Assembly (NCBI GenBank): GCA_008632985.1
Contig: QPGO01000021.1
Location: 248,001-312,000, forward strand
From: Psammoneis japonica
Lineage: Eukaryota
DNA: 64,000 nucleotides
Reading direction: 5' to 3'
Part shown: one piece after another, positions 1 through 64,000 of the stretch
How the letters are laid out: each line of letters opens with the position of its first letter
How positions within the stretch are numbered: the first letter of the stretch is position 1
Translations under genes and position numbers: made by a program
The notes under the pieces: model-generated
The model's input: only the letters and a program-made list of their open reading frames with translations
The model's database searches: none
What the model was told of the DNA's origin: nothing

Positions 1-1
1 G

Positions 2-340
2 GCAAAGAAGATTCCTGACCAAAGCTTGGATTTTGTATACATTGATGCTCGCCATGATTATTGCGGCGTCAAGGAAGACATTGAAGCTTTCTATCCAAAG
101 CTTCGACCAGGTGGTATATTGGCAGGTCACGATTTCTTGGACGCAGATGAAGTCAAGAAGATAACTCCGCAACAAGATTGGTCACTTTGTATGAACGGAA
201 CTGTCAACCAATTAGCCGTCAAGGGGGCCGTGGAGGAATTTGCCTATCAAAATGGACTGGTTACGTCGGTCATGTACGATGATGGTAACTGGCCGAGCTG
301 GATGCTTCAAAAGCCCACGCGGCCCGAGTGCGTTAAATAG
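2..340 (+). CDS. Class I SAM-dependent methyltransferase (Methyltransf_24-like), 3' part only
   Basis: Open frame from the window edge with LDFVYIDARHDY...DIEAFYPKLRPGGILAGHDF, typical of the family C-terminus. Confidence 0.75.
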   Translation, partial: AKKIPDQSLDFVYIDARHDYCGVKEDIEAFYPKLRPGGILAGHDFLDADEVKKITPQQDWSLCMNGTVNQLAVKGAVEEFAYQNGLVTSVMYDDGNWPSWMLQKPTRPECVK

Positions 341-621
341 ATGCACGGGAAAAAGGTGGAACTTCCCTTTTTTTTCAGGATGCAGTTCAATTGGTACTAT
401 TGTTCTGCTAGCTAGAGAAGCCTGCAGATTCTTGAGCCCCGCGCCCAATCATTCTATCGCGAGGCGAACAAGGAATATCTGGAATGATGGAGTTGGGTAC
501 TACACGTAGCTTACGAACGGTCGACTAATTTTCTATTTACAGTAGCAACACCAGCACTATACAAGGTCTCGTGATTGTCGTTGCTACTTTCAGAGTTGTT
601 GGCAATACCAGCAGGTGGCTC

Positions 622-1200
622 CATTTGGAAAAAAGTTTAGGGAGGGGACTCTTTAGCCAGCAAAGGCAAAAGCAGCTCTGCTCGTTCTCATTGTCTGCTT
701 ACCTCTATGTAGGGAGTGTCCACCAAGATTGATTTGATAGAGATGGGACTGTTGGAATTCCTCGGACTTAGTTTGATGGTATCTTGCCGAATTGACCTTT
801 CTCTTCATTTCGCGCTGATGCCTCCGCGAGCCAACAGCATTTTTCAGCTAGCAAAGGCAAAAGCCGCTCTGCTCGTTCTCCATGTCTTCATGCCTTTAGG
901 GAGCATTCATCAAGATAGATTTGATAGAGAAGGCAAATGCTGGAACTCCTCCGACTTAGTACGATGGTATCTTGCCGAATTGACCTTTTTCTTCATTTTA
1001 CACTGAAGCCACCGCGACCAACAACATTTGAAAGGTTTCGGGAGGGGCATCTTTAGCTAGCAAACGCAGAAGCTGCGCTGCTCGATATCCATGGCTTCTT
1101 GCCTTTAGAGAGTATTCGTCGAGATAGATTTGATAGAGAAGGAAACTGTTGGAAACCGGAGCTTATGATGGTATCTGACCGACTTTTTTCTCATATTTTG
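622..1200. repeat. Three imperfect tandem copies of a ~190-210 bp non-coding unit
   Basis: Blocks AGCAAAGGCAAAAGC-GCTCTGCTCG, GATTTGATAGAGA and GATGGTATCT recur in the same order three times. Confidence 0.8.
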
Positions 1201-1395
1201 CTTGCTCTGTTTTCTGTTTGCCTCGCGAGCCGACACCAAATTTTTTCAAAATATATTTTTAGCCTACTTTACAAAACAGTGACGTCATGAAAACATCTTT
1301 GGACGGATCGATAGATCAGATCTTTTTTCGTTTTGTGCTGCGAGCCCATTCAACTCTCACACACTCCCGCTTTTCTTGTTATCCATAATATCACC

Positions 1396-2679
1396 ATGGC
1401 CCCGTCACTTGTCACTACGGTTGCTGGCATTCGTCTCGAAACTTGTGTTTACAATGCATCGGGACCGCGCACGGGTTCGTCGGCTGCCTTGGCGAAAATT
1501 GCAGCCTCTCGAGCCGGTGGTGTGCTAGCCAAGAGCGCAACTCTAAAAGCACAAACTGGAAATCCTCAACCACGGTGCGTATGTGAAGAGCAATGCTTTC
1601 GATATCTTTCGTCCGGCTCTTGTCTACTGACATGCCCTACCGTACATTTTGTTTATTGTTTTTGTTACTATTTTTTTGTTCAGAACTTGGCATGACACAG
1701 ACACCAACGGCGCATCGCTCAATTCAGAAGGATTACCAAATGCAGGTGTCGATTATTATATTAGCAAAGAAACGATTGAACAATCCATGGCGGATCATAC
1801 CGACAAGCCGTACATGGTGAGTATATCCGGTGCTACACTCCAAGACAATTTAGAAATGCTCGACAAGATTCTCCATGCTCGTTCCAAAGATGGCGCTCCG
1901 ATTGCCGCTGTGGAATTGAATCTCGCCTGTCCGAACGTCATTGAAAAGCCAATCATAGCTTATGATTTTGAACAAATGGATTCTGTATTGACCCAAGTGT
2001 CTGCCAAATTCAAAGGCAAGACCGCCATGGTATTGGGTGTCAAAATGCCTCCTTACTTGGACATTCCACTCTTTGAGAATGCGGCGCAAATTCTAAACAA
2101 ACACAAGGACTTGGTGGGATACGTGGCGTGCATCAACACCATTGGGAACGCCATGGCGATTGATTGGTGTCCGAAGCTCCCGTGATTGCTCCCAAGGGCG
2201 GGCTGGGTGGTTTGTCGGGACGAGCTACAAAGTACACGGCGCTGGCCAATGTCCATCAAATGAGAAAGCTGCTGGACGAATCGATTGATGTGGTGGGTGT
2301 CGGTGGTATTGAAACGGGACAAGACGTGTTTGAAATGCTATTGGCGGGTGCAAAAGCGGTCCAAGTCGGAACATGTCATTGGAAAGAGGGACCGAAGTGT
2401 TTTGATCGTATTTGCGAGGAATTAGAAGAGTTGATGTCGTCCAAGGGATACAGCTCTGTGGAGGCAGACGTGATTGGAAAACTCAAGCCATGGTCCAAAG
2501 AAGGCGCCGCCAAGTCGAGAGCAGAGCGCAAAAAGACGCAAGAGGCGGTGAAAATTACCAAGACGACCGAATCAACAAAGAACGGAGTGGATTTTTACAT
2601 GATTCTGAGTGCTGTCTTGTTTGTGGTGGTGTCGTATTTGCTAGGAGACAAGTATGGAATCTTGGAGGTAGAAGAATAA
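1396..2679 (+). CDS. pyrD: Dihydroorotate dehydrogenase, class 1A-like, with a C-terminal hydrophobic helix; intron 1575-1683; apparent 1-nt frameshift near 2165
   Basis: Motifs NASGP, KSAT, NSEGLPN, ELNLACPN, KPIIAYDFE, GVKMPPY, INTIGN, GGLSG, VGVGGI, AGAKAVQVGT; GT-AG intron keeps the frame. Confidence 0.85.
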
Positions 2680-2701
2680 TATCTATGTTTCAGAATATAG
2701 T

Positions 2702-3500
2702 TTAACGCCTCTTTCTCTTTTTACCAGTTGATAGTCCAACCTGACGTCGGTGCTGGTCGCTTAGCTTAGCACACGACATGTTGATTGCCTCGGAACTCAA
2801 AGCTTGCTTGTTTTCCTTGACAAACGAAACGACTCGGATTGGATGAGTTGCGCTAAGGTTTCGCAACGTCCACCCAATCGCCGTTGAGCAAAGCGTCGAT
2901 CATCTGCCACCAATGCAGATGCAATCTCAATCACGAATCCACATGGTTGGCCGTAATGTTGACAAAGGCAACCAATGCGGCTCGTTTCTGCCAAAGCACA
3001 TTCTCGTCACTTCGCACCCACTCTTTGAATACATTTACAATCTCTTTGCCATTTCTTCTTGTTGAATGGCTGGTCCTAAGACTCGGACGCAAAGCCAGTC
3101 CGTGGTATTCCAATCGTAAATGAAACTTTCTTGAAAGAGACCTTCAAGAATCTTCAAATCCTGTACGGTTACCACGTCAACATGGTTTTGAAGCAGCAGA
3201 ATGGCGGCGAGCTTTTGTTCGGCAATGGGTTGCCGAAAGAGTAAAAAGGCGGTTTCCTTGAAATTTTTCATTTGCTTCTTGCTTTTCTTTAGAATCAGCA
3301 TTGTTTTCTACCCAATCCTTGACGGTCGAACGAATTTCCGCCATTGGAACACCATAGAATTCAATTTCGCCCTTGAGGTATCGTTCCCACCAAGCCTTTT
3401 TGGGTGCCTGTCCCTTTGATTGTAGCGCTTGTGTAATACAATCAACATGCTCCTGAATTTCTTTGGAAGCTTTTGTAGCTTTATTGGATTTTGACGACAT
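2702..3500 (-). CDS. DNA alkylation repair enzyme (AlkD-like HEAT-repeat glycosylase family), split by several frameshifts
   Basis: Joined ORFs read WWERYLKGEIEFYGVPM...EQKLAAILLL...IYDWNTTDWLCVRVLG...LWQKRAALV...DDRRFAQ..IGWTLR and end in basic KKRKRR*. Confidence 0.72.
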
Positions 3501-3849
3501 GGCTCGAGCTGATGACGTGATTTTTCTTGCTGTACGATAGCTCAAGGATCCTGCGTTCTGCGTTTGCGGCCGACTCGCAAACTTGCGTACGAAATAACTT
3601 TGAATTATTCCCAAAGGAGAGTTTACAACTACAGGATGTCGAAGGCGCAAGGAAAGGATTGCAAGGGCCCGAACGGGAAGCATGGATGATGAGGTGTACT
3701 GTAGTGAGTATAGCGAACATGGACAAAAAATGGAAGAAAAGTTCCCTCCAACGTGACGTCACGACCCATCAAAGATCTCACCGTGATCTTGCCAAATCCA
3801 AAATCCTCCTCTTTCTTTTGTCTTCCGCATTTCGCTTCAGTACTCAACC

Positions 3850-4368
3850 ATGGCTTCTCCGTCCACCACTAAGTCTCCAGCTGTTGATGTGAAGGGCCAT
3901 TGCTATTGTGGAGCCGTCGAATTCCAAGTGACAATGAACGAGGGTGACTCCCCTTTATTTCCCCCGTGTTATTGTCACTGTGACAGTTGTCGCCGTGCTC
4001 ACGCTGCTCCACTCTATCACGTGGTTTGCCTCGACGGTGGAAAGCATTTCAAAATAACAAAGGGACAAGAGCACGTCAAGAAATTCCAGAAACCCAACAA
4101 TCCTACTTCGGGATTATTGAATCGTTGCTTTTGTGACATTTGTGGAACGAGAATTCTCAACGAGTTCAAGCCGGATTTGCCGTTCTGGCCCGACGGTACC
4201 ACCTATCCCATTGCGATTTTTCCAAACACGTTCGAGGCAAGTGTGGCGAGTAACTTGCCCGAAGTATTTCGTGCCAAGCGTCATCATGAAGCGCAAGATT
4301 GTGTCTTGGATCTTGAATTAATTTCAAAAGCAAATGCGTCTCCGGAAAAAGCAGATTGGGAAGAGTAG
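3850..4368 (+). CDS. GFA / CENP-V (Mss4-like) zinc protein
   Basis: GHCYCGAV, CYCHCDSCRR and RCFCDICGT zinc-binding motifs. Confidence 0.82.
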   Translation: MASPSTTKSPAVDVKGHCYCGAVEFQVTMNEGDSPLFPPCYCHCDSCRRAHAAPLYHVVCLDGGKHFKITKGQEHVKKFQKPNNPTSGLLNRCFCDICGTRILNEFKPDLPFWPDGTTYPIAIFPNTFEASVASNLPEVFRAKRHHEAQDCVLDLELISKANASPEKADWEE

Positions 4369-4888
4369 CGCCGTGTTCCGTGTAACCAGTTTTCGATACC
4401 AAGAGGTACACCGGTAGGGGCCCTAGAGAATTCGTCTCTATGCGTGCCAAAACATTGAAGCAGTCGCCTTAGCAATGGCTCCTACCGTACTAAAGAGTAA
4501 GAGCGGATAAACAAAGTAGTGACTCACGGCACGCGCTTTGCATACAACCTTACGAAAATCTACCTCTCCAGGCTCTGATGACTTGAATCCTTTCACCGCG
4601 TCTGCCTGTGTACATTGATTGACATAGAGAAGTTTGTTTGGAGCACTCAACCAACATGCAAAAAGGAAAATGCGATTGCATCCTCCAAGCATGTCTAACA
4701 TAAGCCGTGAATAAGTTTCAAGGCGATTCACTGTTTCTAAAACAAAATCAAATCTACGACATTTTCTTTCTAAAGATACAACAAACGAAACGTTTGTCTA
4801 AGTGGAGCCACTCAAGAAAGGGCCGCTGGTCCAAGGAATAATCTCGGCTTCAGCCAAACGCCATATGAAGGACGTTGCTCTCTCGTCT

Positions 4889-5434
4889 CTACACTCCAAA
4901 ACTGCTTCCACACCCACACGACTCTTCTGCGTTCGGATTGAAAAATTTAAAACCACCTCCAATCAATTCGTCCGAATAATCCAATTCCAGTCCATACAAG
5001 TACAACATGGACTTGGCGTCCACGACACACTTGATGTCATCATTCTTGTATTCATCGACTGCATCGTCCTCTTGAATTTCGCTTTCCGTCGAAAAGTCCA
5101 TGACATAGGACAATCCAGAGCATCCTCCGTTCCGAACACCCATGCGAAGAACCAAAGTTTCGTTGGGATCCGGTTGTTTGGCTTTTAATTCTCTCAATCT
5201 CATCATGGCCTTGGGTTGAATGTGAACCACAGCGTCTTCGGGCTCTTCAAAGTCGACTGGAGGAGCTTCTTTTTTCTCTTCCGTAGAAAATAGCTTTGAA
5301 CAAGCAGTCTTTCGCATACCCCTTGCCATGCCATGATGATGATTCACAGAAAAGGACAAGGCCGTGGGCAAGGAAACAAAGAGCAAAGCTATTCCTCCCG
5401 CAAAGAAGAATGATCGATACGTGAAATTAACCAT
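4889..5434 (-). CDS. sufA: Fe-S cluster assembly A-type carrier (SufA/IscA, HesB family), probably plastid-targeted
   Basis: LRMGVRNGGCSGLSY, LDYSDELIGGGFKFFNPNA and CGCGSSF; signal peptide followed by ALS-F, resembling the diatom ASAF motif. Confidence 0.9.
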   Translation of the reverse strand: MVNFTYRSFFFAGGIALLFVSLPTALSFSVNHHHGMARGMRKTACSKLFSTEEKKEAPPVDFEEPEDAVVHIQPKAMMRLRELKAKQPDPNETLVLRMGVRNGGCSGLSYVMDFSTESEIQEDDAVDEYKNDDIKCVVDAKSMLYLYGLELDYSDELIGGGFKFFNPNAEESCGCGSSFGV

Positions 5435-5755
5435 TTGTGTTGTGTCTTGTTTCTATCAAATCGCTTTTTCCAAAATAACGTGAAAAGCCTTGTTCCTGTC
5501 ACAAACGAAAATAATGGCGTCCTTTCAGTTCTTCTTTTTATTTTACGGCGACGGTGTCGGGACTTGCTCATGGTGTGCGTCGTTTGCTTGCTCGGTGTGT
5601 GCAACGCGTGGTTGCGTTTTGCTGACGTAAGCACCGTAAGTTGGCCGGCACATACTGACATGGTACAGAAAAAACATGTATGTAGAAATCAACTAACAAC
5701 ATGTACCAGATTTGAAATTTCAACCCTTATGTATTTTGATGACGTCTGGATGAAT

Positions 5756-5874
5756 AGGAACGACCATACAAAGAAGACAGCACCGCTTCCCGTCTGCTCA
5801 GCGAAGTTAAGCTTCTTCTGGCCCGGTTAGTACTACGGTGGGGGACCACGTTGGAATCCCGGGTGTTGTTCTTT
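5756..5874 (+). rRNA. 5S ribosomal RNA, single dispersed copy
   Basis: 119 nt AGGAACGACCATAC...GAAGTTAAGC...GGTTAGTACT...GGGGACCAC...GGAATCCCGGGTGTTGTTCTTT; 5' AGGAAC pairs with 3' GTTCTT. Confidence 0.92.
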
Positions 5875-5875
5875 T
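5872..5875 (+). terminator. RNA polymerase III oligo-T terminator of the 5S gene
   Basis: TTTT directly after the 5S closing stem. Confidence 0.55.
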
Positions 5876-6070
5876 GTTGATGTCAATGACAATGGTGTTT
5901 GTTGTTTTGTTTTGTTTTGCGTTGTTGGTTGTTGGATGACATGATGCGATTGGTGAAGTGGGGATGCTTTGGGTTCGACTGTTGCTGTGATGCTTCTCTT
6001 TTTTCATTTTTTCGACCGATTGTGCGCATCTCTGCGCGATCGCCGATCGGCGATCCACATCGTTGACACC

Positions 6071-6730
6071 ATGAGATTGCGACCGTCGTTGCTATTGGTT
6101 TTGTTTCACTTCTTGTTGGGCATAAGCAGTACATCTGGCTCTTTTTTGAACTCTATTTCCAAAACCAATCGACCCGTCCCCACGACTGTACACAAAATGT
6201 CTTATAAGCAAAAGATTCTCGACACGATCGATGAAAAGTTTGTACAGCCTGCCAAGCAGCTGGACAATCATGAGGTGGCTTATGCGGTTGGGATTGGATT
6301 CTGGAATGGACTGCTACCACTGCCAGGACTTACTGTTCCGAGCCAAATGGCGGTACTCATGGTGTTTCGATTGTTCCACAAAAGGCTCGGAATGACTCCT
6401 GTGCAATTCACACTATCCTTTGCCATGCACCTCGTTACGGGAATCTCCACCATGGAGATACTCATGATGGCACCGTATTTCAAAATGGGCAACACCTTGT
6501 CCGAATACATTCTCGAGGAAAGGACGACTTGCAGCGTGACGGAGATGTTGGACTCGATGAGTACCAATGGCCTGTTGGCGACCTTGAAACAGCTGCCCGT
6601 TTGCATACTCCTGTCTTTGGGTGCGTGGTTTCTGTCGGGGATTGTGATTGTTCCTGTCCTCTATGTCGGCACCAGACTGACATTGGCGTGGCGAGGACGT
6701 AATCAAGACGAGGCAAAGAAGCAGGATTAG
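6071..6730 (+). CDS. Hypothetical membrane protein, DUF2062-like
   Basis: Signal peptide, VAYAVGIGFWNGLLPLPGLT motif and several hydrophobic helices. Confidence 0.55.
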   Translation: MRLRPSLLLVLFHFLLGISSTSGSFLNSISKTNRPVPTTVHKMSYKQKILDTIDEKFVQPAKQLDNHEVAYAVGIGFWNGLLPLPGLTVPSQMAVLMVFRLFHKRLGMTPVQFTLSFAMHLVTGISTMEILMMAPYFKMGNTLSEYILEERTTCSVTEMLDSMSTNGLLATLKQLPVCILLSLGAWFLSGIVIVPVLYVGTRLTLAWRGRNQDEAKKQD

Positions 6731-7377
6731 GTTGTAGGAGAATAACGCTCCATTGTGTTTCTAGAGAATGCAACGTGCTGCGACTTTGGCAGTGCTCGAC
6801 TTTTTGTTTGCTTTGAAAATTGTTTTTATGGAAGGGCTAATTGAAGTGACTATCAAAGCTTTTGTACATCGCTGCCGGCTGTTGTAACGATTTGGTTTTT
6901 CTTCTGTAGTTGCCCTATTCTAGAAGTACAATCCAGATATTTTCTTCAGCTCACTCAATACGGGAGAGGCCTTTTGACGGAGCCAGTAGTTCTTCATCAC
7001 GTTCGTTCCCAATTGAAGTTGCTAGTTTCTCGATAACAGCAACGTAGCTGGAGACGCGAGAAAAATACTTTTCAAAATACGATCTGCGCAAAAGAATGCC
7101 GGTGCAGTATCGTCCTTTCGCAGCATACGGAATACATCATGTAGCGTCGAGAAAGCGAAAGAATTAGGATACCAAGCAGAAGAGTATCAGACTGCAAATG
7201 GAATTTGAAAACAAGAACGGAAACACTGATTGATAATTATTCCTTGCTTCTTCTCCTCGATCCAATAGTGTATCAGGCTTCGCAGCTAGCTGCAAGCCTC
7301 ACTTCTTGACTGACTCGTCGGGTCTCGACCGTCTCCAAGCCTGATTTTTTGATTTTTCAATAAAATCATGAAACTTG

Positions 7378-7647
7378 TCATCTCGTCACATTATCCCACT
7401 TTTGAAGCTCCTCCATGAGCAATCGTTGTTTTGCGACAATGTTTTGTTTCGATGGCGAATCCTCGCTTGTATCGGTCAATTCGCAAATGTCCGCCATGAC
7501 TTGAGAAATGCTGTCCAATGTATTGATGACGGCGCTCAATTCCGCAAGAACTCGTCCCTCTCGTTCTTGACGAGCGTCGATTCGTTGTGCTTGATGTGGT
7601 GGATTTTGCATGTCGCTCGGCGGCGGTTCTGCCGAGGAAGACGCCAT
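7378..7647 (-). CDS. Small hypothetical helical/coiled-coil protein
   Basis: 89-aa ATG-initiated ORF with plausible composition; no family recognised with confidence. Confidence 0.45.
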   Translation of the reverse strand: MASSSAEPPPSDMQNPPHQAQRIDARQEREGRVLAELSAVINTLDSISQVMADICELTDTSEDSPSKQNIVAKQRLLMEELQKWDNVTR

Positions 7648-8038
7648 GGTGTTGCGATTGTTGAGTTGCTTACATACGCGCGCGTTGCGGTCCCTGAGCG
7701 CGTCGGTCCACCGTGCGTGCAGTCAAACGGACGGACGGTGCAGAATAACGACGTCTTCGTAGCAATTGGTATATATTTCTACATACAAATCAGATCTACA
7801 CATTCTTTAGTACATTTGACTTCACTTCGCCTGTTCTATGCATGAATGCGAACTCAAAACAGCTGTTGCCAATCGCTGGTACAATTCTCACGTAGACTTC
7901 TAGTTAGTACATTTCTCGTAGAATTCTACAGAAATCGTGCCAATGCGAACCAAAGAAAAAATCTTGACCGCACTTTGCGTCTCTGTTTCGTCTCACAATC
8001 ACACAAAACAGATTCGCAAAGCAATCAATCAATCAATC

Positions 8039-8510
8039 ATGAACGCCTTTAGACCCGCCGTTGCCCGTACTGTGAAGCAAGCTACTGGACGCCGCCTTGC
8101 GTCGAGTGCTGTTCCGGTACGTGACTGACGAGAGTGTGTCTTTACGTTGACTTGTTCTTTCGCGATACGTGTTTTGCTCACGCTTTCTCTTTTTTGTTCT
8201 GCGAATTCTTTAGCCTCTCGAAAAGTACAATTTCAAAAAGGCATGGCTCTCTGATCCCTCCACATACCCCTTGATGGTGATTATGGGATGTGCTGTTACC
8301 TTTATGACTGGAATGGGAATTCACGCCTTGACTTGCTACAAGGATGTGCAGGTAGATCCACGCAAGCGCAACAGCTCGTTGCAAACGTGGGGACAACAGG
8401 ATGGACCCTCTCTCACCAAACGCGCAACTCACTGGAATAGCTGGCAAAAGCACAACCCCGAAGGTCTTGGAGTCGACCACAAGGAGTGGCTTGCATCGAA
8501 GGGCAAGTAG
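8039..8510 (+). CDS. NDUFA4/B12D-family mitochondrial protein; intron 8117-8213
   Basis: Arg-rich transit peptide, then AWLSDPSTYPL, one TM helix and YKDVQVDPRKR. Confidence 0.75.
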
Positions 8511-8543
8511 GCTGTAGGACTCTGAGAAAGAACAAAATCATTT

Positions 8544-8990
8544 CCAATCACTCGAGTAATCCTGTCTATCTAGAACTTTTGTAAAAACTGAACGCTTGAT
8601 GTCATACCTTTACTGTCTCATTCATACTATTTGAAGTACTGCTATACCGAATCCGAAAGCACACTACCAATCACTCAAGTATTTCTGTATCTAGAACGGT
8701 TGCAAGAACTGAACACTTGATATCATACCCGCCCTACTGTCTCATTCATGCTACTATCAGAAGGATCTATGCTATACTGTACCGAATCCGAAAGCGCACA
8801 CTACTTAAATACTGAACACTTGATATCGTACCTTACTATCTCATTCATACTACTAGCTAGAAGTATCTCTGCTCATACCGAATCCTAAAGCACAAGATCA
8901 TTATCATCACTCCAAGTTACTCTATCATCTAGAATCTTGTAAGAACTGAACACATGGTATCATACCTTACTGTCTCATCCTTACTATTAT
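8544..8990. repeat. About four imperfect tandem copies of a ~100-130 bp unit between convergent genes
   Basis: Recurrent ACTGAACACTTGATATCATACC, TACTGTCTCATTCAT, TACCGAATCCGAAAGC and TCTAGAA blocks. Confidence 0.8.
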
Positions 8991-8996
8991 AACTAT

Positions 8997-11900
8997 CTAT
9001 TCCTTGAGTCCACGACTGACAACTTCAAAGAGGTCGTCACTGATGGGCTTCATGGCTGCGAGTTTCTCGAGTTCGGCCTTCATGAGAGCGCCACGCTTTT
9101 CGTTGTACCGCCTCCACTGAATCATGCTTCCTGCCGTACGAGAGGAGATTTGCGGGTTCAACTTGTCCAACTCGGCAAGAATCTCACCCAAAAACTTGTA
9201 TCCCGCTCCGCTCTCGTCGTGAAAGTAGGCTGCATTCATGGTAAAGGCAGCAATAAGGGACCTACAACGGTTCGGATTGGACAGGGTAAAGTCGGGATGC
9301 TTGGTCAGGCCTTGACACGGTCCACGACATCGGGCAAGTTCGCCATGGCTTGAACACTGAACCACTTGTTGAGCACCAGAGCATCACCATTGGCATCGTT
9401 GTAGAACTTTTCAAGTGCATCATCACGTGCGGCAGCTCCCTCTCCATCCATGGAAGCCAACGCGTTCAAGCCTGCCATTTTGTCCGTCATGCCAGAAGCG
9501 GCATTGAAATGCTCCGTCGCAAGGGCAGCAGCTGCCGTTTGCTCTTCCGGTGTTTCCTTGATGCAACAGAGGTAATCCAAGAGTGTGTTTCGAAGTCTCC
9601 TTCGTCCTACAGACGTGGCGTCCACTTTGAATTCACCCTCGGCCTTCAATGCCTCTGTAAGATCATCATATTTGGCCTTGAGTTCCTTTTGGAACTTTCT
9701 AGCAATGGCCTGCTTGACGGCGCCTCGCGCCTTTCGAATCGCTACAGGATCCACGATATCCATGTCTTCTGCCAAGGTGGCTTCTCCAGGAAGCGTGAGA
9801 GCATAGGATTGGATCGAGTAATCGCTCACGTCCGTGTCCGTCAGGGTACGGCCAAACGCTCATTGACAAACTCAGCTGTTTCCTCGGACTGTTCGCCATT
9901 CATGTTTTGGAAAATGAGCGACGTGTAGAGTTTTTGTCCGGCTTCCCACTTGTTGAATCCATCCGTATCGCGGGCCGCCAAGAAGGCAAGTGCAGATTGA
10001 TCATCCGATCCAGAAGCAGACACAAGTTTGACGGGAGCCGAAAAGTCACGCAAGATAGATGGCACCACGTCTCCCTTGAGATTATCAAAGGTAAAGGTTT
10101 GTTCCGTTTCCTTGAGTTCCAAGACAGTAGTAGGCACTACTTCTTCACCCGTCGCTTTGTCAATCAAACCCACGGATACAGGAATGTGCAACGGCTGGTC
10201 ACTCTTGCTGGACTGCGACAGCGTCAACGAAAAAGGTCCCGTCATCAAACAACGACGAATACGTGACGGTTGGTGTTCCAGGAGTGGAATACCAACGAGC
10301 AAACTGGTCCAGATCCACACCGTTGGCGTCCGCCATTGCTGCACGGAAATCGTCACACGTGACCGCAGAACCATCGTGGCGTTCAAAGTAGAGATCCATG
10401 CCCTTGCGGAACCCTTCAGGGGACAAGAGTGTTTGGTACATACGAATCACCTCTATAATGATCAAGGCAAAGAAAGGTAAGGAAAAGAGATAAACAGCAG
10501 CAACGACAAATAAAAGGTGAATCGCAGTCGAATGTCAATCTTACCAGCTCCCTTGCTGTAGACAGTTGCGGTGTAAAAGTTATCCATGCTAATGTAGCTT
10601 TCTGGACGAATGGGGTGCGACATGGGTCCAGCGTCCTCGTTGAACTGACGTCCCCTCAAACCCCTGACGTCCTCGATGCGCTTCACTGCATTGGATCCCA
10701 TATCTCCGGAAAACTCCTGATCCCTAAAGACAGTCAATCCCTCCTTTAGCGTCAGCTGGAACCAATCCCGACAAGTCACGCGGTTGCCAGTCCAGTTGCT
10801 GGTATATGAAGACAAATGACGTGAATGAGCTGGTGTTCTCCATAAAATGATGTTAGGCCGTATTCTTAGGATACGCAAGAACAACTTACTGAAAGTACTC
10901 GTGTCCAATCACTCCTCGACGCCTGCGCAGAGCACAATCAGAGTAAATTTGGTTATTCGGAGCTTCTGAAATTTATTTAGAGCATTGTATTCAGAGCATG
11001 CATTTGTAAATTAGAGCACTGAGCTAACATTCAGAGAGTTGCTGCGATTATTTCCATTCAATTAGAGCATGACTCTGAATGTGTTTTGACGCGCCCCACC
11101 ATGTCCATTAATTCAGCACACTCACACCTTGAAACACTACGTCGTAATCCACGTCGGTGGCAGTATCGGATCAGCCAACACATAGGCGGTGTTGAAAACG
11201 TTGAGACCCTTTTCAGAAATTGTAGAAAGTGCACCCAGTGAGAACGATTGGCAAGAATAGCTGGATTTCCTCTCCCTGGCACAACTTACCTTATTCTCCA
11301 TTGCGCCCATATTAAAATCGTTGACAGCAACAATGTTGTAAAGATCTAAATCATACTCAAGTCCAAACTTGTCTTCATCCCACTTCATGGATCGCTTGAG
11401 ACTTTCCATAGCGTACTGGAGTTTGTTTACATTTTCTTTTCAGAAAAGATCTCCAGCTTGACATCCCGTCCCGACGTTGTCGTATATGAATCTTTGATGG
11501 ATCCCAGTTGTCCAGCGACGGCACAGAACAAATACGATGGCTTCGGGAAGGGATCCGACCACACCGCAAAATGACGGTCTCCGCTTCCTCCTTCCTCCAC
11601 AAGGTTGCCATTGGAAAGCAAGACGGGGTAACTATCCTTATCGGCCTCGATGCGGATTCTCTCAAAGACGCCATGTTGTCAGGACGATCGGGATAATACT
11701 GTGGGAATGGCAAAAAGATTGATGAGAGTCCAACACATTCAAACGATCAAGAACCAGTTTGTGGTACCTACCGTGATGCGACGGAAACCCATTGCTTCGC
11801 ATTGCGTGCAATACATGGGTCCAGACTTGTACAGTCCCGACAGCTGAGTGTTTTCCTCCGGGACAATCTCAACGACAGACTTCAGCACATTTGACCCAGA

Positions 11901-12481
11901 TAAAGCACTCGCTTTGATGATGAGTTTTCCCGGTTCCAGCGTGTAGTCATCACCCTCAGCCAAATCTTTCCGTCGACTTGCAAGCTGAGGAGTTTGACAC
12001 ATGTTTCATCTCCATCCAATATCATATCTCGAGAAGCAGCGTCCTCCACTACAGAGTTCTTTTCAATCGTCAACTCTGATACTACAGTCGTCTTTCCATC
12101 ATGAATATCAAAGTCCATATTGATCTTCGACACCACATGGGGTAAGGGCTTGTAGTCCTTCCTGAAGTATTCCACAGGTGCTTCTTGTTCAGTGTCAGCT
12201 GCCACGGCACTGTTGAGCGCAGTGGACGATGATGTGCTTCCTCCGCGAGTCAAAATCGCAGAAGAGGGAGCAGGACACACGCCACCGGGAGCACTGCATT
12301 TTGGTGATCCAAATACGCCTGTATTCGTAGAAGCTACAGCAGCTGCAATCAAGAAGCGCTGTTGGTTGGCATTTCGTTGAAACACATTGCGAGACGACCT
12401 CACGATTCCAAAAGCCCGTGTTCCTAACATGGACGGTGAAGTCGACAGTAGGAGCGCAAGCGCGGCAGAAGCAAGATGCAT
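8997..12481 (-). CDS. pepN: Aminopeptidase N (M1 family), multi-exon, probably plastid-targeted, with several apparent frameshifts
   Basis: [44 protein letters not shown](H)[41 protein letters not shown] and NPNR motifs. Confidence 0.92.
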
Positions 12482-13030
12482 TGTCGGCTATCTCTAAAGC
12501 TATTACGTTGCAAGTGTCGCGATCTTACAAGCAACACAAGCAGAACTGAAGGGAACGACGAGGGAAGCAGCAACAGCGACAACGTCTTCCGACTTAGTCA
12601 TCGCTCCGTGCTATCATTCCCTCGATCATTCTTTTCCCGCCACTTTTTGCGCACTCACTGACGTACGCGCGCTTCAATTTTTAGGGTTAGAGATAGTTTC
12701 TATGTGGATTAGGCGCGATTGTCGTTCATAGGTCCCGCTCCTCCTGCCTGGCCTGCCTTACATACATACTTCCTTGTGCAGCCGAGAAGAGGTGTGTTGC
12801 AGCTACTGTAGCTGTCGAAAGAACGCTCAATTCATCTCCACCGATAACACAATATCAATATTCATGGGAAAAGGTATGAAGCAATTGTATGGCGGCTGAC
12901 TAGAGACTTGCTGCCAGGACTTTGTGGGGGGCAGGGACCGTCGCGCATGACCAAACTATCCATCAAGGATTAGAATTCAAAATCAACTAAGAAAATTCGA
13001 TTAGAATTTAAGAAATCACTACTTCTGCTC

Positions 13031-15596
13031 TTACAAGTCATCCGCAGAGGGAACGTTTAGAGAGTCGAGCTCTTGGTTGCAGTTGAGAAAATATGCCGGA
13101 TCCGGAAAGCCATGGGCTCCTCCATCGGGGCGTGTTTTGTGGTGAATGGATGACCACGTCACCTGGTTTGGCTGACCGCTACTAAGGGAGGTCCCAATGG
13201 TAAACGTCAGTCCGTGTCGGAACGCAAACTTTAGCCTCTTCAATAGCTTCCATCCTTGGTCGTTATCTGGCAGATACGCAAAGCGACGTGCTGCACCGTG
13301 AAAGACGCCTGGATTGGGGTGATAGCTCTTCTGAGCGCCACTCTCAATATCGTAAATAATGATAATGCTACCCGGACCAAATCCTGTACATGTCGTGTAC
13401 GACATGGTGAAACTGTCATTGTCCCCGACGGCATCTTGCCCTCCGGCTTGCCCAACAGCTTGCGACAAATAGGACAAGCCTTGGAATGCTGGAGAGCGTG
13501 CTTGACACAAGTCTCGTGGAAGACGTGTCCACAAACCTTGATGCTCACTACTTTCTCCGAACAGCACAACGACGACAGGCAAATAGCGCACTCCTCATCA
13601 GGATCTTGTCGTTTGACCTCTTGAAAGATGTCCGTGGAACGAGAGCCGTGAAGCCTGGAAGGAGCGTCGTACCGAATCATCTCTTGGATACCAGTTCCTG
13701 AACTGGGTTGCGCTGAATGATTCTGCTGAAGAGAAGGATTACCTTGAGAAGAATGAGAATAGCCTCCAGCATGGCCTGAGCCGAACGGATGCGTTGACAC
13801 TGGCGCTCTTGCGGAACTGGGCAGTGCGCCAGTAGGAGGGATTGCGGCACCAAACGTTTGCGTCGAGCCGAAAGCGGAAGCTGTTCCTGAACGGTACCCA
13901 TGGGTGCCTGGATACGACGCGAATGCTTGTGTTGAGTGCCAGATTGCCGAAGCATTGGGCTGTGCGGCTGGCGGAACTGAAATGGCGGCACCGGAATTGG
14001 AGCCAAAGGTGCTAGCATGTTGTGATGATGCATGCGTCGTTCCAGCGGTAGATGGCCCATTTCTTCCAAGGACCACAGTGTTGTGATGTACGTTGCCTTG
14101 AGTAGTATGAGAAAAGCCACTGGCTTGACCAGCCCCGAATGCATTCGCAGAGCTAAAAGGTGCCACGGAATTGGTGTGTGTGGATGGAGGATACAACGAA
14201 GCGCCAGCGGGAGGGACCGCGGCACCAAATTGTGTAGTCGTCGAGCCGACAACGCCTGAGTTGAACCCAACAGTTCCAGCATGTGATGATGCGCCATATC
14301 TCGAGCTCATCTGAGAAGCTTGTCCAGCATTGAATGCCGAACTCGCAGCAGAAGGTGCTACGTTAGAACTCTGCGGTGCGGAAGTAGTTGGAGCCGGCGC
14401 ACGCTTAACAATCTTGGTGCTCGTTCCACCATTGAAAAACGTATCAATAAGTGTTTGTAGCTCCATTTGGTAGAGACGTACATCATCCATCCCGTAAGAC
14501 CTGACGCTTGAGTGCAGCACCGACGCCGAGTACTCAACAAGAGCCACGCATTGCGAAGAACTGGCTAGAACTGTCATTGGACGTCCTGAGGAGTCACAGA
14601 ATCACAATAACCCGGCGTTTCGTTCGTCACACCCTTGAGCCGGGCTACAATGAGCCCCATATCACCGTATATGCCTAGATAGTCGAGCGGCCCGTTCCCA
14701 GTATAAACTCCGTCTCCATATCTCGAACCGTTGTATGGACTCTGAATCTCGTTCCTCTCGCGTTCGTATTTTGTCAAGAGCCCATCAGTTTTAATACGAG
14801 ACATGTTCTCCCTTTTCGTGTAATGATAACCAATGTCAACAAAAGTGGGTTTGCCGTCAGAATGAAACTGCTTCTGGGTCCGAAGGAGAGCCTCCGCTTG
14901 AAACACCAAATCGTCTACAGCGACGACGTCAAAGTAAGGCGAGTAGTTCAGAACATTCCCCATACCCTTATGAAGCTCCAAGACATGTTCCACAAACTTC
15001 CACGCTCTTCCCCTATAGGTACTTGTCATTCTCTGTTCTTCGCTCTCTTTTTCGGCTTGGTTGATCCGGGCTTGCAACTCGATTGCAACTTTTACATCGT
15101 GCTCCTCGCGACGCTGATCGACCTGACGGCGAAAGGCATCCGCCCTAGATGTACGTTGCTGCTCATCCTTGTAGGACTTGACCTTGCTACGGAAAGCTGC
15201 AAGCTGAGCTTGGTAACGGAGTTCCTTGTCGTCTTTCTGCTCAAGCGTTTCGTCCGTATCCGTATTCTTGTGAGACGTGAGGACTTTATCGTTCTTACGA
15301 CGAGATGTCTGAGCAAACGAAGCATACTCAGCCCTGCCGTTTGAAACATCGTCTCCTACACTGATTCGAGCTTCTGTAGAACGATCCGGAAGACGAGCGA
15401 CAGGAGAGCGGATTCCTTCAGGCTCTGCTGCTTTGTTAACGGCTCGAGTGTCGTTGGTTTGAAACAGCGTTGTCGCTTTCGCTTGTCCGTCTGTCTTTGC
15501 CGCTGGTTTTCGGTTTAGATCCTCGTCTTCCTCGTCGCTACTCAACACCAGTTCAAACGACCAGAAGTCAGATGATTGTTCATTGACTGATTGCAT
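13031..15596 (-). CDS. ADP-ribosyltransferase-like domain + RING-H2 + Deltex C-terminal domain protein, copy A (frameshifts near 14580 and 13400)
   Basis: DIGYHYT...IKTDGLL...GSRYGDGVYTG; CAICLSSL...CGHVFHETC...CPIC; GKMPSGTM...HPNPG...AYLPDNDQG...LTFTIGTS...WSSIHHKT...GFPDPAY. Confidence 0.82.
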
Positions 15597-16006
15597 AATG
15601 GTCAATGCTTTCAACAACAGAAACAAAAAGGCTCGTCCTCGCTCTGCGAGAAGTGATGATTCGTGGATCGCCAAAGTTTTGTCGCGAGGAACCGAAAAAC
15701 TTGAAAATAGCGCGACGCCGTCTGCATGTCTGTCGTTTTTTGCGGGAAGGTACTCTTCAATTTTTGAGTCTGCTGTACTCTCTCTCTCTCTTACCGCTCT
15801 AGAGAGAGTAGCTAGAGCGCGCCCTTTAGTTATTCCCCATCTTTGTGCTATCCATACAATCTATCTACTCCCAGTACCATTCCCCCTAACCAATAAATAC
15901 TTCTACTTTGTACGATTTCTGCTTCTACCATATCCTGTACATGGAGTTCAAAATTCAACCCATTTGAATTATGAATTAGACTACTAACTACTTCTGCAGT
16001 TCTTCC

Positions 16007-18610
16007 TCACAAATCATCAGCTGCAGGAACGTTGAGGGAATCGAGTTCTTGATTGCAATTGAGAAAATACGATGGATCCGGAAAGCCATGGATCCCGGTA
16101 TTGGGACTCGTCTTGTGATGGATCGAGGACCACGTGATTTGGTTTGGTTTGCCAGTCGTAAGGGACGTCCCAATGGTAAACGAAAGGCCGTGCCGAAACG
16201 CAAATTTGAGCCGCTTCAAAAGCTTGCGGCCCTCGTCATTGTCGGGCAAATACGCAACGCGCTTTGCGGATCCGTGCGCAACGCCTGGGTTGGAATGGTA
16301 GCTCTTTTGAACGCCACCCTCAAAACTGTATGTAATCACAATGGTCCCAGGAGCGAATCCTGTGCACGTCGTGCGTTGGCATTGCGACACAATCATCGTC
16401 CCGGATGGCATTTTTCCTTGTGGCTTGCCGATCGGCTTGCGACAAATAGGACACTTCTTGGCATGCTTGAGAGCGTCATTGACACACGAGTAGTGAAACA
16501 CATGACCACAAGCCTTGATGCTTACGACCTTGTTGGAGCAGAGTAGCGACGAAAGACAGACTACGCAATCGTCGTCAGAATCGTGTCGCTTGATTTCTTG
16601 AAAGATATCCGTGTGGCTAGAATCCTGAAGTTTGGAGGGAGCATCATATCGAATACGTTCACATATAGAAGCTCTTGTGCTGAGACGTGCGCTGTTTCTG
16701 GTGCTTTGCCTACTCTGGGACAGACTCGGGTTTGAAGAAAAGGTACCAGCTTGAGGGTTGGCGCTGACGGAAGCCGCCCTCGGGTTCCCAGAATTCGTTA
16801 CAGGTACATTCGAAGAGGAGGGAGCGCTTGTACCTGACGAAACCTGCACCGCTCCTGTATTGGATCCAGATGCACTAGATGCCGATGGAGCGCTTGCGCC
16901 AATGGCGTCTGCTGCCGCCGTAGACGAGTTAGAAGAAACGCGTCCACCAGAACGTGCTGCCGATGCAGAGATTGAACGCGGCGCCCACTTGATACTGATG
17001 CTGCCTACTGCTACTGAATTGGATCCAGATGCAGTAGACACAGAAGACGTAGGATTGGCGTTTACAGAATTGGCGGAGGGATTGTTGCCGCCGAAGTAAT
17101 TCAGTGTAGCTCCTACGGGCATTGTGCCCATCCCAATCGATTGAACATTGAGAGTTCCCGTCGTAACACAAACATATCGACCCGGACTAGCCAGCTTGAA
17201 TTTGGCCGTTCCCCCAAACGTGTATGTCGCTGCTCCTGGACTAGGTTGAGACACAGTATTCGAAGCATTGGGTCGTCTGGACGTACGTCTTGCTGCTCCA
17301 GAATTGGATGTTGGCACATTGGTTGCAGCTGGAGCGCTTGTACCGGACGAAACCCTGGCGGCTGCTGAACTAGTAGAAGAAGCACCTCCGCCATAACGTG
17401 CTGGAGCCCGCTTGACAATCTTGGTGGTCACTCCGTTATTGAAGAACTTGTCAATAATTTTCTGAAGCTCCATGTGGTACGTATCCACGTTGCGAATCGC
17501 CGTTGCTGTGTTTCCTGATACGACCAATGAAGTTGGGTATTCAATCAAAGCGAGGCATTGGGACGACATGCCCAAAACCACCATTGGACGGTTCGATGGA
17601 GGCACCACCGTATCACAAGAACCCTTTTTTGCCTTTACAATCCCTTGAAGGCGGGCAACAATGAGCCCCACGTTGCCATAGTTGCTGTAATCAAGAGGGT
17701 TGTTTCCCGTGTAAACCCCATCCCCGTACGCTGACCCGTTGTGCTTGCTCTGAATGCCACTAGCGTCCCTTTGAGTCTTTGTCAATAGTCCGTCCGTCTT
17801 GATCCGAGCCATATTTTCCTTTCTCGTGTAGTGATAGCCAATATCGACTTGTGTAGGCTTGCCATCAATTTGAAATGCCTTTTGTGTTCCAAAAAGAGCT
17901 TCCGTTTGAAACACCAAATCGTCCACCGCCACGGCGTTGAAGCTCTCAAAACCACCATATGGATCAAGCTTGTATCGCTCTTCAAGCTCCCGTACTTCCT
18001 TCACAAACATCCATGCTTTGCCCGAATCGGTACTGGCCATTTTCTCGGCCTCCTTGTCGCGTTCCGTTTGATGCAATCGGGCCTGCAAATCCCTCGCAAC
18101 CTGTTCGTCACGTTGCTCTTGAAGTTGTCTGCTCTTGGTTTTGAGAGATACCTCTTCTTCTAGCTTTTTTTGAAGGGCATATGCAACAGCGTAGTCATTG
18201 CTTTGAATATTGTTTGGAAATCTAGTGAGTGATTGGGCCGATGATGTTGCGGTGACGTTGAACGAAGGGCTCAAAAGGTGAACCGTTGCTGCGGCGGTGT
18301 AGGGGCTTTGGACTTGTTGTATCCCATGGGCGCGATCGGACTTGAGATTATGAGGCGTATTAGGATCTCGAGAGAATAGAGCAGGAGGCGAACCTCTAGC
18401 AGCAGTGGCATCATCATCTCCCGTCAAGTCGACGAAGTTTTGGCGATTTCGAACGGACGACGGCGTTGCTGCTTTCTTCTTGTGCACGGTACGCGTCTTG
18501 ACCACCGCTTGTGGCTTGCAATTATTTTCATTGTAACAATGATTTTCCATGAGAGACCTGTCAATACGTCGCTTCTTGGTGGACGGTGGCGGCGTCTTGG
18601 TGACAACCAT
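16007..18610 (-). CDS. ADP-ribosyltransferase-like domain + RING-H2 + Deltex C-terminal domain protein, copy B (intact, 867 aa)
   Basis: Single uninterrupted ORF with the same domain order as copy A, a Ser/Ala/Thr-rich linker and two MIU-like helices (DYAVAYALQ, DEQVARDLQ). Confidence 0.88.
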   Translation of the reverse strand: MVVTKTPPPSTKKRRIDRSLMENHCYNENNCKPQAVVKTRTVHKKKAATPSSVRNRQNFVDLTGDDDATAARGSPPALFSRDPNTPHNLKSDRAHGIQQVQSPYTAAATVHLLSPSFNVTATSSAQSLTRFPNNIQSNDYAVAYALQKKLEEEVSLKTKSRQLQEQRDEQVARDLQARLHQTERDKEAEKMASTDSGKAWMFVKEVRELEERYKLDPYGGFESFNAVAVDDLVFQTEALFGTQKAFQIDGKPTQVDIGYHYTRKENMARIKTDGLLTKTQRDASGIQSKHNGSAYGDGVYTGNNPLDYSNYGNVGLIVARLQGIVKAKKGSCDTVVPPSNRPMVVLGMSSQCLALIEYPTSLVVSGNTATAIRNVDTYHMELQKIIDKFFNNGVTTKIVKRAPARYGGGASSTSSAAARVSSGTSAPAATNVPTSNSGAARRTSRRPNASNTVSQPSPGAATYTFGGTAKFKLASPGRYVCVTTGTLNVQSIGMGTMPVGATLNYFGGNNPSANSVNANPTSSVSTASGSNSVAVGSISIKWAPRSISASAARSGGRVSSNSSTAAADAIGASAPSASSASGSNTGAVQVSSGTSAPSSSNVPVTNSGNPRAASVSANPQAGTFSSNPSLSQSRQSTRNSARLSTRASICERIRYDAPSKLQDSSHTDIFQEIKRHDSDDDCVVCLSSLLCSNKVVSIKACGHVFHYSCVNDALKHAKKCPICRKPIGKPQGKMPSGTMIVSQCQRTTCTGFAPGTIVITYSFEGGVQKSYHSNPGVAHGSAKRVAYLPDNDEGRKLLKRLKFAFRHGLSFTIGTSLTTGKPNQITWSSIHHKTSPNTGIHGFPDPSYFLNCNQELDSLNVPAADDL

Positions 18611-18729
18611 GGTGATCTAACAACGGTCGTTGTGATCACGTGATCAGAGTTTTTTGTGTCAAAGGATTTGAGATTGAGAATGAGCGCGCGCCCAGTCGTT
18701 CAACGGTCAGACCAAGCAAAAATAACGAC

Positions 18730-20110
18730 GGCCGGTGCGGTTGGCAGGCACATGATGCCGCATTCCGTTCAGTTGCTGTTGCACCTTGGTGTCGTTGCAA
18801 CAACAACTTCCTGGAACATGGTTGCTGAAGCCTTTGTCTTCCTTGTCAACCCCACCCAAATCACCAGTCGTGATGAGAGTGATGACACCAGACACAACAA
18901 AAGTTTTCCACAGAGGCGTGGAGAGAAAAGGGCGGCCAAAATTTTTCAACATTGCCAACTTGGTGACTCAAAAAGAGAACAAACTTCAACAATGACAAGG
19001 CTGAAAAGAAAACACTGAGATGGAGGTGGCAAGGTTGGGTGGAATGACCAAGGGGGGGGTGTGCTCATGACCATGCATGGGGCCAAACTTGGCTGCGCCA
19101 GCTCCAAGCTCCCAAGACTCACCTGAACCCTGTGAAAGGGCGGTGGCTTCATCAGGGCAACTGCAGCAGCTGGAAAAGTGTGAAGCAGTGCATTCTCTGG
19201 TCTGGAGGTCCTCTGAGTCAATGGTTGAACCTCTTGCCTCAACAAAAGGGGAGACATGGCCCTCTCCATTCGCAGCTGCCGAGCATGCCCAGTGAGAAAA
19301 AGCTTCATGCTGCCATGCAGACAGTGTGTGTGGTGCCAACCAACAAGTGTTGGTCCAACACCTCTCCACCCACAGGGGAGCAGGCTTTGTTGCCTGAAAG
19401 AGGTGCAGCGGCGCTCTTCTGGAACACCTGCCCGGGGTTGCTCTCTCTCTTGCAACAAACCAGCGGAGAGTTTGCAGCAGCAAAAGGTGGCTGGGTGCAG
19501 CAATCATCACTTGGGCAAGAAGCTGGACAGACTGGTGGGTGGCCATGAAAGCATGCCATGGTGCAAAGCTGGCCTGCCAAGAGAGTGTGTGCGCGCAAGA
19601 GAAAAGAGTTTTTTTTTGCAGCAGTGCCCAGCCTCTGTTCCTTTCAATGGCTAGACAACTGCACTTGCCTCCAAAAAACAAGGACAGCCACACAAGAACA
19701 ACACATGGCTTGCATTTGTGGAGACAGGTGTGCCTGCTGCAATGAGAAGTTGGCGTGTGTGGCGGTCAAGAAAAACCCAGCTGGACAGATCAAACTCAAG
19801 ATGATGTGGACAAGAAAGATTTGTGATGCGTTCTTTGAGAGCTGTGGAGCCTCCTAAAAAATTGCTTGTAGATTATGTCCCAAAATTTGTCCACCCAACA
19901 GGAGTGTGTGGCCTCAAAGGCAAGAGTGCAACAAACTGCTGCCACACATCCATAAAAACGATGGGGCAGCACATTTGGCGACGGGAACGCAAACAGGATC
20001 TTTCACGATGTTCAGACGAACGCACACGGATTTTTTAAGTCGTGCGAAAAGTCACTGTCGCACGTCAGCAACCATGTCATTCACAGAAATGCGGGGAAAA
20101 TCACTAATTC
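18730..20110. mobile_element. TpA-depleted island, probable degenerate transposon fragment (family not identified)
   Basis: TA nearly absent, TG/CA rich, CpG-poor centre, overlapping Tyr-free ORFs; same signature as the 27-47 kb block. Confidence 0.5.
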
Positions 20111-20827
20111 TAGTTTTGTCAAAGACAATTCCGTCGCAAAAGTCATTCGTACTGAAGAGGATTTAAAGGTGTGGTCATTTTGATCACGTCCGCAATGACG
20201 CTAAAAGACTGTATATTGAATTGTATTTGATCATTAAAGTTGAATATATACATGAAACTTGTGATAGTGAATATCCAAATGACTGTCACAACGGTCGTTC
20301 CAAAATTTAGATTTAAGCCTTCTCAATAATGGTCATTTTAGTAGAATAATACTGAAAATCTACGTGGAATCATTTGAGTCGTGGCCTACCGTAACATTGT
20401 ACACAATGGTGGTATAAATATTTTGTATATTTTGGTATGTTGATCGTAATGACTTCCGGTCCCAGATTGACGGTACAAATTGTACGATGCACCTAAACAT
20501 TTATACGATCAAGAGTCATTTGAATGGATACTACTTAGAGACAAAGAGCCTTTTCTATGACTCCGTGGAGCGCGGCAAAATTTGAAGAGTCGCGGCACAC
20601 ACAACAAACAGCGAGATGAGGGGAAGCGAAGCCCATTCTCATTGCACACATTACCACACAACAAAGGAGGGAGAGCACACAAGTGTTGTGTTTCACCCGC
20701 CATTGCAACAAAGCAACAGAGAAAACAACGACAGAGATCAACAGCAGAGAAAAACAACTCAGGATAAGCAGCACAGGCTTCGCAGACATTCATAATAACG
20801 ATTTTGCTAAATACCGCTCGGGTCACA

Positions 20828-23247
20828 ATGATACACCAAAACATGGGACATGGTGGAATAAGAGCCTTATTTCTTCTTTATACGGGATTGGTACTATGCG
20901 GAGCCAAACGCAGCATCACGCCAACATGGCGATGTCCCACCAATAATACATGTGAAATTGACGTTTCCAATTTGGGAGACATTGATGCAGAAGAGGCACT
21001 GGCTATCAGACTGACTCACTGGTCTCCGACTCATGTCTTTACACAGCACAACACAATAGCAATGGATGAATTCGTCGTGGCTCCGCTTTCCGCAAGCGGC
21101 ACTGTACACCCCAACTGGCATGGTCAGGACGAACAGCCCAATACGAGCAATGCAACCATAAACATTGTGCAAGAAGAAAAGCACGGAGTCAAATATGTCT
21201 TTGCGTCTGTAGTAGACAGAGAGAATGTCTATCAAGTTTCTACACGATACGATGGAGTGAGTCAAGTGACTGTGATTCCATCAGATGGCTTCGCTCCAGA
21301 AGGAGAGCCACTAGGCTTGCCGGGTGGACGCATTGTAGATGACGACCGACAGTTGGAAGAGAATTACAAGAACAAAGATTTGCGACTCGGACCAGCTCAT
21401 CGGGGGCTAGCCAATGATAACGGAAGTGTGATTGACATCATGGTGGTTTGGACCAAGAGTGCAGAATGCAAGGTTGGGGCTATTCAGATTCGAATTGTCA
21501 AGTTTGGGAACGAACCAAGGATGCCATGGAAACCAAGGTGTCCTTGGCTATTCGTGAAACCAATGACGCTTTGCAAACAGTGGAGTCCACACCAAACTGA
21601 GACTCGTACACGCCTACCGCCATCCAACTTACAGAGAGTCGACCGGGAACGTCTTTAATGACGCTCTCAATCATATAACTATGCGAGGAGATGGACACAT
21701 GGACGACGTTCATGAAAAACGTGTCAAATACGGAGCTGACGTTGTTGCTCTTATGATCGATGACCGAGCTCTCTGTGGGCTCGGTTGGATGGGCCCGAAT
21801 AAGGACTTTATGTTTTCGGTTTCATCCTGGCGTTGCGCAACAGGTTACTTTAGCTTTGGTCACGAAATTGCTCACAATATGGTATGTATAGAGTGACTGG
21901 AAGAAGAAGAAGAAGACTTGACTGTTTCTAAGATGTGCTTTTTCTACTCGTTTCCTACAGGGATGTCAGCATGACGAAGGCACCACAGGAGCATGTAACA
22001 TGCCCGTCCGGTCAAACTATGCCTATGGTTACCGTGATCCCAGTGGTGGTTTCCGTTCCATCATGGCCTATGGCTGCAGGACTGGTCAATGTGACGGCGT
22101 CACGAGAACGTCGCCCTGCACAAGAGAACAGTACTTTTCAAACCCCAGTTCGAAAGTGAATGGTCGCAAGGTTGGGCATCAATATGCGGACAATGCACGT
22201 CGAATCAATGACGTTCGAAAGGTGGTTGCGTCCTACTTTCCTGTCGCCAGGGAGTGTCAGAATGACTCACAATGTAGGTCCTCCAGTGGTTGTATGGTTG
22301 CAAAATGCGGAGACCCCGAGTGGATGGGCATAAATGTTTGTAATTACTACGACGTTTGCAACGGTGAAGTTCCGCCACAAGGTTCTATAACAGAACCACC
22401 CACGCCGAGTCCAACAAAGAAACGTACACGGAGCCCAACAAAGAGCCCGACGCCGAGCCCCACACCGTATCCTACACCGAACCCAACCAAAAGGAGAACG
22501 AAGAACCCTACGCCAAGTCCAACAAAAAGCCCTACACCAAGTCCAACAAAAAGCCCTACACCAAGCCCTACGCCAAGTCCAACGAAAAAGAAAACATCCA
22601 AGCCAACGGTCAGCCCAACCATGAGTCCCACTCTGTCACCCGCACCCCAAGTGCGTGTTTGTCCAAGAGGCGAGTCGCTGCTTGAGCTCGAGCTCCTTAC
22701 AGACGACAAACCCAGAGATACTCACTGGGAACTTTACAATGAGTGCACTGGCGAGATTGTGTTGCGATCTGATGTGTACAGGTCCGCCAACAAGCTCCAC
22801 GATGAGTTTTACTGCGTTGACAGCTTCATGCAGTACACCTTCCGACTCGAGGATGACGAAGGAAATGGACTTTGCTGTCAACATGGTGCCGGTTCCTTCA
22901 AGCTTGCTTACAATGGCGAGAAAGTTGCAAGCGGCGGCTCGTTTGCATCCTTACGGGTCAAAACCTTTGGCTCAAAATGCCCAACAGAGTCTCCAACTGC
23001 CGAACCGACCGCTGAGCCAACTACGGGACCGACCGCCGAGCCTACTGCCGAACCGACTGGCGAGGAGACACCACCAGGTGTACTTTGCCAAGACGATCGT
23101 CAATGGGCGTTTGCTAGTCGTGGTGGAACTCTCTACGGTTGTGATTGGGTGGGATTTCAAAAGGAATTGTATTGTCGCAAACAAGGTATCGACAAGAGAT
23201 ACGCCTTGCAGGCGTGTCGGAAGGCATGCGGAGGGTGCCCCAGCTAG
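20828..23247 (+). CDS. Secreted reprolysin-like (M12B-type) zinc metallopeptidase with PT repeats and Cys-rich C-terminal modules; intron 21882-21960; frameshift near 21500
   Basis: [31 protein letters not shown] (HExxHxxGxxH), Met-turn FRSIMAY, FSNP, and PTPSPTK repeats. Confidence 0.85.
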
Positions 23248-23519
23248 TAGAATAGTATTCAATGTGAGTCTGCCAGGACAGACTCGCTTATCATATTATA
23301 AAATAGACCACAAGACAACGACAAACACCAGAAGTGATACGACCATGCACAGACTATGCAATTAGTAGCGCTATTATGCATACTGATAGGGATGTGTACC
23401 CCTACTTGATAGACTCCTTTGTCGGTGGTACTTGTTTGACTGCGGTTTGAACTATCGGTGGCCACATCAATCATCTGCACCATCGCGATGAGTGTTGGAA
23501 TCTAGAGAGTTGAGTGTAG

Positions 23520-23650
23520 ATAGTTCCTTTGCACCCGCCATCTCTACTACTACTCTACCTCTACTGTAGCTACTACTCTAGCTAGAGTAGAGAGGGCCAT
23601 ACTCTAGTCTACGGTACTAGAGAGTAGTAGAGTAGAGAGTAAGAGATAGG
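23520..23650. repeat. CTA/TAG/GA-rich low-complexity tract upstream of subtilisin copy 1
   Basis: ctactactactctacc...tagagagtagtagagtagagag. Confidence 0.7.
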
Positions 23651-23964
23651 ACAAAACTTGAAACTGCTGGGCGGGCTGGGTACGAACTTTAAAGCGAATC
23701 AGAAAATGACTTTAGAAATGACTATAATAGACAAAGAGGTAATAATGACCCTCAAAAACATAAGCCCCTTTTCGTTTTGCAACGTCCAAATGACTCTTCA
23801 GCATTCCAAAAAAAAACGTGTTACGTGCTACCTACTACCGAAGAAAGCATTCGTCCTTCACATATTTTATGTGTTGCAAGCTGATCGACTCAACAGAGGA
23901 CTTCGATGCCCCTTCGCTTGTGAACATCCACAAGAAATTTTCTTATCTTCAGCCGACCAACGCT

Positions 23965-26819
23965 ATGCGGTTCAATTCCTTTGCATTGTTGATAACGGCT
24001 GTGCTTACGGATGCCGGTTTCCCGAACAACATGGGCAAAAAGGATCGAGTGAAACTCCAGAGCATCCTAAGTGGCAGACTACAAATACCAGCAGATTTGC
24101 CGTTCTTTGTAAAATATAAAAGCAAAAGAGGAAAGAGAGTGGCAAAACGTTGGGCGAAGAACGGAAGGATCGAAAAGAACTACCCCAAGAAAAGTCTTCT
24201 AATAATGCGTCCAGCAAACAGCACTGCTCTGCGGGCGCTTTCGAAGAACCGTTTTGTAGAATACATCGAACCAGTCCACAATGTACATGCTGTATCTTCT
24301 AACAGACTCACCGTTTCAACCACCCTTGAACAAAAGGAAATCACCCGCTCCTTGCAAGAAACAGTTGGCTATGGCATTGACATGGTACAAGCATCTCAGT
24401 TGTGGAATACTCCTAATGCCACAGAGGTAACCATATGTGTCGTTGACAGTGGGTACGCCCTTGGACATCCTGACTTACCGAATCTTGATTCAGGAGTTAC
24501 AGGAAGCTCCGGTAGAACTGGATATTGGGGACAAGATGGTTATGGTCATGGCTCACACTGCTCGGGGGTAATCGGCGCCATTGGGAGAAATAACCGAGGT
24601 GTTGCTGGCATCATGGGCGACGCGAACCCGTTCAAGCTCCACATTGGGAAATGTTTAGATGACAAAGGCGAGGGGTCTGAAAGAGACCTGGTTGATGCAT
24701 TTGAAAGCTGCGTTGCCGCCGGAGCAAACGTCATTAGCATGAGTCTTGGTGGAGCCGACTACAGTGAATCTTTCCGAAATATTTGTAAGGAGGCCTATGA
24801 CAATGGGATCCTCTTAGTTGCTGCGGCTGGAAATGGTGGAGATGACAGCCATATGTTTCCCGCTTCGTATCCAGAAGTAATGTCCGTAGCAGCGGTTGAT
24901 AAAGATATGAAGGTTGCGGGATTCTCACAATTCAATGACCAAGTAGAGATTGCAGGGCCGGGAGTAGATATTGTTTCCACCGTTCCAACAAACAACGGAC
25001 AAGCCTTTGGATATGACACCTGGAGTGGTACTTCTATGGCGACACCTTACGTCGCTGGAGTGGCCGCGTTGGTTTGGGGGTACTTTCCGCAGTGTTCGAA
25101 TAATCAAATTCGTAACGTGCTCGTTCGAACTGCCATGGCTAATCAAGGTGGCGGATGCAATCATGAGATAGGCTTCGGTGTCGCCCAGGCAAAAGATGCT
25201 TACGATCTACTGTTGGCAGAGGGATGCGATGCTGGGAATCCATCCCTTGTACCTCTGTCAGAAAATGCCCGCGGGGGCTGTGCTCAAGATCCTTTCTATC
25301 AACCACCACCTACAGCATCGCCGACTGCATTTGTGTGCACAGAAAAGATATTCTCACTTGAACTCACTACAGATGAATGGCCGGAGGAGACAGCATGGGA
25401 GGTTGAGAATTCCTCAGGCGATCTTGTTGGTTCCGGCGGTGGATACCGAAAAGGAACACTGCACGAAGAAAAGTTTTGTCTCCCAACGGACAACTACACC
25501 TTTACAATAAGAGATTCGGAAGGTGACGGTATCTGTTGCAACTATGGATCTGGAAGGTATGTTGTGTACTTTGATGGTGATCTGATAGCGGAAGGTGGAA
25601 GTTTCGGAGCAGTTGTTACAGTTGCGTTTGGTGAGAATCAAACAAACAACAGTCCTACGTCACCCCCTGAGTCGCCACTCGGAAATAACGAGTCCAATGG
25701 CGTTTGCACGGATGACAAGGACTGGAGTTATACAAATCCAAAAGGAAGAACAAAGAAGTGTAAATACTTGCAGACCAATACAGCCACAAGATGTCAAATT
25801 GTGGGCACTGATACGTTTGGTAACAACTCACCTGGCTTTGTTGCTTGCCCGGTTACGTGTGGGAGCTGTCCACCGACTGCTTCACCAACGTTTCAGCCAA
25901 CGGCTCTGTCGACCGCATCGCCGACTCCCTTGCCAACATCATCACCATCCTTTCCACCAACGCGGTCACCAACTGAAAGCCCAAGTCCTTCGCCAACGCA
26001 GTCTCCAACAATCTCACCAACTCATCAACCTACAGTGTCACCGACTCGTACGCCGACTATGGTACCGACCGAGCGGCCGACAGTGGCGCCAACGAGACTT
26101 CCTACTCGGGCACCAACTCAGGTTCCGACGAAAACTCCAACCAGCGCTCCTACAAAGGAACCCGCGATGAAAGCAGCCGCAACGACACAACGTCCAAGTC
26201 GGCTGCCGACACTGCCTTCTACACTACGCCCTACCCATAATCCAACAAGGGAACCTACGGTGCAACCAACGGTACATCCAACACCGCAACCTACACAGAC
26301 ACCCACTCCGCCGCCAACACGAGCTCCTTCTCCAGGTCCAACACAACAACCGACGCCGCCTCCTACCCCCAATCCAACACTCAGACCCACTCGTATGCCA
26401 ACACCGGAACCCACGCCATATTCAACACGCAAACCCACTCGCGAGCCAACATCAAAACCAACATCTCAATCCAATAATTATGAGTCGGCTAATGCAAGCG
26501 GCGACGGTGGATGCTGCTCTGATGATTACAAGACATGCAAAAATGGTGACACGTTTTGCAACGCTAGCAAGAGCAACTGTGAAGGCGCCTGTAATAGTGC
26601 ATGGATCGATCCGGTCGCAAATAAGAAATGCATAGGGAACTGGCAGTAAGTAATACTGTGCGTCATTTTCGTGGTCTATATCTTGCAGTCGCTGAAATTC
26701 GATCTCTTTCCTAATGTTTTGACACTAGGCCCTGCACAAACGATGTCAAGGGATGCTGCCCTGGCCTTTACTGCAGCGGTAATCAGCACCATCGACAGTG
26801 CGCAACCCATTTATACTAA
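23965..26819 (+). CDS. Secreted subtilisin-like serine protease (S8), copy 1, with PT-repeat stalk; intron 26646-26728
   Basis: Catalytic motifs VVDSG, HGSHCSG, AAAGN and SGTSMATP; signal peptide; short Cys-rich last exon. Confidence 0.92.
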
Positions 26820-29800
26820 TTTCGAACAGGTATCTACTTTTTCAAAGTGCAAGTTGATACAAATAACATTTGATCTCTCTTTACAGTAAGCGTTGTTTAG
26901 AGAACCAGAGTTCTTTTTTTTTCCAGGTGAATTTTTGTCTTGGCTTTGCCATGGGCCCTACTCTATAGTGCAATCGAAAGGTTGACAAAAAGTGGGCCCG
27001 CCGCTTCGATCAAAGTTCAATCAGGCACATTTGCACTCAAAAGGCTCAATCAAAGCATCTTGCCCAACTTGACAGTCAAAGAATTGCTGCTTTGCACTCT
27101 GCCACCAAAGGCGCTTGTCAATGAGCACTTAGCAGCTTGCTCAAATCACTGCAAAATTACACAGCCATTGAAAATGTCCAACATCACATCATGTCAGAAT
27201 GCTTGTGCACCCAAAGAAACACCCTTGCAGATCTTAACACAAAAAAACAATGCAGCATGCATGGAGAGCCACAGCTGAAGCATCATCTACAATTGCATTT
27301 TCCTGCTTCCTGCCAAAGGTTTCTACAAGGGTGCCAGCAATGAGCACAGCTTGCAAAATGCCAGCCATCATTTCATGCATTGTTTTACAGCACAGTGTGC
27401 TGGCTTGAAGATTTCACAATGCAGCTGGCCCATTTGCCACAGCCACTTGATTTAACAACATTGTTTGGAGCTCCCAATTTTGCCACTGTTGTCATGAATG
27501 TGGCAACTGGGTTGTCCGGGGCAATGAGACAAAGACTGCGAAATTTGTCAGAGACATGCTGCAACCTTTTTTGTCTCAATTTGCACCAGTTCTGTCACAC
27601 CAGCTGCAACGCAAATGCAAATGAGCAACCTCAAACTCCAGGAGCTCAACATTCTGAAGAACAGCATCAATCTTCCATGGTGGGCCAGCCAAATCTGTTG
27701 CTGCTTCTGCTTCAGTCCAAGAAGGCAGTGGTGCACCTCACTCTGAGCACTCTCACCACAGTTTGCAACAAAGGTGCAACTCAGCACAACAATGCAAACA
27801 AGTTTGAGTGCTTTCAGTCATGCAAACAATCAATGCTGCAATGCCCAAGGATGCAGCAGTGCCATGACAAATTGCTGGAAAAGGACACAGCTGAGGGACA
27901 CAAATTTTCCAAGCTCCTGTGGCAGCTTGCACTCTCATTCACTGATGGCAACACATGAATGGATGATGCAAGATCTTGGTCAAATTTGGCATCTCTTTCA
28001 AACTTGAGCAGCTCAGAAAAGCTCAAACCACTCTCCTGGCTCATCAAGCAAAGAAGAAAAGGCATCAGACTCAATTGAATTGCCAGTGAAAGCTTGAGAG
28101 AAATTTTGAAAATGCCAGCCCTGCAGTTTGGGAGCTCCAAACTTGTCAAAATTTGTCATCTTGCCCTTGCACTTGCCACTCAGACCCCCTCACCCCCCCC
28201 CCCCCTCCAAAAAAGGTGCATCTGTGCATGATGGACAAGAAAAACAATGAATGAGCACATTGTTCTGTGACCTTCCAGTTGTTTGAAATGTCAGATCCAT
28301 GCCAAGCAACACAGTGCTTGGTTTTTTGAAACAAATCAGAGTGGCAAGCAATTTTTTGTTTGCAGTCAAACAGTTGTGCTGCACTTTGTGGGCCAGTGCA
28401 TCCAGTTGGATTGCTGTTTTGGACAATTGCTGTGCACCCATCTGACAAAATGAACAGGCGCAGAAATGAAATGGGGGAAGTTGTGACTTGGACATGCAAA
28501 CAGCAGTGCTTCACCCATTGTCAAACAGAGCTTTCATCTCATCAAAAGCTTTCTGGCAGGCATCACTTGCTCCACTCAAAAAATCCTTTGCTGGCCAACT
28601 CAGTCAAAGGAGCAAACACATGAGAGTGCTGGGGCTGCATGTGTGGCAGCAATGCACTGCTGTGCCAAGAAACAACAGTCAAAGCTGCAAAGCAGTTTTT
28701 GGAGGTTGGGGTTGTGGGGCAGCTTCTGCTTTTTTCATCTGGCTTGACAACAGAGTTGGCACATGAGCGAGTGTCCCAGGAAACCCATTTCCTGAACACG
28801 CCGCTTGTGATTCAGCATGATGTTGACATTCAAGCTGCTCATCAGAGTGTGCATCACAGTGATCAAGACTGTTTCACAGGCAACATCTTTTCATGCTGTG
28901 ATGGACAGCCAGTTGTGCACATGGTGAAAAATTGTTGGCTGTGATGGACAAACATTTTTGTGCCATGGGGTGCCCCTCCCCCTCCCAATGACAAAAAACA
29001 TGGCTTGCCACAAAACAGCCACCCATTTTCTCTGTGAGGAGAGTGCCCTCCCTCTGTCTCCACAAAACTTGTCAATCATGAGCATTGGCATTGCAACATT
29101 TCATTTTGTCATTTAAGTTTAATTTGTGCAATGCAATTTTTGGTGCACACAATTGTCGACAATTGCTGGTTTGCTGCATTGCTGTCTGCTGCACCCCACT
29201 TTGCAATTAGATGGGTTGCATTCAAGAGGTTTGGTTCCTTTGCCAGGCTGGTGTGGCATTTTGTGCTGCCTGTTTGTCTTTGATTGAGTTGTTTTCTTCC
29301 TCATTGCCTTGTCCTTTTTCCTCTTTCTTGTCATCGTCATTGTTGCCAGAGAAAGCTCCAGCTTGGCTTGTGCATTTGCTGTCTTCTGTGCTGGCTTTTT
29401 GTGGTTGTTGCATTCTTTTGCTCTTTTCATTGCTTTGTTCTTCCTTCTTGTCATTGCTGCACCCTGTGTTGAGCTGCACACCTCCTGGCTTGCTTGCCCT
29501 GTCTTCTTTCAACCCACCACATGGCTTCTTGAATCACTCTGCTCCTGCATTTCCCCATGAGTTGTGCTGTTTTGCAGGATTGATGCACACAGGCACCAGG
29601 GTTCTTCTTTTTCTTTGTTGTCCTTGTTGACATCTCCCTGTTGAACTGTCTTCTCCTTCACAGCCTTGTGCTCCTAAATTTTCCAGCAGTTTTCCAATGT
29701 TGACAGCTCCAGAGTCTTGTTGCTTGCCACAGCAGCCACCAGTGAGGAAGTGTTGTTTGCATGGCAAAATGAAACTGGATGGCAACAATGTGGGCACCGG

Positions 29801-32689
29801 TGCAAAAAATTGTGAACAAAAATTTTGGGGCAGGGACACAGGAGAGCCAACAAAAATTTCGGAGCAAACAAACATGTGGAGTGAACAGGACATTGACACA
29901 ATTAAAGGCTGAAGGTTGAAATTTTTGTGTTTGTTAGAAGACAGCTTCACTGTGGGAAAGACAGAGGTGACAGATTGCACAAAAAATTTGAGCATCATTT
30001 AAAAAGAGAAGAAGAATTTTGCATGGGCAGTCCATGTAGAAAACACACATGAAGGAAGCCCTCTGGGAAACATTGGGTGATGCAGTCTGCTTCAAATGGG
30101 TGAGACAAATTAAATCAAGCAAACGTCAATTAAACTTGTCTGGGGTGCTTGGGTCAGGTGGGCACCGATGGAATGATGAGGGGTGGTGTGAAATTGATGA
30201 AGACTGTTTAAATTAAATGAGCTTCACCCCTCATTTAAGGAATCAAAACTCAACGGAAAAATTTGACCCCCTCATTGAACCTGCCTCTGATGCAAGCTCT
30301 GTGGCCTTGCTCTTTCCAGACTCCACTGTTTTTCTCCATGCCGCAGTGCTCTTGGAGAATTTTGGGACATTGTCATGCACAGAACCGTGTGCATGCTTCC
30401 TTGTTGGTCTGTCTTTCACCCACAATGATTTCCACAGTTTTGTCCTCCCAAGTTGTTGCCATGCGTGAATGGTTTGTTGATGGGCTCTGCATCTTTCTTC
30501 CTCTTGCCTCTTTTTTGGTTTTTTTCCTCTCTTTGATGGGCTCCCACCACCCTGCTTTTGCCCATGCATTTCTTTGGCTTGTTCTGTTGTCAGCACAGTT
30601 TGTGTAGAGGCCAACAAGCACTGCTGTGTTAGCAGCAGCATCTTCAACTCCCTCATTGCAACATTTTCTCATCACTTGCCACACATTTGCATTCTTCGTT
30701 GTGGACCAAGTGACGGTGTTTTTTTTTGTGACATTGATGGCAATTGGGGTGCACTTTTTTGCCCAGTCTTCCCAGGTTCCTCCCACCCAGTCTTGCTTGC
30801 TGAATTTGCCAATGGCTGTGTTCTTGCACATTTGGTGCAGCCCCTTTCCACCACTCAACATGTCTGTCTTGGCAGGGAACTGTGCTTTTGGAAACAGTTC
30901 TTTTTGAGTCACACCTCTTCAATTTGTTTCTTCAGAGATTGGCGCTCTTCACTTGCTCCTGCCTGCTCCAACACTGCCATCACCCTTGGGCCAAGTGGCA
31001 CTTCCTCTGACCTGTCCTTGTTGGTTGTAAGTTGTTGACAACTTTTGTTGCAACAGCAAGGTTGCAGGTCCCACTCAGACTGCCCACTGTTGCAATGGTT
31101 CAAACTGATTTTTCTGACTAAAATTTTGATGCTCACACCAATGCTTCTCAGTTTGCAGCTGCTGCACATGGCACAAATTAATCACAATGGCACAATTTTT
31201 TTTCTTCCCAATGCATTCCTTGCCATCATCATGTTGCTTTCAAAGTTTGGCAATTGAACATTCAGTTCAAACAAATCATTCCAAAACCTGCAGATCTCTC
31301 AAACATTTCAATTTGGCGCTCACAAGCCAATTTAAAAATGTCAAATTACATGCACAAGCATTTTAACCTGTGAAAGCTTTGTTCATGTGGAATGAATTCA
31401 ATGCACACACCCTTCCCACCAAAGTTGGTTTCCTGTTCCCAATGCTGCACCACAATTTGCTGACACCACACATTTGTTCAGTTGCTTCCTGCTCCAGGAG
31501 AGACTGCAACAAGGTTGTCTTGTTGCCCTCCCTGCACAGGACATGCAGAACATCAAGCCAGGCAAATCAGCTGGAGCTTGCACATCATGCAATTGCACCC
31601 ACACCGCTTGCCCTGCAATGGCTTCAGCAAAGTTAATTCTCTCATGCCATGTTGACAATGGGTTCTTCATGGCAAACATGGGCTCCAAGTCTTCTGCCAC
31701 ATGTGTGCTGTCTTCTTCCTTCAGCAACCTCCAAGCCAAGTCAAACTTTCTTCCTGCCAAGTGGCACATTGGTTTCTCCAAAGCCTTGCATGATCTCTCC
31801 ACATGTGTGTTCCTGTTGAAGAAAATGCACTCTTTCTGCTCCTTCATGTCCATCAACTCTTCCATCAGACAAACAAATGATCCTTGATCTTGGGATTGAT
31901 GGGGCAGTTGAGCGGTGCTGCAATGGCACATCACACATTTTGCAGGTGTCCCATCTTCATGTGTGCAATTGCAGTGTTCACAAACTGTGTGGATGTCACC
32001 AATGTGAGAACAATTGTTGCAATTTCCCTTTGCTGGAACAAAATTGTTCACTGTTTTTTCTGTCAAAGCTCCCTCTGTTGTCCCAAACTTGGCAAGGTGG
32101 CAAACAATCTGCTTTTCCCACAGATGCTTGTGAGTCTTGTCCTTGTGCGGGTGAGCTCTCTGCTCCATCAGTTCCTCAAGGTGCAAATCATGCCACAAGG
32201 GATCTGGGAAGCTTGGGTCCATTGTGCAGCAGACTGAATTGTGTGACACAAACAATGGACACATCCTCTGAACCAATGGAGCCAGATGATGAGTGCAAAT
32301 CTCTTCATGCATGCATGCATCACTGTCTCCATTGCATTTGAGACAGTGTTCTGAGTGACAAATTGTCAACAGCACTGTGCAAGACAATCAAATTGCTGGC
32401 TGATGTGCAACCAAAACTTGCTTTTTGCTTCTTGCAGACAAATTGAACTTTGCAATGTTTTGCTCATCTTCAAGTCAACAAACAATCACAGTGCATGTGA
32501 AATCATTGTTGCCCATAAAATTTTTCACTCATGCAGTGAAAACACAATGCACACCATTTTGCACCCTTTTTGTGCCATGTTTCCAGCCCTGTTGTTGGAA
32601 TTCACCCTCTTTGCATGGCCAAACCAAACAACAATGCCACTTTTCATCAGCTGTGCTGCACAACAAAAAACTCACTCAGGTTGCAACAC

Positions 32690-35600
32690 AGATGATCCAA
32701 AGGCTGACCAGAGGAAAACCACCTGCCCATGTTGCAAATGAACCTTCTTGTGCGCGCTCAGTCACTTTCACAACAACCCCCATTGTGCCTCCATTGCTCT
32801 TGAGAGGGCCAGCTTGTTGCACCATCGTTGCTGTGTGATGGTGTTGTTGTGATGGGCAGGTTGCACATCTTCAGCAAGGGTCAAGGATGCACATGGCAGA
32901 GGATTGGAAGAGCTTGACCAGTCTTCATCATTGACCGACTCATCTCATCCTGTGTTGAGGTGGTCCTCCTGGCGTGGCACAGCTGTCATGAGCATCCAAC
33001 TGGAGCTTCAGCTGTCAAGTGAGACTGTTGGGATGCACCTGCATCACCACCATTTGATGATGACATTTCTCCCCTTGCACCCATCTTTGAGAAAGAGGAG
33101 CAGCACATGTCCATGTCATTGGAAGTTTTGTTGCAAGCGAGCCTGTCTGAAGTGGGCTTGTTTGATGAATTGCTGCCTGACATCAACATGAGCTCTGTTG
33201 CCAATGACTTGGAAGAGGCATCTTCATCCTTGGATGGAAATGTCTCACTTGGCAAGGATGGCAGGTTGGGCAAGGTGCAATCTCACCCAGCTGCTGAAAA
33301 CTTTACAAACTTGCCATCTCTGAGCAAACTCAATGGAACCTGCGTTGAGCTGTGCAAGATCATTGATGACTGCCAAGCTCTGCTTCACCTGTGCAACAAC
33401 ATTGCATGTTTCATGGAAAGGTGTTGTGGAGCCACCTTCAAGCTTGGCACACAAATCCCTTGCCAAAGCAAACCAATCAAAACTTTGTCCAAAGTGTTTC
33501 CCCATCCCACTTGGGAGTTGATTCCTGTCAACCTTGAAAATGGCATGGAAGAAAGGGGTGAGAAAATGGTCACAGTGCTGCATTGAAACTTTGAACAAGA
33601 TTGGGAATCCTGCATGGCAGACACTTGCCCATGGGCAAGCCCAAGCAAACTTGCCAACCCAAGTGATCCACACTTGAAATGTGCTTGGCAAAGGGCCCAG
33701 CTAACAAGTGTGTTTGGCCAGCTGCTGGTGGTGCAGAAGGACCTGAGCCCTGCCATGCCAGAGTGATGGATCCTCAAAAAAAGAGTTCCTGGAATGTTTG
33801 ATGGTTTGTGTCAACAAGACAGGCCAAAACCTCCATCCATGGGATCATCTTGCAGCAAACCTGTCACAGTCACTTTTGCTCATGTTGCCTTCAAAAAAAT
33901 GCATGACAAGGCAAAATGGAGGAGAGCCTTTGGTTGCACTCCCAACTTAGAAAAAAATTCATCTTCTGCTGGAAAGCAACAGTCCAATGCAAGAAAGTCA
34001 GAGAAGGGGTGCAGTCCACAACACCATCACAAGGCATTGAAGACAATGCTTCAGCCGCTGCTGGACATGATGGAATGTGGTGACTTTTGGTGTCATGTGT
34101 GCTGAGGCAACAAGATTTGTTGCCTTCATGTGATTCCCACCATCACCCCAGTCAATGGCAACACAAAGAGTGGCAACCATCTGGCTGGCCAACGTGGAGC
34201 TGAGAATTGTTGTCAGTGCTGTTCCAGGTTTTGCATGATGGGATGTCATGACCTGGATGACCCTTCAAAGGAGTGCAAGCTTGTGTGTGCCAGCAACCTT
34301 GCATTTGCACAGGAAAATGCCATGGACAATGGTCTGTCAGAGGAAGAGCAAGCTCAATGGGACAATCAGCTTGGTTGCATGAAGCAACACAGTGTCTCTG
34401 TGAATTGCTTGCTTCATTCATGCAGATTTAGGAGAGCAACTGTTTGGGGCAACCCTGTCCACTGCAAGCAACATGATGCACCTGTTTGAGAGCGGCACTC
34501 TCAAAAAAGAGATTGGTGTGTTTGTGGACAGCATGACCAACTTTGTGAGAAGCAAGGTGGACAGAATCACAGAAAGGATGTTTGGCCAACACAGATCCAC
34601 TTGCACAACCCAATTTTTACAAACTAATTTCAAAGGTGGTGCAACATCACTGGCCTTCCCCAGTTCTCATCACAGGGCAGAAATGGCCTTTGTTTTTCAC
34701 ACGTTGCTGCCAGCCAAAGATGATTGTGATGCGCGCGCCTCTTGTTTCTTGGATGAAGACCACGACAACTTTCTGTTGCCAGAGAATCATTCCATGCCCA
34801 AATTCCAAATGGACCATTGCTGCAAACCAAACCAACTGAGCATGATGCTGAAAATTACACCCCAGCAGACAAGTTGGAATCTGGTCAGGACAGAGCTGAT
34901 GTTCCACATGACACAGATGCCTCTGTCAAAACAGAGTCAATGTGGACAGCAAATGTGAGAAAGTCAGCAATGACAACAACCAGAAGTGTTGCACACAGAA
35001 AAAGAAATGACAACCACTTAACTGTGGCATGCATCAGCATCTGAGGTTGCTCAAAGATTTGCTGACATTCCATGCCTGGCACAAATTGGGCAAGCCACCC
35101 ACAGATCTAAATGATCTGAGCAAGATTGGCAAGAAAATTTGCTGGTTGATGGCAAGAACAACAGCACAACAGCGCATTTTACACCACGTCATGAGGGAGC
35201 CAGGTGGAAGTCACATTGGCTTCACAAGCTGCTTCGCCTGACAACATTTCTTTGTTTCTTCTGCCATTCCATGAACTTCAATGCTGGGCTTGGGCAGTCT
35301 CTGTCAAAGGATTGTTCAAGCTGCTTTTGGCTGCTGCACAGTGGCAACTGCACAGCAGCACAGCTTAAAAGTTTTCTTGAGTCAAGTCATGTCCTGAGTG
35401 GAAGACCAAATTGATGGTTCACTTGGCAATTGCTGCAAACCCATGGATTGTTTCTGGGAAGCAAGGGCATGCCACACCTGCTCCAATGCAATGACGCTGA
35501 CTTGGGTGCAGCACTTTTGCTTGCTCTTCAGTGCAGTGAAACAAACAAAGCCATGTCCTTCTGTTGGCTGGGAAAGCAAGCTCACTGCCAGGTGCACCCC

Positions 35601-36152
35601 ATCCTTTTAAAGTTCTTGGGCAAATGATGGAGGGAGTGTGTGAGCATTGACAATGAAACTCTTGACTTGCTCACATTCAAACCTGAGTGCTGCAACAGGA
35701 GTGGAGTTGATGCTTGCTGAGCACACCTGGGCTGCAACAGCAAAGGCTCCATGTGTGACTGGGCTGGTGTCAACTTTGGAGCTTGGCACAGGGATTTGTG
35801 TTTCCCATCTTGGCTTTGCTGTTTCTTTAAAAATCCAAGCAATGGTGAGTCACCAAATTGTTCACCCAAGCATGCACCAGACAGAAAAGCACTCAATGGC
35901 AGAGAGGCTTCAATGCACCAACCTGGTGAGTCATTGGCAATTGGACCAAGTGAAAAACCAGGATTTGTCAATGGCCAACAAAGTGGTGCACTCCCCTGAA
36001 CTATCTTGGTGCTGACAGATGCAATGAGAGACAAGTTGTTGGTGGATGAAGAGCAGCCAGGTGTTGCAGAGACACATGACAAGACCAGACATGTCTGGGT
36101 GGTTCAAAACAGGAGAACAACATGGGCAGACAAGCTCCACATGAGCACATGA
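32690..36152 (+). pseudogene. Plavaka-like (CACTA/EnSpm-related) transposase relic
   Basis: Fragments resemble Plavaka motifs as I recall them once TG/CA are reverted: AFG(C>Y)TPNLEK, (HH>YY)HKALKT(M>I)LQPL, VNG(N>D)TKSGNHLAG, CSRFC, DLDDP, NF(N>D)AGLG; many stops and frameshifts. Confidence 0.6.
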
Positions 36153-37345
36153 CAAGGTTTTTTTTTCAACAAGTGGTCATCACTGCAAGGGGCAACAAAG
36201 GTTGGGAAAGGGGTTGGCATGGTTTGTTTGTGTGCAACTCCCAACACATGTGACACTCACCTGAGTTTTGCATTGCGATGGGCTTCCAAGCTTCCAATGC
36301 TCATTCTTGGGTTTCTGACATTGGGTCTGACCAGGTTTCCATTTGTGACGAGTGTTTTTTGCTCAAAGGACAGGAGCTTTGATGGCTTTGTTTTGTTCTC
36401 CATCAGCAATGTCTTGAAGAACCACAACACTTTCTCTGTGTCTGGACAACATTCCTGGATTTCCTGCTCCATCACTTCCAAATGCATCTCTTCCTGATTA
36501 GATGGCTTGCCAAGCCATTCCACACTTTTTCAGTCACCAATTTTCATCAAAGCTTGGCAAATCCTCAAAACAACCTTGCTTGTGGTGTCCTCATTTGCAC
36601 CCAGGATGCACACACAAGTGCACATGAATTTCAAGTTTTTCACAACTTGTGCCAGTGACTGAAGGTCAAATGGAACAATGATTTTGGACCTGTGCAATCT
36701 TGGGTGTGTCAGACACATGATCACTTCTTGCAGATTCTCTAAAAAAAATGTTGTCCAAATGCATGTGGTCTGTTGCCATTCCCCTCATTGCACCCAGCAG
36801 CAGCCCACACAATTTTGACAAAGCCATTCATTCCAAAACCAATGTTGCCCCAAAATTGTTCTAAAACCCTCTCCACAAAATCTTTGAAAGAAACATTGCA
36901 GCTCAGGTGATGGGTGCTGCTTCTGTCCCAGAGCAAAATGGTGTGTGCTTCTGTGCGCACTTGTGTCTTCTTTGTTGATCAGAAACTGCCAACCCAATGC
37001 CTGGGTTGGGGCACAACTCATCCAAAGAGAAGTCTCTTGCATTCACTGGTCTGGTCATGCCAAGCCAAAGGAACTTGGTGCTGCTGTCATCCCTGCAAAT
37101 GAATGGGAACAATTGTCACCTCAATCAGAGGAGGAGCAACGTGCTGCTGGACAATTTGCTGCACCAACAAACAAATGGGACTCACACTGTGGTTTGCAGG
37201 ACACAAACCACAGTTTGTGGGACACAAACTTTCCTGTCAGGAATGCTCACAAAAACTGGCAGTTGTGCACTGGGAGGGAACTCGTTGTCTGAATCCACTT
37301 GCACAACAAAGTCAGTTCTGGCAGTTGCAAGCTTTGCAATCCAAT

Positions 37346-37630
37346 GAGTCCAAATTGTTGTCAGCTGTGGGTCCAGAAACAACAGAGGCAGACAATGTGG
37401 TGGTGCACTCCATGGATGCATGATCTGTCATTGAGCCCAAATCAATGTTGGCCACAGAACCAGAAAGAAGGGAGGTTGACAAGTCGTCAGTTGCTGAGCC
37501 CAAATCATTGTCAGCTGCCAGTCCAGAAACAACAGAGGCAGACACAGACTCTGCGAACTTGTCTGTCATTGAGTCCAAACCATTGTCAACCATGGCAGGA
37601 TCAGAAAGGAGGAAAGTTGATGAGTCATTG
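37346..37630. repeat. Internal direct duplication of a ~140-150 bp unit
   Basis: GTCCAGAAACAACAGAGGCAGACA and TCTGTCATTGAG-CCAAA...CAGAAAG-AGG-A-GTTGA each occur twice. Confidence 0.7.
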
Positions 37631-40600
37631 GCTGTTTGCACATGCTCAGCCAATGCAGTGTCCAAGATCCTCTTGGAGAAGTCTTCATGTTCACAAACAC
37701 TGCCCACTGTGTTGGCACAAGATTTGGTCAACATGCCAGAACCTGGTGTTGTTGGCTTTGTGCACAGGACAGATCATGGTTGACACAGTCCACAGTTTGA
37801 CACTTGGCAGTGCCATGCTCCTGACAAAGATGCCGCAGGCTAGATGCCAGATGGAGAGAAGGCAAAAATGTCTTGACCTGAAACAGGACTCCCCAGAACA
37901 AGCAATGGAATGTGTTGGTGCAACAAGGGCTCAGTTCAATTCCCTTGATTGCTTGGTCCCAGTTTCAGAGGGGATCCTGTCATGAGTCAGAGGCTGTTCT
38001 TCTGACTTGATGTGTGCTTCAGCTGTTCTACAGCTCCAGAATTGAAAATGAGGCACACAATGTCATTTGGACAAGAATGGTCCTTCGAGACAAGAACAGT
38101 GTCTGGCAAGAGCAAGATGTTGCAGAACCAAAATGAGACAAAACTCAAAGAAAGCTGTCCCACAGTTTTCCCACACATCACAGGCTGCCTTGCATCATTG
38201 TTTGGATTTGCGCCAAACTCATCTCCTGTGTCTGTGTTTTCATCAATCTAAAGCAGAGTTGTGCAAATTTTATCTGCCATTTTGTCAACCACTGGATTTG
38301 CCTTGTCATTGTCATTGGGGTCCAAAAGAACCCCGCCCTTTGCAAACTTCTTGTCCATCATGTCAGTGGGGCTGATCTGCCCCACCTGTTTGTCCCCTGA
38401 AGGAAACACCAAACTTCTTCATCATCAACTTTTGGAAGAGCACAAATGGGTCCATTCCTTCACAACAGAGATTGGGCAAGTGCTTGTTGTCACCAATGCA
38501 GCAAAAATGGTGGCACCTGGCAGGACAACCTGCCAAAATTGCAAGACCCATGACATGTTTGGGGTCAGGGTCAAACCTGCACAGTCCACCATTCCTTTGA
38601 ATTGGCAAAAACAACTGTGGCTGGAGCTGAGAGATGAGTGTCTCTCACAGGGCAAGCTGGTGGCTTCAATTGGTCCATGCACACTTTGGGAACACTGGTG
38701 GTGCCACCGCCGCCTGTTGCAACAGACAACCAAGGACAACTGTCATCCAGCAACAAGTGCTTGAATGCATTTGCAGATGGCTCAACCTCTGGGTGGGAGG
38801 GACTGTCATGCATGAGGTCCATGTCTTGCAGTGCACAGTCCAGTTGAGCTTTGTTGCAATGCATCTGCATCAGCACTGGTTGCATGTTGAACTTGTCATT
38901 GCAATGAAACTCATCCATGATGAAGAAACAACTTGCTGATGTCTTCAAGCAGCAATGCCAGCTGCAGCTGTTTGCATTGTGGTGACCTGCACAGTGCTGG
39001 CCATGACCTTGCATTGTGCAGTTCTCCTGTTTGAAACATGGGCAACCCAACTTGTCAGCCAAAATCTTGGCATGCTCATCACACCAAAGCAACCAGTTGA
39101 AAGGCAGAGGGTTGTTTGCTTTCTTGAGCCACCTTGTTTTCACAAAGCTGCAAGAGTCCAAAATGTCTGCAACTGCAGCCTTTGTCTTGGCAGACAAATG
39201 TTTGTAAAGTTCTCCTCATCCACATCAAACACATCAAGATCTCAAGTCTCCATTGGCTTTGTAGACTTGGTGGAGCCTGGCTCCTTCCAATGACACTTCT
39301 GTCCAGCACACCCAAACTTGATCATTCTTCTGTCTCCAGATGCCACAGTGTTCAATCCATCATGCTTGAGATTGGGTTTGCCCTTCAATGAAATGAAAAG
39401 CAGTGGGGGTGGGCACACAACATGGAGACTGCCAAAGCAAGATTGGCAAAACTGCACTTGCTCGCCTTGCAACAGATGGCACCTCCAAGCAATGATCTAG
39501 ATCAGGAGGGTGATCCACTTGGACACACCGGCAGGCCCCTTGGCAGGATTGCCTGTGGGAGTTTTGTTGGCAAACTTGTGCCAGCCAGTTGTGCACCAAC
39601 TTGTCTGCAAGGTGGAAGTCACCAGCAGAGTGGTGCAGAATGTGCTCAATGTCAGTGGCCTTGTCAATGATGTGCAGGCATGACAAATGAGCAACAACTT
39701 CATCAGAGGCAACAGGGTGACATTTGGATGGGTTGAAGCATTGGCAGACCGTCAACACATCCAGCCACACAGCATGTCATTGGGGTTCTGCAGTGGGGAG
39801 TCAACAATCAGGTGCTTCACAGCAATGCTGGCAGGGCTGGAAGTGGAAGGATGAAGAAGGTTTGGCCAGGGTGATCATGTCCAACAAAGTGGGAATGTTG
39901 GAGGCAAGGGTGTGATGAGAATCCCTCAACAATGACACATTGTCAGATGCTGTGGGAGGAGTTGGGTTGGAAGGAGCAAAGGTCTTGGCCTTCTTGCAAG
40001 GGATGGTCAAAGAAAGCTCTTGTGGAACAAAGAAAAATTTGGAGAAAAGAAATTCATGAGACTGAGGGACATGGGAATGTTCAGGCAAACAAGTGTGCTT
40101 GCTGGCATCACACAAACAGATGGGTTTTTGATTTGCACTCTTGTTTGTGTTCATCTTCCAAACACCAGTCAGCTCTCTGGTTGTGTCTTCTGCAATGGAG
40201 CATCATGAGCTGCTTGCAGCACATGGGGTGGGTGCCGGGCTGCTCTTTCAGACTTCAGACAATGCTTCCCAAATTCTTGCTCCTCCCAGTGGGCCTTGGC
40301 ATTGCAATTCTTTGTCACCAGGCACTTTGTGCCATGAATTTCGTCTGTGACATGTGCCTTGATGGCATCCTCCTCTGACCCAACTTTGCCAGACTCACAA
40401 ATGACAAGAAAGCTGTTGACAAATGTGCAGCAATTCTTCTGTGTCAACCTTCCAAAAAACCCACAAGAGCCAACAACTGGTTCCTTCTGCTTGCGTTGCA
40501 CATGGTGCATGCATGACTGTTTCAGCAACAAAGAAAGCACCATGAAGGTCACATGCTTGGTGACAATCAAGGCCAGGAGACTGACACACTTCCAAAAATG

Positions 40601-41949
40601 GAAACAAGGCTTGTTGCCTGTCAGCAGATCATTGAGGTTCTCACCAGCAGCAATGATGTGGTGCACAAACTCAACCATCACATTGATGTTGCAGCAGAGT
40701 TTGTGACATTGCTGCTTCTCCTTCCCCATCTCACCAGGTGTTGCAGAGAACTCAAGAGCTTCCTCTGGCTTTCTGCATCAAAGAACATGGCCACCCTTGG
40801 CTTGACAGGATCTCTTGATTCCCCAACCACAAGTTGATGCAGGACCACATGTCAGGACATCCGAAGGACTTCCTTGCAACATTGTTGGTGTGGATGACTT
40901 CTACAACATGTGGAAGATGATGAAGTTTGGCTTGTGGCAAAGGAAGGGAGGCACCAGGAATTCTGGAGAGGGTGCCCAATTTGTTTGCTCCATGAATTGC
41001 ATTTTTTAAAGGCACATGCTGTGTTGTGCTTTTGAGCTTTGGCCCAAACAACTCTGTTCCAAAACCATTGGCAAAACATTCCCCATGTCATCAAAATCAA
41101 CATTGCCATTGAAAACAAATGAGGGGTTGGGGTTGACCTCATTGGCTGATGGGGCAAAGTTGTTCACTGCCATGGCCAGTTGTTGATTGGAGACAACAAC
41201 ACGTGCAATGCACGCAAATCACAGCAGTGCACACTCTTGCTTTTCCACATTTGGGGAGAGAGTGTGCCATTGTGAAATGTGCAGATGTTGGTGCACATGA
41301 AAAAATGCTGATGAAGCCACAGACCAACATGCTGTGTGAATCTGGGAAGCAGGAAAAAACGAGGGTGCACACATGGTGGTGGCAACTTGGGCATGCAGGG
41401 GCAATGTGGCACATGCACATGAGTGAGGAGGGCAAAGTTAAAACCAAGTTCAGTTGAAAAGCAACAAAAAAAAACAGGTGTCACTGAAGGTGACATTGCA
41501 AAGAGAGTCAACCAATGCATGCATGTTGTTGAAGCCAGTGTCGGAAGAGCAAACTCAGAAACAAAACAAACATGCCAAACAAAAGCATTTTGTTTGACAT
41601 GGTCACTCAAATTCTGCACATTCAACTGGTTGGTGAAACTGGTTGGTGAGCTCAGCAACAACTGCACAAACATTTACAAAGGAAAGCCAAAGCTGTTTGT
41701 TCTCCATTTGATCTGGTGCCACATGCCAATTGCAAGACTTTGGCCAATGCCAAGTGTCTTTCACAGGTGCAGCTTGACCCATCCAATGGAGAGGTCTTGA
41801 ATTGCAGCTGAGTTTCAACTCCATTTTCTTGAGGAAACCATGACCCAAAGCAACATTGCTGCAAGCACACATGGCACTCAAAAACACAGTTGGTGGTTCC
41901 AGCCACAGAGCGTGTTTTGTCAAACTCTGGGAAAGTCAAGTCACAGAGC

Positions 41950-43270
41950 AAGACCCAGTGGCCAGATTGAAGTGGCCCAGCTGGCATCTGAAAGAAGCAA
42001 GGCTCTCTTTCTCACCAACCAATGGTTTTGTGTCTGTGGCAGCCCCATGGAATGGACAAGAGCATGAGAACTGCATCCTCCACAACTTGGAGTGCATCAC
42101 CATGAGAAGCTGCTCAAGCCCCCAGTTGCTGGCATTTTCTGCTTGAGCAGTTCTCTGGCTCCAACCTCAAGCATCAGTGCAATCAGCATTGCCATCTTGA
42201 ATGTTCTGATTTTGATTGTTGCAGCGATGCTGGCCACCACCCTGGTGATTTGCACCATTGCTGCCTCAAGATTCATGGCAACTGCAGTTGTCATTGTCAC
42301 AGGTGCCTTTCACCATGACTGCCATGGCACCCACCACCCATGTCCATGGCCACCACACACCACACAATTGCCACAGACTGCCTTGACTTGGTTGCTCTGC
42401 TGGCACCCCCTGATGTCCTTGATGGTTGGGATTCTGAGGGTTGTCATGGCACTGTGCCCACCAGGAATGGAGTCCCTCATGCTGTGGCACACTGGACATG
42501 GGTCACTGGGATTTGGCTGCATCTTGCTGCCTTCTCAACCATTGCTCATGTCCACAAACACTCTTGAGTTCATGCTGCCACCTCCATTGCCACTGCAGCC
42601 ACTGTCATCATGGCTTCTGTTGCAATCATCCTTGCTTGCCACTGTCAACAAATGGCTTGTTGATGTCCATGCGTGTTTGCAGATCCAACACTGCATCAGC
42701 AGTCAAACTCTTGCCTGCTTGCATGCACAGCTGCTGCCAGTCAAAAAATGTCTTTCATCTCCTGCTCTGTGAGAACAAAAAGGCAGCTCCAGACAAATTT
42801 TGGCACAGCAAAACACATGGTTTTCATGTGGCTAATGTGTGCAGCAGTTTTGGCTGAAAATGACTTCTTGCAAGCACAGGCAAGCATGCTTTTGCATTGT
42901 CACAAGCTGCTGCTTTGAGTGGCACCAATGTGCCAAATTTCAATCCAACAGCATGAGCATGAGCTGATCCACACTGGCAGCAACATTTGACCATTTTCCT
43001 TTGGCAGCAGTGTCACAGCCACAAGCAATCTTCAAAGTGGCCAAACAGCTCCAGCCCAATTGTGTGCTGAAAGTGGCAAGCCAGTTTGGAAAACTGATTC
43101 TCAATGCACAACAATGCTTTGGCACCATGCTCCCCACTGAAAATTGGACAAGTGCTTCAAGCACCATTGTTGAACTTCTGCATGAGGTTGAGATGTCTTT
43201 GAGGAGAGGACAAACAAGTTTTGCATTGTGTGCAATTCAAGCAGTCTCCAGAGCAGCTTGATGCATGATG
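41950..43270 (-). pseudogene. Possible gag-like relic of an LTR retrotransposon
   Basis: Across a frameshift reads DPCPV-PQHEGLHSWWAQC(H>Y)DNPQNPN, a C-x-H-x-H-x-C knuckle followed by a Gly-rich tail; similarity from memory only. Confidence 0.3.
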
Positions 43271-43293
43271 TGACAACATTTGGAAGCTGGCCA

Positions 43294-43364
43294 ATCATCA
43301 TCATCAACAACAACAACAACAACAACAACAATGACAACAACAACAGCAACAACAACAGCAACAA
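43294..43364. repeat. (ATC)n/(CAA)n microsatellite
   Basis: atcatcatcatcaacaacaacaac...caacagcaacaacaacagcaac. Confidence 0.85.
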
Positions 43365-44312
43365 AGACAATTTGTCATCACACAGCCCATGCAACACATC
43401 TGTGATCAACAACCAAGCAAAAAAGTGCCTTAAACTCAACTGCATTGGGATGAGTTTTGATGTCAATGAACAATGCTCCATTCACCAACTTCAAGCATGG
43501 CTGCAATTGTTTCCTTTATGAGCCTCATTTCAACCCACATTCAAATCAATCTCTCTTTTTTTCTTTTTGTTGGTGTTCTGAGGATGGGGAGATGCCATTG
43601 CTTGCTGCAAGACAGTGGATGAGAGCAAGAAACAAGACAACAACAGCTGCAACAACAGCACAAGATCTGGCTTGAGATGGCTTGACATTCTTGACAATTG
43701 TGAGGAGAACCAAGAAGGGGGTGCTGTGGGGGTGAAACCCTTCAAATGGCTCCCCTGGAAAACACTGTGCGATTGTGTGCTGAGTGTGCCAGGACAGTTG
43801 CTGCACTGTTGATGTCATTCCCACAGGTGTGTGCTGCAATCATGGTTTTTTACAAACTTTTGCTGAAATTACATGCTCACTTGTTTTTTCATGTCTCGCC
43901 ATTTCTGCTGAGATCATTGCCAGTTTGCTGCTGTCTCAAATCACCGCTCATTTCAAGCAATCTCCAAGAGTTCTCAAATGTGCTCACTTTGGCTGCCAAG
44001 CCACTTTCCCCTCTGTCACACCTCACAATTTTCTGGAATGCCAAAATCTTGGATTCCATTTGTGTGACAATGCTGGACAAAGAAGATGAGAAATGCTGGG
44101 AGGAGCAAAGCCAAGGAGTCATCAACTTTGGCGGCTCAACAGACAGAGAGAAACTCTTGAGGGGCTTCAAGCTCCAACCACTTGAGTTGCAGTTGATTGA
44201 ACCAATTGGCACAGGGGCTGTTGCTTTCATGTCTGCATCATCTTCATGGCTGAGACATTCATGCCATCACATCAGCCATGCACTGGACTGTCATTGGCGC
44301 TCACCAGTGCCA

Positions 44313-44350
44313 GTGCTCAAATGTGCTCAAACATGCTCAAATGTGCTCAC
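44313..44350. repeat. 10-bp tandem repeat, about four copies
   Basis: gtgctcaa atgtgctcaa acatgctcaa atgtgctcac. Confidence 0.75.
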
Positions 44351-44989
44351 TTGTGATGAATGTGTTTGCATCTGTGAGTGCATGTCACAAAAATGCAACA
44401 TCTGTCCTGCCTGGCACATTTGTTGCCAATCTGTTGCAAGGCAGGTGGCAGCCACGCAGGCAGGCCACACAGGCATGAGCATGCAGACAGAGCCCACAAA
44501 TGTTCCCTGCTGCTGCATCAGCATCCACACTCTGCACGGCACAGTGGAAGCGACTCTGCTCCTCTCATTGATGCAGTGCATGTTGAGACAGTTCATTGCT
44601 TGCTGCATGTGCCACATGGCACGCAGGTGCACACAGTCTCCTTTCAGTTGCCACGATGAAAATGGTCGCTGATGGGTGAAGTGAGAGATGCCTGACTGCT
44701 CCATGGTGTCTCCCATCCTGCCAGAACAATGAGGGGTGCCTTGGGCTGACCTCATTTTTGCTGCTTTCATCCAATCATCTGGCTGCTGTGGCCGGCTGGG
44801 ACAGATTCTGCAGGACAGGCATGCAGGCACAGACCCACCTGTCACCTGCAGGCAGGCCTGCAGCACCATGCGGGCATTTTGCTCAAAACGTGCGAATTTC
44901 GTGCGACAACATTTTGAAAAAACATGTGTCACGTTGTGGCCATCATGATGTGCAACTTGAATCACGTTTTGTTGAAACACCACCTTTTG

Positions 44990-45120
44990 CTCAAACATGT
45001 CATGTTTGAGAAAACAGGACTCAATGTTTGAGGAATTGCTCAAACTTTGCGCAACTTTGAGCACTTGCTCAAACTTGCTGCTCAAACTTGTGCGCAAAGT
45101 TTGAGCACTTGCTCAAATGT
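44990..45120. repeat. Cluster of GCTCAAA/TTTGAGC direct and inverted motifs (subterminal-repeat-like)
   Basis: CTCAAACATG-t-CATGTTTGAG (44990-45010); GCTCAAA...TTTGAGC hairpins at ~45038-45062 and ~45080-45106. Confidence 0.7.
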
Positions 45121-45691
45121 GCAAAATTGATGCCAGCAGTCTGCCGGTGTGAAACTGCCATGCAGCACCAGCCCACCACACCGCACATGCTGTGTGCACT
45201 GCTGTCACTGCTTTCAATGCATGCATCTGTCAGTGCAAAGTGAACCCAACGGAAACAAGGTGTTTGCAGTCGTTGCCGGCAAACAACAAAATTGCAACCA
45301 TTGCACCATGGTGACATGAACAATGATTTCTCTGTGACAATGCCTTCAAGAAACCCAGTGTTCCAATGAAAGACATGTGACACAAACTCACACATGAAAA
45401 TGTTGAAAGTTCCAGCAGAATGGGCTTGTTGGGGGGGCTGCGGGGACCAACAAGGAACAGTGTCATGCAACAACATTTTGTCTTTTGTTTCGATCAAAAA
45501 CATTTTTCAAACCATGCCTTGGCATTGACGTGTGCCATGATGTTCACATTCATTGTTCCAAGTAAAAAACACGTCAAATGGATCATCAGCAAGTGCTGGC
45601 ATTAGACCATCTTCATGTTGTCATCACAGCCCCGTTCATCATTGTGCCAATGCAGATTTTTTGTTTTTTGGATGCGCGTTTCTTTCCAGCA

Positions 45692-46950
45692 ATGGCCAAG
45701 AGGGTCACTGAAGACCAAGGCCTTGAAAATGGCGGTCAATGTTTGCAGGGGGAGCAACTGTGGGCATCCGTTCATCGCGTTTATGATCGCCATCCCGAGG
45801 AAACAATCACTTGGTCATTTGTGCACCACACAGTCAAGTGGTGAACGCCATTTTTCAGTGTGATGGAGGGATAATTTTGCAAAGGATTCATGATTGCTTC
45901 ACTGTGGAATTTGGAAGTTTTTTCAGCATGTTTGCAACTCAGAAGAGATGCAGAATCCCACCGGAGTGGAGGTGATTGAGATCTGCTGCACCCAACACCG
46001 GATGTCATTGGGGACGGGCACAATCCGGCAGACTTCTTGAGTGAGAACAAGCTTTCAATGTTGGTGAACAACATGGACCACTCATGTGAGGATGCTGAAG
46101 TGTGTCTCGTGGCGGAGCCAGAGTTGGACATCAACGCATGTCCTCTGCCACCCACTCTCAAACAAGATGCCTCAAAAGAGATGGCTCCCACACTTCAACC
46201 ACTTTGGAGTGAGACTCGTCACAACATGAAAGAAGATGATGTTTGCTGCGGCACACGTCCATCGGATGCTCCCGATGTGCCTCACAAGTCAGAGTCTGCA
46301 AGTGACGAACTGATTCACAAAGTGATGACCATCGTTGACAAAAAGAGAATCACAGTCAAGAACATGGATGACTGCGGAGACCATGCAAGTGCTTTTGTTT
46401 GTTGTCACTCGTTTTTGTGTGGAGGCTCATTTGAGAATGGAATCTCACATTCATGTGTTGCCGCTTTGCTCCAAACCAGGTTGATTTCACCATCGATGAC
46501 AAGACATCTTCATTCAAGTGCACTGCCACTGTGTGGAAAGAGATGTTTGAGACAGCAAAGCATCGTCTCTTTGATGGGGCGGTGCATTTGGACAAGATCA
46601 TGCAAGGGGACTGTCTCATCGGAAGGGGCAAGCAAGACCGGACGTCTCCGGCACAATGCTTCGTCATTGATGAAAACATGGCAAAGCCAGGAACTCGCAA
46701 CAAGGCTTTCAAAATCAACTGGGATGATTTCCCAATGATTTGCACAATTGACTCTGCATGCACAAAGAAGCAACGGGATTGGAAAACAAATCTTTGTGCA
46801 CCCCCCAATCGCACGTGGAAATGCACCGCTCCGTTGCACCAAGACCCGCCGAAGTTGGGGGTTCGCAGCCTCCACAAAGACAGTCTTGGACTTGTGTTTC
46901 ATGATGGGGTCACATGTGCACAAGCCCCGCTTGTGTCACTCGATTGCTCT
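45692..46950 (+). pseudogene. Degenerate coding sequence of unknown function, nearly Tyr-free
   Basis: Protein-like stretches in successive frames (46037-46738, 46453-46974) with CpG retained, TpA absent, and Cys/His where Tyr might be expected. Confidence 0.4.
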
Positions 46951-46999
46951 CAGTGTTGGAATCTAGAGAGTTGAGTGCAGATGTTTCCCTTGCACCCGC

Positions 47000-47330
47000 C
47001 ATCGTGTTCTGCCATTTCTCTCATCACCTGCCAGTGCCGGTGCCGGTGCTCTCTCTCTCTCTCTAGAGTTGCAGCTCTCTGCCACTGCCAGAGAGGGCCT
47101 CTCTGCTCTCTTTCTCTCTCTCTCTCTCTCTCCACTTCCACCACTGGAGCAGCAGCAGCAGAGCAGCTGCACCGGTGGCTCTGCTCCCTGTGATGGCTGG
47201 CCCCACTCTCCAGAGAACAGTGGGCAGAGCAGTGTGATGCGACTCTCTCTGCTAGTGGTGGTAGCTAGAGTAGCTGCTACTCTCTCTCTAGCAGCTGCTA
47301 GCTAGTAGAGAGAGAGTAGGGCTAGAGGTC
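47000..47330. repeat. Low-complexity tract at the position matching 23520-23650, grading from CAG/CTG/CCA to TAG/CTA
   Basis: Lies between the same conserved anchors (GCACCCGCCATC ... AAAACTTGAAAC) as in copy 1. Confidence 0.7.
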
Positions 47331-47718
47331 TAAAACTTGAAACGGTGGCCTTACAGTGCCGGCACCTGCCATGACCAACTAACAAAGCGAAATCAGACAC
47401 TGTAAATGACTTTGGAAATGACTATGATAGACACAAAGGTAATAATGACTCCAGCTTTTTTTAATGATGATATAAATGAAGCTATTTTTCCATGTAAGAA
47501 AAACATAAGCCTCTTTGCGTTTTGCAACGTCCAAATGACTCTTCAGCATTCCGTGTTACTGTACTCTAGGTACCGGTACCGAAGAAAGCACAATAATTCG
47601 TCCTGCACATGTTTTTTTTTTTTTTTTTGGGCAAGCTATCGACTCAACAGAGGACTTCGATGCCCCTTCGCTTGTGAACATCCACAAGAAATTTTCTTAT
47701 CTTCAGCCGACCAACGCT

Positions 47719-50211
47719 ATGCGGTTCAATTCCTTTGCATTGTTGATAACGGCTGTGCTTACGGATGCCGGTTTCCCCAACAACATGGGAAAAAAGGATC
47801 GAGTAAAACTTCAGAGCATCTTAAGTGGCAAACTACAAATACCAGCAGATTTGCCATTTTTTGTAAAATATAAAAGCAAAAGAGGAAAGAGAGTGGCAAA
47901 ACGTTGGGCGAAGAACGAAAGGTTTGAAAAGAACTACCCCAAGAAAAGTCTTCTAATAATGCGTCCAGCAAACAGCACTGCTCTGAGGGCGCTTTCGAAG
48001 AGTCATTTTGTGGAATACATTGAACCAGTCCACAATGTACATGCTTTACCTTCAAACGGACTCGCCTTTTCAACCACCCATGAACAAAAGGAAATCTCCC
48101 GCGCATTGCAAGAAACAGTTGGCTATGGCATCGACATGGTACAGGCATCTCAGTTGTGGAATACTCCTAATGCCACAGAATTGACCATTTGTGTCATTGA
48201 CAGTGGGTTCGCCCTTGGACATCCTGACTTACCGAATCTTGATTCAGGAGTTACAGGAAGCTCCGGTAGAACTGGATATTGGGGACAAGATGGTTATGGT
48301 CATGGCTCACACTGCTCGGGGGTAATCGGCGCCATTGGGAGAAATAACCGAGGTGTTGCTGGCATCATGGGCGACGCGAACCCGTTCAAGCTTCACATTG
48401 GGAAGTGTTTAGATGACAATGGCGAGGGTTCTGAAATAGACTTAATTGATGCATTTGAAAGCTGCACTGCCGCCGGAGCAAACGTCATTAGCATGAGTCT
48501 AGGTGGAGAAGACTACAGCGAATCGTTCCGAAATATTTGTAAGGAGGCTTATGACGATGGGGTCCTCTTAGTTGGTGCAGCTGGAAATGGTGGAGATGAC
48601 AGCCATATGTTTCCCGCTTCGTATCCAGAAGTAATGTCCGTAGCAGCGGTTGATAAAGATATGAAGGTTGCGGGTTTCTCGCAATTCAATGACCAAGTAG
48701 AGATTGCAGGGCCGGGAGTAGACATTGTTTCCACCGTTCCAACAAACAAAGGACAAGGGTTTGGCTACGACACCTGGAGTGGTACTTCTATGGCGACACC
48801 CCACGTCGCCGGAGTAGCCGCGTTGGTTTGGGGGTACTTTCCACAGTGTTCGAATAACCAGATTCGCAATGTGCTCGTTCGAACTGCCATGGCTGATGGT
48901 GGCGGATGCAATCATGAGATAGGTTTCGGTGTTGTCCAGGCAAAAGATGCTTACGATCTACTGTTGGCAGAGGGATGCGGTGCTGGTGATCCATCCCTTG
49001 TACCTCTGTCAGCAAATGCCCGCGGGGGTTGTGCTCAAGATCCTTTCTATCGACCACCACCTACAGCATCACCGACTGCATTTGTGTGCACAGAAAAGAT
49101 ATTCTCACTTGAACTCACTACAGATGAATGGCCGGAGGAGACAGCATGGGATGTCGAAAATTCCTCAGGCGATCTTGTCGGTTCCGGCAGTGGTTACCGA
49201 AAAGGTTCACTGTACGAGGAAAAGCTTTGTCTCCCTGCTGACTACTACACCTTTACAATAAGAGATTCGGAAGGTGACGGTATCTGCTGCAAATATGGAT
49301 CTGGAAGTTATGTTGTTTACTTTGATGGTGACCTGATATCTGAAGGTGGGAGTTTTGGAGCAGTTGTCACAGTTGCGTTTGGGGAGAATCAAATAAACAA
49401 CAATCCTACCTCGCCCCATGAGTCGCTACTGGGAAATATCGAATCCAATGGCATTTGCAAGGATGACAAGGACTGGAGTTACACAAATCCAAAAGGAAGA
49501 ACGAAAAAGTGTAAATACTTGATGACAAATACAGCTACAAGATGTCAAATCGTGGGTTCTGATAGGTTTGGTAACAGCTCACCTGGCTTTGTTTCTTGCC
49601 CGGCTACGTGTGGGAGCTGTCCACCGACTGCTGCTGCTGCATCTCAGCCAGCAATACTGTCAACCGCATCACCGACTCCCCTACCAACATCATCACCATC
49701 CGTTCCACCATCGTGGTCACCAACTGAAAGCCCAAGTACTTCGCCAACGCAGTCTCCGACAATCTCACCTACTTATCAACCTACAGTGTCACCGACTCGT
49801 ACACCGACCAAGGTACCGACCGAGCGGCGACAGTGGCGCCAACCAAGCTCCCTACTCGGACACCGACTCAGATTCCGACTAACGTCCCACGAACGCTCCG
49901 ACACCGGTTCCAACAAAGCGCCCAACTGATCAACCAACAACATCCCCTACACCGCCTCCAACGAAGCCACCAACACGTAAACCCACGCCGAATCCCACAC
50001 CGAAACCCGCGCCCAAGAAATGCAAATCAAGGTGGAAGTAAGTCACGTTGTACACTCGTTTATTGCGATCTACTCGACTGTCACTCACGCTCTATGCCTT
50101 CTCAACGTTTTCATTAGGGAGTGTACGAATGATGTGAATGGGTGCTGCTCTGGCCTTCGCTGCATTGGAGATAGGTCCTACCGCGAGTGCACTCCACCAG
50201 ATGACATTTGA
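47719..50211 (+). CDS. Secreted subtilisin-like serine protease (S8), copy 2; frameshift(s) from ~49826 in the PT stalk; intron 50038-50117
   Basis: Close paralog of copy 1 with VIDSG, HGSHCSG and SGTSMATPH; shorter PT region. Confidence 0.88.
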
Positions 50212-51035
50212 TTTTCGAACAAGTATCTACAGTTTCAAGCTGGAAAGTAGATACAGAAGATATGTGTTAAATTCTTCGGCCTTTCTGTACATTCATTACA
50301 ATATGTCGTTTTCCTCCAAGCACTTTCTTCTTGACCGTAAAATGGAATTGATTTACTTGTTCTATAGCCAGAGGGTCGCAGATCTTCCAAATGACCGCGC
50401 CACGCGCTCACACCGCCGACACTGTCCCCTTTTCCGCAGCTTCATTCCTTCACTGCTCACTGCAACGAATGATACACTCTATCGGCACTTCTCTTTCATG
50501 GCGAACTGCAACGATGATTTCTCCATCATCCGCTGAAAACGTCCGCAAACATTTCGCCCGCAAACTAGGATGATACACTCAAACAAAAAGTAGGCAAAGG
50601 TCAAAAGCACGAGTAACGAGAGGTGTTCTTTTGTATGATAATTTCTTTATCACGGTCTACGGTACGCAAAAGAAGACAATCGGCCTTCTCATTCAACCGC
50701 ATTTGTCCACTCGTGTTATTGTCAGCTCAATCAGACGACGTTGAACGTGCAGTCCTAAACTTGTGCTTGTTTTCGAAACTCCCATGTTGCCTGGCACTAG
50801 GTTCAATTTACAACATTCTACGAGGACCCTCGTTTCTCCTGATTCAAAAGCAACGCGTGAGCTTTCTTTACGAGGAGTCCGACACGGTGAACTTTCTTAT
50901 CAGATTCTTTTGCACTGGAATCAAGCTAAACGAGGGCAAATCTGAAAAAAGACCATTATCACAACACAACGAAAAAGAATGCAATCAGAAACAGACGCAA
51001 AAAAGCAACATTCCTTCTCGTACATCAACCGAAAA

Positions 51036-51368
51036 CTACTTACTCCCTCCGCCACTTGGAAAACCACCTCGGCCAGCGGGAATATCATTTGGATCAATGC
51101 CCTGCCACGCTTGAACGGAATCATAAATTGATTTTTCCATGGCCAATGTCAGAAACGGCAATGCCAATAGCCCATACACACCCACGGGTGACTTGACCAC
51201 ACGTTCCACCACCCGTCCTGTCACTCCGCGGGAATGTCCGTAGCAAAACGCACAAAACGGTACCATGGCGGCACTAAAGGAATAAATCCACGCCTTGTTG
51301 TCGATGCGATTGTCCTGATACACAGCTACTGACTGAGAGTTATCGTTTGAGCTTGATGACGATGACAT
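51036..51368 (-). CDS. Small hypothetical membrane protein, probably first exon only
   Basis: ATG-initiated 110-aa ORF with two hydrophobic segments; ends at a GTAAGT donor-like site. Confidence 0.55.
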   Translation of the reverse strand: MSSSSSSNDNSQSVAVYQDNRIDNKAWIYSFSAAMVPFCAFCYGHSRGVTGRVVERVVKSPVGVYGLLALPFLTLAMEKSIYDSVQAWQGIDPNDIPAGRGGFPSGGGSK

Positions 51369-51771
51369 TGTTTTGTTTCGGATCGCAACAGGGACACAGC
51401 TTTTGCTATTGTGGCTCGTTGGCGATCGTCGTTGTGTGGTGTGTTTTGTGTTGGTTGGTCCTTGGTCCTCTTTTGCAGTGATGGTTGCGCGCGGCGCATT
51501 GTTTTCTCTCTTTACGTCATCATGACGAAGAATCCTTTCACGAAGTGCTGACGTGGCTCTCGAGCTCGATTTTAGAGATGGGGTTCAAGGACACGTTCGC
51601 CGTAAAACTCAATAATATTTGTACGACACATGAATCCTCACGAGGTCCAGCTGACCTCCTTTCCATAGAAGCCCATACGTCATCATGACGAGAACGACTC
51701 TTACGTCACAGAAATCTTTTTCGAACGACGCGACGCCGAGAAGCGGCACACACAACAAAAATTGGCACAGC

Positions 51772-54700
51772 ATGCAGGCATCGACCAAGATGATGATGCG
51801 TCGTGCAACGGCTCTTCGCCGTTTGACGTCCTCGAGTAGGAGAGAACTCAATGGGATCCGAGGCTTTCATGCTACTTCTACGTTTTCGGCGGATGCTCTC
51901 GATATGGTTGATACCTTTTCTCGTCGTCATTGTGAGTTTCATCTTTCTGTCATTTTCTAGTTTGACTTTTTTCAGCGGTATTGAAAAAAAACCAACCCTC
52001 CCAAACATATTCTTATATTCTTTTCTGATTGCCTTCTAAACTAATGAAACAGTGGGTCCAAGGCCTGAGGATGCTCAGTCGATGCTCTCCACGATTGGTA
52101 TGGATTCGTTCGACTCTCTCGTTAAATCCACGGTCCCTCCAAACATCCTTACAGGCAAAGAACTCGCTCTGGAACCAGCAATGACGGAGACAGAGGCACT
52201 AGGCCGCATCAAGTCCATGGCGGAAAAGAATAAGGTCATGAAGTCTTATATTGGCATGGGCTATTACGATACACAAGTTCCCGGAGTGATTCTGAGGAAT
52301 ATCCTGGAGAATCCCGGTTGGTACACGGCTTACACTCCCTACCAGGCAGAGATTTCTCAAGGACGACTAGAAATGCTTCTTAACTTTCAAACCATGGTAG
52401 TTGACCTTACTGGTCTTCCCATGGCGGTTGCGTCACTTCTTGACGAGTCAACTGCGGCTGCAGAGGCCATGCAAATGTGCTATGCGCTCAAGGGAAAGAG
52501 GGGCAAGAAGAAGAAATTTTTTGTTTCGGAAGATGTGCATCCACAAACGATTGGACTCCTCGAGACTCGTGCAGGCGCTATTGGAATTGAGATTGAGATT
52601 GGCAAGCACTCGGAAGCTGATTTCTCGACCAAGGACTACTGTGGAGCTATTGTTCAATACCCCAACACGTACGGATCGGTCGAGTCACCCGGCGAGTCGT
52701 ACGAGAGCTTTACCAAGCGAATGCACGAGGCGGGTGGTATGGTGATTGCCGCCACGGACCTAATGGCTCTGACAAAGCTCCATGCCCCCTCCACTTGGGG
52801 TGCGGATATTGCCGTTGGATCGGCACAGCGCTTTGGCGTTCCCATGGGATTTGGTGGTCCGCATGCGGGATTCCTTGCAACGTCGGATGAGTATTCTCGC
52901 AAGATGCCGGGTCGTATTATTGGTGTCACGGTAGATTCTGCTGGAAAACCCTGTCTTCGAATGGCCATGCAGACCCGTGAACAACACATTCGTCGTGACA
53001 AGGCAACCTCCAACATTTGCACGGCCCAGGCATTGCTCGCCAACATGGCTGCCGCCTATGCTATTTACCATGGGCCTGACGGACTCAAAGACATTTCAGG
53101 ACGCATTCATGCACTGGCACGTGTAGCACACCGTGAATTGGCCAAGGACGGGTTCAAGGTGACGGAAGAACCTTTCTTTGATACCTTTGCCGTTGACGTT
53201 TCCTCCAAAGGCATGACGGCGGCCGAGGTCCAGGCTGGCGCAGTGAGTGTTGGGGCCAATGTTCGAGTCATTGATGACAGTACCGTGGGTGTCTCCATGG
53301 GAGAGGGCATCACGCGGGAGGACGTTGCCTCTCTCCTCTCTGGAGCCTTTGGTGTAGCAAATGCTGACATTTCCGCGGATGACTCCATGACGCAAGTTGA
53401 TGCATCTGTAGCTAGAGAGGGAGAGATTCTCGAACACCCAATTTTCCGTCAACATCACTCGGAGACCCAGATGCTTCGTTATCTCAAGGCCCTCGAAAAC
53501 AGGGACTTGTCCTTGAACCATTCCATGATCTCCTTGGGATCCTGTACAATGAAATTGAATGCAACGAGCGAAATGATTCCGGTGACTTGGCCAGAGCTTT
53601 GCGATATTCATCCGTTTGCTCCTCATGACCAGGTTGTGGGTTACCACGAGCTGATTGAGGATTTGAATAAGGATCTTTCTGAAATTACAGGCTTTGCCGC
53701 GGTTAGCGCCCAGCCCAACTCGGGTGCTACAGGCGAGTACGCTGGTCTTTTGGCCATCAAGAGTTACCTCGATTCCAAGGGAGAGGGACACCGCAATGTG
53801 TGCCTTATCCCCAAGAGTGCTCACGGAACCAACCCCGCCAGTGCGACCATGGCAGGAATGAAGGTTGTTGTCGTGGATAATGATGACGAGGGAAATATTG
53901 ATATCGCCGATTTGAATGCCAAGATTGCCAAGCATGCGGATAATTTGGCTGCCTTTATGGTGACTTACCCATCGACCTTTGGTGTCTTTGAAGAAAAGAT
54001 TGTTGAAATTATCGACGCCGTGCACGATGCTGGCGGTCAAGTGTACATGGATGGTGCCAACATGAATGCTCAAGTAGGTCTCACAAGTCCCGGTTTGATT
54101 GGTGCTGATGTGTGCCATTTGAACCTTCACAAGACCTTTTGCATTCCACATGGTGGCGGAGGACCAGGTAAGTGTCGATGGTTTTTTGGTACGACACTTT
54201 TTGTGGTGAACAAATGAGCACATTCTTATTCGATATTTTGTAATGTCATATCCAGGTGTTGGCTCGATCGGCGTTGCTTCGCACCTTGTGCCTCATCTTC
54301 CAGGGCATGCGGTCGACCCTGAAGCATCTGGAAAGCTATGCGGTTCCAGCGATGCTGTCCCCAAGAAGGACGGCGCCGTCGCTGGTGCACCCTTTGGATC
54401 GGCAGCGATCCTTCCAATTTCATGGATGTACATAAAGATGAACGGAGCCGAGGGACTCAAGGCTGCTACGCAATACGCAATTTTGAATGCCAACTACATG
54501 GCAGCTCGACTGAATGGAGCCTATGATGTGCTCTTTGTAGGAAAGAATGGTCAGTGTGCGCACGAGTTTATTTTGGATCTCCGCCCTCTGAAGGCAGCCA
54601 CGGGAGTTACCGAGGAGGATGTTGCCAAGCGTCTTCAAGATTACGGATTTCATTCGCCCACCATGTCTTGGCCGGTAGCAGGAACGCTCATGGTGGAACC

Positions 54701-55040
54701 GACCGAATCAGAGGACTTGGCTGAGCTCGATCGCTTCTGCGATGCAATGCTTGCTATTCGCGCAGAAATTGATGACGTCGGAAGTGGACGGGTCTCCATT
54801 GAGGACTCACCGCTCCGGAATGCTCCCCATACCATGGATGACTTGATGAGTGATCAGTGGGATAGACCTTACTCTCGCGAGGTAGCTGCTTATCCAGCAC
54901 CATGGCTCAGCGCCAACAAATTCTGGCCTACTTGTGGAAGGGTGGACAACGTGTACGGAGACAGGAACTTGGTCTGCACCTGTCCTCCACTTGATGTGTA
55001 TGAAGATGATGAGGACGACATAAAGAAGGTAGCAGCATAA
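51772..55040 (+). CDS. gcvP: Glycine decarboxylase P protein, mitochondrial; introns ~51932-52052 and ~54168-54255
   Basis: [75 protein letters not shown] and [15 protein letters not shown]. Confidence 0.96.
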
Positions 55041-55462
55041 GCGTAGTGCGTACTTTATACTGTTATCTCCACTGTTATGGTAGCTAGCAATGGAGGTGCT
55101 GAAGCTGCTTCAAGTTGCTGAACCCTGTCGAGTTTACAGTGACCGACTTTTACGATCGCGTTTTTTCCTCCTCTATGGTCGAAACGCTTTCCTTACTGAA
55201 AACAGTTGCAATAGAGGAGGGCCACGCGAGAGAAAGTTTTTGTACAACTCAACGCATTCAAGCGACTGAAAACTAGAATGTACCGAAAAGCGCTGTTTCA
55301 ACTCCTAGAGCCCCACAAACAACAATTGTTATGTTGCAAGGACAAGAGGCGCGATAGGCCCATCACTCGAAATCATCAGAGTACCGTAATCGTCTGGCAT
55401 GGTAACCCGCAACCGAGCGAACATTTACTAGCATTATTAAGTATGTACCATATGTAGAGGTG

Positions 55463-56549
55463 TCACGGCTCGTGAATCTCGCCAAAGATTTCAAAGCCAA
55501 CCGCATCGAGTCCCTCGCCTTCTGCCTCCGGAACAGATGTAAATCGAAAGAAACGGTAAAACTTGGATACTTCATCAAGGTCCCATGTATGGCGCATGTT
55601 TGTTTCTGCGTACAAGAGAGGTAGCTCCAAAGATTGCTCGCTACTTTGACTGCTGTTAGCTTTAATCATTTTAGTCAAATCTCGTAGAATTTCCCAGGTG
55701 GGGCTAGCAAGGTTTTCATCATCGCGAGCCTCGTGCAGCAAATCCCACTTATCCGTTCCCTCGAGTGAAGCCTCCAAACTCCAGTTTGCGGAAGTTGACG
55801 AATCCCCCCCCGCATGCCTCAGAGAATACGCGGTTGGTCGAACAAGCACTGTACAAAGTTCAATAACCACAGAAAAGATTTGATGTTGCAGAAAGCCACA
55901 TTTGGTTGTGGCTTCGCACATGCTGAGATCAATGAGATAATCGGGATCAAGCTGCTGAAAGCCATGGACTGGAGCCTTGTACTGAATGAGAGCGCATGGA
56001 AGGTGCATGGTATCCATGTCCAAGCCTAAAATCCGGAATTGGCTCATCATCAAGTCCGTCGAACACTTTGACTTCACCACGATCGCATGGGTTTACGTAG
56101 CTGTCCTCCTTGCCCTTTTTCGTACCGAGCCAATAAAAGACACCACGAGCCTCGTTGTTGCGGGTAATTTCATGAGTAACATAGAGGTCTTGCACCAATT
56201 TCTCAAGACCATAGAACTCGGCTTCTTCACGTAAGTCTCTCCAGAGTTCCGGCTTTTGTGCAAATGATGGAAGGTTGAGACTGTCCTTGCGCAAATGATC
56301 AAGAATGTACTGGAATAGATCCCCGTTTCGATCAAAAAAGTAAACGGTTCGACCCCGATCATCCTTGTATTCGCTTCCTGCTGGAATCATGTGTTTTTCA
56401 TCGAGCCGGGTAGCAAGGGATGACCCCTTGGCGTTAAAGGTGGTTAGAGTCGAGCGGAAACTGTAATACAAACGACCGCCGATATCCAACCCAACAATTT
56501 CATCGTGACGCGGTCGCTTCGCTTCGGTGTCGCTCGTCAGCATGCTCAT
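55463..56549 (-). CDS. KCTD-type BTB/POZ protein with a C-terminal discoidin-like beta domain; frameshift near 56060
   Basis: VGLDIGG...STLT...YFFDRNGDLFQYILDHLR...LREEAEFYGL; GVFYWLGT...YVNP; YSLRH, NWSLEAS, YRFFRF, GFEIFG. Confidence 0.78.
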
Positions 56550-56900
56550 TTATGAGAGTTCTGCGAATGCTTATTCGTGACAAGCCTTTCTTATTTTCAA
56601 AGCTCGGTCTATTTCGATTGGACCTCAGATGTATCGAGTGGATAATATGGAAAGAGGATTAAAGGGAGAAGAAGAGGAAAGATGGAAGATCGTAGAAGTT
56701 TGTCGCCATCGTTGTGATCGTTGATCGTTGATGGCGTTGTTCGTTGTTTTCCAGTCTGCCGTGTCACAGTGTCTTCCTCATTGATGTGCGTACACTACCC
56801 CCCCGGGCAGGACGACGACTCACTCGATTAGATTGAAATCTCAACTACTACTCTCTCTCTAAAAGAGTAGAGAGTAGAGAGAGCAGGAACTCTATATAGC

Positions 56901-56903
<3 letters not shown>

Positions 56904-56934
<31 letters not shown>
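56904..56934. repeat. (TC)n microsatellite in a CTA/TAG-rich intergenic tract
   Basis: Uninterrupted TC dinucleotide run. Confidence 0.85.
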
Positions 56935-56936
<2 letters not shown>

Positions 56937-57307
56937 GAGATAGGATCTAACGAATCTTTAGTTAGATCACCTGCTTCACCAGACATGAACCCGACTACTG
57001 GTAGGCCCTACTACCCACAATGTGCCCTCGAACGAGACACCCGAATTTGATCAGGAACATAGTTAGTTTTATACTTCTAGACTACTACTGGCTCTCCGAC
57101 TCTCTCTGGTAGAGCTTAGAAGGTACAGTCAGAGCTGAAAGTGAATCGCACTTTTCTCATTGAAAATATTGACTACGGGGGTTGGAGCAGTCAGAGCACA
57201 GAGCACTTGTAGCCCTCGCAACAAAATCCACTGGTCGTTTGGACATACTCAGGAGCTGAAAGGGAACAACGTTCTTGCCTGCAGGTCAACACATCCTATA
57301 ACTGCAC

Positions 57308-59994
57308 TCAATCATCATTCTTTATGCCGCAAAACGACGTTTCATGCCGAAGGCCAGGACGCACGGGTTTCACGGTAAAGATGCGGCAAACGTAAGCACG
57401 AGTCTCCTTGACCCGTTCCACATCAAATCCCGAACAAGACACAGACTTGCGACATTGCTTCTTGCACAGTTTGGGTGTCAAATAAAAGTATGAAAGGAAG
57501 AACCCACACATTTGTGTTTGGCATGCAGCGTGAATAGTCTTTTCTTTGTATTCGAAGCGTCTTGAGGTTCGTTGCCATTCACGGCGACTGTAGGCTGGTG
57601 ACCAGTTGGGCCCATTGTGGGAGTGTTATCATACTCGGCCTCTCGGCGAGTTGTGCTACCTGCTCTGACGACAAACTATTGGCCCAAACATAGACTTCAT
57701 CCAAAAGTCCAAGGTATGGTTCGTGAGTGGGTAGAAGCCTCAGATTCATTTTTTCATCACTGTGCCCGAATCCACCAATACTCATACTGCCAGTGGTGGT
57801 AAAGAACAAGAAATCGTCTTTGCCTTCTACGTTGGTAGCAACCGTCATACCGTCGATGAAGAGTCGCACTTCCGAGAGCCGACAACTATTTCTTGGCATG
57901 GCGACGGCCAAATGATGCCACTGGTTGTCGGCCAGGGTCACGTTTTCCGTCGTGGCGGCGACTAATTTCATGTTGGCTCCAGCGTAAAGAGCGGGGACGC
58001 CTTCATCTAGAGTGAGCGAGAAGATTGGGAGCTTGGAGTATCCCGTGTGTGCAAGCCGTTCACCGAAATGAAGCAGTACCTGTTTTCGGCGGGATGCCTC
58101 CGTTTTGAACCAAAGTGCATATGACACCTTTAAGCCAGCACTATGCGGACCCAACCTTCAAGAACCAAAACAAAGCTCGAATTAGCTCATTTTCTCTTTT
58201 CGTCCATCACACACAGCTCAGATGGGTGGCAGTGCTTACGCGAAAATTGCGACGCGACTCGATGTGTTGAAAACTGCAGCTTTGCCCTTGATGCCCTCGA
58301 AAAACCCAAATTTCCAAATTGAGCATCGTATTGTTCTGCAAGAGTTGTTGAGAAAGAAAAGAAATTTGAGCATGCAAACTCCAAATAACATCAGTGTCAC
58401 TGTAACTATGCTTGAGAATAGAAACGTACGACCGAATTCCCCCTATTCGGTAAAGAGTCAAAGCATTCAACTCCTTGTACTGTGATCTTGCGCTGGATAA
58501 GTGTTTTCCGAATATCATCGTGTTTCATTGAAGGGACGGGCCGTTTCGACAAGGGAACTGTCTCGTCAAATGAGATGGAAATCATTTCCCGTTTTCGACT
58601 TAGATATTTGAGTGATCCGGTCGACTTGAACGAAGTTTCCTTGCCCGACTTGTCAATGATGATTGGCCGTAGAACTCGTAGTTATCGTTGTGCCTTGCTT
58701 TGAGTCCGACTTCTTGTACTGAGTGATATTAATGATCGTGTCGGACACGTCGACGGTGACAAAGTTCTGGATGCCAAGTCCAGTCGACACAATTTGGACA
58801 AGAGTCGAACCATTGTCCTTGGTGGCCGTGTTGGCGTGACCTAGTCCAAGCAAAAACCCACATTGGTGGTAAGTAACGGCATAGTCAGAGAAAATGGGAT
58901 GGAAAGGACATAAGGAGAGAGAGAGAGAGACGGAACACGCACTTCACCAGCAAAATATACGTCAACTTCGAAGTCCCGCATAGCCTTGAAGAAGGCCGAG
59001 TTTTCCGCTCCATCCATGAATTGGCCAGTGGATCGGATTTTGCGTACGGGTTGGAGAATGGGTGGATGAGCCTGTACAAAAATATGATTAATCGTGGGAT
59101 CTTGGCGTGCTTCACGCAATACTTCTCGGAACCAATCCAAATGCCGTCCTGTCACGTCGCAAGTCACCGAACCCTCGCCCCCGAGACCTTTCTTCTTGTC
59201 GATGAAGTCAAACGAAAGTGACTGATATGCATCAATGGTAATAAACAATGTATTCTTGTGTTGGTATGCGTACGACGTTTTATCAAAGATTGTCCCCAGA
59301 GGACGAGAGTCAGCTTCTGCGGATAGACGAAAATGTTCAAGACGAAAAGGTTAGAACAAACGATAGAACAAGAATAGAATACGCGCAGGAGACATTAGGA
59401 TAGGGAACGCATGTACATTTGAAGCAACAGGTAAAGCTTACTCCCGATACGATCACCATAAAGAAACTGTCCATTGGGATCGCTATTGAACTCTTGAAAA
59501 AAGACTTGCCGAAATTGTGGCAAAAGGTCCGATTTCAAACGTCGTTTTGGCCATGAATTGTCTCCAATTTCATGATCGCCGATAGCAACTATCAGTTTGG
59601 AGTATCCAGCTTGATCAAAGACAAATTTCATTCCCTCGTAGCATCGTTTTCCTGCTTTCATTACCGCTTCCTCGGCTGTGGTAACGTTCAGCAAACCGAG
59701 GAATTTATCGAGGTGCCATAATCCGCCATTGGTGTCGCCTGGGACGAGTACAAAATCTCCACCATAGTTATCCTTTATGTGCTTGAATGTTTTGATTCTT
59801 TTGACAGTCAAAGCGTGTCGAGGAAGAAGAAGATCGTTCACATGATTGATTGGGTTCAGCACGAAATGCTCCGCACCGTGCCAGTCGGCCAAGGTAACAA
59901 AACGCCACGTTTCTTCAGCCTTGGCCGGCATGCAGCACCATGAATACAACAATAGTGCTATTTTCAACAAAGAATTGTTGTCACTCTGAACCAT
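57308..59994 (-). CDS. Secreted calcineurin-like metallophosphoesterase with a LamG/concanavalin-like domain, multi-exon; 3' end uncertain
   Basis: LADWHG, VPGDTN, AIGDHE, VQAHPP and YFAGEV; LADNQWHHLAV, LFIDG, LLDEVYVW; possible terminal Cys module CKKQCRKSVSCSGFD. Confidence 0.72.
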
Positions 59995-60519
59995 CGTCCA
60001 TTAACTTGCGATTGTGAAACAAATCGGCATCGTCTGCTGCCTCAGCTCATCACTGTGTTCTTCTTTGGGTGTGTGAGTTACTTACACTGTAGTTCGCTTT
60101 CCGTCAACAATTTTAAAAAAGCTATGTATGTACCGGTATGACACAGTACTACGAATTGCTGAACAATTGCGCGATTCACGTGCCCGAAGGCCGAATATCG
60201 TTGCCCGAAGCAACATTCTCCCTTCGCGCAGATGTCCATTCTACGTAGCCTATGGTATTGAAAATCTCATTGTAGTCGTATGAGTCGTCGCGGGAATTTC
60301 ATCAAATGACTTCGTGGTACTGGGCTACGTGATCTACACAAATCGGACATTTTAGCAGCGCAGGGGGAAGGACAGACGCATCCACCCCCCAACGCACGCA
60401 GCCTTGAACGACCTGAATGCCAATGGCATTCTTTGCAACTCGTCGCCGCCTACCGAGGCCGTAGTAGTAGTTGTAAACTTTTTGACAAAGGGAGCGACAT
60501 ACGCCAACCTTATCTCTTG

Positions 60520-62614
60520 ATGGCTGCTGTCCCTCCTGTGGTCGCCGGTGGAGCGCCACCGGCACCCCCAAAAACACACCACGACAAGTGGATGACCCAA
60601 GGTGATCACTTGGGAGGGGAGCACGCGAATTTATACCGTCGATACGATGCCACCGTCGCTGCTCCCGAGCCGGCCGCTACGCTACTCGAGCACACCATCG
60701 ACTCGAGCGACGTGGCACCCAAGGCCTTTTTGGTGCTAGTGCGCCAAGGCACGGGGCACCGGATCACCTGCATCCACCGGCCCTCGGTTTGCACAAGAGA
60801 CCCGGTGGAGACCTCGCCGTGGGACGGTCGTGTGTTCTGTTTTCGAGGAGACGTGCTACCGGGTAACTTCATTACCATCCTCGAGTTGCCCAACACTCCG
60901 TTTGAAACTGTGGGTCCACAAGTGGCACCTGCGGTGGCCAACATGGCCGCCCTAGAAGGCACTCTGGTTGATGAAGAGGATTTGATGCCTCCGCAGACCG
61001 ATGGCGCCCCGGACACCGACACGATCTACGTCCGCCGACTTGTGCAGGTGCCCCATGCCTGTCTGCATCTCGTGCTGAACCGGGATCTCACTCCTCTGCA
61101 GGCCTGGCGGGAACTCGCAGGAGCAATCCAAAACGACGGACGCACGGGGGACTTGAGTCCCCTCATCGATTGGTTGTGCACGGCACTCACCACCGACACA
61201 GCGGTGAATCCAGATCCGGTTCAGTGTGTGGGTGATCGTGCCACCGCCTTGCCACCACTCGCGGTGGATGCCCGCCCACAGGAGCATCGCTGGCGTACGT
61301 TGTTGCAGGACCTTCCCGCCCTGGACACAACGGCCGTAGACAACACCGACCGGGTGCTGGCTTTCACCAACATAGTCCGCGCCGATGCAGCACGCGCGGA
61401 AGCAACACATTCCACAGCGGCGGCCGTGGCCGCCACCCCCAAAACTCCGACGGAAGCTTTCCCGCAGACTGCACCCGCATGGCTGTTGCTTTCGAGCGCA
61501 CCGGACGATGCGGCTTTACCCGCGCTGCACCACGCCTGGGCCAACAGCACCAAAGCCGAGCGGCGCCTGTGTTTTGCTCGCGCCTTGGAAGCTCGCACTC
61601 AAGAGCCTGACGCGGCATCCCGCACAGCACCTGCAGTCTCCAAGGAGTTGTGCGAGATGGTGTTGCAAGGGAAGGTAGCACCTCACGTGCACCAAGTGAA
61701 CGATTTGACCGCCGGCGTCTCCCCATTCACGTGCGGCTTCTTTTTGGCTGGACAAGGCTCCACTGCACAAGTCCGGGCCGAACGCTACGACCTTGCGTTG
61801 GCTGGCAACTTGACGCCCACCGTTGCGGAACAGGAGGAGTTCCGCACCAAGGACACACCTCTTCCCACGTCCACTCACCATTGCGGAAGCATGCTTCAAG
61901 CTGCCAGTCTGGTGTTGGACGTCATCCAAGGATCGAATCACCCCCATGCTGTGGCGTTCTGGCAGTTCTGCTTGGAAGATTGGCGAGACATGGTCGACCT
62001 GCTCGAACAATCGGGAGCACTCCTGGCTGAGGGGAACGCACTTCCCCGCATCTGTCGCGAGGTGCAGATGCTCATGGGAGTCACCTGCGCAGGCTCACGC
62101 AAGGTGGTGCACCCCGGGTGCCCGACTACACCGCTGTGGCGCACAAGGTGCTCCACGGACAATTCTCCTTGCTGGCACAGTTGCCACGCCATTTGCTTGG
62201 CCAACCAGAGCAGACAACCAATTCCCAGGCGAGCTCGACCAGCGCCAGCAACAGTGGCACCCCTTCCGCGGCTGCCGCCGCTGCGGGACGTCGCGACCCG
62301 GGCACGGCCGTTGCGAATCCCAACCCGGTGCGGTCCTGGCTGACGGCCTTTGCACAAGCCGGGATCCGCCTAGCTACGGTCCGACGTTTCGCACCCCGAA
62401 CCACGGATTCAAGTGGCACCGCATGTGAAGTGTGCCTTTCCTGTCACCAAAAGGAACGTGCTTCGCCAACTGTGAGCGCAGCAACACGCACCGGAACCTC
62501 TCGCCACGAGAGAGGACGGCTGTGAGCGCGTTCGTTCGGGACCACGTGTCCAATCCCCAAGAAGGTGGCGCCCCAGCTCCGGCACCCGCGCCGGCACCGG
62601 CGGCCTCCACCTGA
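60520..62614 (+). pseudogene. ORF1 (gag-like) of the DIRS-like element, frameshifted and TpA-mutated
   Basis: Long ORF continuing across shifts near 62080 and 62450 to CLSCHQKGTCFANCERSNTH. Confidence 0.65.
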
Positions 62615-62665
62615 GGACGGGGGCCAGTCAGCCCTAAAGCTGGCCTGCAGCCCTCCTCTACCTGC

Positions 62666-64000
62666 TTGCCAGATCCGCACCAGCAGCATCCACGCAGCAA
62701 CGAACTAGGTAAGTTAGCAGAGGACCATGCCAAACTCTTACAAACTTTAGGCTGGAGCCAGTTCGTTGCACACCTGCGCAGGGAGCCGTGTCTGGTCGAG
62801 AATGTTCGGCAGCCACCCCACCCAGCTGCCGAGTTACTTTCTAAACTCCGCAACGACGGAGCACCGGTCCAGTTTTCAACGGAAGACTGGTCCCCTCACC
62901 GGGTCCGGATGGCGACCGACCGCGGGAGCCATCCGTCCACTCACGAGTGTCTGGGCTTCCTCGAATCGGACATGGTGGACATGATCCAGAAACGACACTG
63001 GACAGTCCTGCCGCACCGCGAAGCCTGCAAGCTCCCCCACCTGCGTGTCTCACCGATGGGCGTGGTGCCGCAACGCGACCGCCGCCCGCGCACCATCGTT
63101 GATTACAGCCATTACGGTCTCAACGACGAGACTGTCAAGCACGCCCCTCCAGAAGCCATGCAATTCGGTCGAGCTCTCGACAGGTTCTTGTGCAACATCT
63201 TCCGTGCAGACCCGAAGCACGGCCCGGCACACATGCTCAAGCTTGACCTTTCCGATGGGTTCTGTCGCGTCGGGCTGCGACCCCAGGACATGCCCAAGCT
63301 CGGGGTGGCCTTCCCAGCAGGCCCAGGGGAGGAACCGCTGACAGCGCTGCCTCTCGTCCTACCCATGGGCTGGACCGAGAGTCCGCCATTCTTTTGTGTG
63401 GGCACCGAGACGGTGATTGACTTGGCGAACAGCCACTCGCCCACAGCTTGGGACCCTCCGGTTCATCCCCTAGAACAGGCAGCGGCCACTCCAGCACCTC
63501 ACGACAACACCTTGCGCATCGACGTGCCGCCGCCTTCCAGTGCAGCTCCGACTAGCCGCGCATCACGCCTTCCTCCTCCCGCCGCTCTCCATCGCAGACC
63601 CCGACGGGGCTCTCAGCCACTGAAACTTCGATGTCTACGTCGATGATGAAACATGCGCCGCACAAGGAACGAAGGCTCGTCTCAACAAGCTACGTCGACG
63701 CCTCTTGCACATCAACGATCAAGTCTTCCGTCCCAACACACCGTCTGACGAGCACTGGCGGCGTGAAACCATCTCCCTCAAGAAACTCCTCAAAGGAGAC
63801 GCGTCGTGGTCGACAGTGAAGGTCATTTTGGGGTGGCTCATAGACACACTAGCCGGGACTGTCGAGTTGCCCCCGCATCATCGACAACGCCTCCTTGACA
63901 TTCTGGCTGACACCATCCCTCGCCGCCACATGTCCAACAAACAATGCTGCAAACTTCTCGACAAAGTCCGCAGCATGTTGTTGGCGGTGTCCGGTGGTGC
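62666..64000 (+). pseudogene. Reverse transcriptase ORF of the DIRS-like element, TpA-mutated, frameshift near 63620
   Basis: SPMGVVPQRDRRPRTIVDYS, MQFGRAL, KLDLSDGF(C)RV, LPMGWTESPPFF, VYVDD and KVILGWLIDT. Confidence 0.85.

Follow-up and report, generated by a model that had tools for sequence, protein, structure and literature searches.

A block of diatom DNA nearly devoid of TpA, consistent with saturated, locus-targeted TpA to TpG/CpA conversion combined with CpG decay

So far, TpA-directed hypermutation is known from a single report, a 2026 preprint on a rhizarian alga that names no enzyme. Mettrop et al. (2026, bioRxiv 10.64898/2026.01.13.699255) followed mutation-accumulation lines of Bigelowiella natans and described hypermutation at TpA in integrated viral DNA. 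In the two viral hypermutable regions, 230 of the 231 mutations reported were A-to-G or T-to-C, and according to the authors the GC-biased mutations of both regions were all on TpA. One of these regions is described as single-copy and silent, and the same preprint counts 124 TpA-poor, CpA+TpG-rich clusters in the genome. Our literature search found no report of TpA-directed hypermutation in diatoms.

The diatom locus analyzed here also recalls other systems. RIP in ascomycete fungi is likewise a heritable, locus-restricted transition hypermutation that disables DNA for good, can leak into neighbors and is associated with cytosine methylation. APOBEC/AID (on DNA), ADAR (on RNA) and ADAT2 share the logic of mutating invaders to death by a deamination that could yield A-to-G changes. 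However, APOBEC and AID act on C, and the substrate of ADAR is RNA, a single strand at a time, unlike what is seen in the diatom block. Amphioxus ADAT2 (BjADAT2), presented as the sole eukaryotic ADAT2 assayed on DNA, can deaminate both A and C there, with a preference for 5'-GAA-3' and 5'-TCG-3', respectively, and favors hairpin or single-stranded DNA (PMC10354150).

The window, i.e. the whole stretch of DNA analyzed, is 64,000 nt long and comes from Psammoneis japonica (GCA_008632985.1, contig QPGO01000021.1, positions 248,001-312,000 of the forward strand). Whereas B. natans is a rhizarian chlorarachniophyte, the present block belongs to a stramenopile, and the genes flanking it have a diatom affiliation. 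Its main features, in window coordinates, are:

26970..47250, no strand assigned: TpA-free zone (the block), 69 TpA against about 826 expected, 2300 TG, 2403 CA, GC 47%
26970..44100, no strand assigned: sub-zone depleted in TpA (3.7/kb) and CpG (4.6/kb)
44101..47250, no strand assigned: sub-zone depleted in TpA (1.9/kb) with about half of its CpG left (25.1/kb)
23482..26872, + strand: subtilase gene, duplicate 1, directly left of the block, ordinary composition
46943..50266, + strand: subtilase gene, duplicate 2, directly right of the block, ordinary gene-body TpA content
46943..47250, no strand assigned: host-derived upstream end of subtilase duplicate 2, inside the TpA-free zone

A preliminary description of this DNA had reported a near-absence of TpA over about 20 kb. 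The depletion proves even stronger than claimed, with 3.4 TpA/kb against 40.7/kb in the 38,252 bp of flanks that provided the expectation (Poisson P about 1e-256). Each of the 20 one-kb windows from 27,001 to 46,001 has a TpA observed/expected (O/E) ratio within 0.00-0.12, whereas the flanks have the ordinary TA content ascribed to them (0.31-0.99). Other claims of that description hold as well: the block is not GC-rich, its GC content being equal to that of the flanks; TG and CA are abundant, each at about 1.9 times expectation; stops are nearly all TGA (1022 of the 1134 stop codons in the six frames; flanks, 1425 of 2726) and Tyr is almost missing from the ORFs (0.64 codons per 1000 against 23.7). 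The borders are sharp, the last dense TpA being at 26,966 and TpA being dense again from 47,253; the edges lie at 26,966/27,130 on the left and 47,064/47,253 on the right. With the cluster cut-offs given in the B. natans preprint (Rho TpA <=0.43, CpA+TpG >=1.52), 21 of the 64 one-kb windows pass, including a run of 20 in a row. As in B. natans, the block is thus a discrete region with ordinary neighbors.

If the composition of the block before conversion is assumed to have been flank-like, its TpA+CpG deficit relative to the flanks (84.4/kb) matches its TpG+CpA excess (85.9/kb), and YpR steps add up to 243.0/kb in the block and 241.5/kb in the flanks. TpA loss therefore comes with a matching gain of TpG/CpA, as expected from a B. 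natans-type process, once CpG loss is allowed for. Both strands are affected, TG (2300) and CA (2403) being interleaved without tracts (runs test z=+1.3). The conversion is quantitative, mass-balanced, strand-symmetric at single-site scale and sharply bounded. These data support the localized, strand-symmetric, DNA-level conversion of TpA to TpG/CpA that had been proposed. The accompanying view that RIP, CpG deamination and one-strand RNA editing are each unable to explain the block also stands.

The parallel loss of CpG had been missed. In 26,970-44,100, CpG is as depleted as TpA (4.6/kb against 54.8/kb), and we take this sub-zone to be the part of the block that is older or carries heavier methylation. 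CpG is only half depleted (25-26/kb) in 44,101-47,250 and in a small patch at 18,724-20,100. Since 44,101-47,250 is TpA-depleted yet retains roughly half of its CpG, the two losses are separable. We infer that TpA loss outpaces CpG decay, being complete where half of CpG is still present. Decay of methylated CpG through diatom DNMT5, as described by Hoguin et al. (2023, PMC9998398), explains the CpG loss and part of the TpG/CpA gain in 26,970-44,100. It cannot remove TpA, and TpA loss covers DNA that has half its CpG. Deamination of 5mC leaves TpA unaffected, whereas here TpA is gone too, even where half of the CpG stays. CpG decay is therefore one component of the block composition and not the whole explanation.

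Sorting the 69 surviving TpA by their neighbors into 16 contexts gave no RTAY, 43 YTAR and 22 TTAA, although TTAA represents 2.1% of flank TpA. Survivors arising by back-mutation from TG/CA would include 7% of TTAA, and this origin was rejected (chi-square P=3e-15). A four-parameter multiplicative model is better than uniform survival (LR 146.9, 3 df) and reproduces all 16 contexts. Per-strand survival of A in 5'-TA-N-3' is 0.04 for N=T, 0.11 for N=C and 0.31 for N=G, and A is kept for N=A. Since A is kept before A and lost before T, C or G, TTAA is spared and RTAY is extinct. Hence, conversion obeys a neighbor rule: TA is lost before T, C or G, whereas TAA is spared. The GAA preference reported for BjADAT2 is opposite to this rule, which argues against an enzyme of ADAT2/TadA type with that specificity; a diverged paralogue is still compatible.

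At the right edge, the two subtilase duplicates, whose gene bodies are 91% identical, can be compared. In 46,943-47,250, which is partly low-complexity sequence, one of the eight TpA of the paralogue (23,482-23,565) is kept, four have become TG/CA and three are otherwise changed. In the gene body of duplicate 2 outside the zone, 83 of 101 paralogous TpA are kept (Fisher P=1.1e-4). In this comparison, conversion spills about 300 bp into adjoining duplicated host sequence and thus acted in situ on host DNA.

We therefore favor, with a probability of about 0.7, the reading that the block is the saturated end product of locus-targeted TpA to TpG/CpA mutation on a diatom chromosome, with CpG decay superimposed. 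This reading is inferred from the end state and from one short paralogue comparison (8 TpA). Nearly every TpA would have become TpG or CpA by an A:T-to-G:C transition on either strand, and ordinary decay of methylated CpG to TpG/CpA would have been added on top. The mutations are probably made by a dedicated enzyme aimed at a silenced chromatin domain and not at repeats. Either a DNA adenine deaminase or an activity that modifies thymine would fit, and the two chemistries look alike in the sequence, an A-to-G change on one strand being read as T-to-C on the other. The outcome would be permanently disabled DNA, from which Tyr codons, TAA/TAG stops and TATA-like and AATAAA-like signals are removed. 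The preliminary description had identified no responsible enzyme in the window, and indeed no deaminase gene was found there. From figures given for B. natans (211 mutations, 6169 TpA, 3132 generations), we computed a rate of about 1e-5 per TpA per generation, at which 95% of TpA would be lost in about 2.7e5 generations. Therefore, saturation is feasible while the neighboring duplicates diverged by only 9%.

Such a conversion had been called undescribed. However, the same TpA-specific A:T-to-G:C hypermutation was already measured in B. natans, as reported in the preprint cited above (10.64898/2026.01.13.699255). In both cases, conversion is exclusively from TpA to TpG/CpA and occurs on either strand, the hypermutated regions are discrete and span tens of kb, the target is single-copy, and the TpA-poor, CpA+TpG-rich clusters contain mostly unannotated genes. 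In B. natans, the process was caught in action on targets recognizable as NCLDV and virophage, whereas the diatom block is an end state whose target is unrecognizable. TpA depletion is mild in the B. natans regions (Rho 0.45 in the NCLDV region, none in the virophage region) and saturated here (O/E 0.05). Moreover, the preprint does not discuss CpG, which is lost too in the diatom block, and its main text analyzes no wider sequence context, whereas a 3'-neighbor rule (TAA spared) can be read in the diatom block. The block is thus the B. natans signature in saturated form, in a stramenopile, combined with CpG decay.

An unlikely alternative is that TpA loss is a by-product of repair, deamination of methylated CpG in heterochromatin being followed by mismatch repair with an error-prone, Pol-eta-like polymerase that mutates nearby A:T pairs. 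The preference of Pol-eta for a WA motif, known from the A:T phase of antibody hypermutation, would erode ApA too, whereas AA/TT remain at 1.05-1.5 times expectation in the block. The losses of TpA and CpG do overlap across 17 kb, and silent diatom transposons are reported to be CpG-methylated through DNMT5a (PMC9998398). However, TpA loss is complete with about half of the CpG left in 44.1-47.25 kb and in the small patch, and is therefore independent of CpG decay; furthermore, TAA is spared and the loss is near-total instead of patchy.

The origin of the block bears on a second, quite improbable alternative, namely foreign DNA from a virus or another donor that lacked TA and CG before its integration, with no mutation in the diatom. 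The block is an insert between two gene duplicates and shares no homology with the window outside it, where even a search in a purine/pyrimidine alphabet, insensitive to transitions, found no unmutated relative. None of its 101 ORFs of at least 90 aa reached the Pfam threshold, the longest had no match among 1.84 billion representatives, and a homologue search with the second-longest gave none either. The 3-base periodicity barely exceeds that of shuffles, and no terminal or internal repeats were found in the block. The only lead on its origin, CACTA-type transposases, comes from a weak language-model match (0.87). With no Pfam hit, no recognizable transposon or viral protein, no homologues of the two longest ORFs and no repeats, the label of transposon block given previously was not borne out. 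Against a donor already poor in TA, the TpA-free zone extends into the host-derived duplicate, whose paralogue has TpA, and a second depleted patch lies 7 kb off. In addition, GC content and total YpR steps are host-like, as expected of converted host-like sequence, the survivors follow an enzyme-like neighbor rule, and our literature search found no genome with a TpA O/E near 0.05.

Copy number and base reliability were assessed with DNA sequencing run X1, whose contigs are present in all 30 bins of 17,001-37,000. One part of the block is repeated:

29000..31000, no strand assigned: multi-copy part of the block, with numerous diverged copies in other parts of the genome (the summed depth reaches 590 per bin)

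Elsewhere in the block, these contigs have flank-like depth. RIP needs duplicated sequence, whereas most of the diatom block is at single-copy depth and has no repeat in the window; RIP also creates TpA through C-to-T changes at CpA, whereas TpA is nearly gone here and CpA doubled. The proposed RIP analogy thus has the wrong trigger. X1 pieces within the block have a depth of 58-68, against 56 on the flank piece, and 1-18 differing letters each. These contigs support the bases, although X1 may be the source sample of the assembly and so not independent, and a base-calling artefact is unlikely. Nanopore reads are known to miscall 6mA as G and 5mC as T, and no library type is recorded for X1, so that modified A or T at TpA together with 5mC at CpG could in principle have been misread in long reads. 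We regard this as very improbable: the long exact-word contigs of X1, at depth 56-68, agree with the block, which is not expected from raw noisy reads, and modification of both strands would give, at one site, TG in the reads of one strand and CA in those of the other, whereas each site has one clean state. Finally, ADAR-like editing of a retroelement RNA that was then reverse-transcribed and inserted is scarcely credible, even though ADARs favor a 5' U (10.64898/2026.01.13.699255, Discussion), since it changes A to G on one strand only whereas TG and CA are about equal without strand tracts, no reverse transcriptase or LTR was found in the block, conversion reaches flanking host DNA, and CpG loss is left unexplained.

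Locus-targeted conversion may be part of something broader. We give even odds to a joint reading in which diatoms have an active, chromatin-domain-targeted, TpA-erasing editor that is the Bigelowiella system and an old, SAR-wide genome defense. It would act on silenced or incoming DNA, single-copy DNA included, outrun CpG decay, spare TAA/TTA and spill over a few hundred bases, with an enzyme specificity unlike that of any characterized deaminase. If true, the saturated diatom case would mean that the process extends beyond a single species and may be common among marine protists. The end state would likewise become visible, namely DNA without TA and CG that is beyond the reach of homology searches and would escape the annotation of transposons and endogenous viruses. 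The diatom case gives a testable specificity rule (TA then T, C or G; TAA spared) and a comparative way of finding the enzyme, by looking for deaminase or thymine-modifying genes that occur in block-bearing species and are absent from block-free ones. It also bears on models of mutation rate and base composition in silent phytoplankton DNA.

Two other stretches of the window had been said to carry the signature:

18724..20100, no strand assigned: small patch depleted in TpA, located between divergent genes, 6 TpA where 56 are expected, CpG 26.1/kb
60300..64000, no strand assigned: GC-rich element (61%) that may carry part of the signature, TpA O/E 0.34

The counts confirm the first, and there run X1 differs from the window by one TpA to TpG (19,653) and one CpG to TpG (19,096). 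The second, a putative DIRS-like element (weak RVT_1 match, E=0.066 only), is low in TpA as stated, but its TG/CA reach only 1.3-1.5. RTAY accounts for 4 of its 45 TpA, against 31% in the flanks.

The best reading of the region from 26,970 to 47,250, hereafter the block or zone, is a diatom locus in which TpA-directed hypermutation has run to saturation, combined with CpG decay. The near-absence of TpA over about 20 kb, pointed out in a preliminary description made from the sequence alone, is borne out: 69 TpA remain over 20,281 bp (3.4/kb), versus 40.7/kb in the flanks (38,252 bp of window DNA of ordinary composition), a density that predicts about 826 of them (P ~1e-256). In each of the 20 one-kb windows of the block, the observed/expected ratio (O/E) of TpA falls in the range 0.00-0.12, compared with 0.31-0.99 in the ordinary flanks. 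The edges are sharp, the last dense TpA lying at 26,966 and TpA being dense again from 47,253. In the zone's first 500 bp, seven of the 69 remaining TpA are found at 27,130-27,453, all in YTAR (Y, pyrimidine; R, purine) or mixed contexts, which may reflect a conversion gradient at the left edge. The dominance of TGA stops and the shortage of Tyr reported with the TpA loss are also found: TGA accounts for 1022 of the 1134 six-frame stops of the block and for 1425 of 2726 flank stops, Tyr codons drop from 23.7 per 1000 in the flanks to 0.64 per 1000, and Cys and His codons are increased.

The bases themselves were compared with run X1, a DNA run from one study containing this DNA. Its contigs span 30 of the 30 bins of 17,001-37,000. 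Five X1 pieces inside the block (0.6-3.2 kb) have a depth of 58-68 and 1-18 differing letters each, for a depth of 56 in a flank piece; X1 is possibly the source sample of the assembly, so that its support for the bases would be non-independent. A sequencing artefact due to modified bases could be proposed to explain the TpA-free block. This is unlikely, since exact-word contigs at the depth of X1 are unlike the output of raw noisy long reads and since modification of both strands would give TG and CA reads at one site, whereas each site has a single clean state.

CpG is also depleted, which the preliminary description had overlooked. From 26,970 to 44,100, it occurs at 4.6/kb versus 54.8/kb in the flanks. 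Over the zone's final 3.1 kb (44,101-47,250), TpA is reduced to 1.9/kb and about half of the CpG is kept (25-26/kb). The same holds for a small patch at 18,724-20,100 (TpA 4.4/kb, CpG 25-26/kb), in agreement with the earlier observation of this signature at 18.7-20.1 kb. Even where half of the CpG persists, TpA has been lost completely; one loss can therefore be separated from the other, that of TpA being the faster or wider. The proposal that TpA loss is a repair by-product of CpG deamination fails in DNA that still has CpG, and such repair should also erode ApA, yet ApA is at or above expectation. The CpG decay fits the DNMT5a-dependent methylation described for diatom transposons (PMC9998398). 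In the block, the combined shortfall of TpA and CpG (84.4/kb) is matched by the surplus of TpG and CpA (85.9/kb), total pyrimidine-purine steps amount to 243.0/kb (241.5/kb in the flanks) and GC content is 47% as in the flanks. This mass balance is the outcome of rewriting every TA and CG to TG/CA in host-like sequence. The TpA signal is real, striking and mass-balanced.

Gene content indicates that the window is nuclear diatom DNA. The glycine-cleavage P-protein (52,052-54,217) shares 83-86% identity with proteins of Chaetoceros, Attheya, Odontella and Thalassiosira, and its neighbours are ordinary eukaryotic genes encoding Deltex/RING ligases, two subtilases and a BTB protein. The block lies between tandem duplicates:

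Features flanking the block and at the end of the window
23,482-26,872: subtilase duplicate 1, tandem duplicate, left of the block
46,943-50,266: subtilase duplicate 2, tandem duplicate, right of the block
60,310-64,000, plus strand: GC-rich element, 61% GC in a 47% GC genome, extending past the window end

The first 300 bp of duplicate 2 fall inside the TpA-free zone. A transition-tolerant alignment was used at this edge, MAFFT alignment being poor in low-complexity DNA. In the 83 securely aligned columns of the overlap, one of the eight TpA of duplicate 1 is kept in duplicate 2, four are TG/CA and three show other changes, versus 83 of 101 kept, symmetrically both ways, in the gene body beyond the zone (Fisher P=1.1e-4), the edge comparison being a small sample that lies partly in low-complexity sequence. 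These differences suggest that conversion acted in place, on host DNA, at the edge of duplicate 2. Inside the zone, 47,004-47,262 is a low-complexity CT/CAG-rich stretch, about 220 bp longer than 23,543-23,650 in the other duplicate, and looks like the converted counterpart of that CTA/TAG-rich stretch. The idea that a TA/CG-poor composition of foreign DNA predates its integration fails, being contradicted by this host-derived edge and by the mass balance.

The conversion is strand-symmetric: the block contains 2300 TG and 2403 CA, randomly interleaved (runs test z=+1.3). RNA editing, a one-strand process, is therefore excluded as its source, as are long strand-coordinated tracts.

The 69 surviving TpA are not distributed evenly among contexts. 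None is RTAY (31% of flank TpA), 43 are YTAR (14% in the flanks) and 22 are TTAA (2.1% in the flanks), for 17 TTAA expected if this motif were never hit. Back-mutation from TG/CA was rejected as the source of the survivors, since it predicts 7% TTAA (P=3e-15). In a multiplicative model, the A on each strand of 5'-TA-N-3' survives with a probability that depends on N. Under the presumption that ancestral contexts were like those of the flanks, the fitted per-strand survival is 1.0 for A, 0.31 for G, 0.11 for C and 0.04 for T, and the model fits 16 of 16 contexts, better than uniform survival (LR 146.9, 3 df). By symmetry, the rule can equally be read as T-to-C change in 5'-N-TA-3' with N being A > G > C, not T, so that deamination of adenine and modification of thymine are indistinguishable.

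The nature of the target was then considered. Among 101 stop-to-stop ORFs of at least 90 aa in the block, none matched a Pfam family at threshold (three sub-threshold matches were at chance level), and a rescan of 16 block ORFs at E up to 10 gave none at cut-off. The longest ORF (31,401-32,387, minus strand) had 0 phmmer matches against 1.84 billion representatives, the second-longest (43,704-44,669) had none among 821 candidates of a word-indexed search, and comparison with viral contigs (three ORFs) and metagenome contigs (one ORF) gave no relative. A look-alike search in the ESM Atlas gave one weak CACTA lead (Transposase_21/Plavaka, 0.87), for which recognition fell short of the reliable range and which the permissive Pfam scan did not back; a second ORF queried gave no match. 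Nine ORFs reach at least 200 aa, versus simulated means of 2.9 (order-1) and 3.95 (order-2, maximum 9) in 60 simulations each, a weak excess over composition. Median 3-base periodicity is 3.9, versus 2.6 in shuffles and 11-18 in genes, and there is at most a faint coding trace. Neither LTRs, TIRs nor internal repeats were found in the block, nor relatives within the window by self-BLAST or by word search in a purine/pyrimidine alphabet, which is immune to transitions. Depth indicates diverged copies elsewhere for the stretch at about 29-31 kb and for two shorter ones, the remaining block being at single-copy depth. Therefore, neither the description of the block as transposons nor a RIP-like, repeat-dependent trigger, both put forward earlier, is supported. 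Run X2, which behaves like RNA by its spliced contig though not recorded as RNA, has no contigs covering the block, which does not imply that the block is silent.

This class of mutation, first presented here as undescribed, has already been measured in Bigelowiella natans (Mettrop et al., bioRxiv 10.64898/2026.01.13.699255). In 15 mutation-accumulation lines, this preprint reports two hypermutable regions, a single-copy, silent 186-kb NCLDV insert and a 25-kb virophage, in which A-to-G and T-to-C changes make up 230 of 231 mutations, the GC-biased ones all being on TpA according to the authors, at a rate of ~6e-7 per site per generation. It also describes 124 TpA-poor, CpA+TpG-rich clusters in the genome. 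As with the unrecognisable target here, their genes are mostly unannotated (81%). By the cluster cut-offs of the preprint, 21 of our 64 one-kb windows pass. Its numbers give ~1e-5 per TpA per generation and 95% loss in ~2.7e5 generations, which fits a block that reached saturation over a time in which its flanking duplicates diverged by only 9%. On the reading given above, the block is a further case of a kind described once before and not a categorically new system. The main text of the preprint is silent on diatoms, CpG and context beyond the dinucleotide, and we found no report of TpA-free DNA in diatoms in the literature. Hence, the diatom host, saturation, coupling to CpG decay, spill-over into host sequence and the TAA-sparing rule appear to be additions. 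ADAT2 was put forward as a candidate enzyme in B. natans. On DNA, ADAT2 of amphioxus acts preferentially on adenine in 5'-GAA-3' and on cytosine in 5'-TCG-3' (PMC10354150), a preference that lends no support to ADAT2 as the agent.

In the small patch, X1 has TpG where the window has TpA at one site and where it has CpG at another, a hint of ongoing change or of allelic difference. The signature had also been attributed to a DIRS-like element, and this stands only in part. The GC-rich element carries at most a partial TpA signature: TpA O/E is 0.34 and RTAY accounts for 4 of 45 TpA at 60.3-64 kb, versus a flank share of 31% (P=8e-4); TG/CA, however, is no higher than 1.3-1.5. The element is a putative DIRS at best: it encodes a 677-aa ORF without Pfam family, then a second ORF whose RVT_1 match is sub-threshold (E=0.066).

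Other features of the window include a 5S ribosomal RNA gene (5756-5874, plus strand; Rfam RF00001, 100.6 bits), alone amid protein-coding genes. Two RING-finger genes (13,018-14,934 and 15,987-17,942, minus strand) are adjacent diverged tandem paralogues, 66-75% identical at the DNA level; the longer of them ends with a Deltex C-terminal domain and adjoins the small patch. A 79-nt GT..AG intron (21,881-21,959) is backed by the spliced X2 contig. Two diverged tandem-repeat sets with units of about 100-190 nt (652-1154 and 8527-8990) lie in DNA of ordinary composition.

What the first reader, a model, noticed from the sequence alone, without database searches (positions are those of the whole stretch)
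46952..47620. Duplicated subtilisin upstream region acts as an internal control and shows a spreading gradient
Seen: homology with copy 1 starts at AGTGTTGGAATCTAGAGAG (23491 / 46952). Copy 1 TA aligns with copy 2 CA or TG at 23517/46978 (gtgTAga/gtgCAga), 23713/47413 (ttTAgaa/ttTGgaa), 23725/47425 (ctaTAat/ctaTGat) and 23863/47610 (caTAttt/caTGttt). The CTA/TAG simple tract of copy 1 appears in copy 2 as cagtgccggtgccggtgc and agcagcagcagagcagctgc near the element, is mixed at ~47250-47310, and is normal tagtagagag beyond. Inference: mutation leaks a few hundred bp into host DNA and decays with distance, like RIP leakage or heterochromatin spreading.
Basis: seen in the sequence. Interest (0 to 1): 0.8.

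Follow-up and report, generated by a model that had tools for sequence, protein, structure and literature searches.

The report
TA-erasing mutation overshoots into host DNA
In a diatom genome, a process that rewrites TA steps to TG or CA in transposon DNA has run about 300 bases past the transposon edge into the DNA upstream of a host protease gene and then stops abruptly, which suggests it is aimed by position on the chromosome rather than by repeat sequence.

Summary
The window is diatom DNA with a 20-kb repeat-derived block (26,969-46,949) between two 91%-identical subtilase genes; TpA o/e 0.05, CpG 0.08. Transposon copies show TA is ancestral and goes to TG or CA site by site on both strands. 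In copy 2, host DNA 46,952-47,250 keeps 2 TA against 52 TG/CA; from 47,251 TA is back at copy-1 level (11:5 vs 24:10). A step fits far better than decay (nLL 65.6 vs 78.9). A weak tail (4 of 12 TA) reaches 47,610; the coding region is untouched. The block's other end shows no overshoot. Two other loci show similar one-sided overshoots, while 4 of 6 informative transposon ends show none. Another run reads TA at 47,296 where the window has TG. Closest known: TpA hypermutation of viral inserts in Bigelowiella (2026 preprint); not RIP. The scan noted this process before on other DNA of this genome; this locus adds a paralog-controlled overshoot into host DNA. Enzyme and barrier are inferred, not shown.

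The parts
23491..26968 (+). Duplicated unit, copy 1: subtilase gene with 5' and 3' flanks; TA-normal internal control
   Evidence: (3' homology weak, ends near 26968)
23543..23655 (.). Unconverted CTA/TAG/CT/GA low-complexity tract of copy 1
   Evidence: 23491-23655 has 24 TA, 10 TG+CA; same tract type at 6 other loci
23965..26649 (+). Subtilase (Peptidase_S8 plus PT repeats) first-exon ORF, copy 1
   Evidence: PF00082 E=1.1e-45; ATG 23965
26969..46949 (.). Composite repeat-derived block, TpA- and CpG-erased. Right end is a truncation (a homologue runs on past it), not a terminal repeat
33200..35500 (+). Degenerate DNA-transposon ORF remnant, many copies in the genome; a homologue gives a weak Plavaka transposase hit below cut-off
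   Evidence: 54 matches; PF18759 E=0.0038, 16.9 bits vs cut-off 26.3 on L070
45670..46122 (+). Internal fragment of a 1.7-kb TIR DNA transposon with TA target site (mariner-like label recalled; no Pfam hit). Its converted and unconverted copies polarise the mutation
46952..47003 (+). Alignable host anchor of copy 2; 2 of 3 TA converted, the survivor in the resistant TCTAGA context
47004..47250 (.). Host CTA/TAG tract, almost fully converted (overshoot plateau)
   Evidence: 46952-47250: 2 TA, 52 TG+CA; tract-model test
47251..47331 (.). Sharp edge, then essentially unconverted remainder of the tract; edge 468 bp upstream of the ATG
   Evidence: HMM edge 47251; 11 TA, 5 TG+CA; step fit
47296..47297 (+). 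Edge site that reads TG in the window and TA in run X1
   Evidence: (47297 G>A, one contig, depth 40 of 40)
47332..47718 (+). 5' non-coding region with a weak tail: 4 of 12 alignable TA converted, 0 reverse, 9 of 9 CG kept
   Evidence: TA-site transitions 4/23 vs other A/T 0/99, p=0.001
47719..49929 (+). Subtilase ORF, copy 2, not affected
   Evidence: PF00082 E=2.5e-46; TA-site transitions 9/176 vs 38/915, p=0.54; of 55 TA sites able to convert silently, 47 kept and 8 converted, with 6 reverse

Best explanation
A locus-targeted mutator acts on double-stranded DNA in transposon-rich domains of this diatom. It turns TpA into TpG or CpA, one site at a time on either strand, alongside slower CpG decay (SHOWN from copies). 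Its reach is a chromosomal domain, not the repeat sequence itself: next to subtilase copy 2 the domain covers about 300 bp of single-copy host DNA and ends at a sharp edge, with rare hits up to about 360 bp further and none in the gene (SHOWN). The domain is probably silent chromatin nucleated on the transposons, and the edge is probably held by the active promoter or transcribed chromatin of the neighbouring gene (INFERRED). That would explain why the overshoot varies from under zero to about 300 bp and is one-sided. The chemistry is most likely adenine deamination (A to inosine, read as G) by a TadA/ADAT-type enzyme, as proposed for Bigelowiella (INFERRED; about even odds against thymine-side chemistry or error-prone repair).
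For: Direction and spectrum: of 265 copy-by-site cells at reference TA, 27 are kept, 126 are CA and 103 are TG. A>G is 221/490 after T against 22/758, 33/640 and 26/785 after A, C and G. CG is kept in 177 of 315. 54 of 65 sites show both outcomes among copies, and outcomes are not clustered along a copy (216/417 vs 207.1+-7.9 shuffled). Overshoot. The two surviving TA in the plateau are both TCTAGA, a context that survives at 0.41 of the outside rate, against 0.001-0.07 for contexts such as ATAT, ATAC, GTAC and CTAC. Replicate 1: a TIR-bounded element in L044 splits a host tract. One flank is converted (2 TA:37 TG/CA in 178 bp; TA-poor to about +300); the other is not (14:8 in the first 90 bp; p=1e-6). 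Replicate 2: tract at G000:C23:355.6-356.0 kb, upstream of a 543-codon ORF; gene-proximal half 17:7, domain-proximal half 2:29. Target-site TA is converted at 19 of 20 converted transposon ends and kept at 8 of 8 unconverted ends. Run X1 reads TA at 47296-7, and 11 of 16 listed single-copy block differences interconvert TA/CA/TG/CG.
Against: No chromatin, methylation or expression data were available, so domain and barrier are inferred. Distances from domain edges to the nearest ORF start scatter from 10 to 1303 bp (44 edges), with no fixed value. Only 3 overshoot cases were found, and one lacks a defined junction; 14 of 20 converted transposon ends were uninformative because the flank stays TA-poor for over 1.5 kb. 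A third tract touching a domain edge is barely converted (0.64). The tail rests on 4 sites, one poorly aligned, none polarised by an outgroup. The deaminase-family matches found (5) are expected housekeeping genes and point to no enzyme. No allele lacking the block was seen.
Confidence: 0.7

Rival explanations
1. Smooth leakage: the mutator is loaded on the repeat and its hits decay continuously with distance, like RIP overrun.
For: A tail of TA-specific changes exists at 47332-47718 (4/23 vs 0/99); tracts near domains are more converted than distant ones (3 vs 8 tracts, p=0.03, including this one).
Against: Step nLL 65.6 (3 parameters) vs exponential 78.9 and linear 77.1 (2 parameters). No overshoot at the left junction or at 4 of 6 informative transposon ends. 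Pooled over 58 HMM edges, the TA fraction is 0.28 and 0.26 in the first two 100-bp bins outside, not depressed, though HMM-defined edges favour sharpness.
Confidence: 0.1
2. The sharp edge is a later product. The converted zone was once wider, or was mutated while part of a mobile or rearranged piece, and slippage regrowth of the tract or conversion from copy 1 restored TA on the gene side.
For: The tract is slippage-prone and three times longer in copy 2. The block's right end is a truncation, so rearrangement occurred.
Against: Non-tract DNA beyond the edge keeps 8 of 12 TA, and the CDS keeps 47 of 55 silently convertible TA, while the copies differ at 142 of 699 codons, so they are not homogenised. 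The same geometry recurs at an intact TIR end in L044.
Confidence: 0.12
3. Same domain targeting but different chemistry: thymine in TpA is oxidised (5hmU/5fU, TET/JBP type) and mispairs with G, or error-prone repair tied to 5mC deamination produces T>C at TpA.
For: A>G and T>C cannot be told apart in double-stranded data. In dinoflagellates 5hmU silences transposons and preferentially replaces T in TA and TC (PMC11572971, passages). CpG decay co-occurs, and many C5-methyltransferase matches exist (27).
Against: No Tet_JBP match, though the controls did not ring either, so this is inconclusive. TC is not depleted (o/e 0.94). TA loss is complete where CpG loss is partial (44.4-46.95 kb), which argues against simple coupling to CpG repair.
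Confidence: 0.3
4. Reverse polarity: TG/CA is ancestral and copy 1 gained TA by a RIP-like CpA>TpA process.
For: No outgroup could be aligned at the four named sites (third gene copy too diverged).
Against: Tracts of this type are TA-rich genome-wide (0.51-0.95 at 14 distant tracts). TA is the only state one step from both TG and CA that is also observed in agreeing copies. The transposon's TA target site is converted in converted copies.
Confidence: 0.02

Closest known systems
TpA>TpG/CpA hypermutation of integrated NCLDV and virophage DNA in Bigelowiella natans (Mettrop et al., bioRxiv 10.64898/2026.01.13.699255; parts 1-3 of 5 read, supplements not seen)
   Same: Same substitution, same dinucleotide, both strands, confined to foreign or selfish DNA; leaves TpA-poor, CpA/TpG-rich clusters; enzyme unknown.
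   Different: Here: a diatom (stramenopile); near-saturation (o/e 0.05 vs 0.45 for their NCLDV region); 40% of 694 kb sampled; DNA transposons as targets; joint CpG loss; context-dependent resistance (TTAA, CTAA, TCTAGA); overshoot into host DNA with a sharp edge. The preprint's main text has no 'diatom', 'CpG', 'flank', 'boundary' or 'spread'. No rate is measured here.
Repeat-induced point mutation (RIP) and RIP leakage in Neurospora / Leptosphaeria (PMC3105345, passages; other features recalled)
   Same: Repeat-associated, dinucleotide-specific transition mutagenesis that can overrun into adjacent single-copy DNA.
   Different: Opposite polarity (destroys TpA, which RIP creates); a 2.4-kb 91%-identical gene duplication is spared; single-copy DNA is hit to saturation up to an edge.
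DNMT5-dependent CG methylation of transposons in Phaeodactylum tricornutum, overlapping H3K9me2/3 and H3K27me3 (PMC9998398, passages)
   Same: Gives the established silent-chromatin domains on diatom transposons and explains the CpG>TpG/CpA part.
   Different: Does not account for TpA loss, which here exceeds CpG loss in depth and reach.
ADAR/APOBEC editing of retroelement intermediates (recalled; PMC4866542 seen in search listing only)
   Same: Deaminase-type transitions in a 5' T/U context on selfish elements.
   Different: Those are strand-biased and clustered in one copy. Here both strands are hit without clustering, and DNA transposons and host flanks are affected.

Membership tests
Bigelowiella-type TpA hypermutation | A>G/T>C transitions restricted to TpA | tested here: met
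   A>G 45% after T vs 3-5% after other bases
Bigelowiella-type TpA hypermutation | Both outcomes, TpG and CpA (both strands) | tested here: met
   267 TG and 235 CA; 54 of 65 sites show both
Bigelowiella-type TpA hypermutation | Confined to foreign/selfish DNA, genes spared | tested here: met
   block vs CDS, with the exception that is this finding: 300 bp of host flank
Bigelowiella-type TpA hypermutation | About 1000-fold raised de novo rate in mutation-accumulation lines | not testable with these tools
   only a hint: 15 differences in about 3.7 kb of block contigs vs 0 in a 571-bp copy-2 CDS contig of X1
Bigelowiella-type TpA hypermutation | Targets of viral origin | not tested
   the block was not searched for viral genes beyond a Pfam scan of 24 block ORFs with no meaningful hit; identified parts are DNA-transposon-like
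Bigelowiella-type TpA hypermutation | ADAT2-like deaminase as the agent | tested here: inconclusive
   5 PF14437 matches; the family rings in 12 of 14 control genomes, so not diagnostic
RIP (Ascomycota) | C>T transitions, typically CpA>TpA | tested here: not met
   CA kept 281/303, CA>TA 2; TA kept 27/265
RIP (Ascomycota) | Triggered by duplication of long, similar sequence | tested here: not met
   2421-bp 91% duplicate shows symmetric, background-level TA and CG changes
RIP (Ascomycota) | RID/DIM-2-type methyltransferase, premeiotic timing | not testable with these tools
   27 PF00145 matches, not assigned to subfamily
5mC deamination (CpG decay) | CpG>TpG/CpA in transposons | tested here: met
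   C>T before G 122/593 vs 1-2% elsewhere; methylation itself not measured
ADAR/APOBEC retroelement editing | Strand-biased, clustered edits within one copy | tested here: not met
   no clustering at 15, 60 or 150 bp
5hmU / TET-JBP transposon marking (dinoflagellates) | TET/JBP enzyme encoded | tested here: inconclusive
   no PF12851 match, controls silent too

The most novel reading that the evidence does not exclude
Diatoms have a chromatin-guided DNA adenine deaminase defence that edits silent domains to saturation. Its edges are set by active promoters, so erased TA steps are a fossil map of heterochromatin at near base resolution. The system is still rewriting host regulatory DNA next to transposons, and may be shared with Rhizaria as an ancestral SAR pathway.
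Probability: 0.3. Interest if true: 0.88.

Novelty: new variant of a known kind. Interest (0 to 1): 0.62.

Why it matters
A TpA-destroying mutator has been measured in one alga only, with enzyme and targeting unknown. An edge that lies in single-copy host DNA, is sharp, one-sided and apparently still polymorphic says that targeting is by chromosomal domain and not by homology or element sequence. It gives a testable prediction: silent-chromatin marks should end near 47,251, not at the repeat junction near 46,950. It also means promoters beside transposons are being rewritten. And TA-erased DNA (few TAA/TAG stops, few Tyr codons, 40% of the 694 kb sampled) can mislead gene prediction and transposon dating in this genome.

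Tried and rejected
Global alignment of the two upstream regions misplaces the tract; anchored pieces were used instead. A terminal inverted repeat CAATCGA..TCGATTG at the block ends was considered and dropped: the local alignment of the two ends did not recover it, and a homologue in L047 continues past the right end. A target-site duplication (AGTG at 26967 and 46952) remains unproven. The third subtilase copy (L012) could not polarise the named sites. The 3' exon/intron/UTR comparison had too few alignable TA to test reciprocity. Runs X1 and X2 showed no empty-site allele: depth near the junction is 52 against about 60 in single-copy block DNA, only 40 of 276 difference rows and 7 of 95 loose ends were shown, X1 may be the source strain, and contigs drop rare alleles. 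Edge-to-ATG and edge-to-stop distances gave no clear rule. Processive single-strand editing was tested and not found. Pfam gave nothing for block ORFs or the TIR element. Literature: 9 searches found no report of TpA erasure in diatoms (0 papers with TpA dinucleotide + TpG + CpA + diatom); most subscription journals are not covered. Gene context around the L044 replicate and a second contig sample could not be obtained, so which flank faces a promoter there rests on sequence appearance only.

Full report
Setting. The window is G000:C23:248001-312000 of a 91-Mb eukaryotic assembly. Among the best hits to a housekeeping protein of the window (glycine cleavage P protein), those that carry an organism name are diatoms: Chaetoceros, Attheya, Odontella and Thalassiosira. 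Two subtilase genes (PF00082), 91% identical over 2421 bp, flank a 20-kb block. In that block TpA o/e is 0.05, CpG 0.08, CpA 1.87 and TpG 1.88, against 0.57, 0.98, 1.13 and 1.20 outside. The block is a composite of repeats: a many-copy ORF remnant whose homologue has a sub-threshold Plavaka hit, a fragment of a 1.7-kb TIR transposon, and others. Such domains make up 274,849 of 694,000 contiguous bases sampled (56 domains).

The observation. All four named differences are real, and two more lie in the same direction; there are none in reverse in the 5' non-coding alignments. The tract cannot be aligned between copies, so I tested it by model. Trained on 9 other tracts with simulated conversion, the model scores 47001-47250 at 0.39 bits/base over domain DNA; 0 of 1419 domain windows reach this. 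Repeat homology ends at about 46,949, where a homologue in L047 runs on. An HMM places the TA-erased domain at 26,969-47,251. So about 300 bp of host-type DNA lie inside the domain.

Direction. Three TA-normal copies of the TIR transposon served as reference for 11 others. At reference TA, 27 of 265 cells are kept, 126 read CA and 103 read TG. A>G runs at 45% after T and 3-5% after other bases; C>T runs at 21% before G and 1-2% elsewhere. Over the whole element, 54 of 65 sites show both TG and CA among copies, and neighbouring outcomes are not correlated (216 of 417 same, shuffled 207.1+-7.9; 14 of 20 loci gave alignments). TA is therefore ancestral, and sites are hit independently on both strands of duplex DNA. 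Survival depends on context: TTAA 0.49, CTAA 0.26, CTAG 0.16, TCTAGA 0.41, ATAT 0.001 of the outside rate. Both TA left in 46952-47250 are TCTAGA, as expected for a saturated zone.

Shape of the edge. Counts of TA to TG+CA are 2:52 in 46952-47250, 11:5 in 47251-47331, and 24:10 in the copy-1 control. With approximate baselines from copy 1, a step at +300 bp gives nLL 65.6, exponential decay 78.9, linear 77.1 and uniform 89.3; logistic widths of 1-10 bp fit best. Beyond the step there is a weak but TA-specific tail: 4 of 12 alignable TA are converted up to 47,610, with transitions at 4 of 23 TA bases against 0 of 99 other A/T bases (p=0.001), and 9 of 9 CG kept. The count is small and one site is poorly aligned. 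In the CDS there is no excess (9/176 vs 38/915, p=0.54), even at sites that could convert silently (47 kept, 8 converted, 6 reverse). At the block's left junction, next to the 3' end of copy 1, TA persists to 26,966, and 7 TA survive in the first 500 bp inside, so there the edge is at or inside the junction.

Replicates and counter-cases. Of 29 transposon ends found by pattern, 8 are unconverted and keep the TA target site, 1 is partly converted, and 20 are converted, 19 of them with the target site changed too. Of those 20, TA is normal within 5 bp at 4 ends, returns at about 200 and 720 bp at 2, and stays low for over 1.5 kb at 14, which are uninformative. At two ends the last TA inside the element survive (L120, L136). 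One intact element (L044) splits a host tract: one flank is converted for about 300 bp (2:37 in the tract part) and the other is not (14:8; p=1e-6). A second half-converted tract lies upstream of a 543-codon ORF at C23:355.6-356.0 kb, with 17:7 on the gene side and 2:29 on the domain side; its junction is undefined. Of 11 tracts in 694 kb, the 3 near a domain have TA fractions 0.22 (this one), 0.34 and 0.64, and the 8 distant ones 0.51-0.91. Edge-to-ATG distances scatter (10-1303 bp, 44 edges), so there is no fixed-distance rule.

Alleles. Run X1 carries the block and reads TA at 47296-7, where the window has TG (one contig, depth 40 of 40). 11 of 16 listed single-copy block differences interconvert TA, CA, TG and CG, including a CA/TG pair at 46505-6. 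This suggests recent or continuing activity at the edge. X1 may be the source strain or another haplotype, only 40 of 276 rows were shown, and no empty-site allele appeared.

How it most likely works. Shown: a TpA-specific transition process on duplex DNA, stronger than CpG decay, that saturates transposon domains and here 300 bp of host DNA, then stops sharply and spares a near-identical gene pair. Inferred: the domain is transposon-nucleated silent chromatin, and its edge is held by the neighbouring promoter or transcribed region. CG methylation and repressive histone marks on diatom transposons are established in Phaeodactylum (PMC9998398, passages). Inferred with less confidence: adenine deamination by an ADAT/TadA-type enzyme. 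The five deaminase matches are not diagnostic, and thymine oxidation remains open (PMC11572971, passages; no Tet_JBP match but uninformative controls).

Comparison. It works like the TpA hypermutation measured in Bigelowiella natans viral inserts (bioRxiv 10.64898/2026.01.13.699255; parts 1-3 of 5 read; supplements not seen and may hold boundary data). It meets the spectrum tests of that system; rate and enzyme could not be tested. It resembles RIP leakage only in overrunning into single-copy DNA (PMC3105345, passage), and fails RIP's polarity and duplication tests. Nine literature searches found no report for diatoms. Earlier notes of this scan record the same process elsewhere in this genome; one left leakage into promoters unsettled. 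These are unchecked AI notes and are not counted as support.

Verdict. Real feature. Overshoot into host DNA is supported and replicated; gradual decay is not. New variant of a recently described kind; interest 0.62.

Noticed in passing
window 18621-19846: Small TA-erased domain (TA o/e 0.03, CG 0.38) ending right at the 5' end of the RING/Deltex ORF (16007-18616, minus strand).
   Followed up: no
window 44400-46950: TA is fully erased but CpG only partly (16-35 per kb vs about 5 in the block interior): TA loss outruns CpG loss. Pooled over edges, CpG recovers in the last 200 bp inside domains.
   Followed up: partly
window 60876-64000 and L014:1-2400: GC-rich (61-63%) stretch with low TA (o/e 0.17) but normal CpG and only mild CA/TG excess; may be a young element or compositional, not classified.
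   Followed up: no
window 49827: Copy 2 appears frameshifted in the PT-repeat region; contigs of X1 and X2 carry one more base there, so this is probably an assembly error or an allele.
   Followed up: partly
L012:1790-3950 (G000:C23:157790-159952): A third subtilase paralogue also has a TA-erased domain ending about 250 bp upstream of its ATG.
   Followed up: partly
L063-L073: TA-erased transposon copies give long stop-free frames almost without tyrosine, as expected when TAA/TAG/TAY codons are destroyed; a risk for gene prediction.
   Followed up: no
L120, L127, L128, L129, L131, L044: The TA-targeting TIR transposon often sits in CTA/TAG tracts upstream of genes, and the mutator erases the TA target sites it needs.
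   Followed up: partly
window 26967-26970 and 46952-46955: AGTG occurs at both ends of the block, and the block sits at the junction of the tandem gene duplication; a target-site duplication or an insertion-linked duplication is possible but unproven.
   Followed up: partly
G000, many contigs: Large subtilase expansion (101 matches, exons counted apart) and 27 C5-methyltransferase matches, several broken.
   Followed up: no
window 13018-14929 vs 15987-17937: Older tandem duplication of RING-domain genes (66-74% identity).
   Followed up: no

Follow-up and report, generated by a model that had tools for sequence, protein, structure and literature searches.

RIP, as found in Neurospora and other fungi, converts C to T, mostly CpA to TpA, and thereby creates TpA, AT-richness and stop codons. 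APOBEC3 introduces G>A on cDNA, and ADAR introduces A>G on double-stranded RNA, where it favors a 5′ U; both act with a one-strand bias and in a looser sequence context. A:T>G:C transitions with a TA hotspot are made by polymerase eta at WA motifs in phase 2 of antibody hypermutation, an activity that may couple to the repair of deaminated 5-methylcytosine. To our knowledge, the known repeat-directed or methylation-driven mutation of eukaryotes is cytosine deamination, as in RIP, CpG decay and APOBEC. In diatoms, transposons are CpG-methylated and thereby silenced, and DNMT4 enzymes, relatives of the fungal RIP factor RID, are present and described as being of unknown function (PMC9998398).

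Here we compare with these systems a retroelement copy that runs into the end of a 64,000-nucleotide stretch of Psammoneis japonica DNA, hereafter the window, and that has lost TpA through A:T>G:C transitions.

A tyrosine-recombinase retroelement at the end of the window

Judged from its sequence, the segment at 60135–64000 makes up the 5′ two-thirds of a tyrosine-recombinase retroelement that is present in many copies; this copy is dead, with three or more frameshifts. Its parts, all on the + strand, are the following:

60135..60310, + strand: 5′ edge of the element, preceding ORF1 and present in very high copy number (depth jump, loose contig ends, GC rise)
60568..62548, + strand: ORF1, in the gag position, with two frameshifts, near 62076–62086 and near 62450 (tblastn with P0361 and P0362)
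62690..63598, + strand: N-terminal part of the RT/RNase H ORF, from the RT fingers and palm to a proline-rich linker, with the TpA finding inside (tblastn)
63598..63630, + strand: frameshift in the RT ORF just upstream of DVYVDDE (alignments end at 63577–63622 and restart at 63630 in another frame)
63630..63998, + strand: continuation of the RT from the YVDD motif onward, running into the window end (tblastn, 52–57% identity to P0001, P0003 and P0020)

The 5′ border coincides with a rise in GC content from ~0.46 before 60000 to 0.58–0.62 after it (0.61 from 60135 to the end vs ~0.47 in the rest of the window), with a jump in summed contig depth from 43 in the bin 60001–60134 to 11,645 in the bin 60135–60268, and with a cluster of loose contig ends at 60153–60314. 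Further into the element, depth is ~450–2,000. The element is a multi-copy repeat, to which 791 contigs of the same organism from a public sequencing run align; 162 of them are at least 99% like the window, 213 are 95–99%, 228 are 90–95% and 188 are below 90%. Inside the window, neither tblastn nor blastn found a second copy, and no convincing terminal repeats of the DIRS kinds, inverted with an internal complementary region or split and direct, were seen in 59900–64000, a range that covers only the 5′ part of the element.

According to tblastn with P0361 and P0362, ORF1 is spread over three frames (+1 at 60568/60574–62079, +3 at 62076–62513 and +2 at 62450–62548). It has 641 homologues of ~700 aa in the protein library (E ≤ 0.001), and no Pfam family matched it. 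The RT segment at 62690–63598 is 49–57% identical to P0001, P0003 and P0020 (tblastn), and the YxDD catalytic motif is present as DVYVDDE at 63630–63650. The Pfam family RVT_1 is weak in the window RT (E 0.066, below the Pfam cut-off) and in the six RT homologues scanned, four of which gave E-values of 1e-4 to 9e-3, always below the cut-off, while P0006 and P0025 gave none. Homologues of the RT frame, ~800 aa long and 45–60% identical to it, number in the hundreds and include hypothetical proteins of the diatom Fragilaria crotonensis and MMETSP transcripts; a search of the protein collection for nearer relatives or copies from the same genome returned proteins 57–67% identical at best.

We compared 78 metagenome loci coding for relatives; many of these contigs are ~6 kb long, with ORF1 followed by the RT/RNase H ORF and then by a third ORF of ~395 aa that overlaps it. 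At 64000 the window cuts the copy off upstream of the RNase H domain and the recombinase gene, and the evidence for a recombinase, which the DIRS order has in place of a DDE integrase, is this third ORF of the relatives. A model of ORF3 from 25 metagenome loci (pLDDT 83) has as its best PDB fold matches Cre recombinase (E 2e-6, TM 0.60/0.73), which is why we assign the family to the tyrosine-recombinase retroelements; Pfam contained nothing for ORF3. A PDB sequence search with the ORF3 profile gave P450 matches, which we regard as chance, and the fold search settled the identity. The description of the element as DIRS-like in the initial annotation is thus supported through its relatives. These share with the DIRS order (DIRS1, Ngaro, PAT) a length of ~6 kb, ORF1, RT/RNase H and the overlapping Cre-like ORF, but differ in an RT below the RVT_1 cut-off and in a long ORF1 (~700 aa) without a known domain. 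The succession of gag-like ORF, RT/RH and recombinase is presumably the order of Ngaro and PAT, unlike that of DIRS1.

Codons of the RT region

The initial annotation had read, in a single RT, several residues as products of former TA-containing codons. Its sequence and coordinates are exact: the ORF at 62615–63646 (+) reads ...PKHGPAHMLKLDLSDGFCRVGLRPQDMPKLG..., with CAC at 63218–20, GCA at 63227–29, CAC at 63230–32, TGT at 63263–65 and ATG at 63290–92. The motif that it had given for such RTs is also correct, the majority consensus of 120 RT homologues being GPVYL.K.DISDGFYR...DIPKLGV, and CG is as plentiful in 62940–63660 as it had said (66 CG, o/e 0.96, vs 6 TA, o/e 0.24). Ten codons had been named as TA-derived. 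Counting residues per column among the 120 RT homologues, we could uphold this origin for six of them and had to leave two ambiguous, and two had been misread:

62948, TGT: Y 74, C 1; supported
63014, CAC: Y 77, H 0; supported
63227, GCA: V 84, A 1; supported
63263..63265, + strand, TGT (Cys): Y in 120/120 homologues, within the SDGFYR motif; supported
63290, ATG: I 76, M 2, with an ATA ancestor required; supported (ambiguous in the element-wide transition test)
63230, CAC: Y 70, H 21; supported, more weakly
62996, CAC: Q 68, Y 25; ambiguous
63341, ACA: V 92, I 22, a single step from ATA only; ambiguous
63218, CAC: H commonest (34) vs Y 20; TA origin unsupported, His native
63191, TGC: R 73, pointing to CGC>TGC, a CpG change; TA origin unsupported

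The TGT at 63263 can be explained by one A>G at TpA (TAT>TGT). At the column of 62948, His occurs in 34 of the 120 homologues. Four of the five conserved Tyr columns of the RT hold H or C in the window; when each of the 120 homologues was treated in the same way by leave-one-out, none had four Y>H/C replacements and one had three.

Transitions by ancestral context across the element

For the whole element, the ancestral state was polarized at the 455 columns in which 50% or more of the homologues share a residue, using 120 RT and 80 ORF1 homologues; ancestry here rests on proteins that are 45–60% (RT) and 27–51% (ORF1) identical, none closer having been found. The 125 differences comprise 45 multi-step changes, 38 single transversions and 4 ambiguous cases, the remainder being single transitions. 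Set against denominators that use the flanking bases of the present day, the transitions fall as follows:

A:T>G:C at TpA: 17/34 testable sites, 50%
A:T>G:C at other A/T: 2/241, 0.8%
G:C>A:T at CpG: 14/127, 11%
G:C>A:T at other G/C: 5/281, 1.8%

By Fisher's test, TpA differs from other A/T sites with p = 7e-16, CpG from other G/C sites with p = 1e-4, and TpA from CpG with p = 3e-6; none of the 48 AA/TT sites changed. Replacements are therefore enriched at ancestral TA, as the initial annotation had proposed. The conversion of TA codons in both directions is likewise confirmed, with T>C 11 times and A>G 6 times on the coding strand, a mixture that fits the proposal that both DNA strands are hit.

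The changes are found in both ORFs. Among 12 conserved Tyr columns of ORF1 and RT, 9 are H or C, 2 are Y and 1 is W, and no homologue comes close. ORF1 carries 9 TpA-type and 6 CpG-type single-step replacements, with 1 ambiguous case (61960). In 62690–63598, TpA-type replacements are located at 62813, 62948, 63014, 63227, 63230 and 63263, and CpG-type replacements at 63191 and 63398, 63290 being ambiguous. In 63630–63998, two are of the TpA type, at 63651 (I>T, ATA>ACA) and 63861 (I>V, where T precedes the A), and six are of the CpG type, including two R>H at columns that are 96–97% Arg.

The TpA signal is thus real, far beyond chance and stronger than the initial annotation could tell, and the interpretation placed on it is supported in part, with two exceptions. 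The statement that CpG stays intact is true in a relative sense only: 14 of 127 CpG sites changed, 2.6 times the level of intact relatives (p = 0.0025), and 10 sites that have lost CG in the window are CG elsewhere. The description of the element as a young target is not borne out either, given at least three frameshifts and TpA changes that are undated relative to the spread of the family.

TA- and CG-poor stretches elsewhere in the window

Three further parts of the window are poor in TA and CG:

27200–44400: ~17-kb block, TA o/e 0.05, CG 0.08, CA/TG 1.87/1.88, other dinucleotides near normal
44401–47000: stretch with TA o/e 0.03, CG 0.46
18600–20000: stretch with TA o/e 0.09, CG 0.38

The TA-poor region has sharp edges near 27,000 and 47,000. 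TpA loss is clearly ahead of CpG loss in the element, where 50% of TpA and 11% of CpG sites changed, and the order is the same at 44401–47000 and 18600–20000. The claim that TpA mutation does not require prior CpG decay therefore stands. The element matters in this respect because its protein homologues polarize TA as ancestral and CA/TG as derived, which composition alone cannot do; the same homologue comparison also places TpA loss before most CpG loss.

We searched 63 ORFs from the 17-kb block and the 18.6–20 kb stretch against Pfam and took no family as real; one match to Pneumo_att_G (E 0.0074, below the Pfam cut-off) was regarded as chance. When the element and the block were compared with the window in a purine/pyrimidine alphabet, the matches were only short and their E-values are uncalibrated for two letters; we drew no homology from them. 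The ORF at 31401–32387 (−) resembles Transposase_21/Plavaka clusters of the ESM Atlas (0.87, 136 shared features, below the reliability line of the tool); enrichment in Cys and His could mimic this signal, and we treat it as a lead only. The block is flanked by two subtilisin-like genes that are 91% identical, ~21 kb apart and ordinary in their spectrum. Either simple duplication is not enough to attract the process, or selection hides its signal in these paralogues.

Other copies in the same genome

The contigs that align to the element differ from the window at 879 variable places, including 658 transitions (C>T 203, G>A 166, A>G 145, T>C 144). Individual places are described here from the 40 of these 879 that were listed, apparently those at which nearly all contigs differ from the window. 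Two are codons with different outcomes in different copies:

60757..60759, + strand: CAC (His) in the window, TGC (Cys) in 3/3 covering contigs (60757 C>T, 60758 A>G, depth 155/155)
61876..61878, + strand: CAC (His) in the window, TGC (Cys) in 6/6 covering contigs (61876 C>T, 61877 A>G, depth 386/386)

At 60757–59, the closest homologues P0361, P0363 and P0366 have Tyr, and the column overall has P 23, gap 19 and Y 10 among 80 homologues; since Tyr is in the minority (10/80), its ancestry rests on these closest few. At 61876–78, Tyr is found in P0361, P0362, P0365, P0366 and P0367, in a column with L 17, Y 11 and F 11 among 80 homologues. If the ancestral codon was TAC, it would have become CA in one lineage and TG in another. 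Additionally, a hydrophobic column at 61478/9 has GCA in the window vs GTG in other contigs, and at 60452 and 62660 the window retains TA where other contigs have TG.

CpG changes are visible in the same comparison. TG or CA stands in the window at 10 places where the other contigs have CG (all of them, or 92–94% of the depth at 2 of the 10), and 4 of these 10 window-private places are also conserved columns with a CpG-type replacement. The copy has therefore undergone real CpG decay or, less likely, its methylated CpG sites were miscalled at these places. The 40 listed places, out of 879 that vary, include none of the 17 TpA-type sites, whose changes may have arisen in this copy or in an ancestor that it shares with others. 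Should the changes be shared, the family would have gone on multiplying despite a Cys in place of an invariant RT residue, which would require trans-mobilization or duplication.

The element thus displays a strict TpA context, changes in both directions, an excess over intact relatives and CA/TG outcomes that differ between copies at codons for which the closest homologues have Tyr. Taken as a whole, these features are probably best explained by a transition process almost confined to TpA that altered a dead copy of the tyrosine-recombinase retroelement.

The alternative that survives best is editing of RNA or cDNA at UpA/TpA by an adenosine deaminase during retrotransposition, comparable to the marks that ADAR or APOBEC enzymes leave on retroelements, with the edits fixed by integration and inherited by descendants rather than arising in the chromosome. 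The element is, after all, a retroelement, and the absence of TpA-type sites from the listed places (40/879) where nearly all contigs differ fits shared descent from an edited founder. Editing of the genomic RNA alone, however, would give A>G only, whereas the sense strand carries 11 T>C together with 6 A>G. Moreover, copies differ in outcome at codons for which the closest homologues have Tyr, so that the events must have recurred, and the 17-kb TA/CG-free block has no recognizable retroelement protein among the ORFs scanned against Pfam. We consider such editing unlikely as the source of the pattern.

Comparison with intact relatives

In 50 intact relatives, the same test of the RT/RNase H ORF gave apparent change at 119/2,322 TpA sites (5.1%, with a per-locus maximum of 20%), 1.8% of other A/T sites, 4.6% of CpG sites (maximum 12.4%) and 2.0% of other G/C sites. 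Against these pooled relatives, the window is strongly raised at TpA (odds ratio 18.5, p = 3e-13) and moderately at CpG (odds ratio 2.6, p = 0.0025) but not in the other classes. In ORF1, 5 of 7 Tyr columns are Y>H/C in the window; the highest number in any of 58 homologues is 2, and 52 of them lack such replacements. TA o/e is 0.35 in the element, whereas 78 relatives average 0.64 and reach down to 0.45. The window is also the extreme against 66 relatives on all five codon indices: Tyr codons (7.4 per 1,000 vs a minimum of 9.6), Cys codons (22.2 per 1,000 vs a maximum of 21.4), NTG codons (106.5 per 1,000 vs a maximum of 101), the T|A share at codon boundaries (0.04 vs a minimum of 0.07) and the Tyr/(Tyr+His+Cys) codon ratio (0.10 vs a minimum of 0.20).

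These controls bear on a second alternative, in which a functional lineage, kept low in TA by GC-rich codon use or by selection, has H, C, A and M as its native residues. GC-rich intact relatives do have TA o/e of 0.46–0.70 and reach 20% apparent TpA-type change, so that some 2–7 of the 17 changes may be ordinary divergence, and His is found in 21/120 homologues at 63230 and in 34/120 at 62948. Nevertheless, the window lies outside all relatives in TA o/e (78 loci) and in the five codon indices (66 loci), and A/T sites other than TpA did not shift to GC (2/241). It has Cys at a column where 120/120 homologues have Tyr and at least three frameshifts, and other copies in the same genome have Cys where the window has His. 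A native origin of these residues is accordingly improbable.

An assembly artefact, in which long reads of methylated repeats miscall modified bases as transitions, is more improbable again. The 10 places with TG/CA in the window and CG in every, or nearly every, contig do look like miscalled 5-methyl-CpG in an unpolished repeat. The TpA changes behave otherwise: the other contigs themselves have TGC at two codons with Tyr in the closest homologues and, at two further places, TG against TA in the window; the listed places (40/879), where nearly all contigs disagree with the window, include none of the 17 TpA-type sites; and 162 of the 791 contigs are at least 99% like it. Undirected A:T>G:C drift through GC-biased gene conversion or a general mutation bias agrees with the GC-richness of the element (0.61 vs ~0.47 in the rest of the window) but is hardly credible, because sites other than TpA changed in 2/241 cases, no more than in intact relatives (1.8%), and AA/TT sites in 0/48.

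Comparison with known mutational processes

The TpA-confined process that we favor shares with RIP a set of general features, namely transitions in repeats or transposons, dinucleotide specificity, action on both strands, sharp limits, possible saturation and the destruction of coding capacity. Unlike the targets of RIP, the element loses TpA, undergoes A:T>G:C, is not lowered in GC and gains no new stop codons from the process. TpA is depleted (o/e 0.35) and G:C>A:T outside CpG (5/281) equals that of intact relatives, so that the signature of RIP is absent; the 91%-identical subtilisin-like paralogues in the window also lack such a signature.

Methylation-driven CpG decay resembles what is seen at the 14/127 changed CpG sites of the element and in the CG-free block. 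The excess over other G/C sites (5/281, p = 1e-4) is the one expected of it, yet it explains the minor component only, since deamination of 5-methylcytosine cannot yield T>C or A>G at TpA.

APOBEC3 and ADAR editing have in common with the element context-dependent transitions throughout retroelement copies. They differ from it in that the element has both directions (11 and 6), a strict context (AA/TT 0/48) and outcomes that differ between chromosomal copies; ADAR-type hyperediting carried into DNA would leave clusters of A>G on one strand only, unlike the mixture on the sense strand. Polymerase eta likewise produces A:T>G:C transitions with a TA hotspot, but its WA motif covers AA, which is untouched in the element (TpA 17/34, AA/TT 0/48).

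Discussion

We envisage the TpA-confined process as follows. TA would be changed to CA (T>C) or to TG (A>G), two products that would be one change viewed from either strand: TpA is self-complementary, and a single type of event, A>G or T>C, acting on either strand yields both. In coding sequence, Tyr would become His or Cys, GTA-Val would become Ala, CTA-Leu would become Pro, and ATA-Ile would become Thr or Met. The target is probably the double-stranded chromosomal DNA of repeats, in which a slower CpG>TpG/CpA decay would proceed alongside. CA and TG are not self-complementary and would thus escape further change, which would explain an end point of TA-/CG-free, CA/TG-rich DNA like the block at 27.2–44.4 kb. 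As to the chemistry, our guess is that at TpA either A is deaminated to hypoxanthine or T is oxidized to a form that pairs with G.

A wider reading is that this is a novel repeat-directed hypermutation of the two pyrimidine-purine steps that are self-complementary, in which TpA is attacked first and CpG more slowly, both ending as CpA/TpG, and of which the DIRS-like copy at 60.1–64 kb would be an intermediate caught part-way. We offer it tentatively, as a serious possibility that has yet to outweigh its competitors; the tie between the TpA process and repeats comes from this one window. The literature searched yielded no description of a mutation process directed at TpA in repeats.

The practical consequences concern annotation. 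An end state free of TA and CG would be unable to encode Tyr or CGN-Arg and, because neither TAA nor TAG can form in it, would keep long open frames. Such DNA retains long false ORFs rich in Cys and His, its transposon homology is masked in protein searches, and annotation based on dinucleotides would be biased.

If the reading is correct, the finding would amount to a new mutational chemistry, by which TpA is removed through A:T>G:C ~60 times faster than other A/T sites are changed. Its TpA arm would need an activity at the DNA level, adenine deamination or thymine oxidation, that is new to eukaryotic genome defence. It might also represent a novel defence of the genome in an algal group of major ecological importance, one whose RID-like DNMT4 enzymes have no assigned function (PMC9998398).

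Possible terminal segment and metagenome relatives of the element

Relatives of the tyrosine-recombinase retroelement whose broken copy lies at the end of the window are widespread in aquatic metagenomes (loci L002–L077), where they occupy contigs of ~6 kb. These encode an ORF1 of ~700 aa, an RT/RNase H of ~830 aa and, in an overlapping ORF of ~395 aa, a Cre-like recombinase. Their TA observed/expected ratios (o/e) range from 0.45 to 0.89, and none of these relatives is depleted in TA to the level of the window copy (0.35). Summed contig depth delimits the following feature at the start of the copy:

60135–60268, first ~130 bases of the repeat

Depth across this segment reaches ~11,600, about 20 times that of the interior of the element, and in one contig the opposite strands are linked at 60190/60351. 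The segment may be a terminal piece that numerous other elements share, or else a small repeat of its own.

A block nearly devoid of TA and CG

The window has these further features:

18600–20000, TA-depleted, CG half-depleted stretch (TA o/e 0.09, CG o/e 0.38)
23794–26649, subtilisin-like protease gene with a Pro/Thr-rich tail
27000–47000, TA/CG-poor block
31401–32387, minus strand, open frame of 329 aa, Cys/His-rich, the longest of the block
44401–47000, TA-depleted, CG half-depleted stretch (TA o/e 0.03, CG o/e 0.46)
47539–49929, subtilisin-like protease gene with a Pro/Thr-rich tail

Both TA and CG are nearly absent over the ~20 kb of the block, whose limits are sharp on both sides. Within its core (27200–44400), TA o/e falls to 0.05 and CG o/e to 0.08, CA and TG rise to 1.87 and 1.88, respectively, and GC content is 0.467, as in the remainder of the window. 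The block is flanked by the two subtilisin-like genes, one on each side and in the same orientation; these paralogues are 91% identical across 2.4 kb, with an ordinary spectrum of differences.

A Pfam scan of 63 ORFs from the block and from 18.6–20 kb yielded no family that we took as real, the single match (E 0.0074) falling short of the cut-off. The closest Atlas clusters to the 329-aa frame are Transposase_21/Plavaka (score 0.87, 136 shared features, below the reliability line of the tool), a weak lead to such an affinity. Tandem repeats with a unit of ~150 bases occur at 37300–37640 and were detected only by self-comparison in a purine/pyrimidine alphabet.

Residual TA and partly depleted stretches

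Sixty-one TA dinucleotides remain in the core, 22 of them within TTAA; the majority of the others are preceded by T or followed by A. The TA-removing process may be unable to act on TTAA, or this motif may have been re-created through later changes. The stretches at 44401–47000 and 18600–20000, where CG is only half depleted, look like intermediates in which TpA loss precedes CpG loss.
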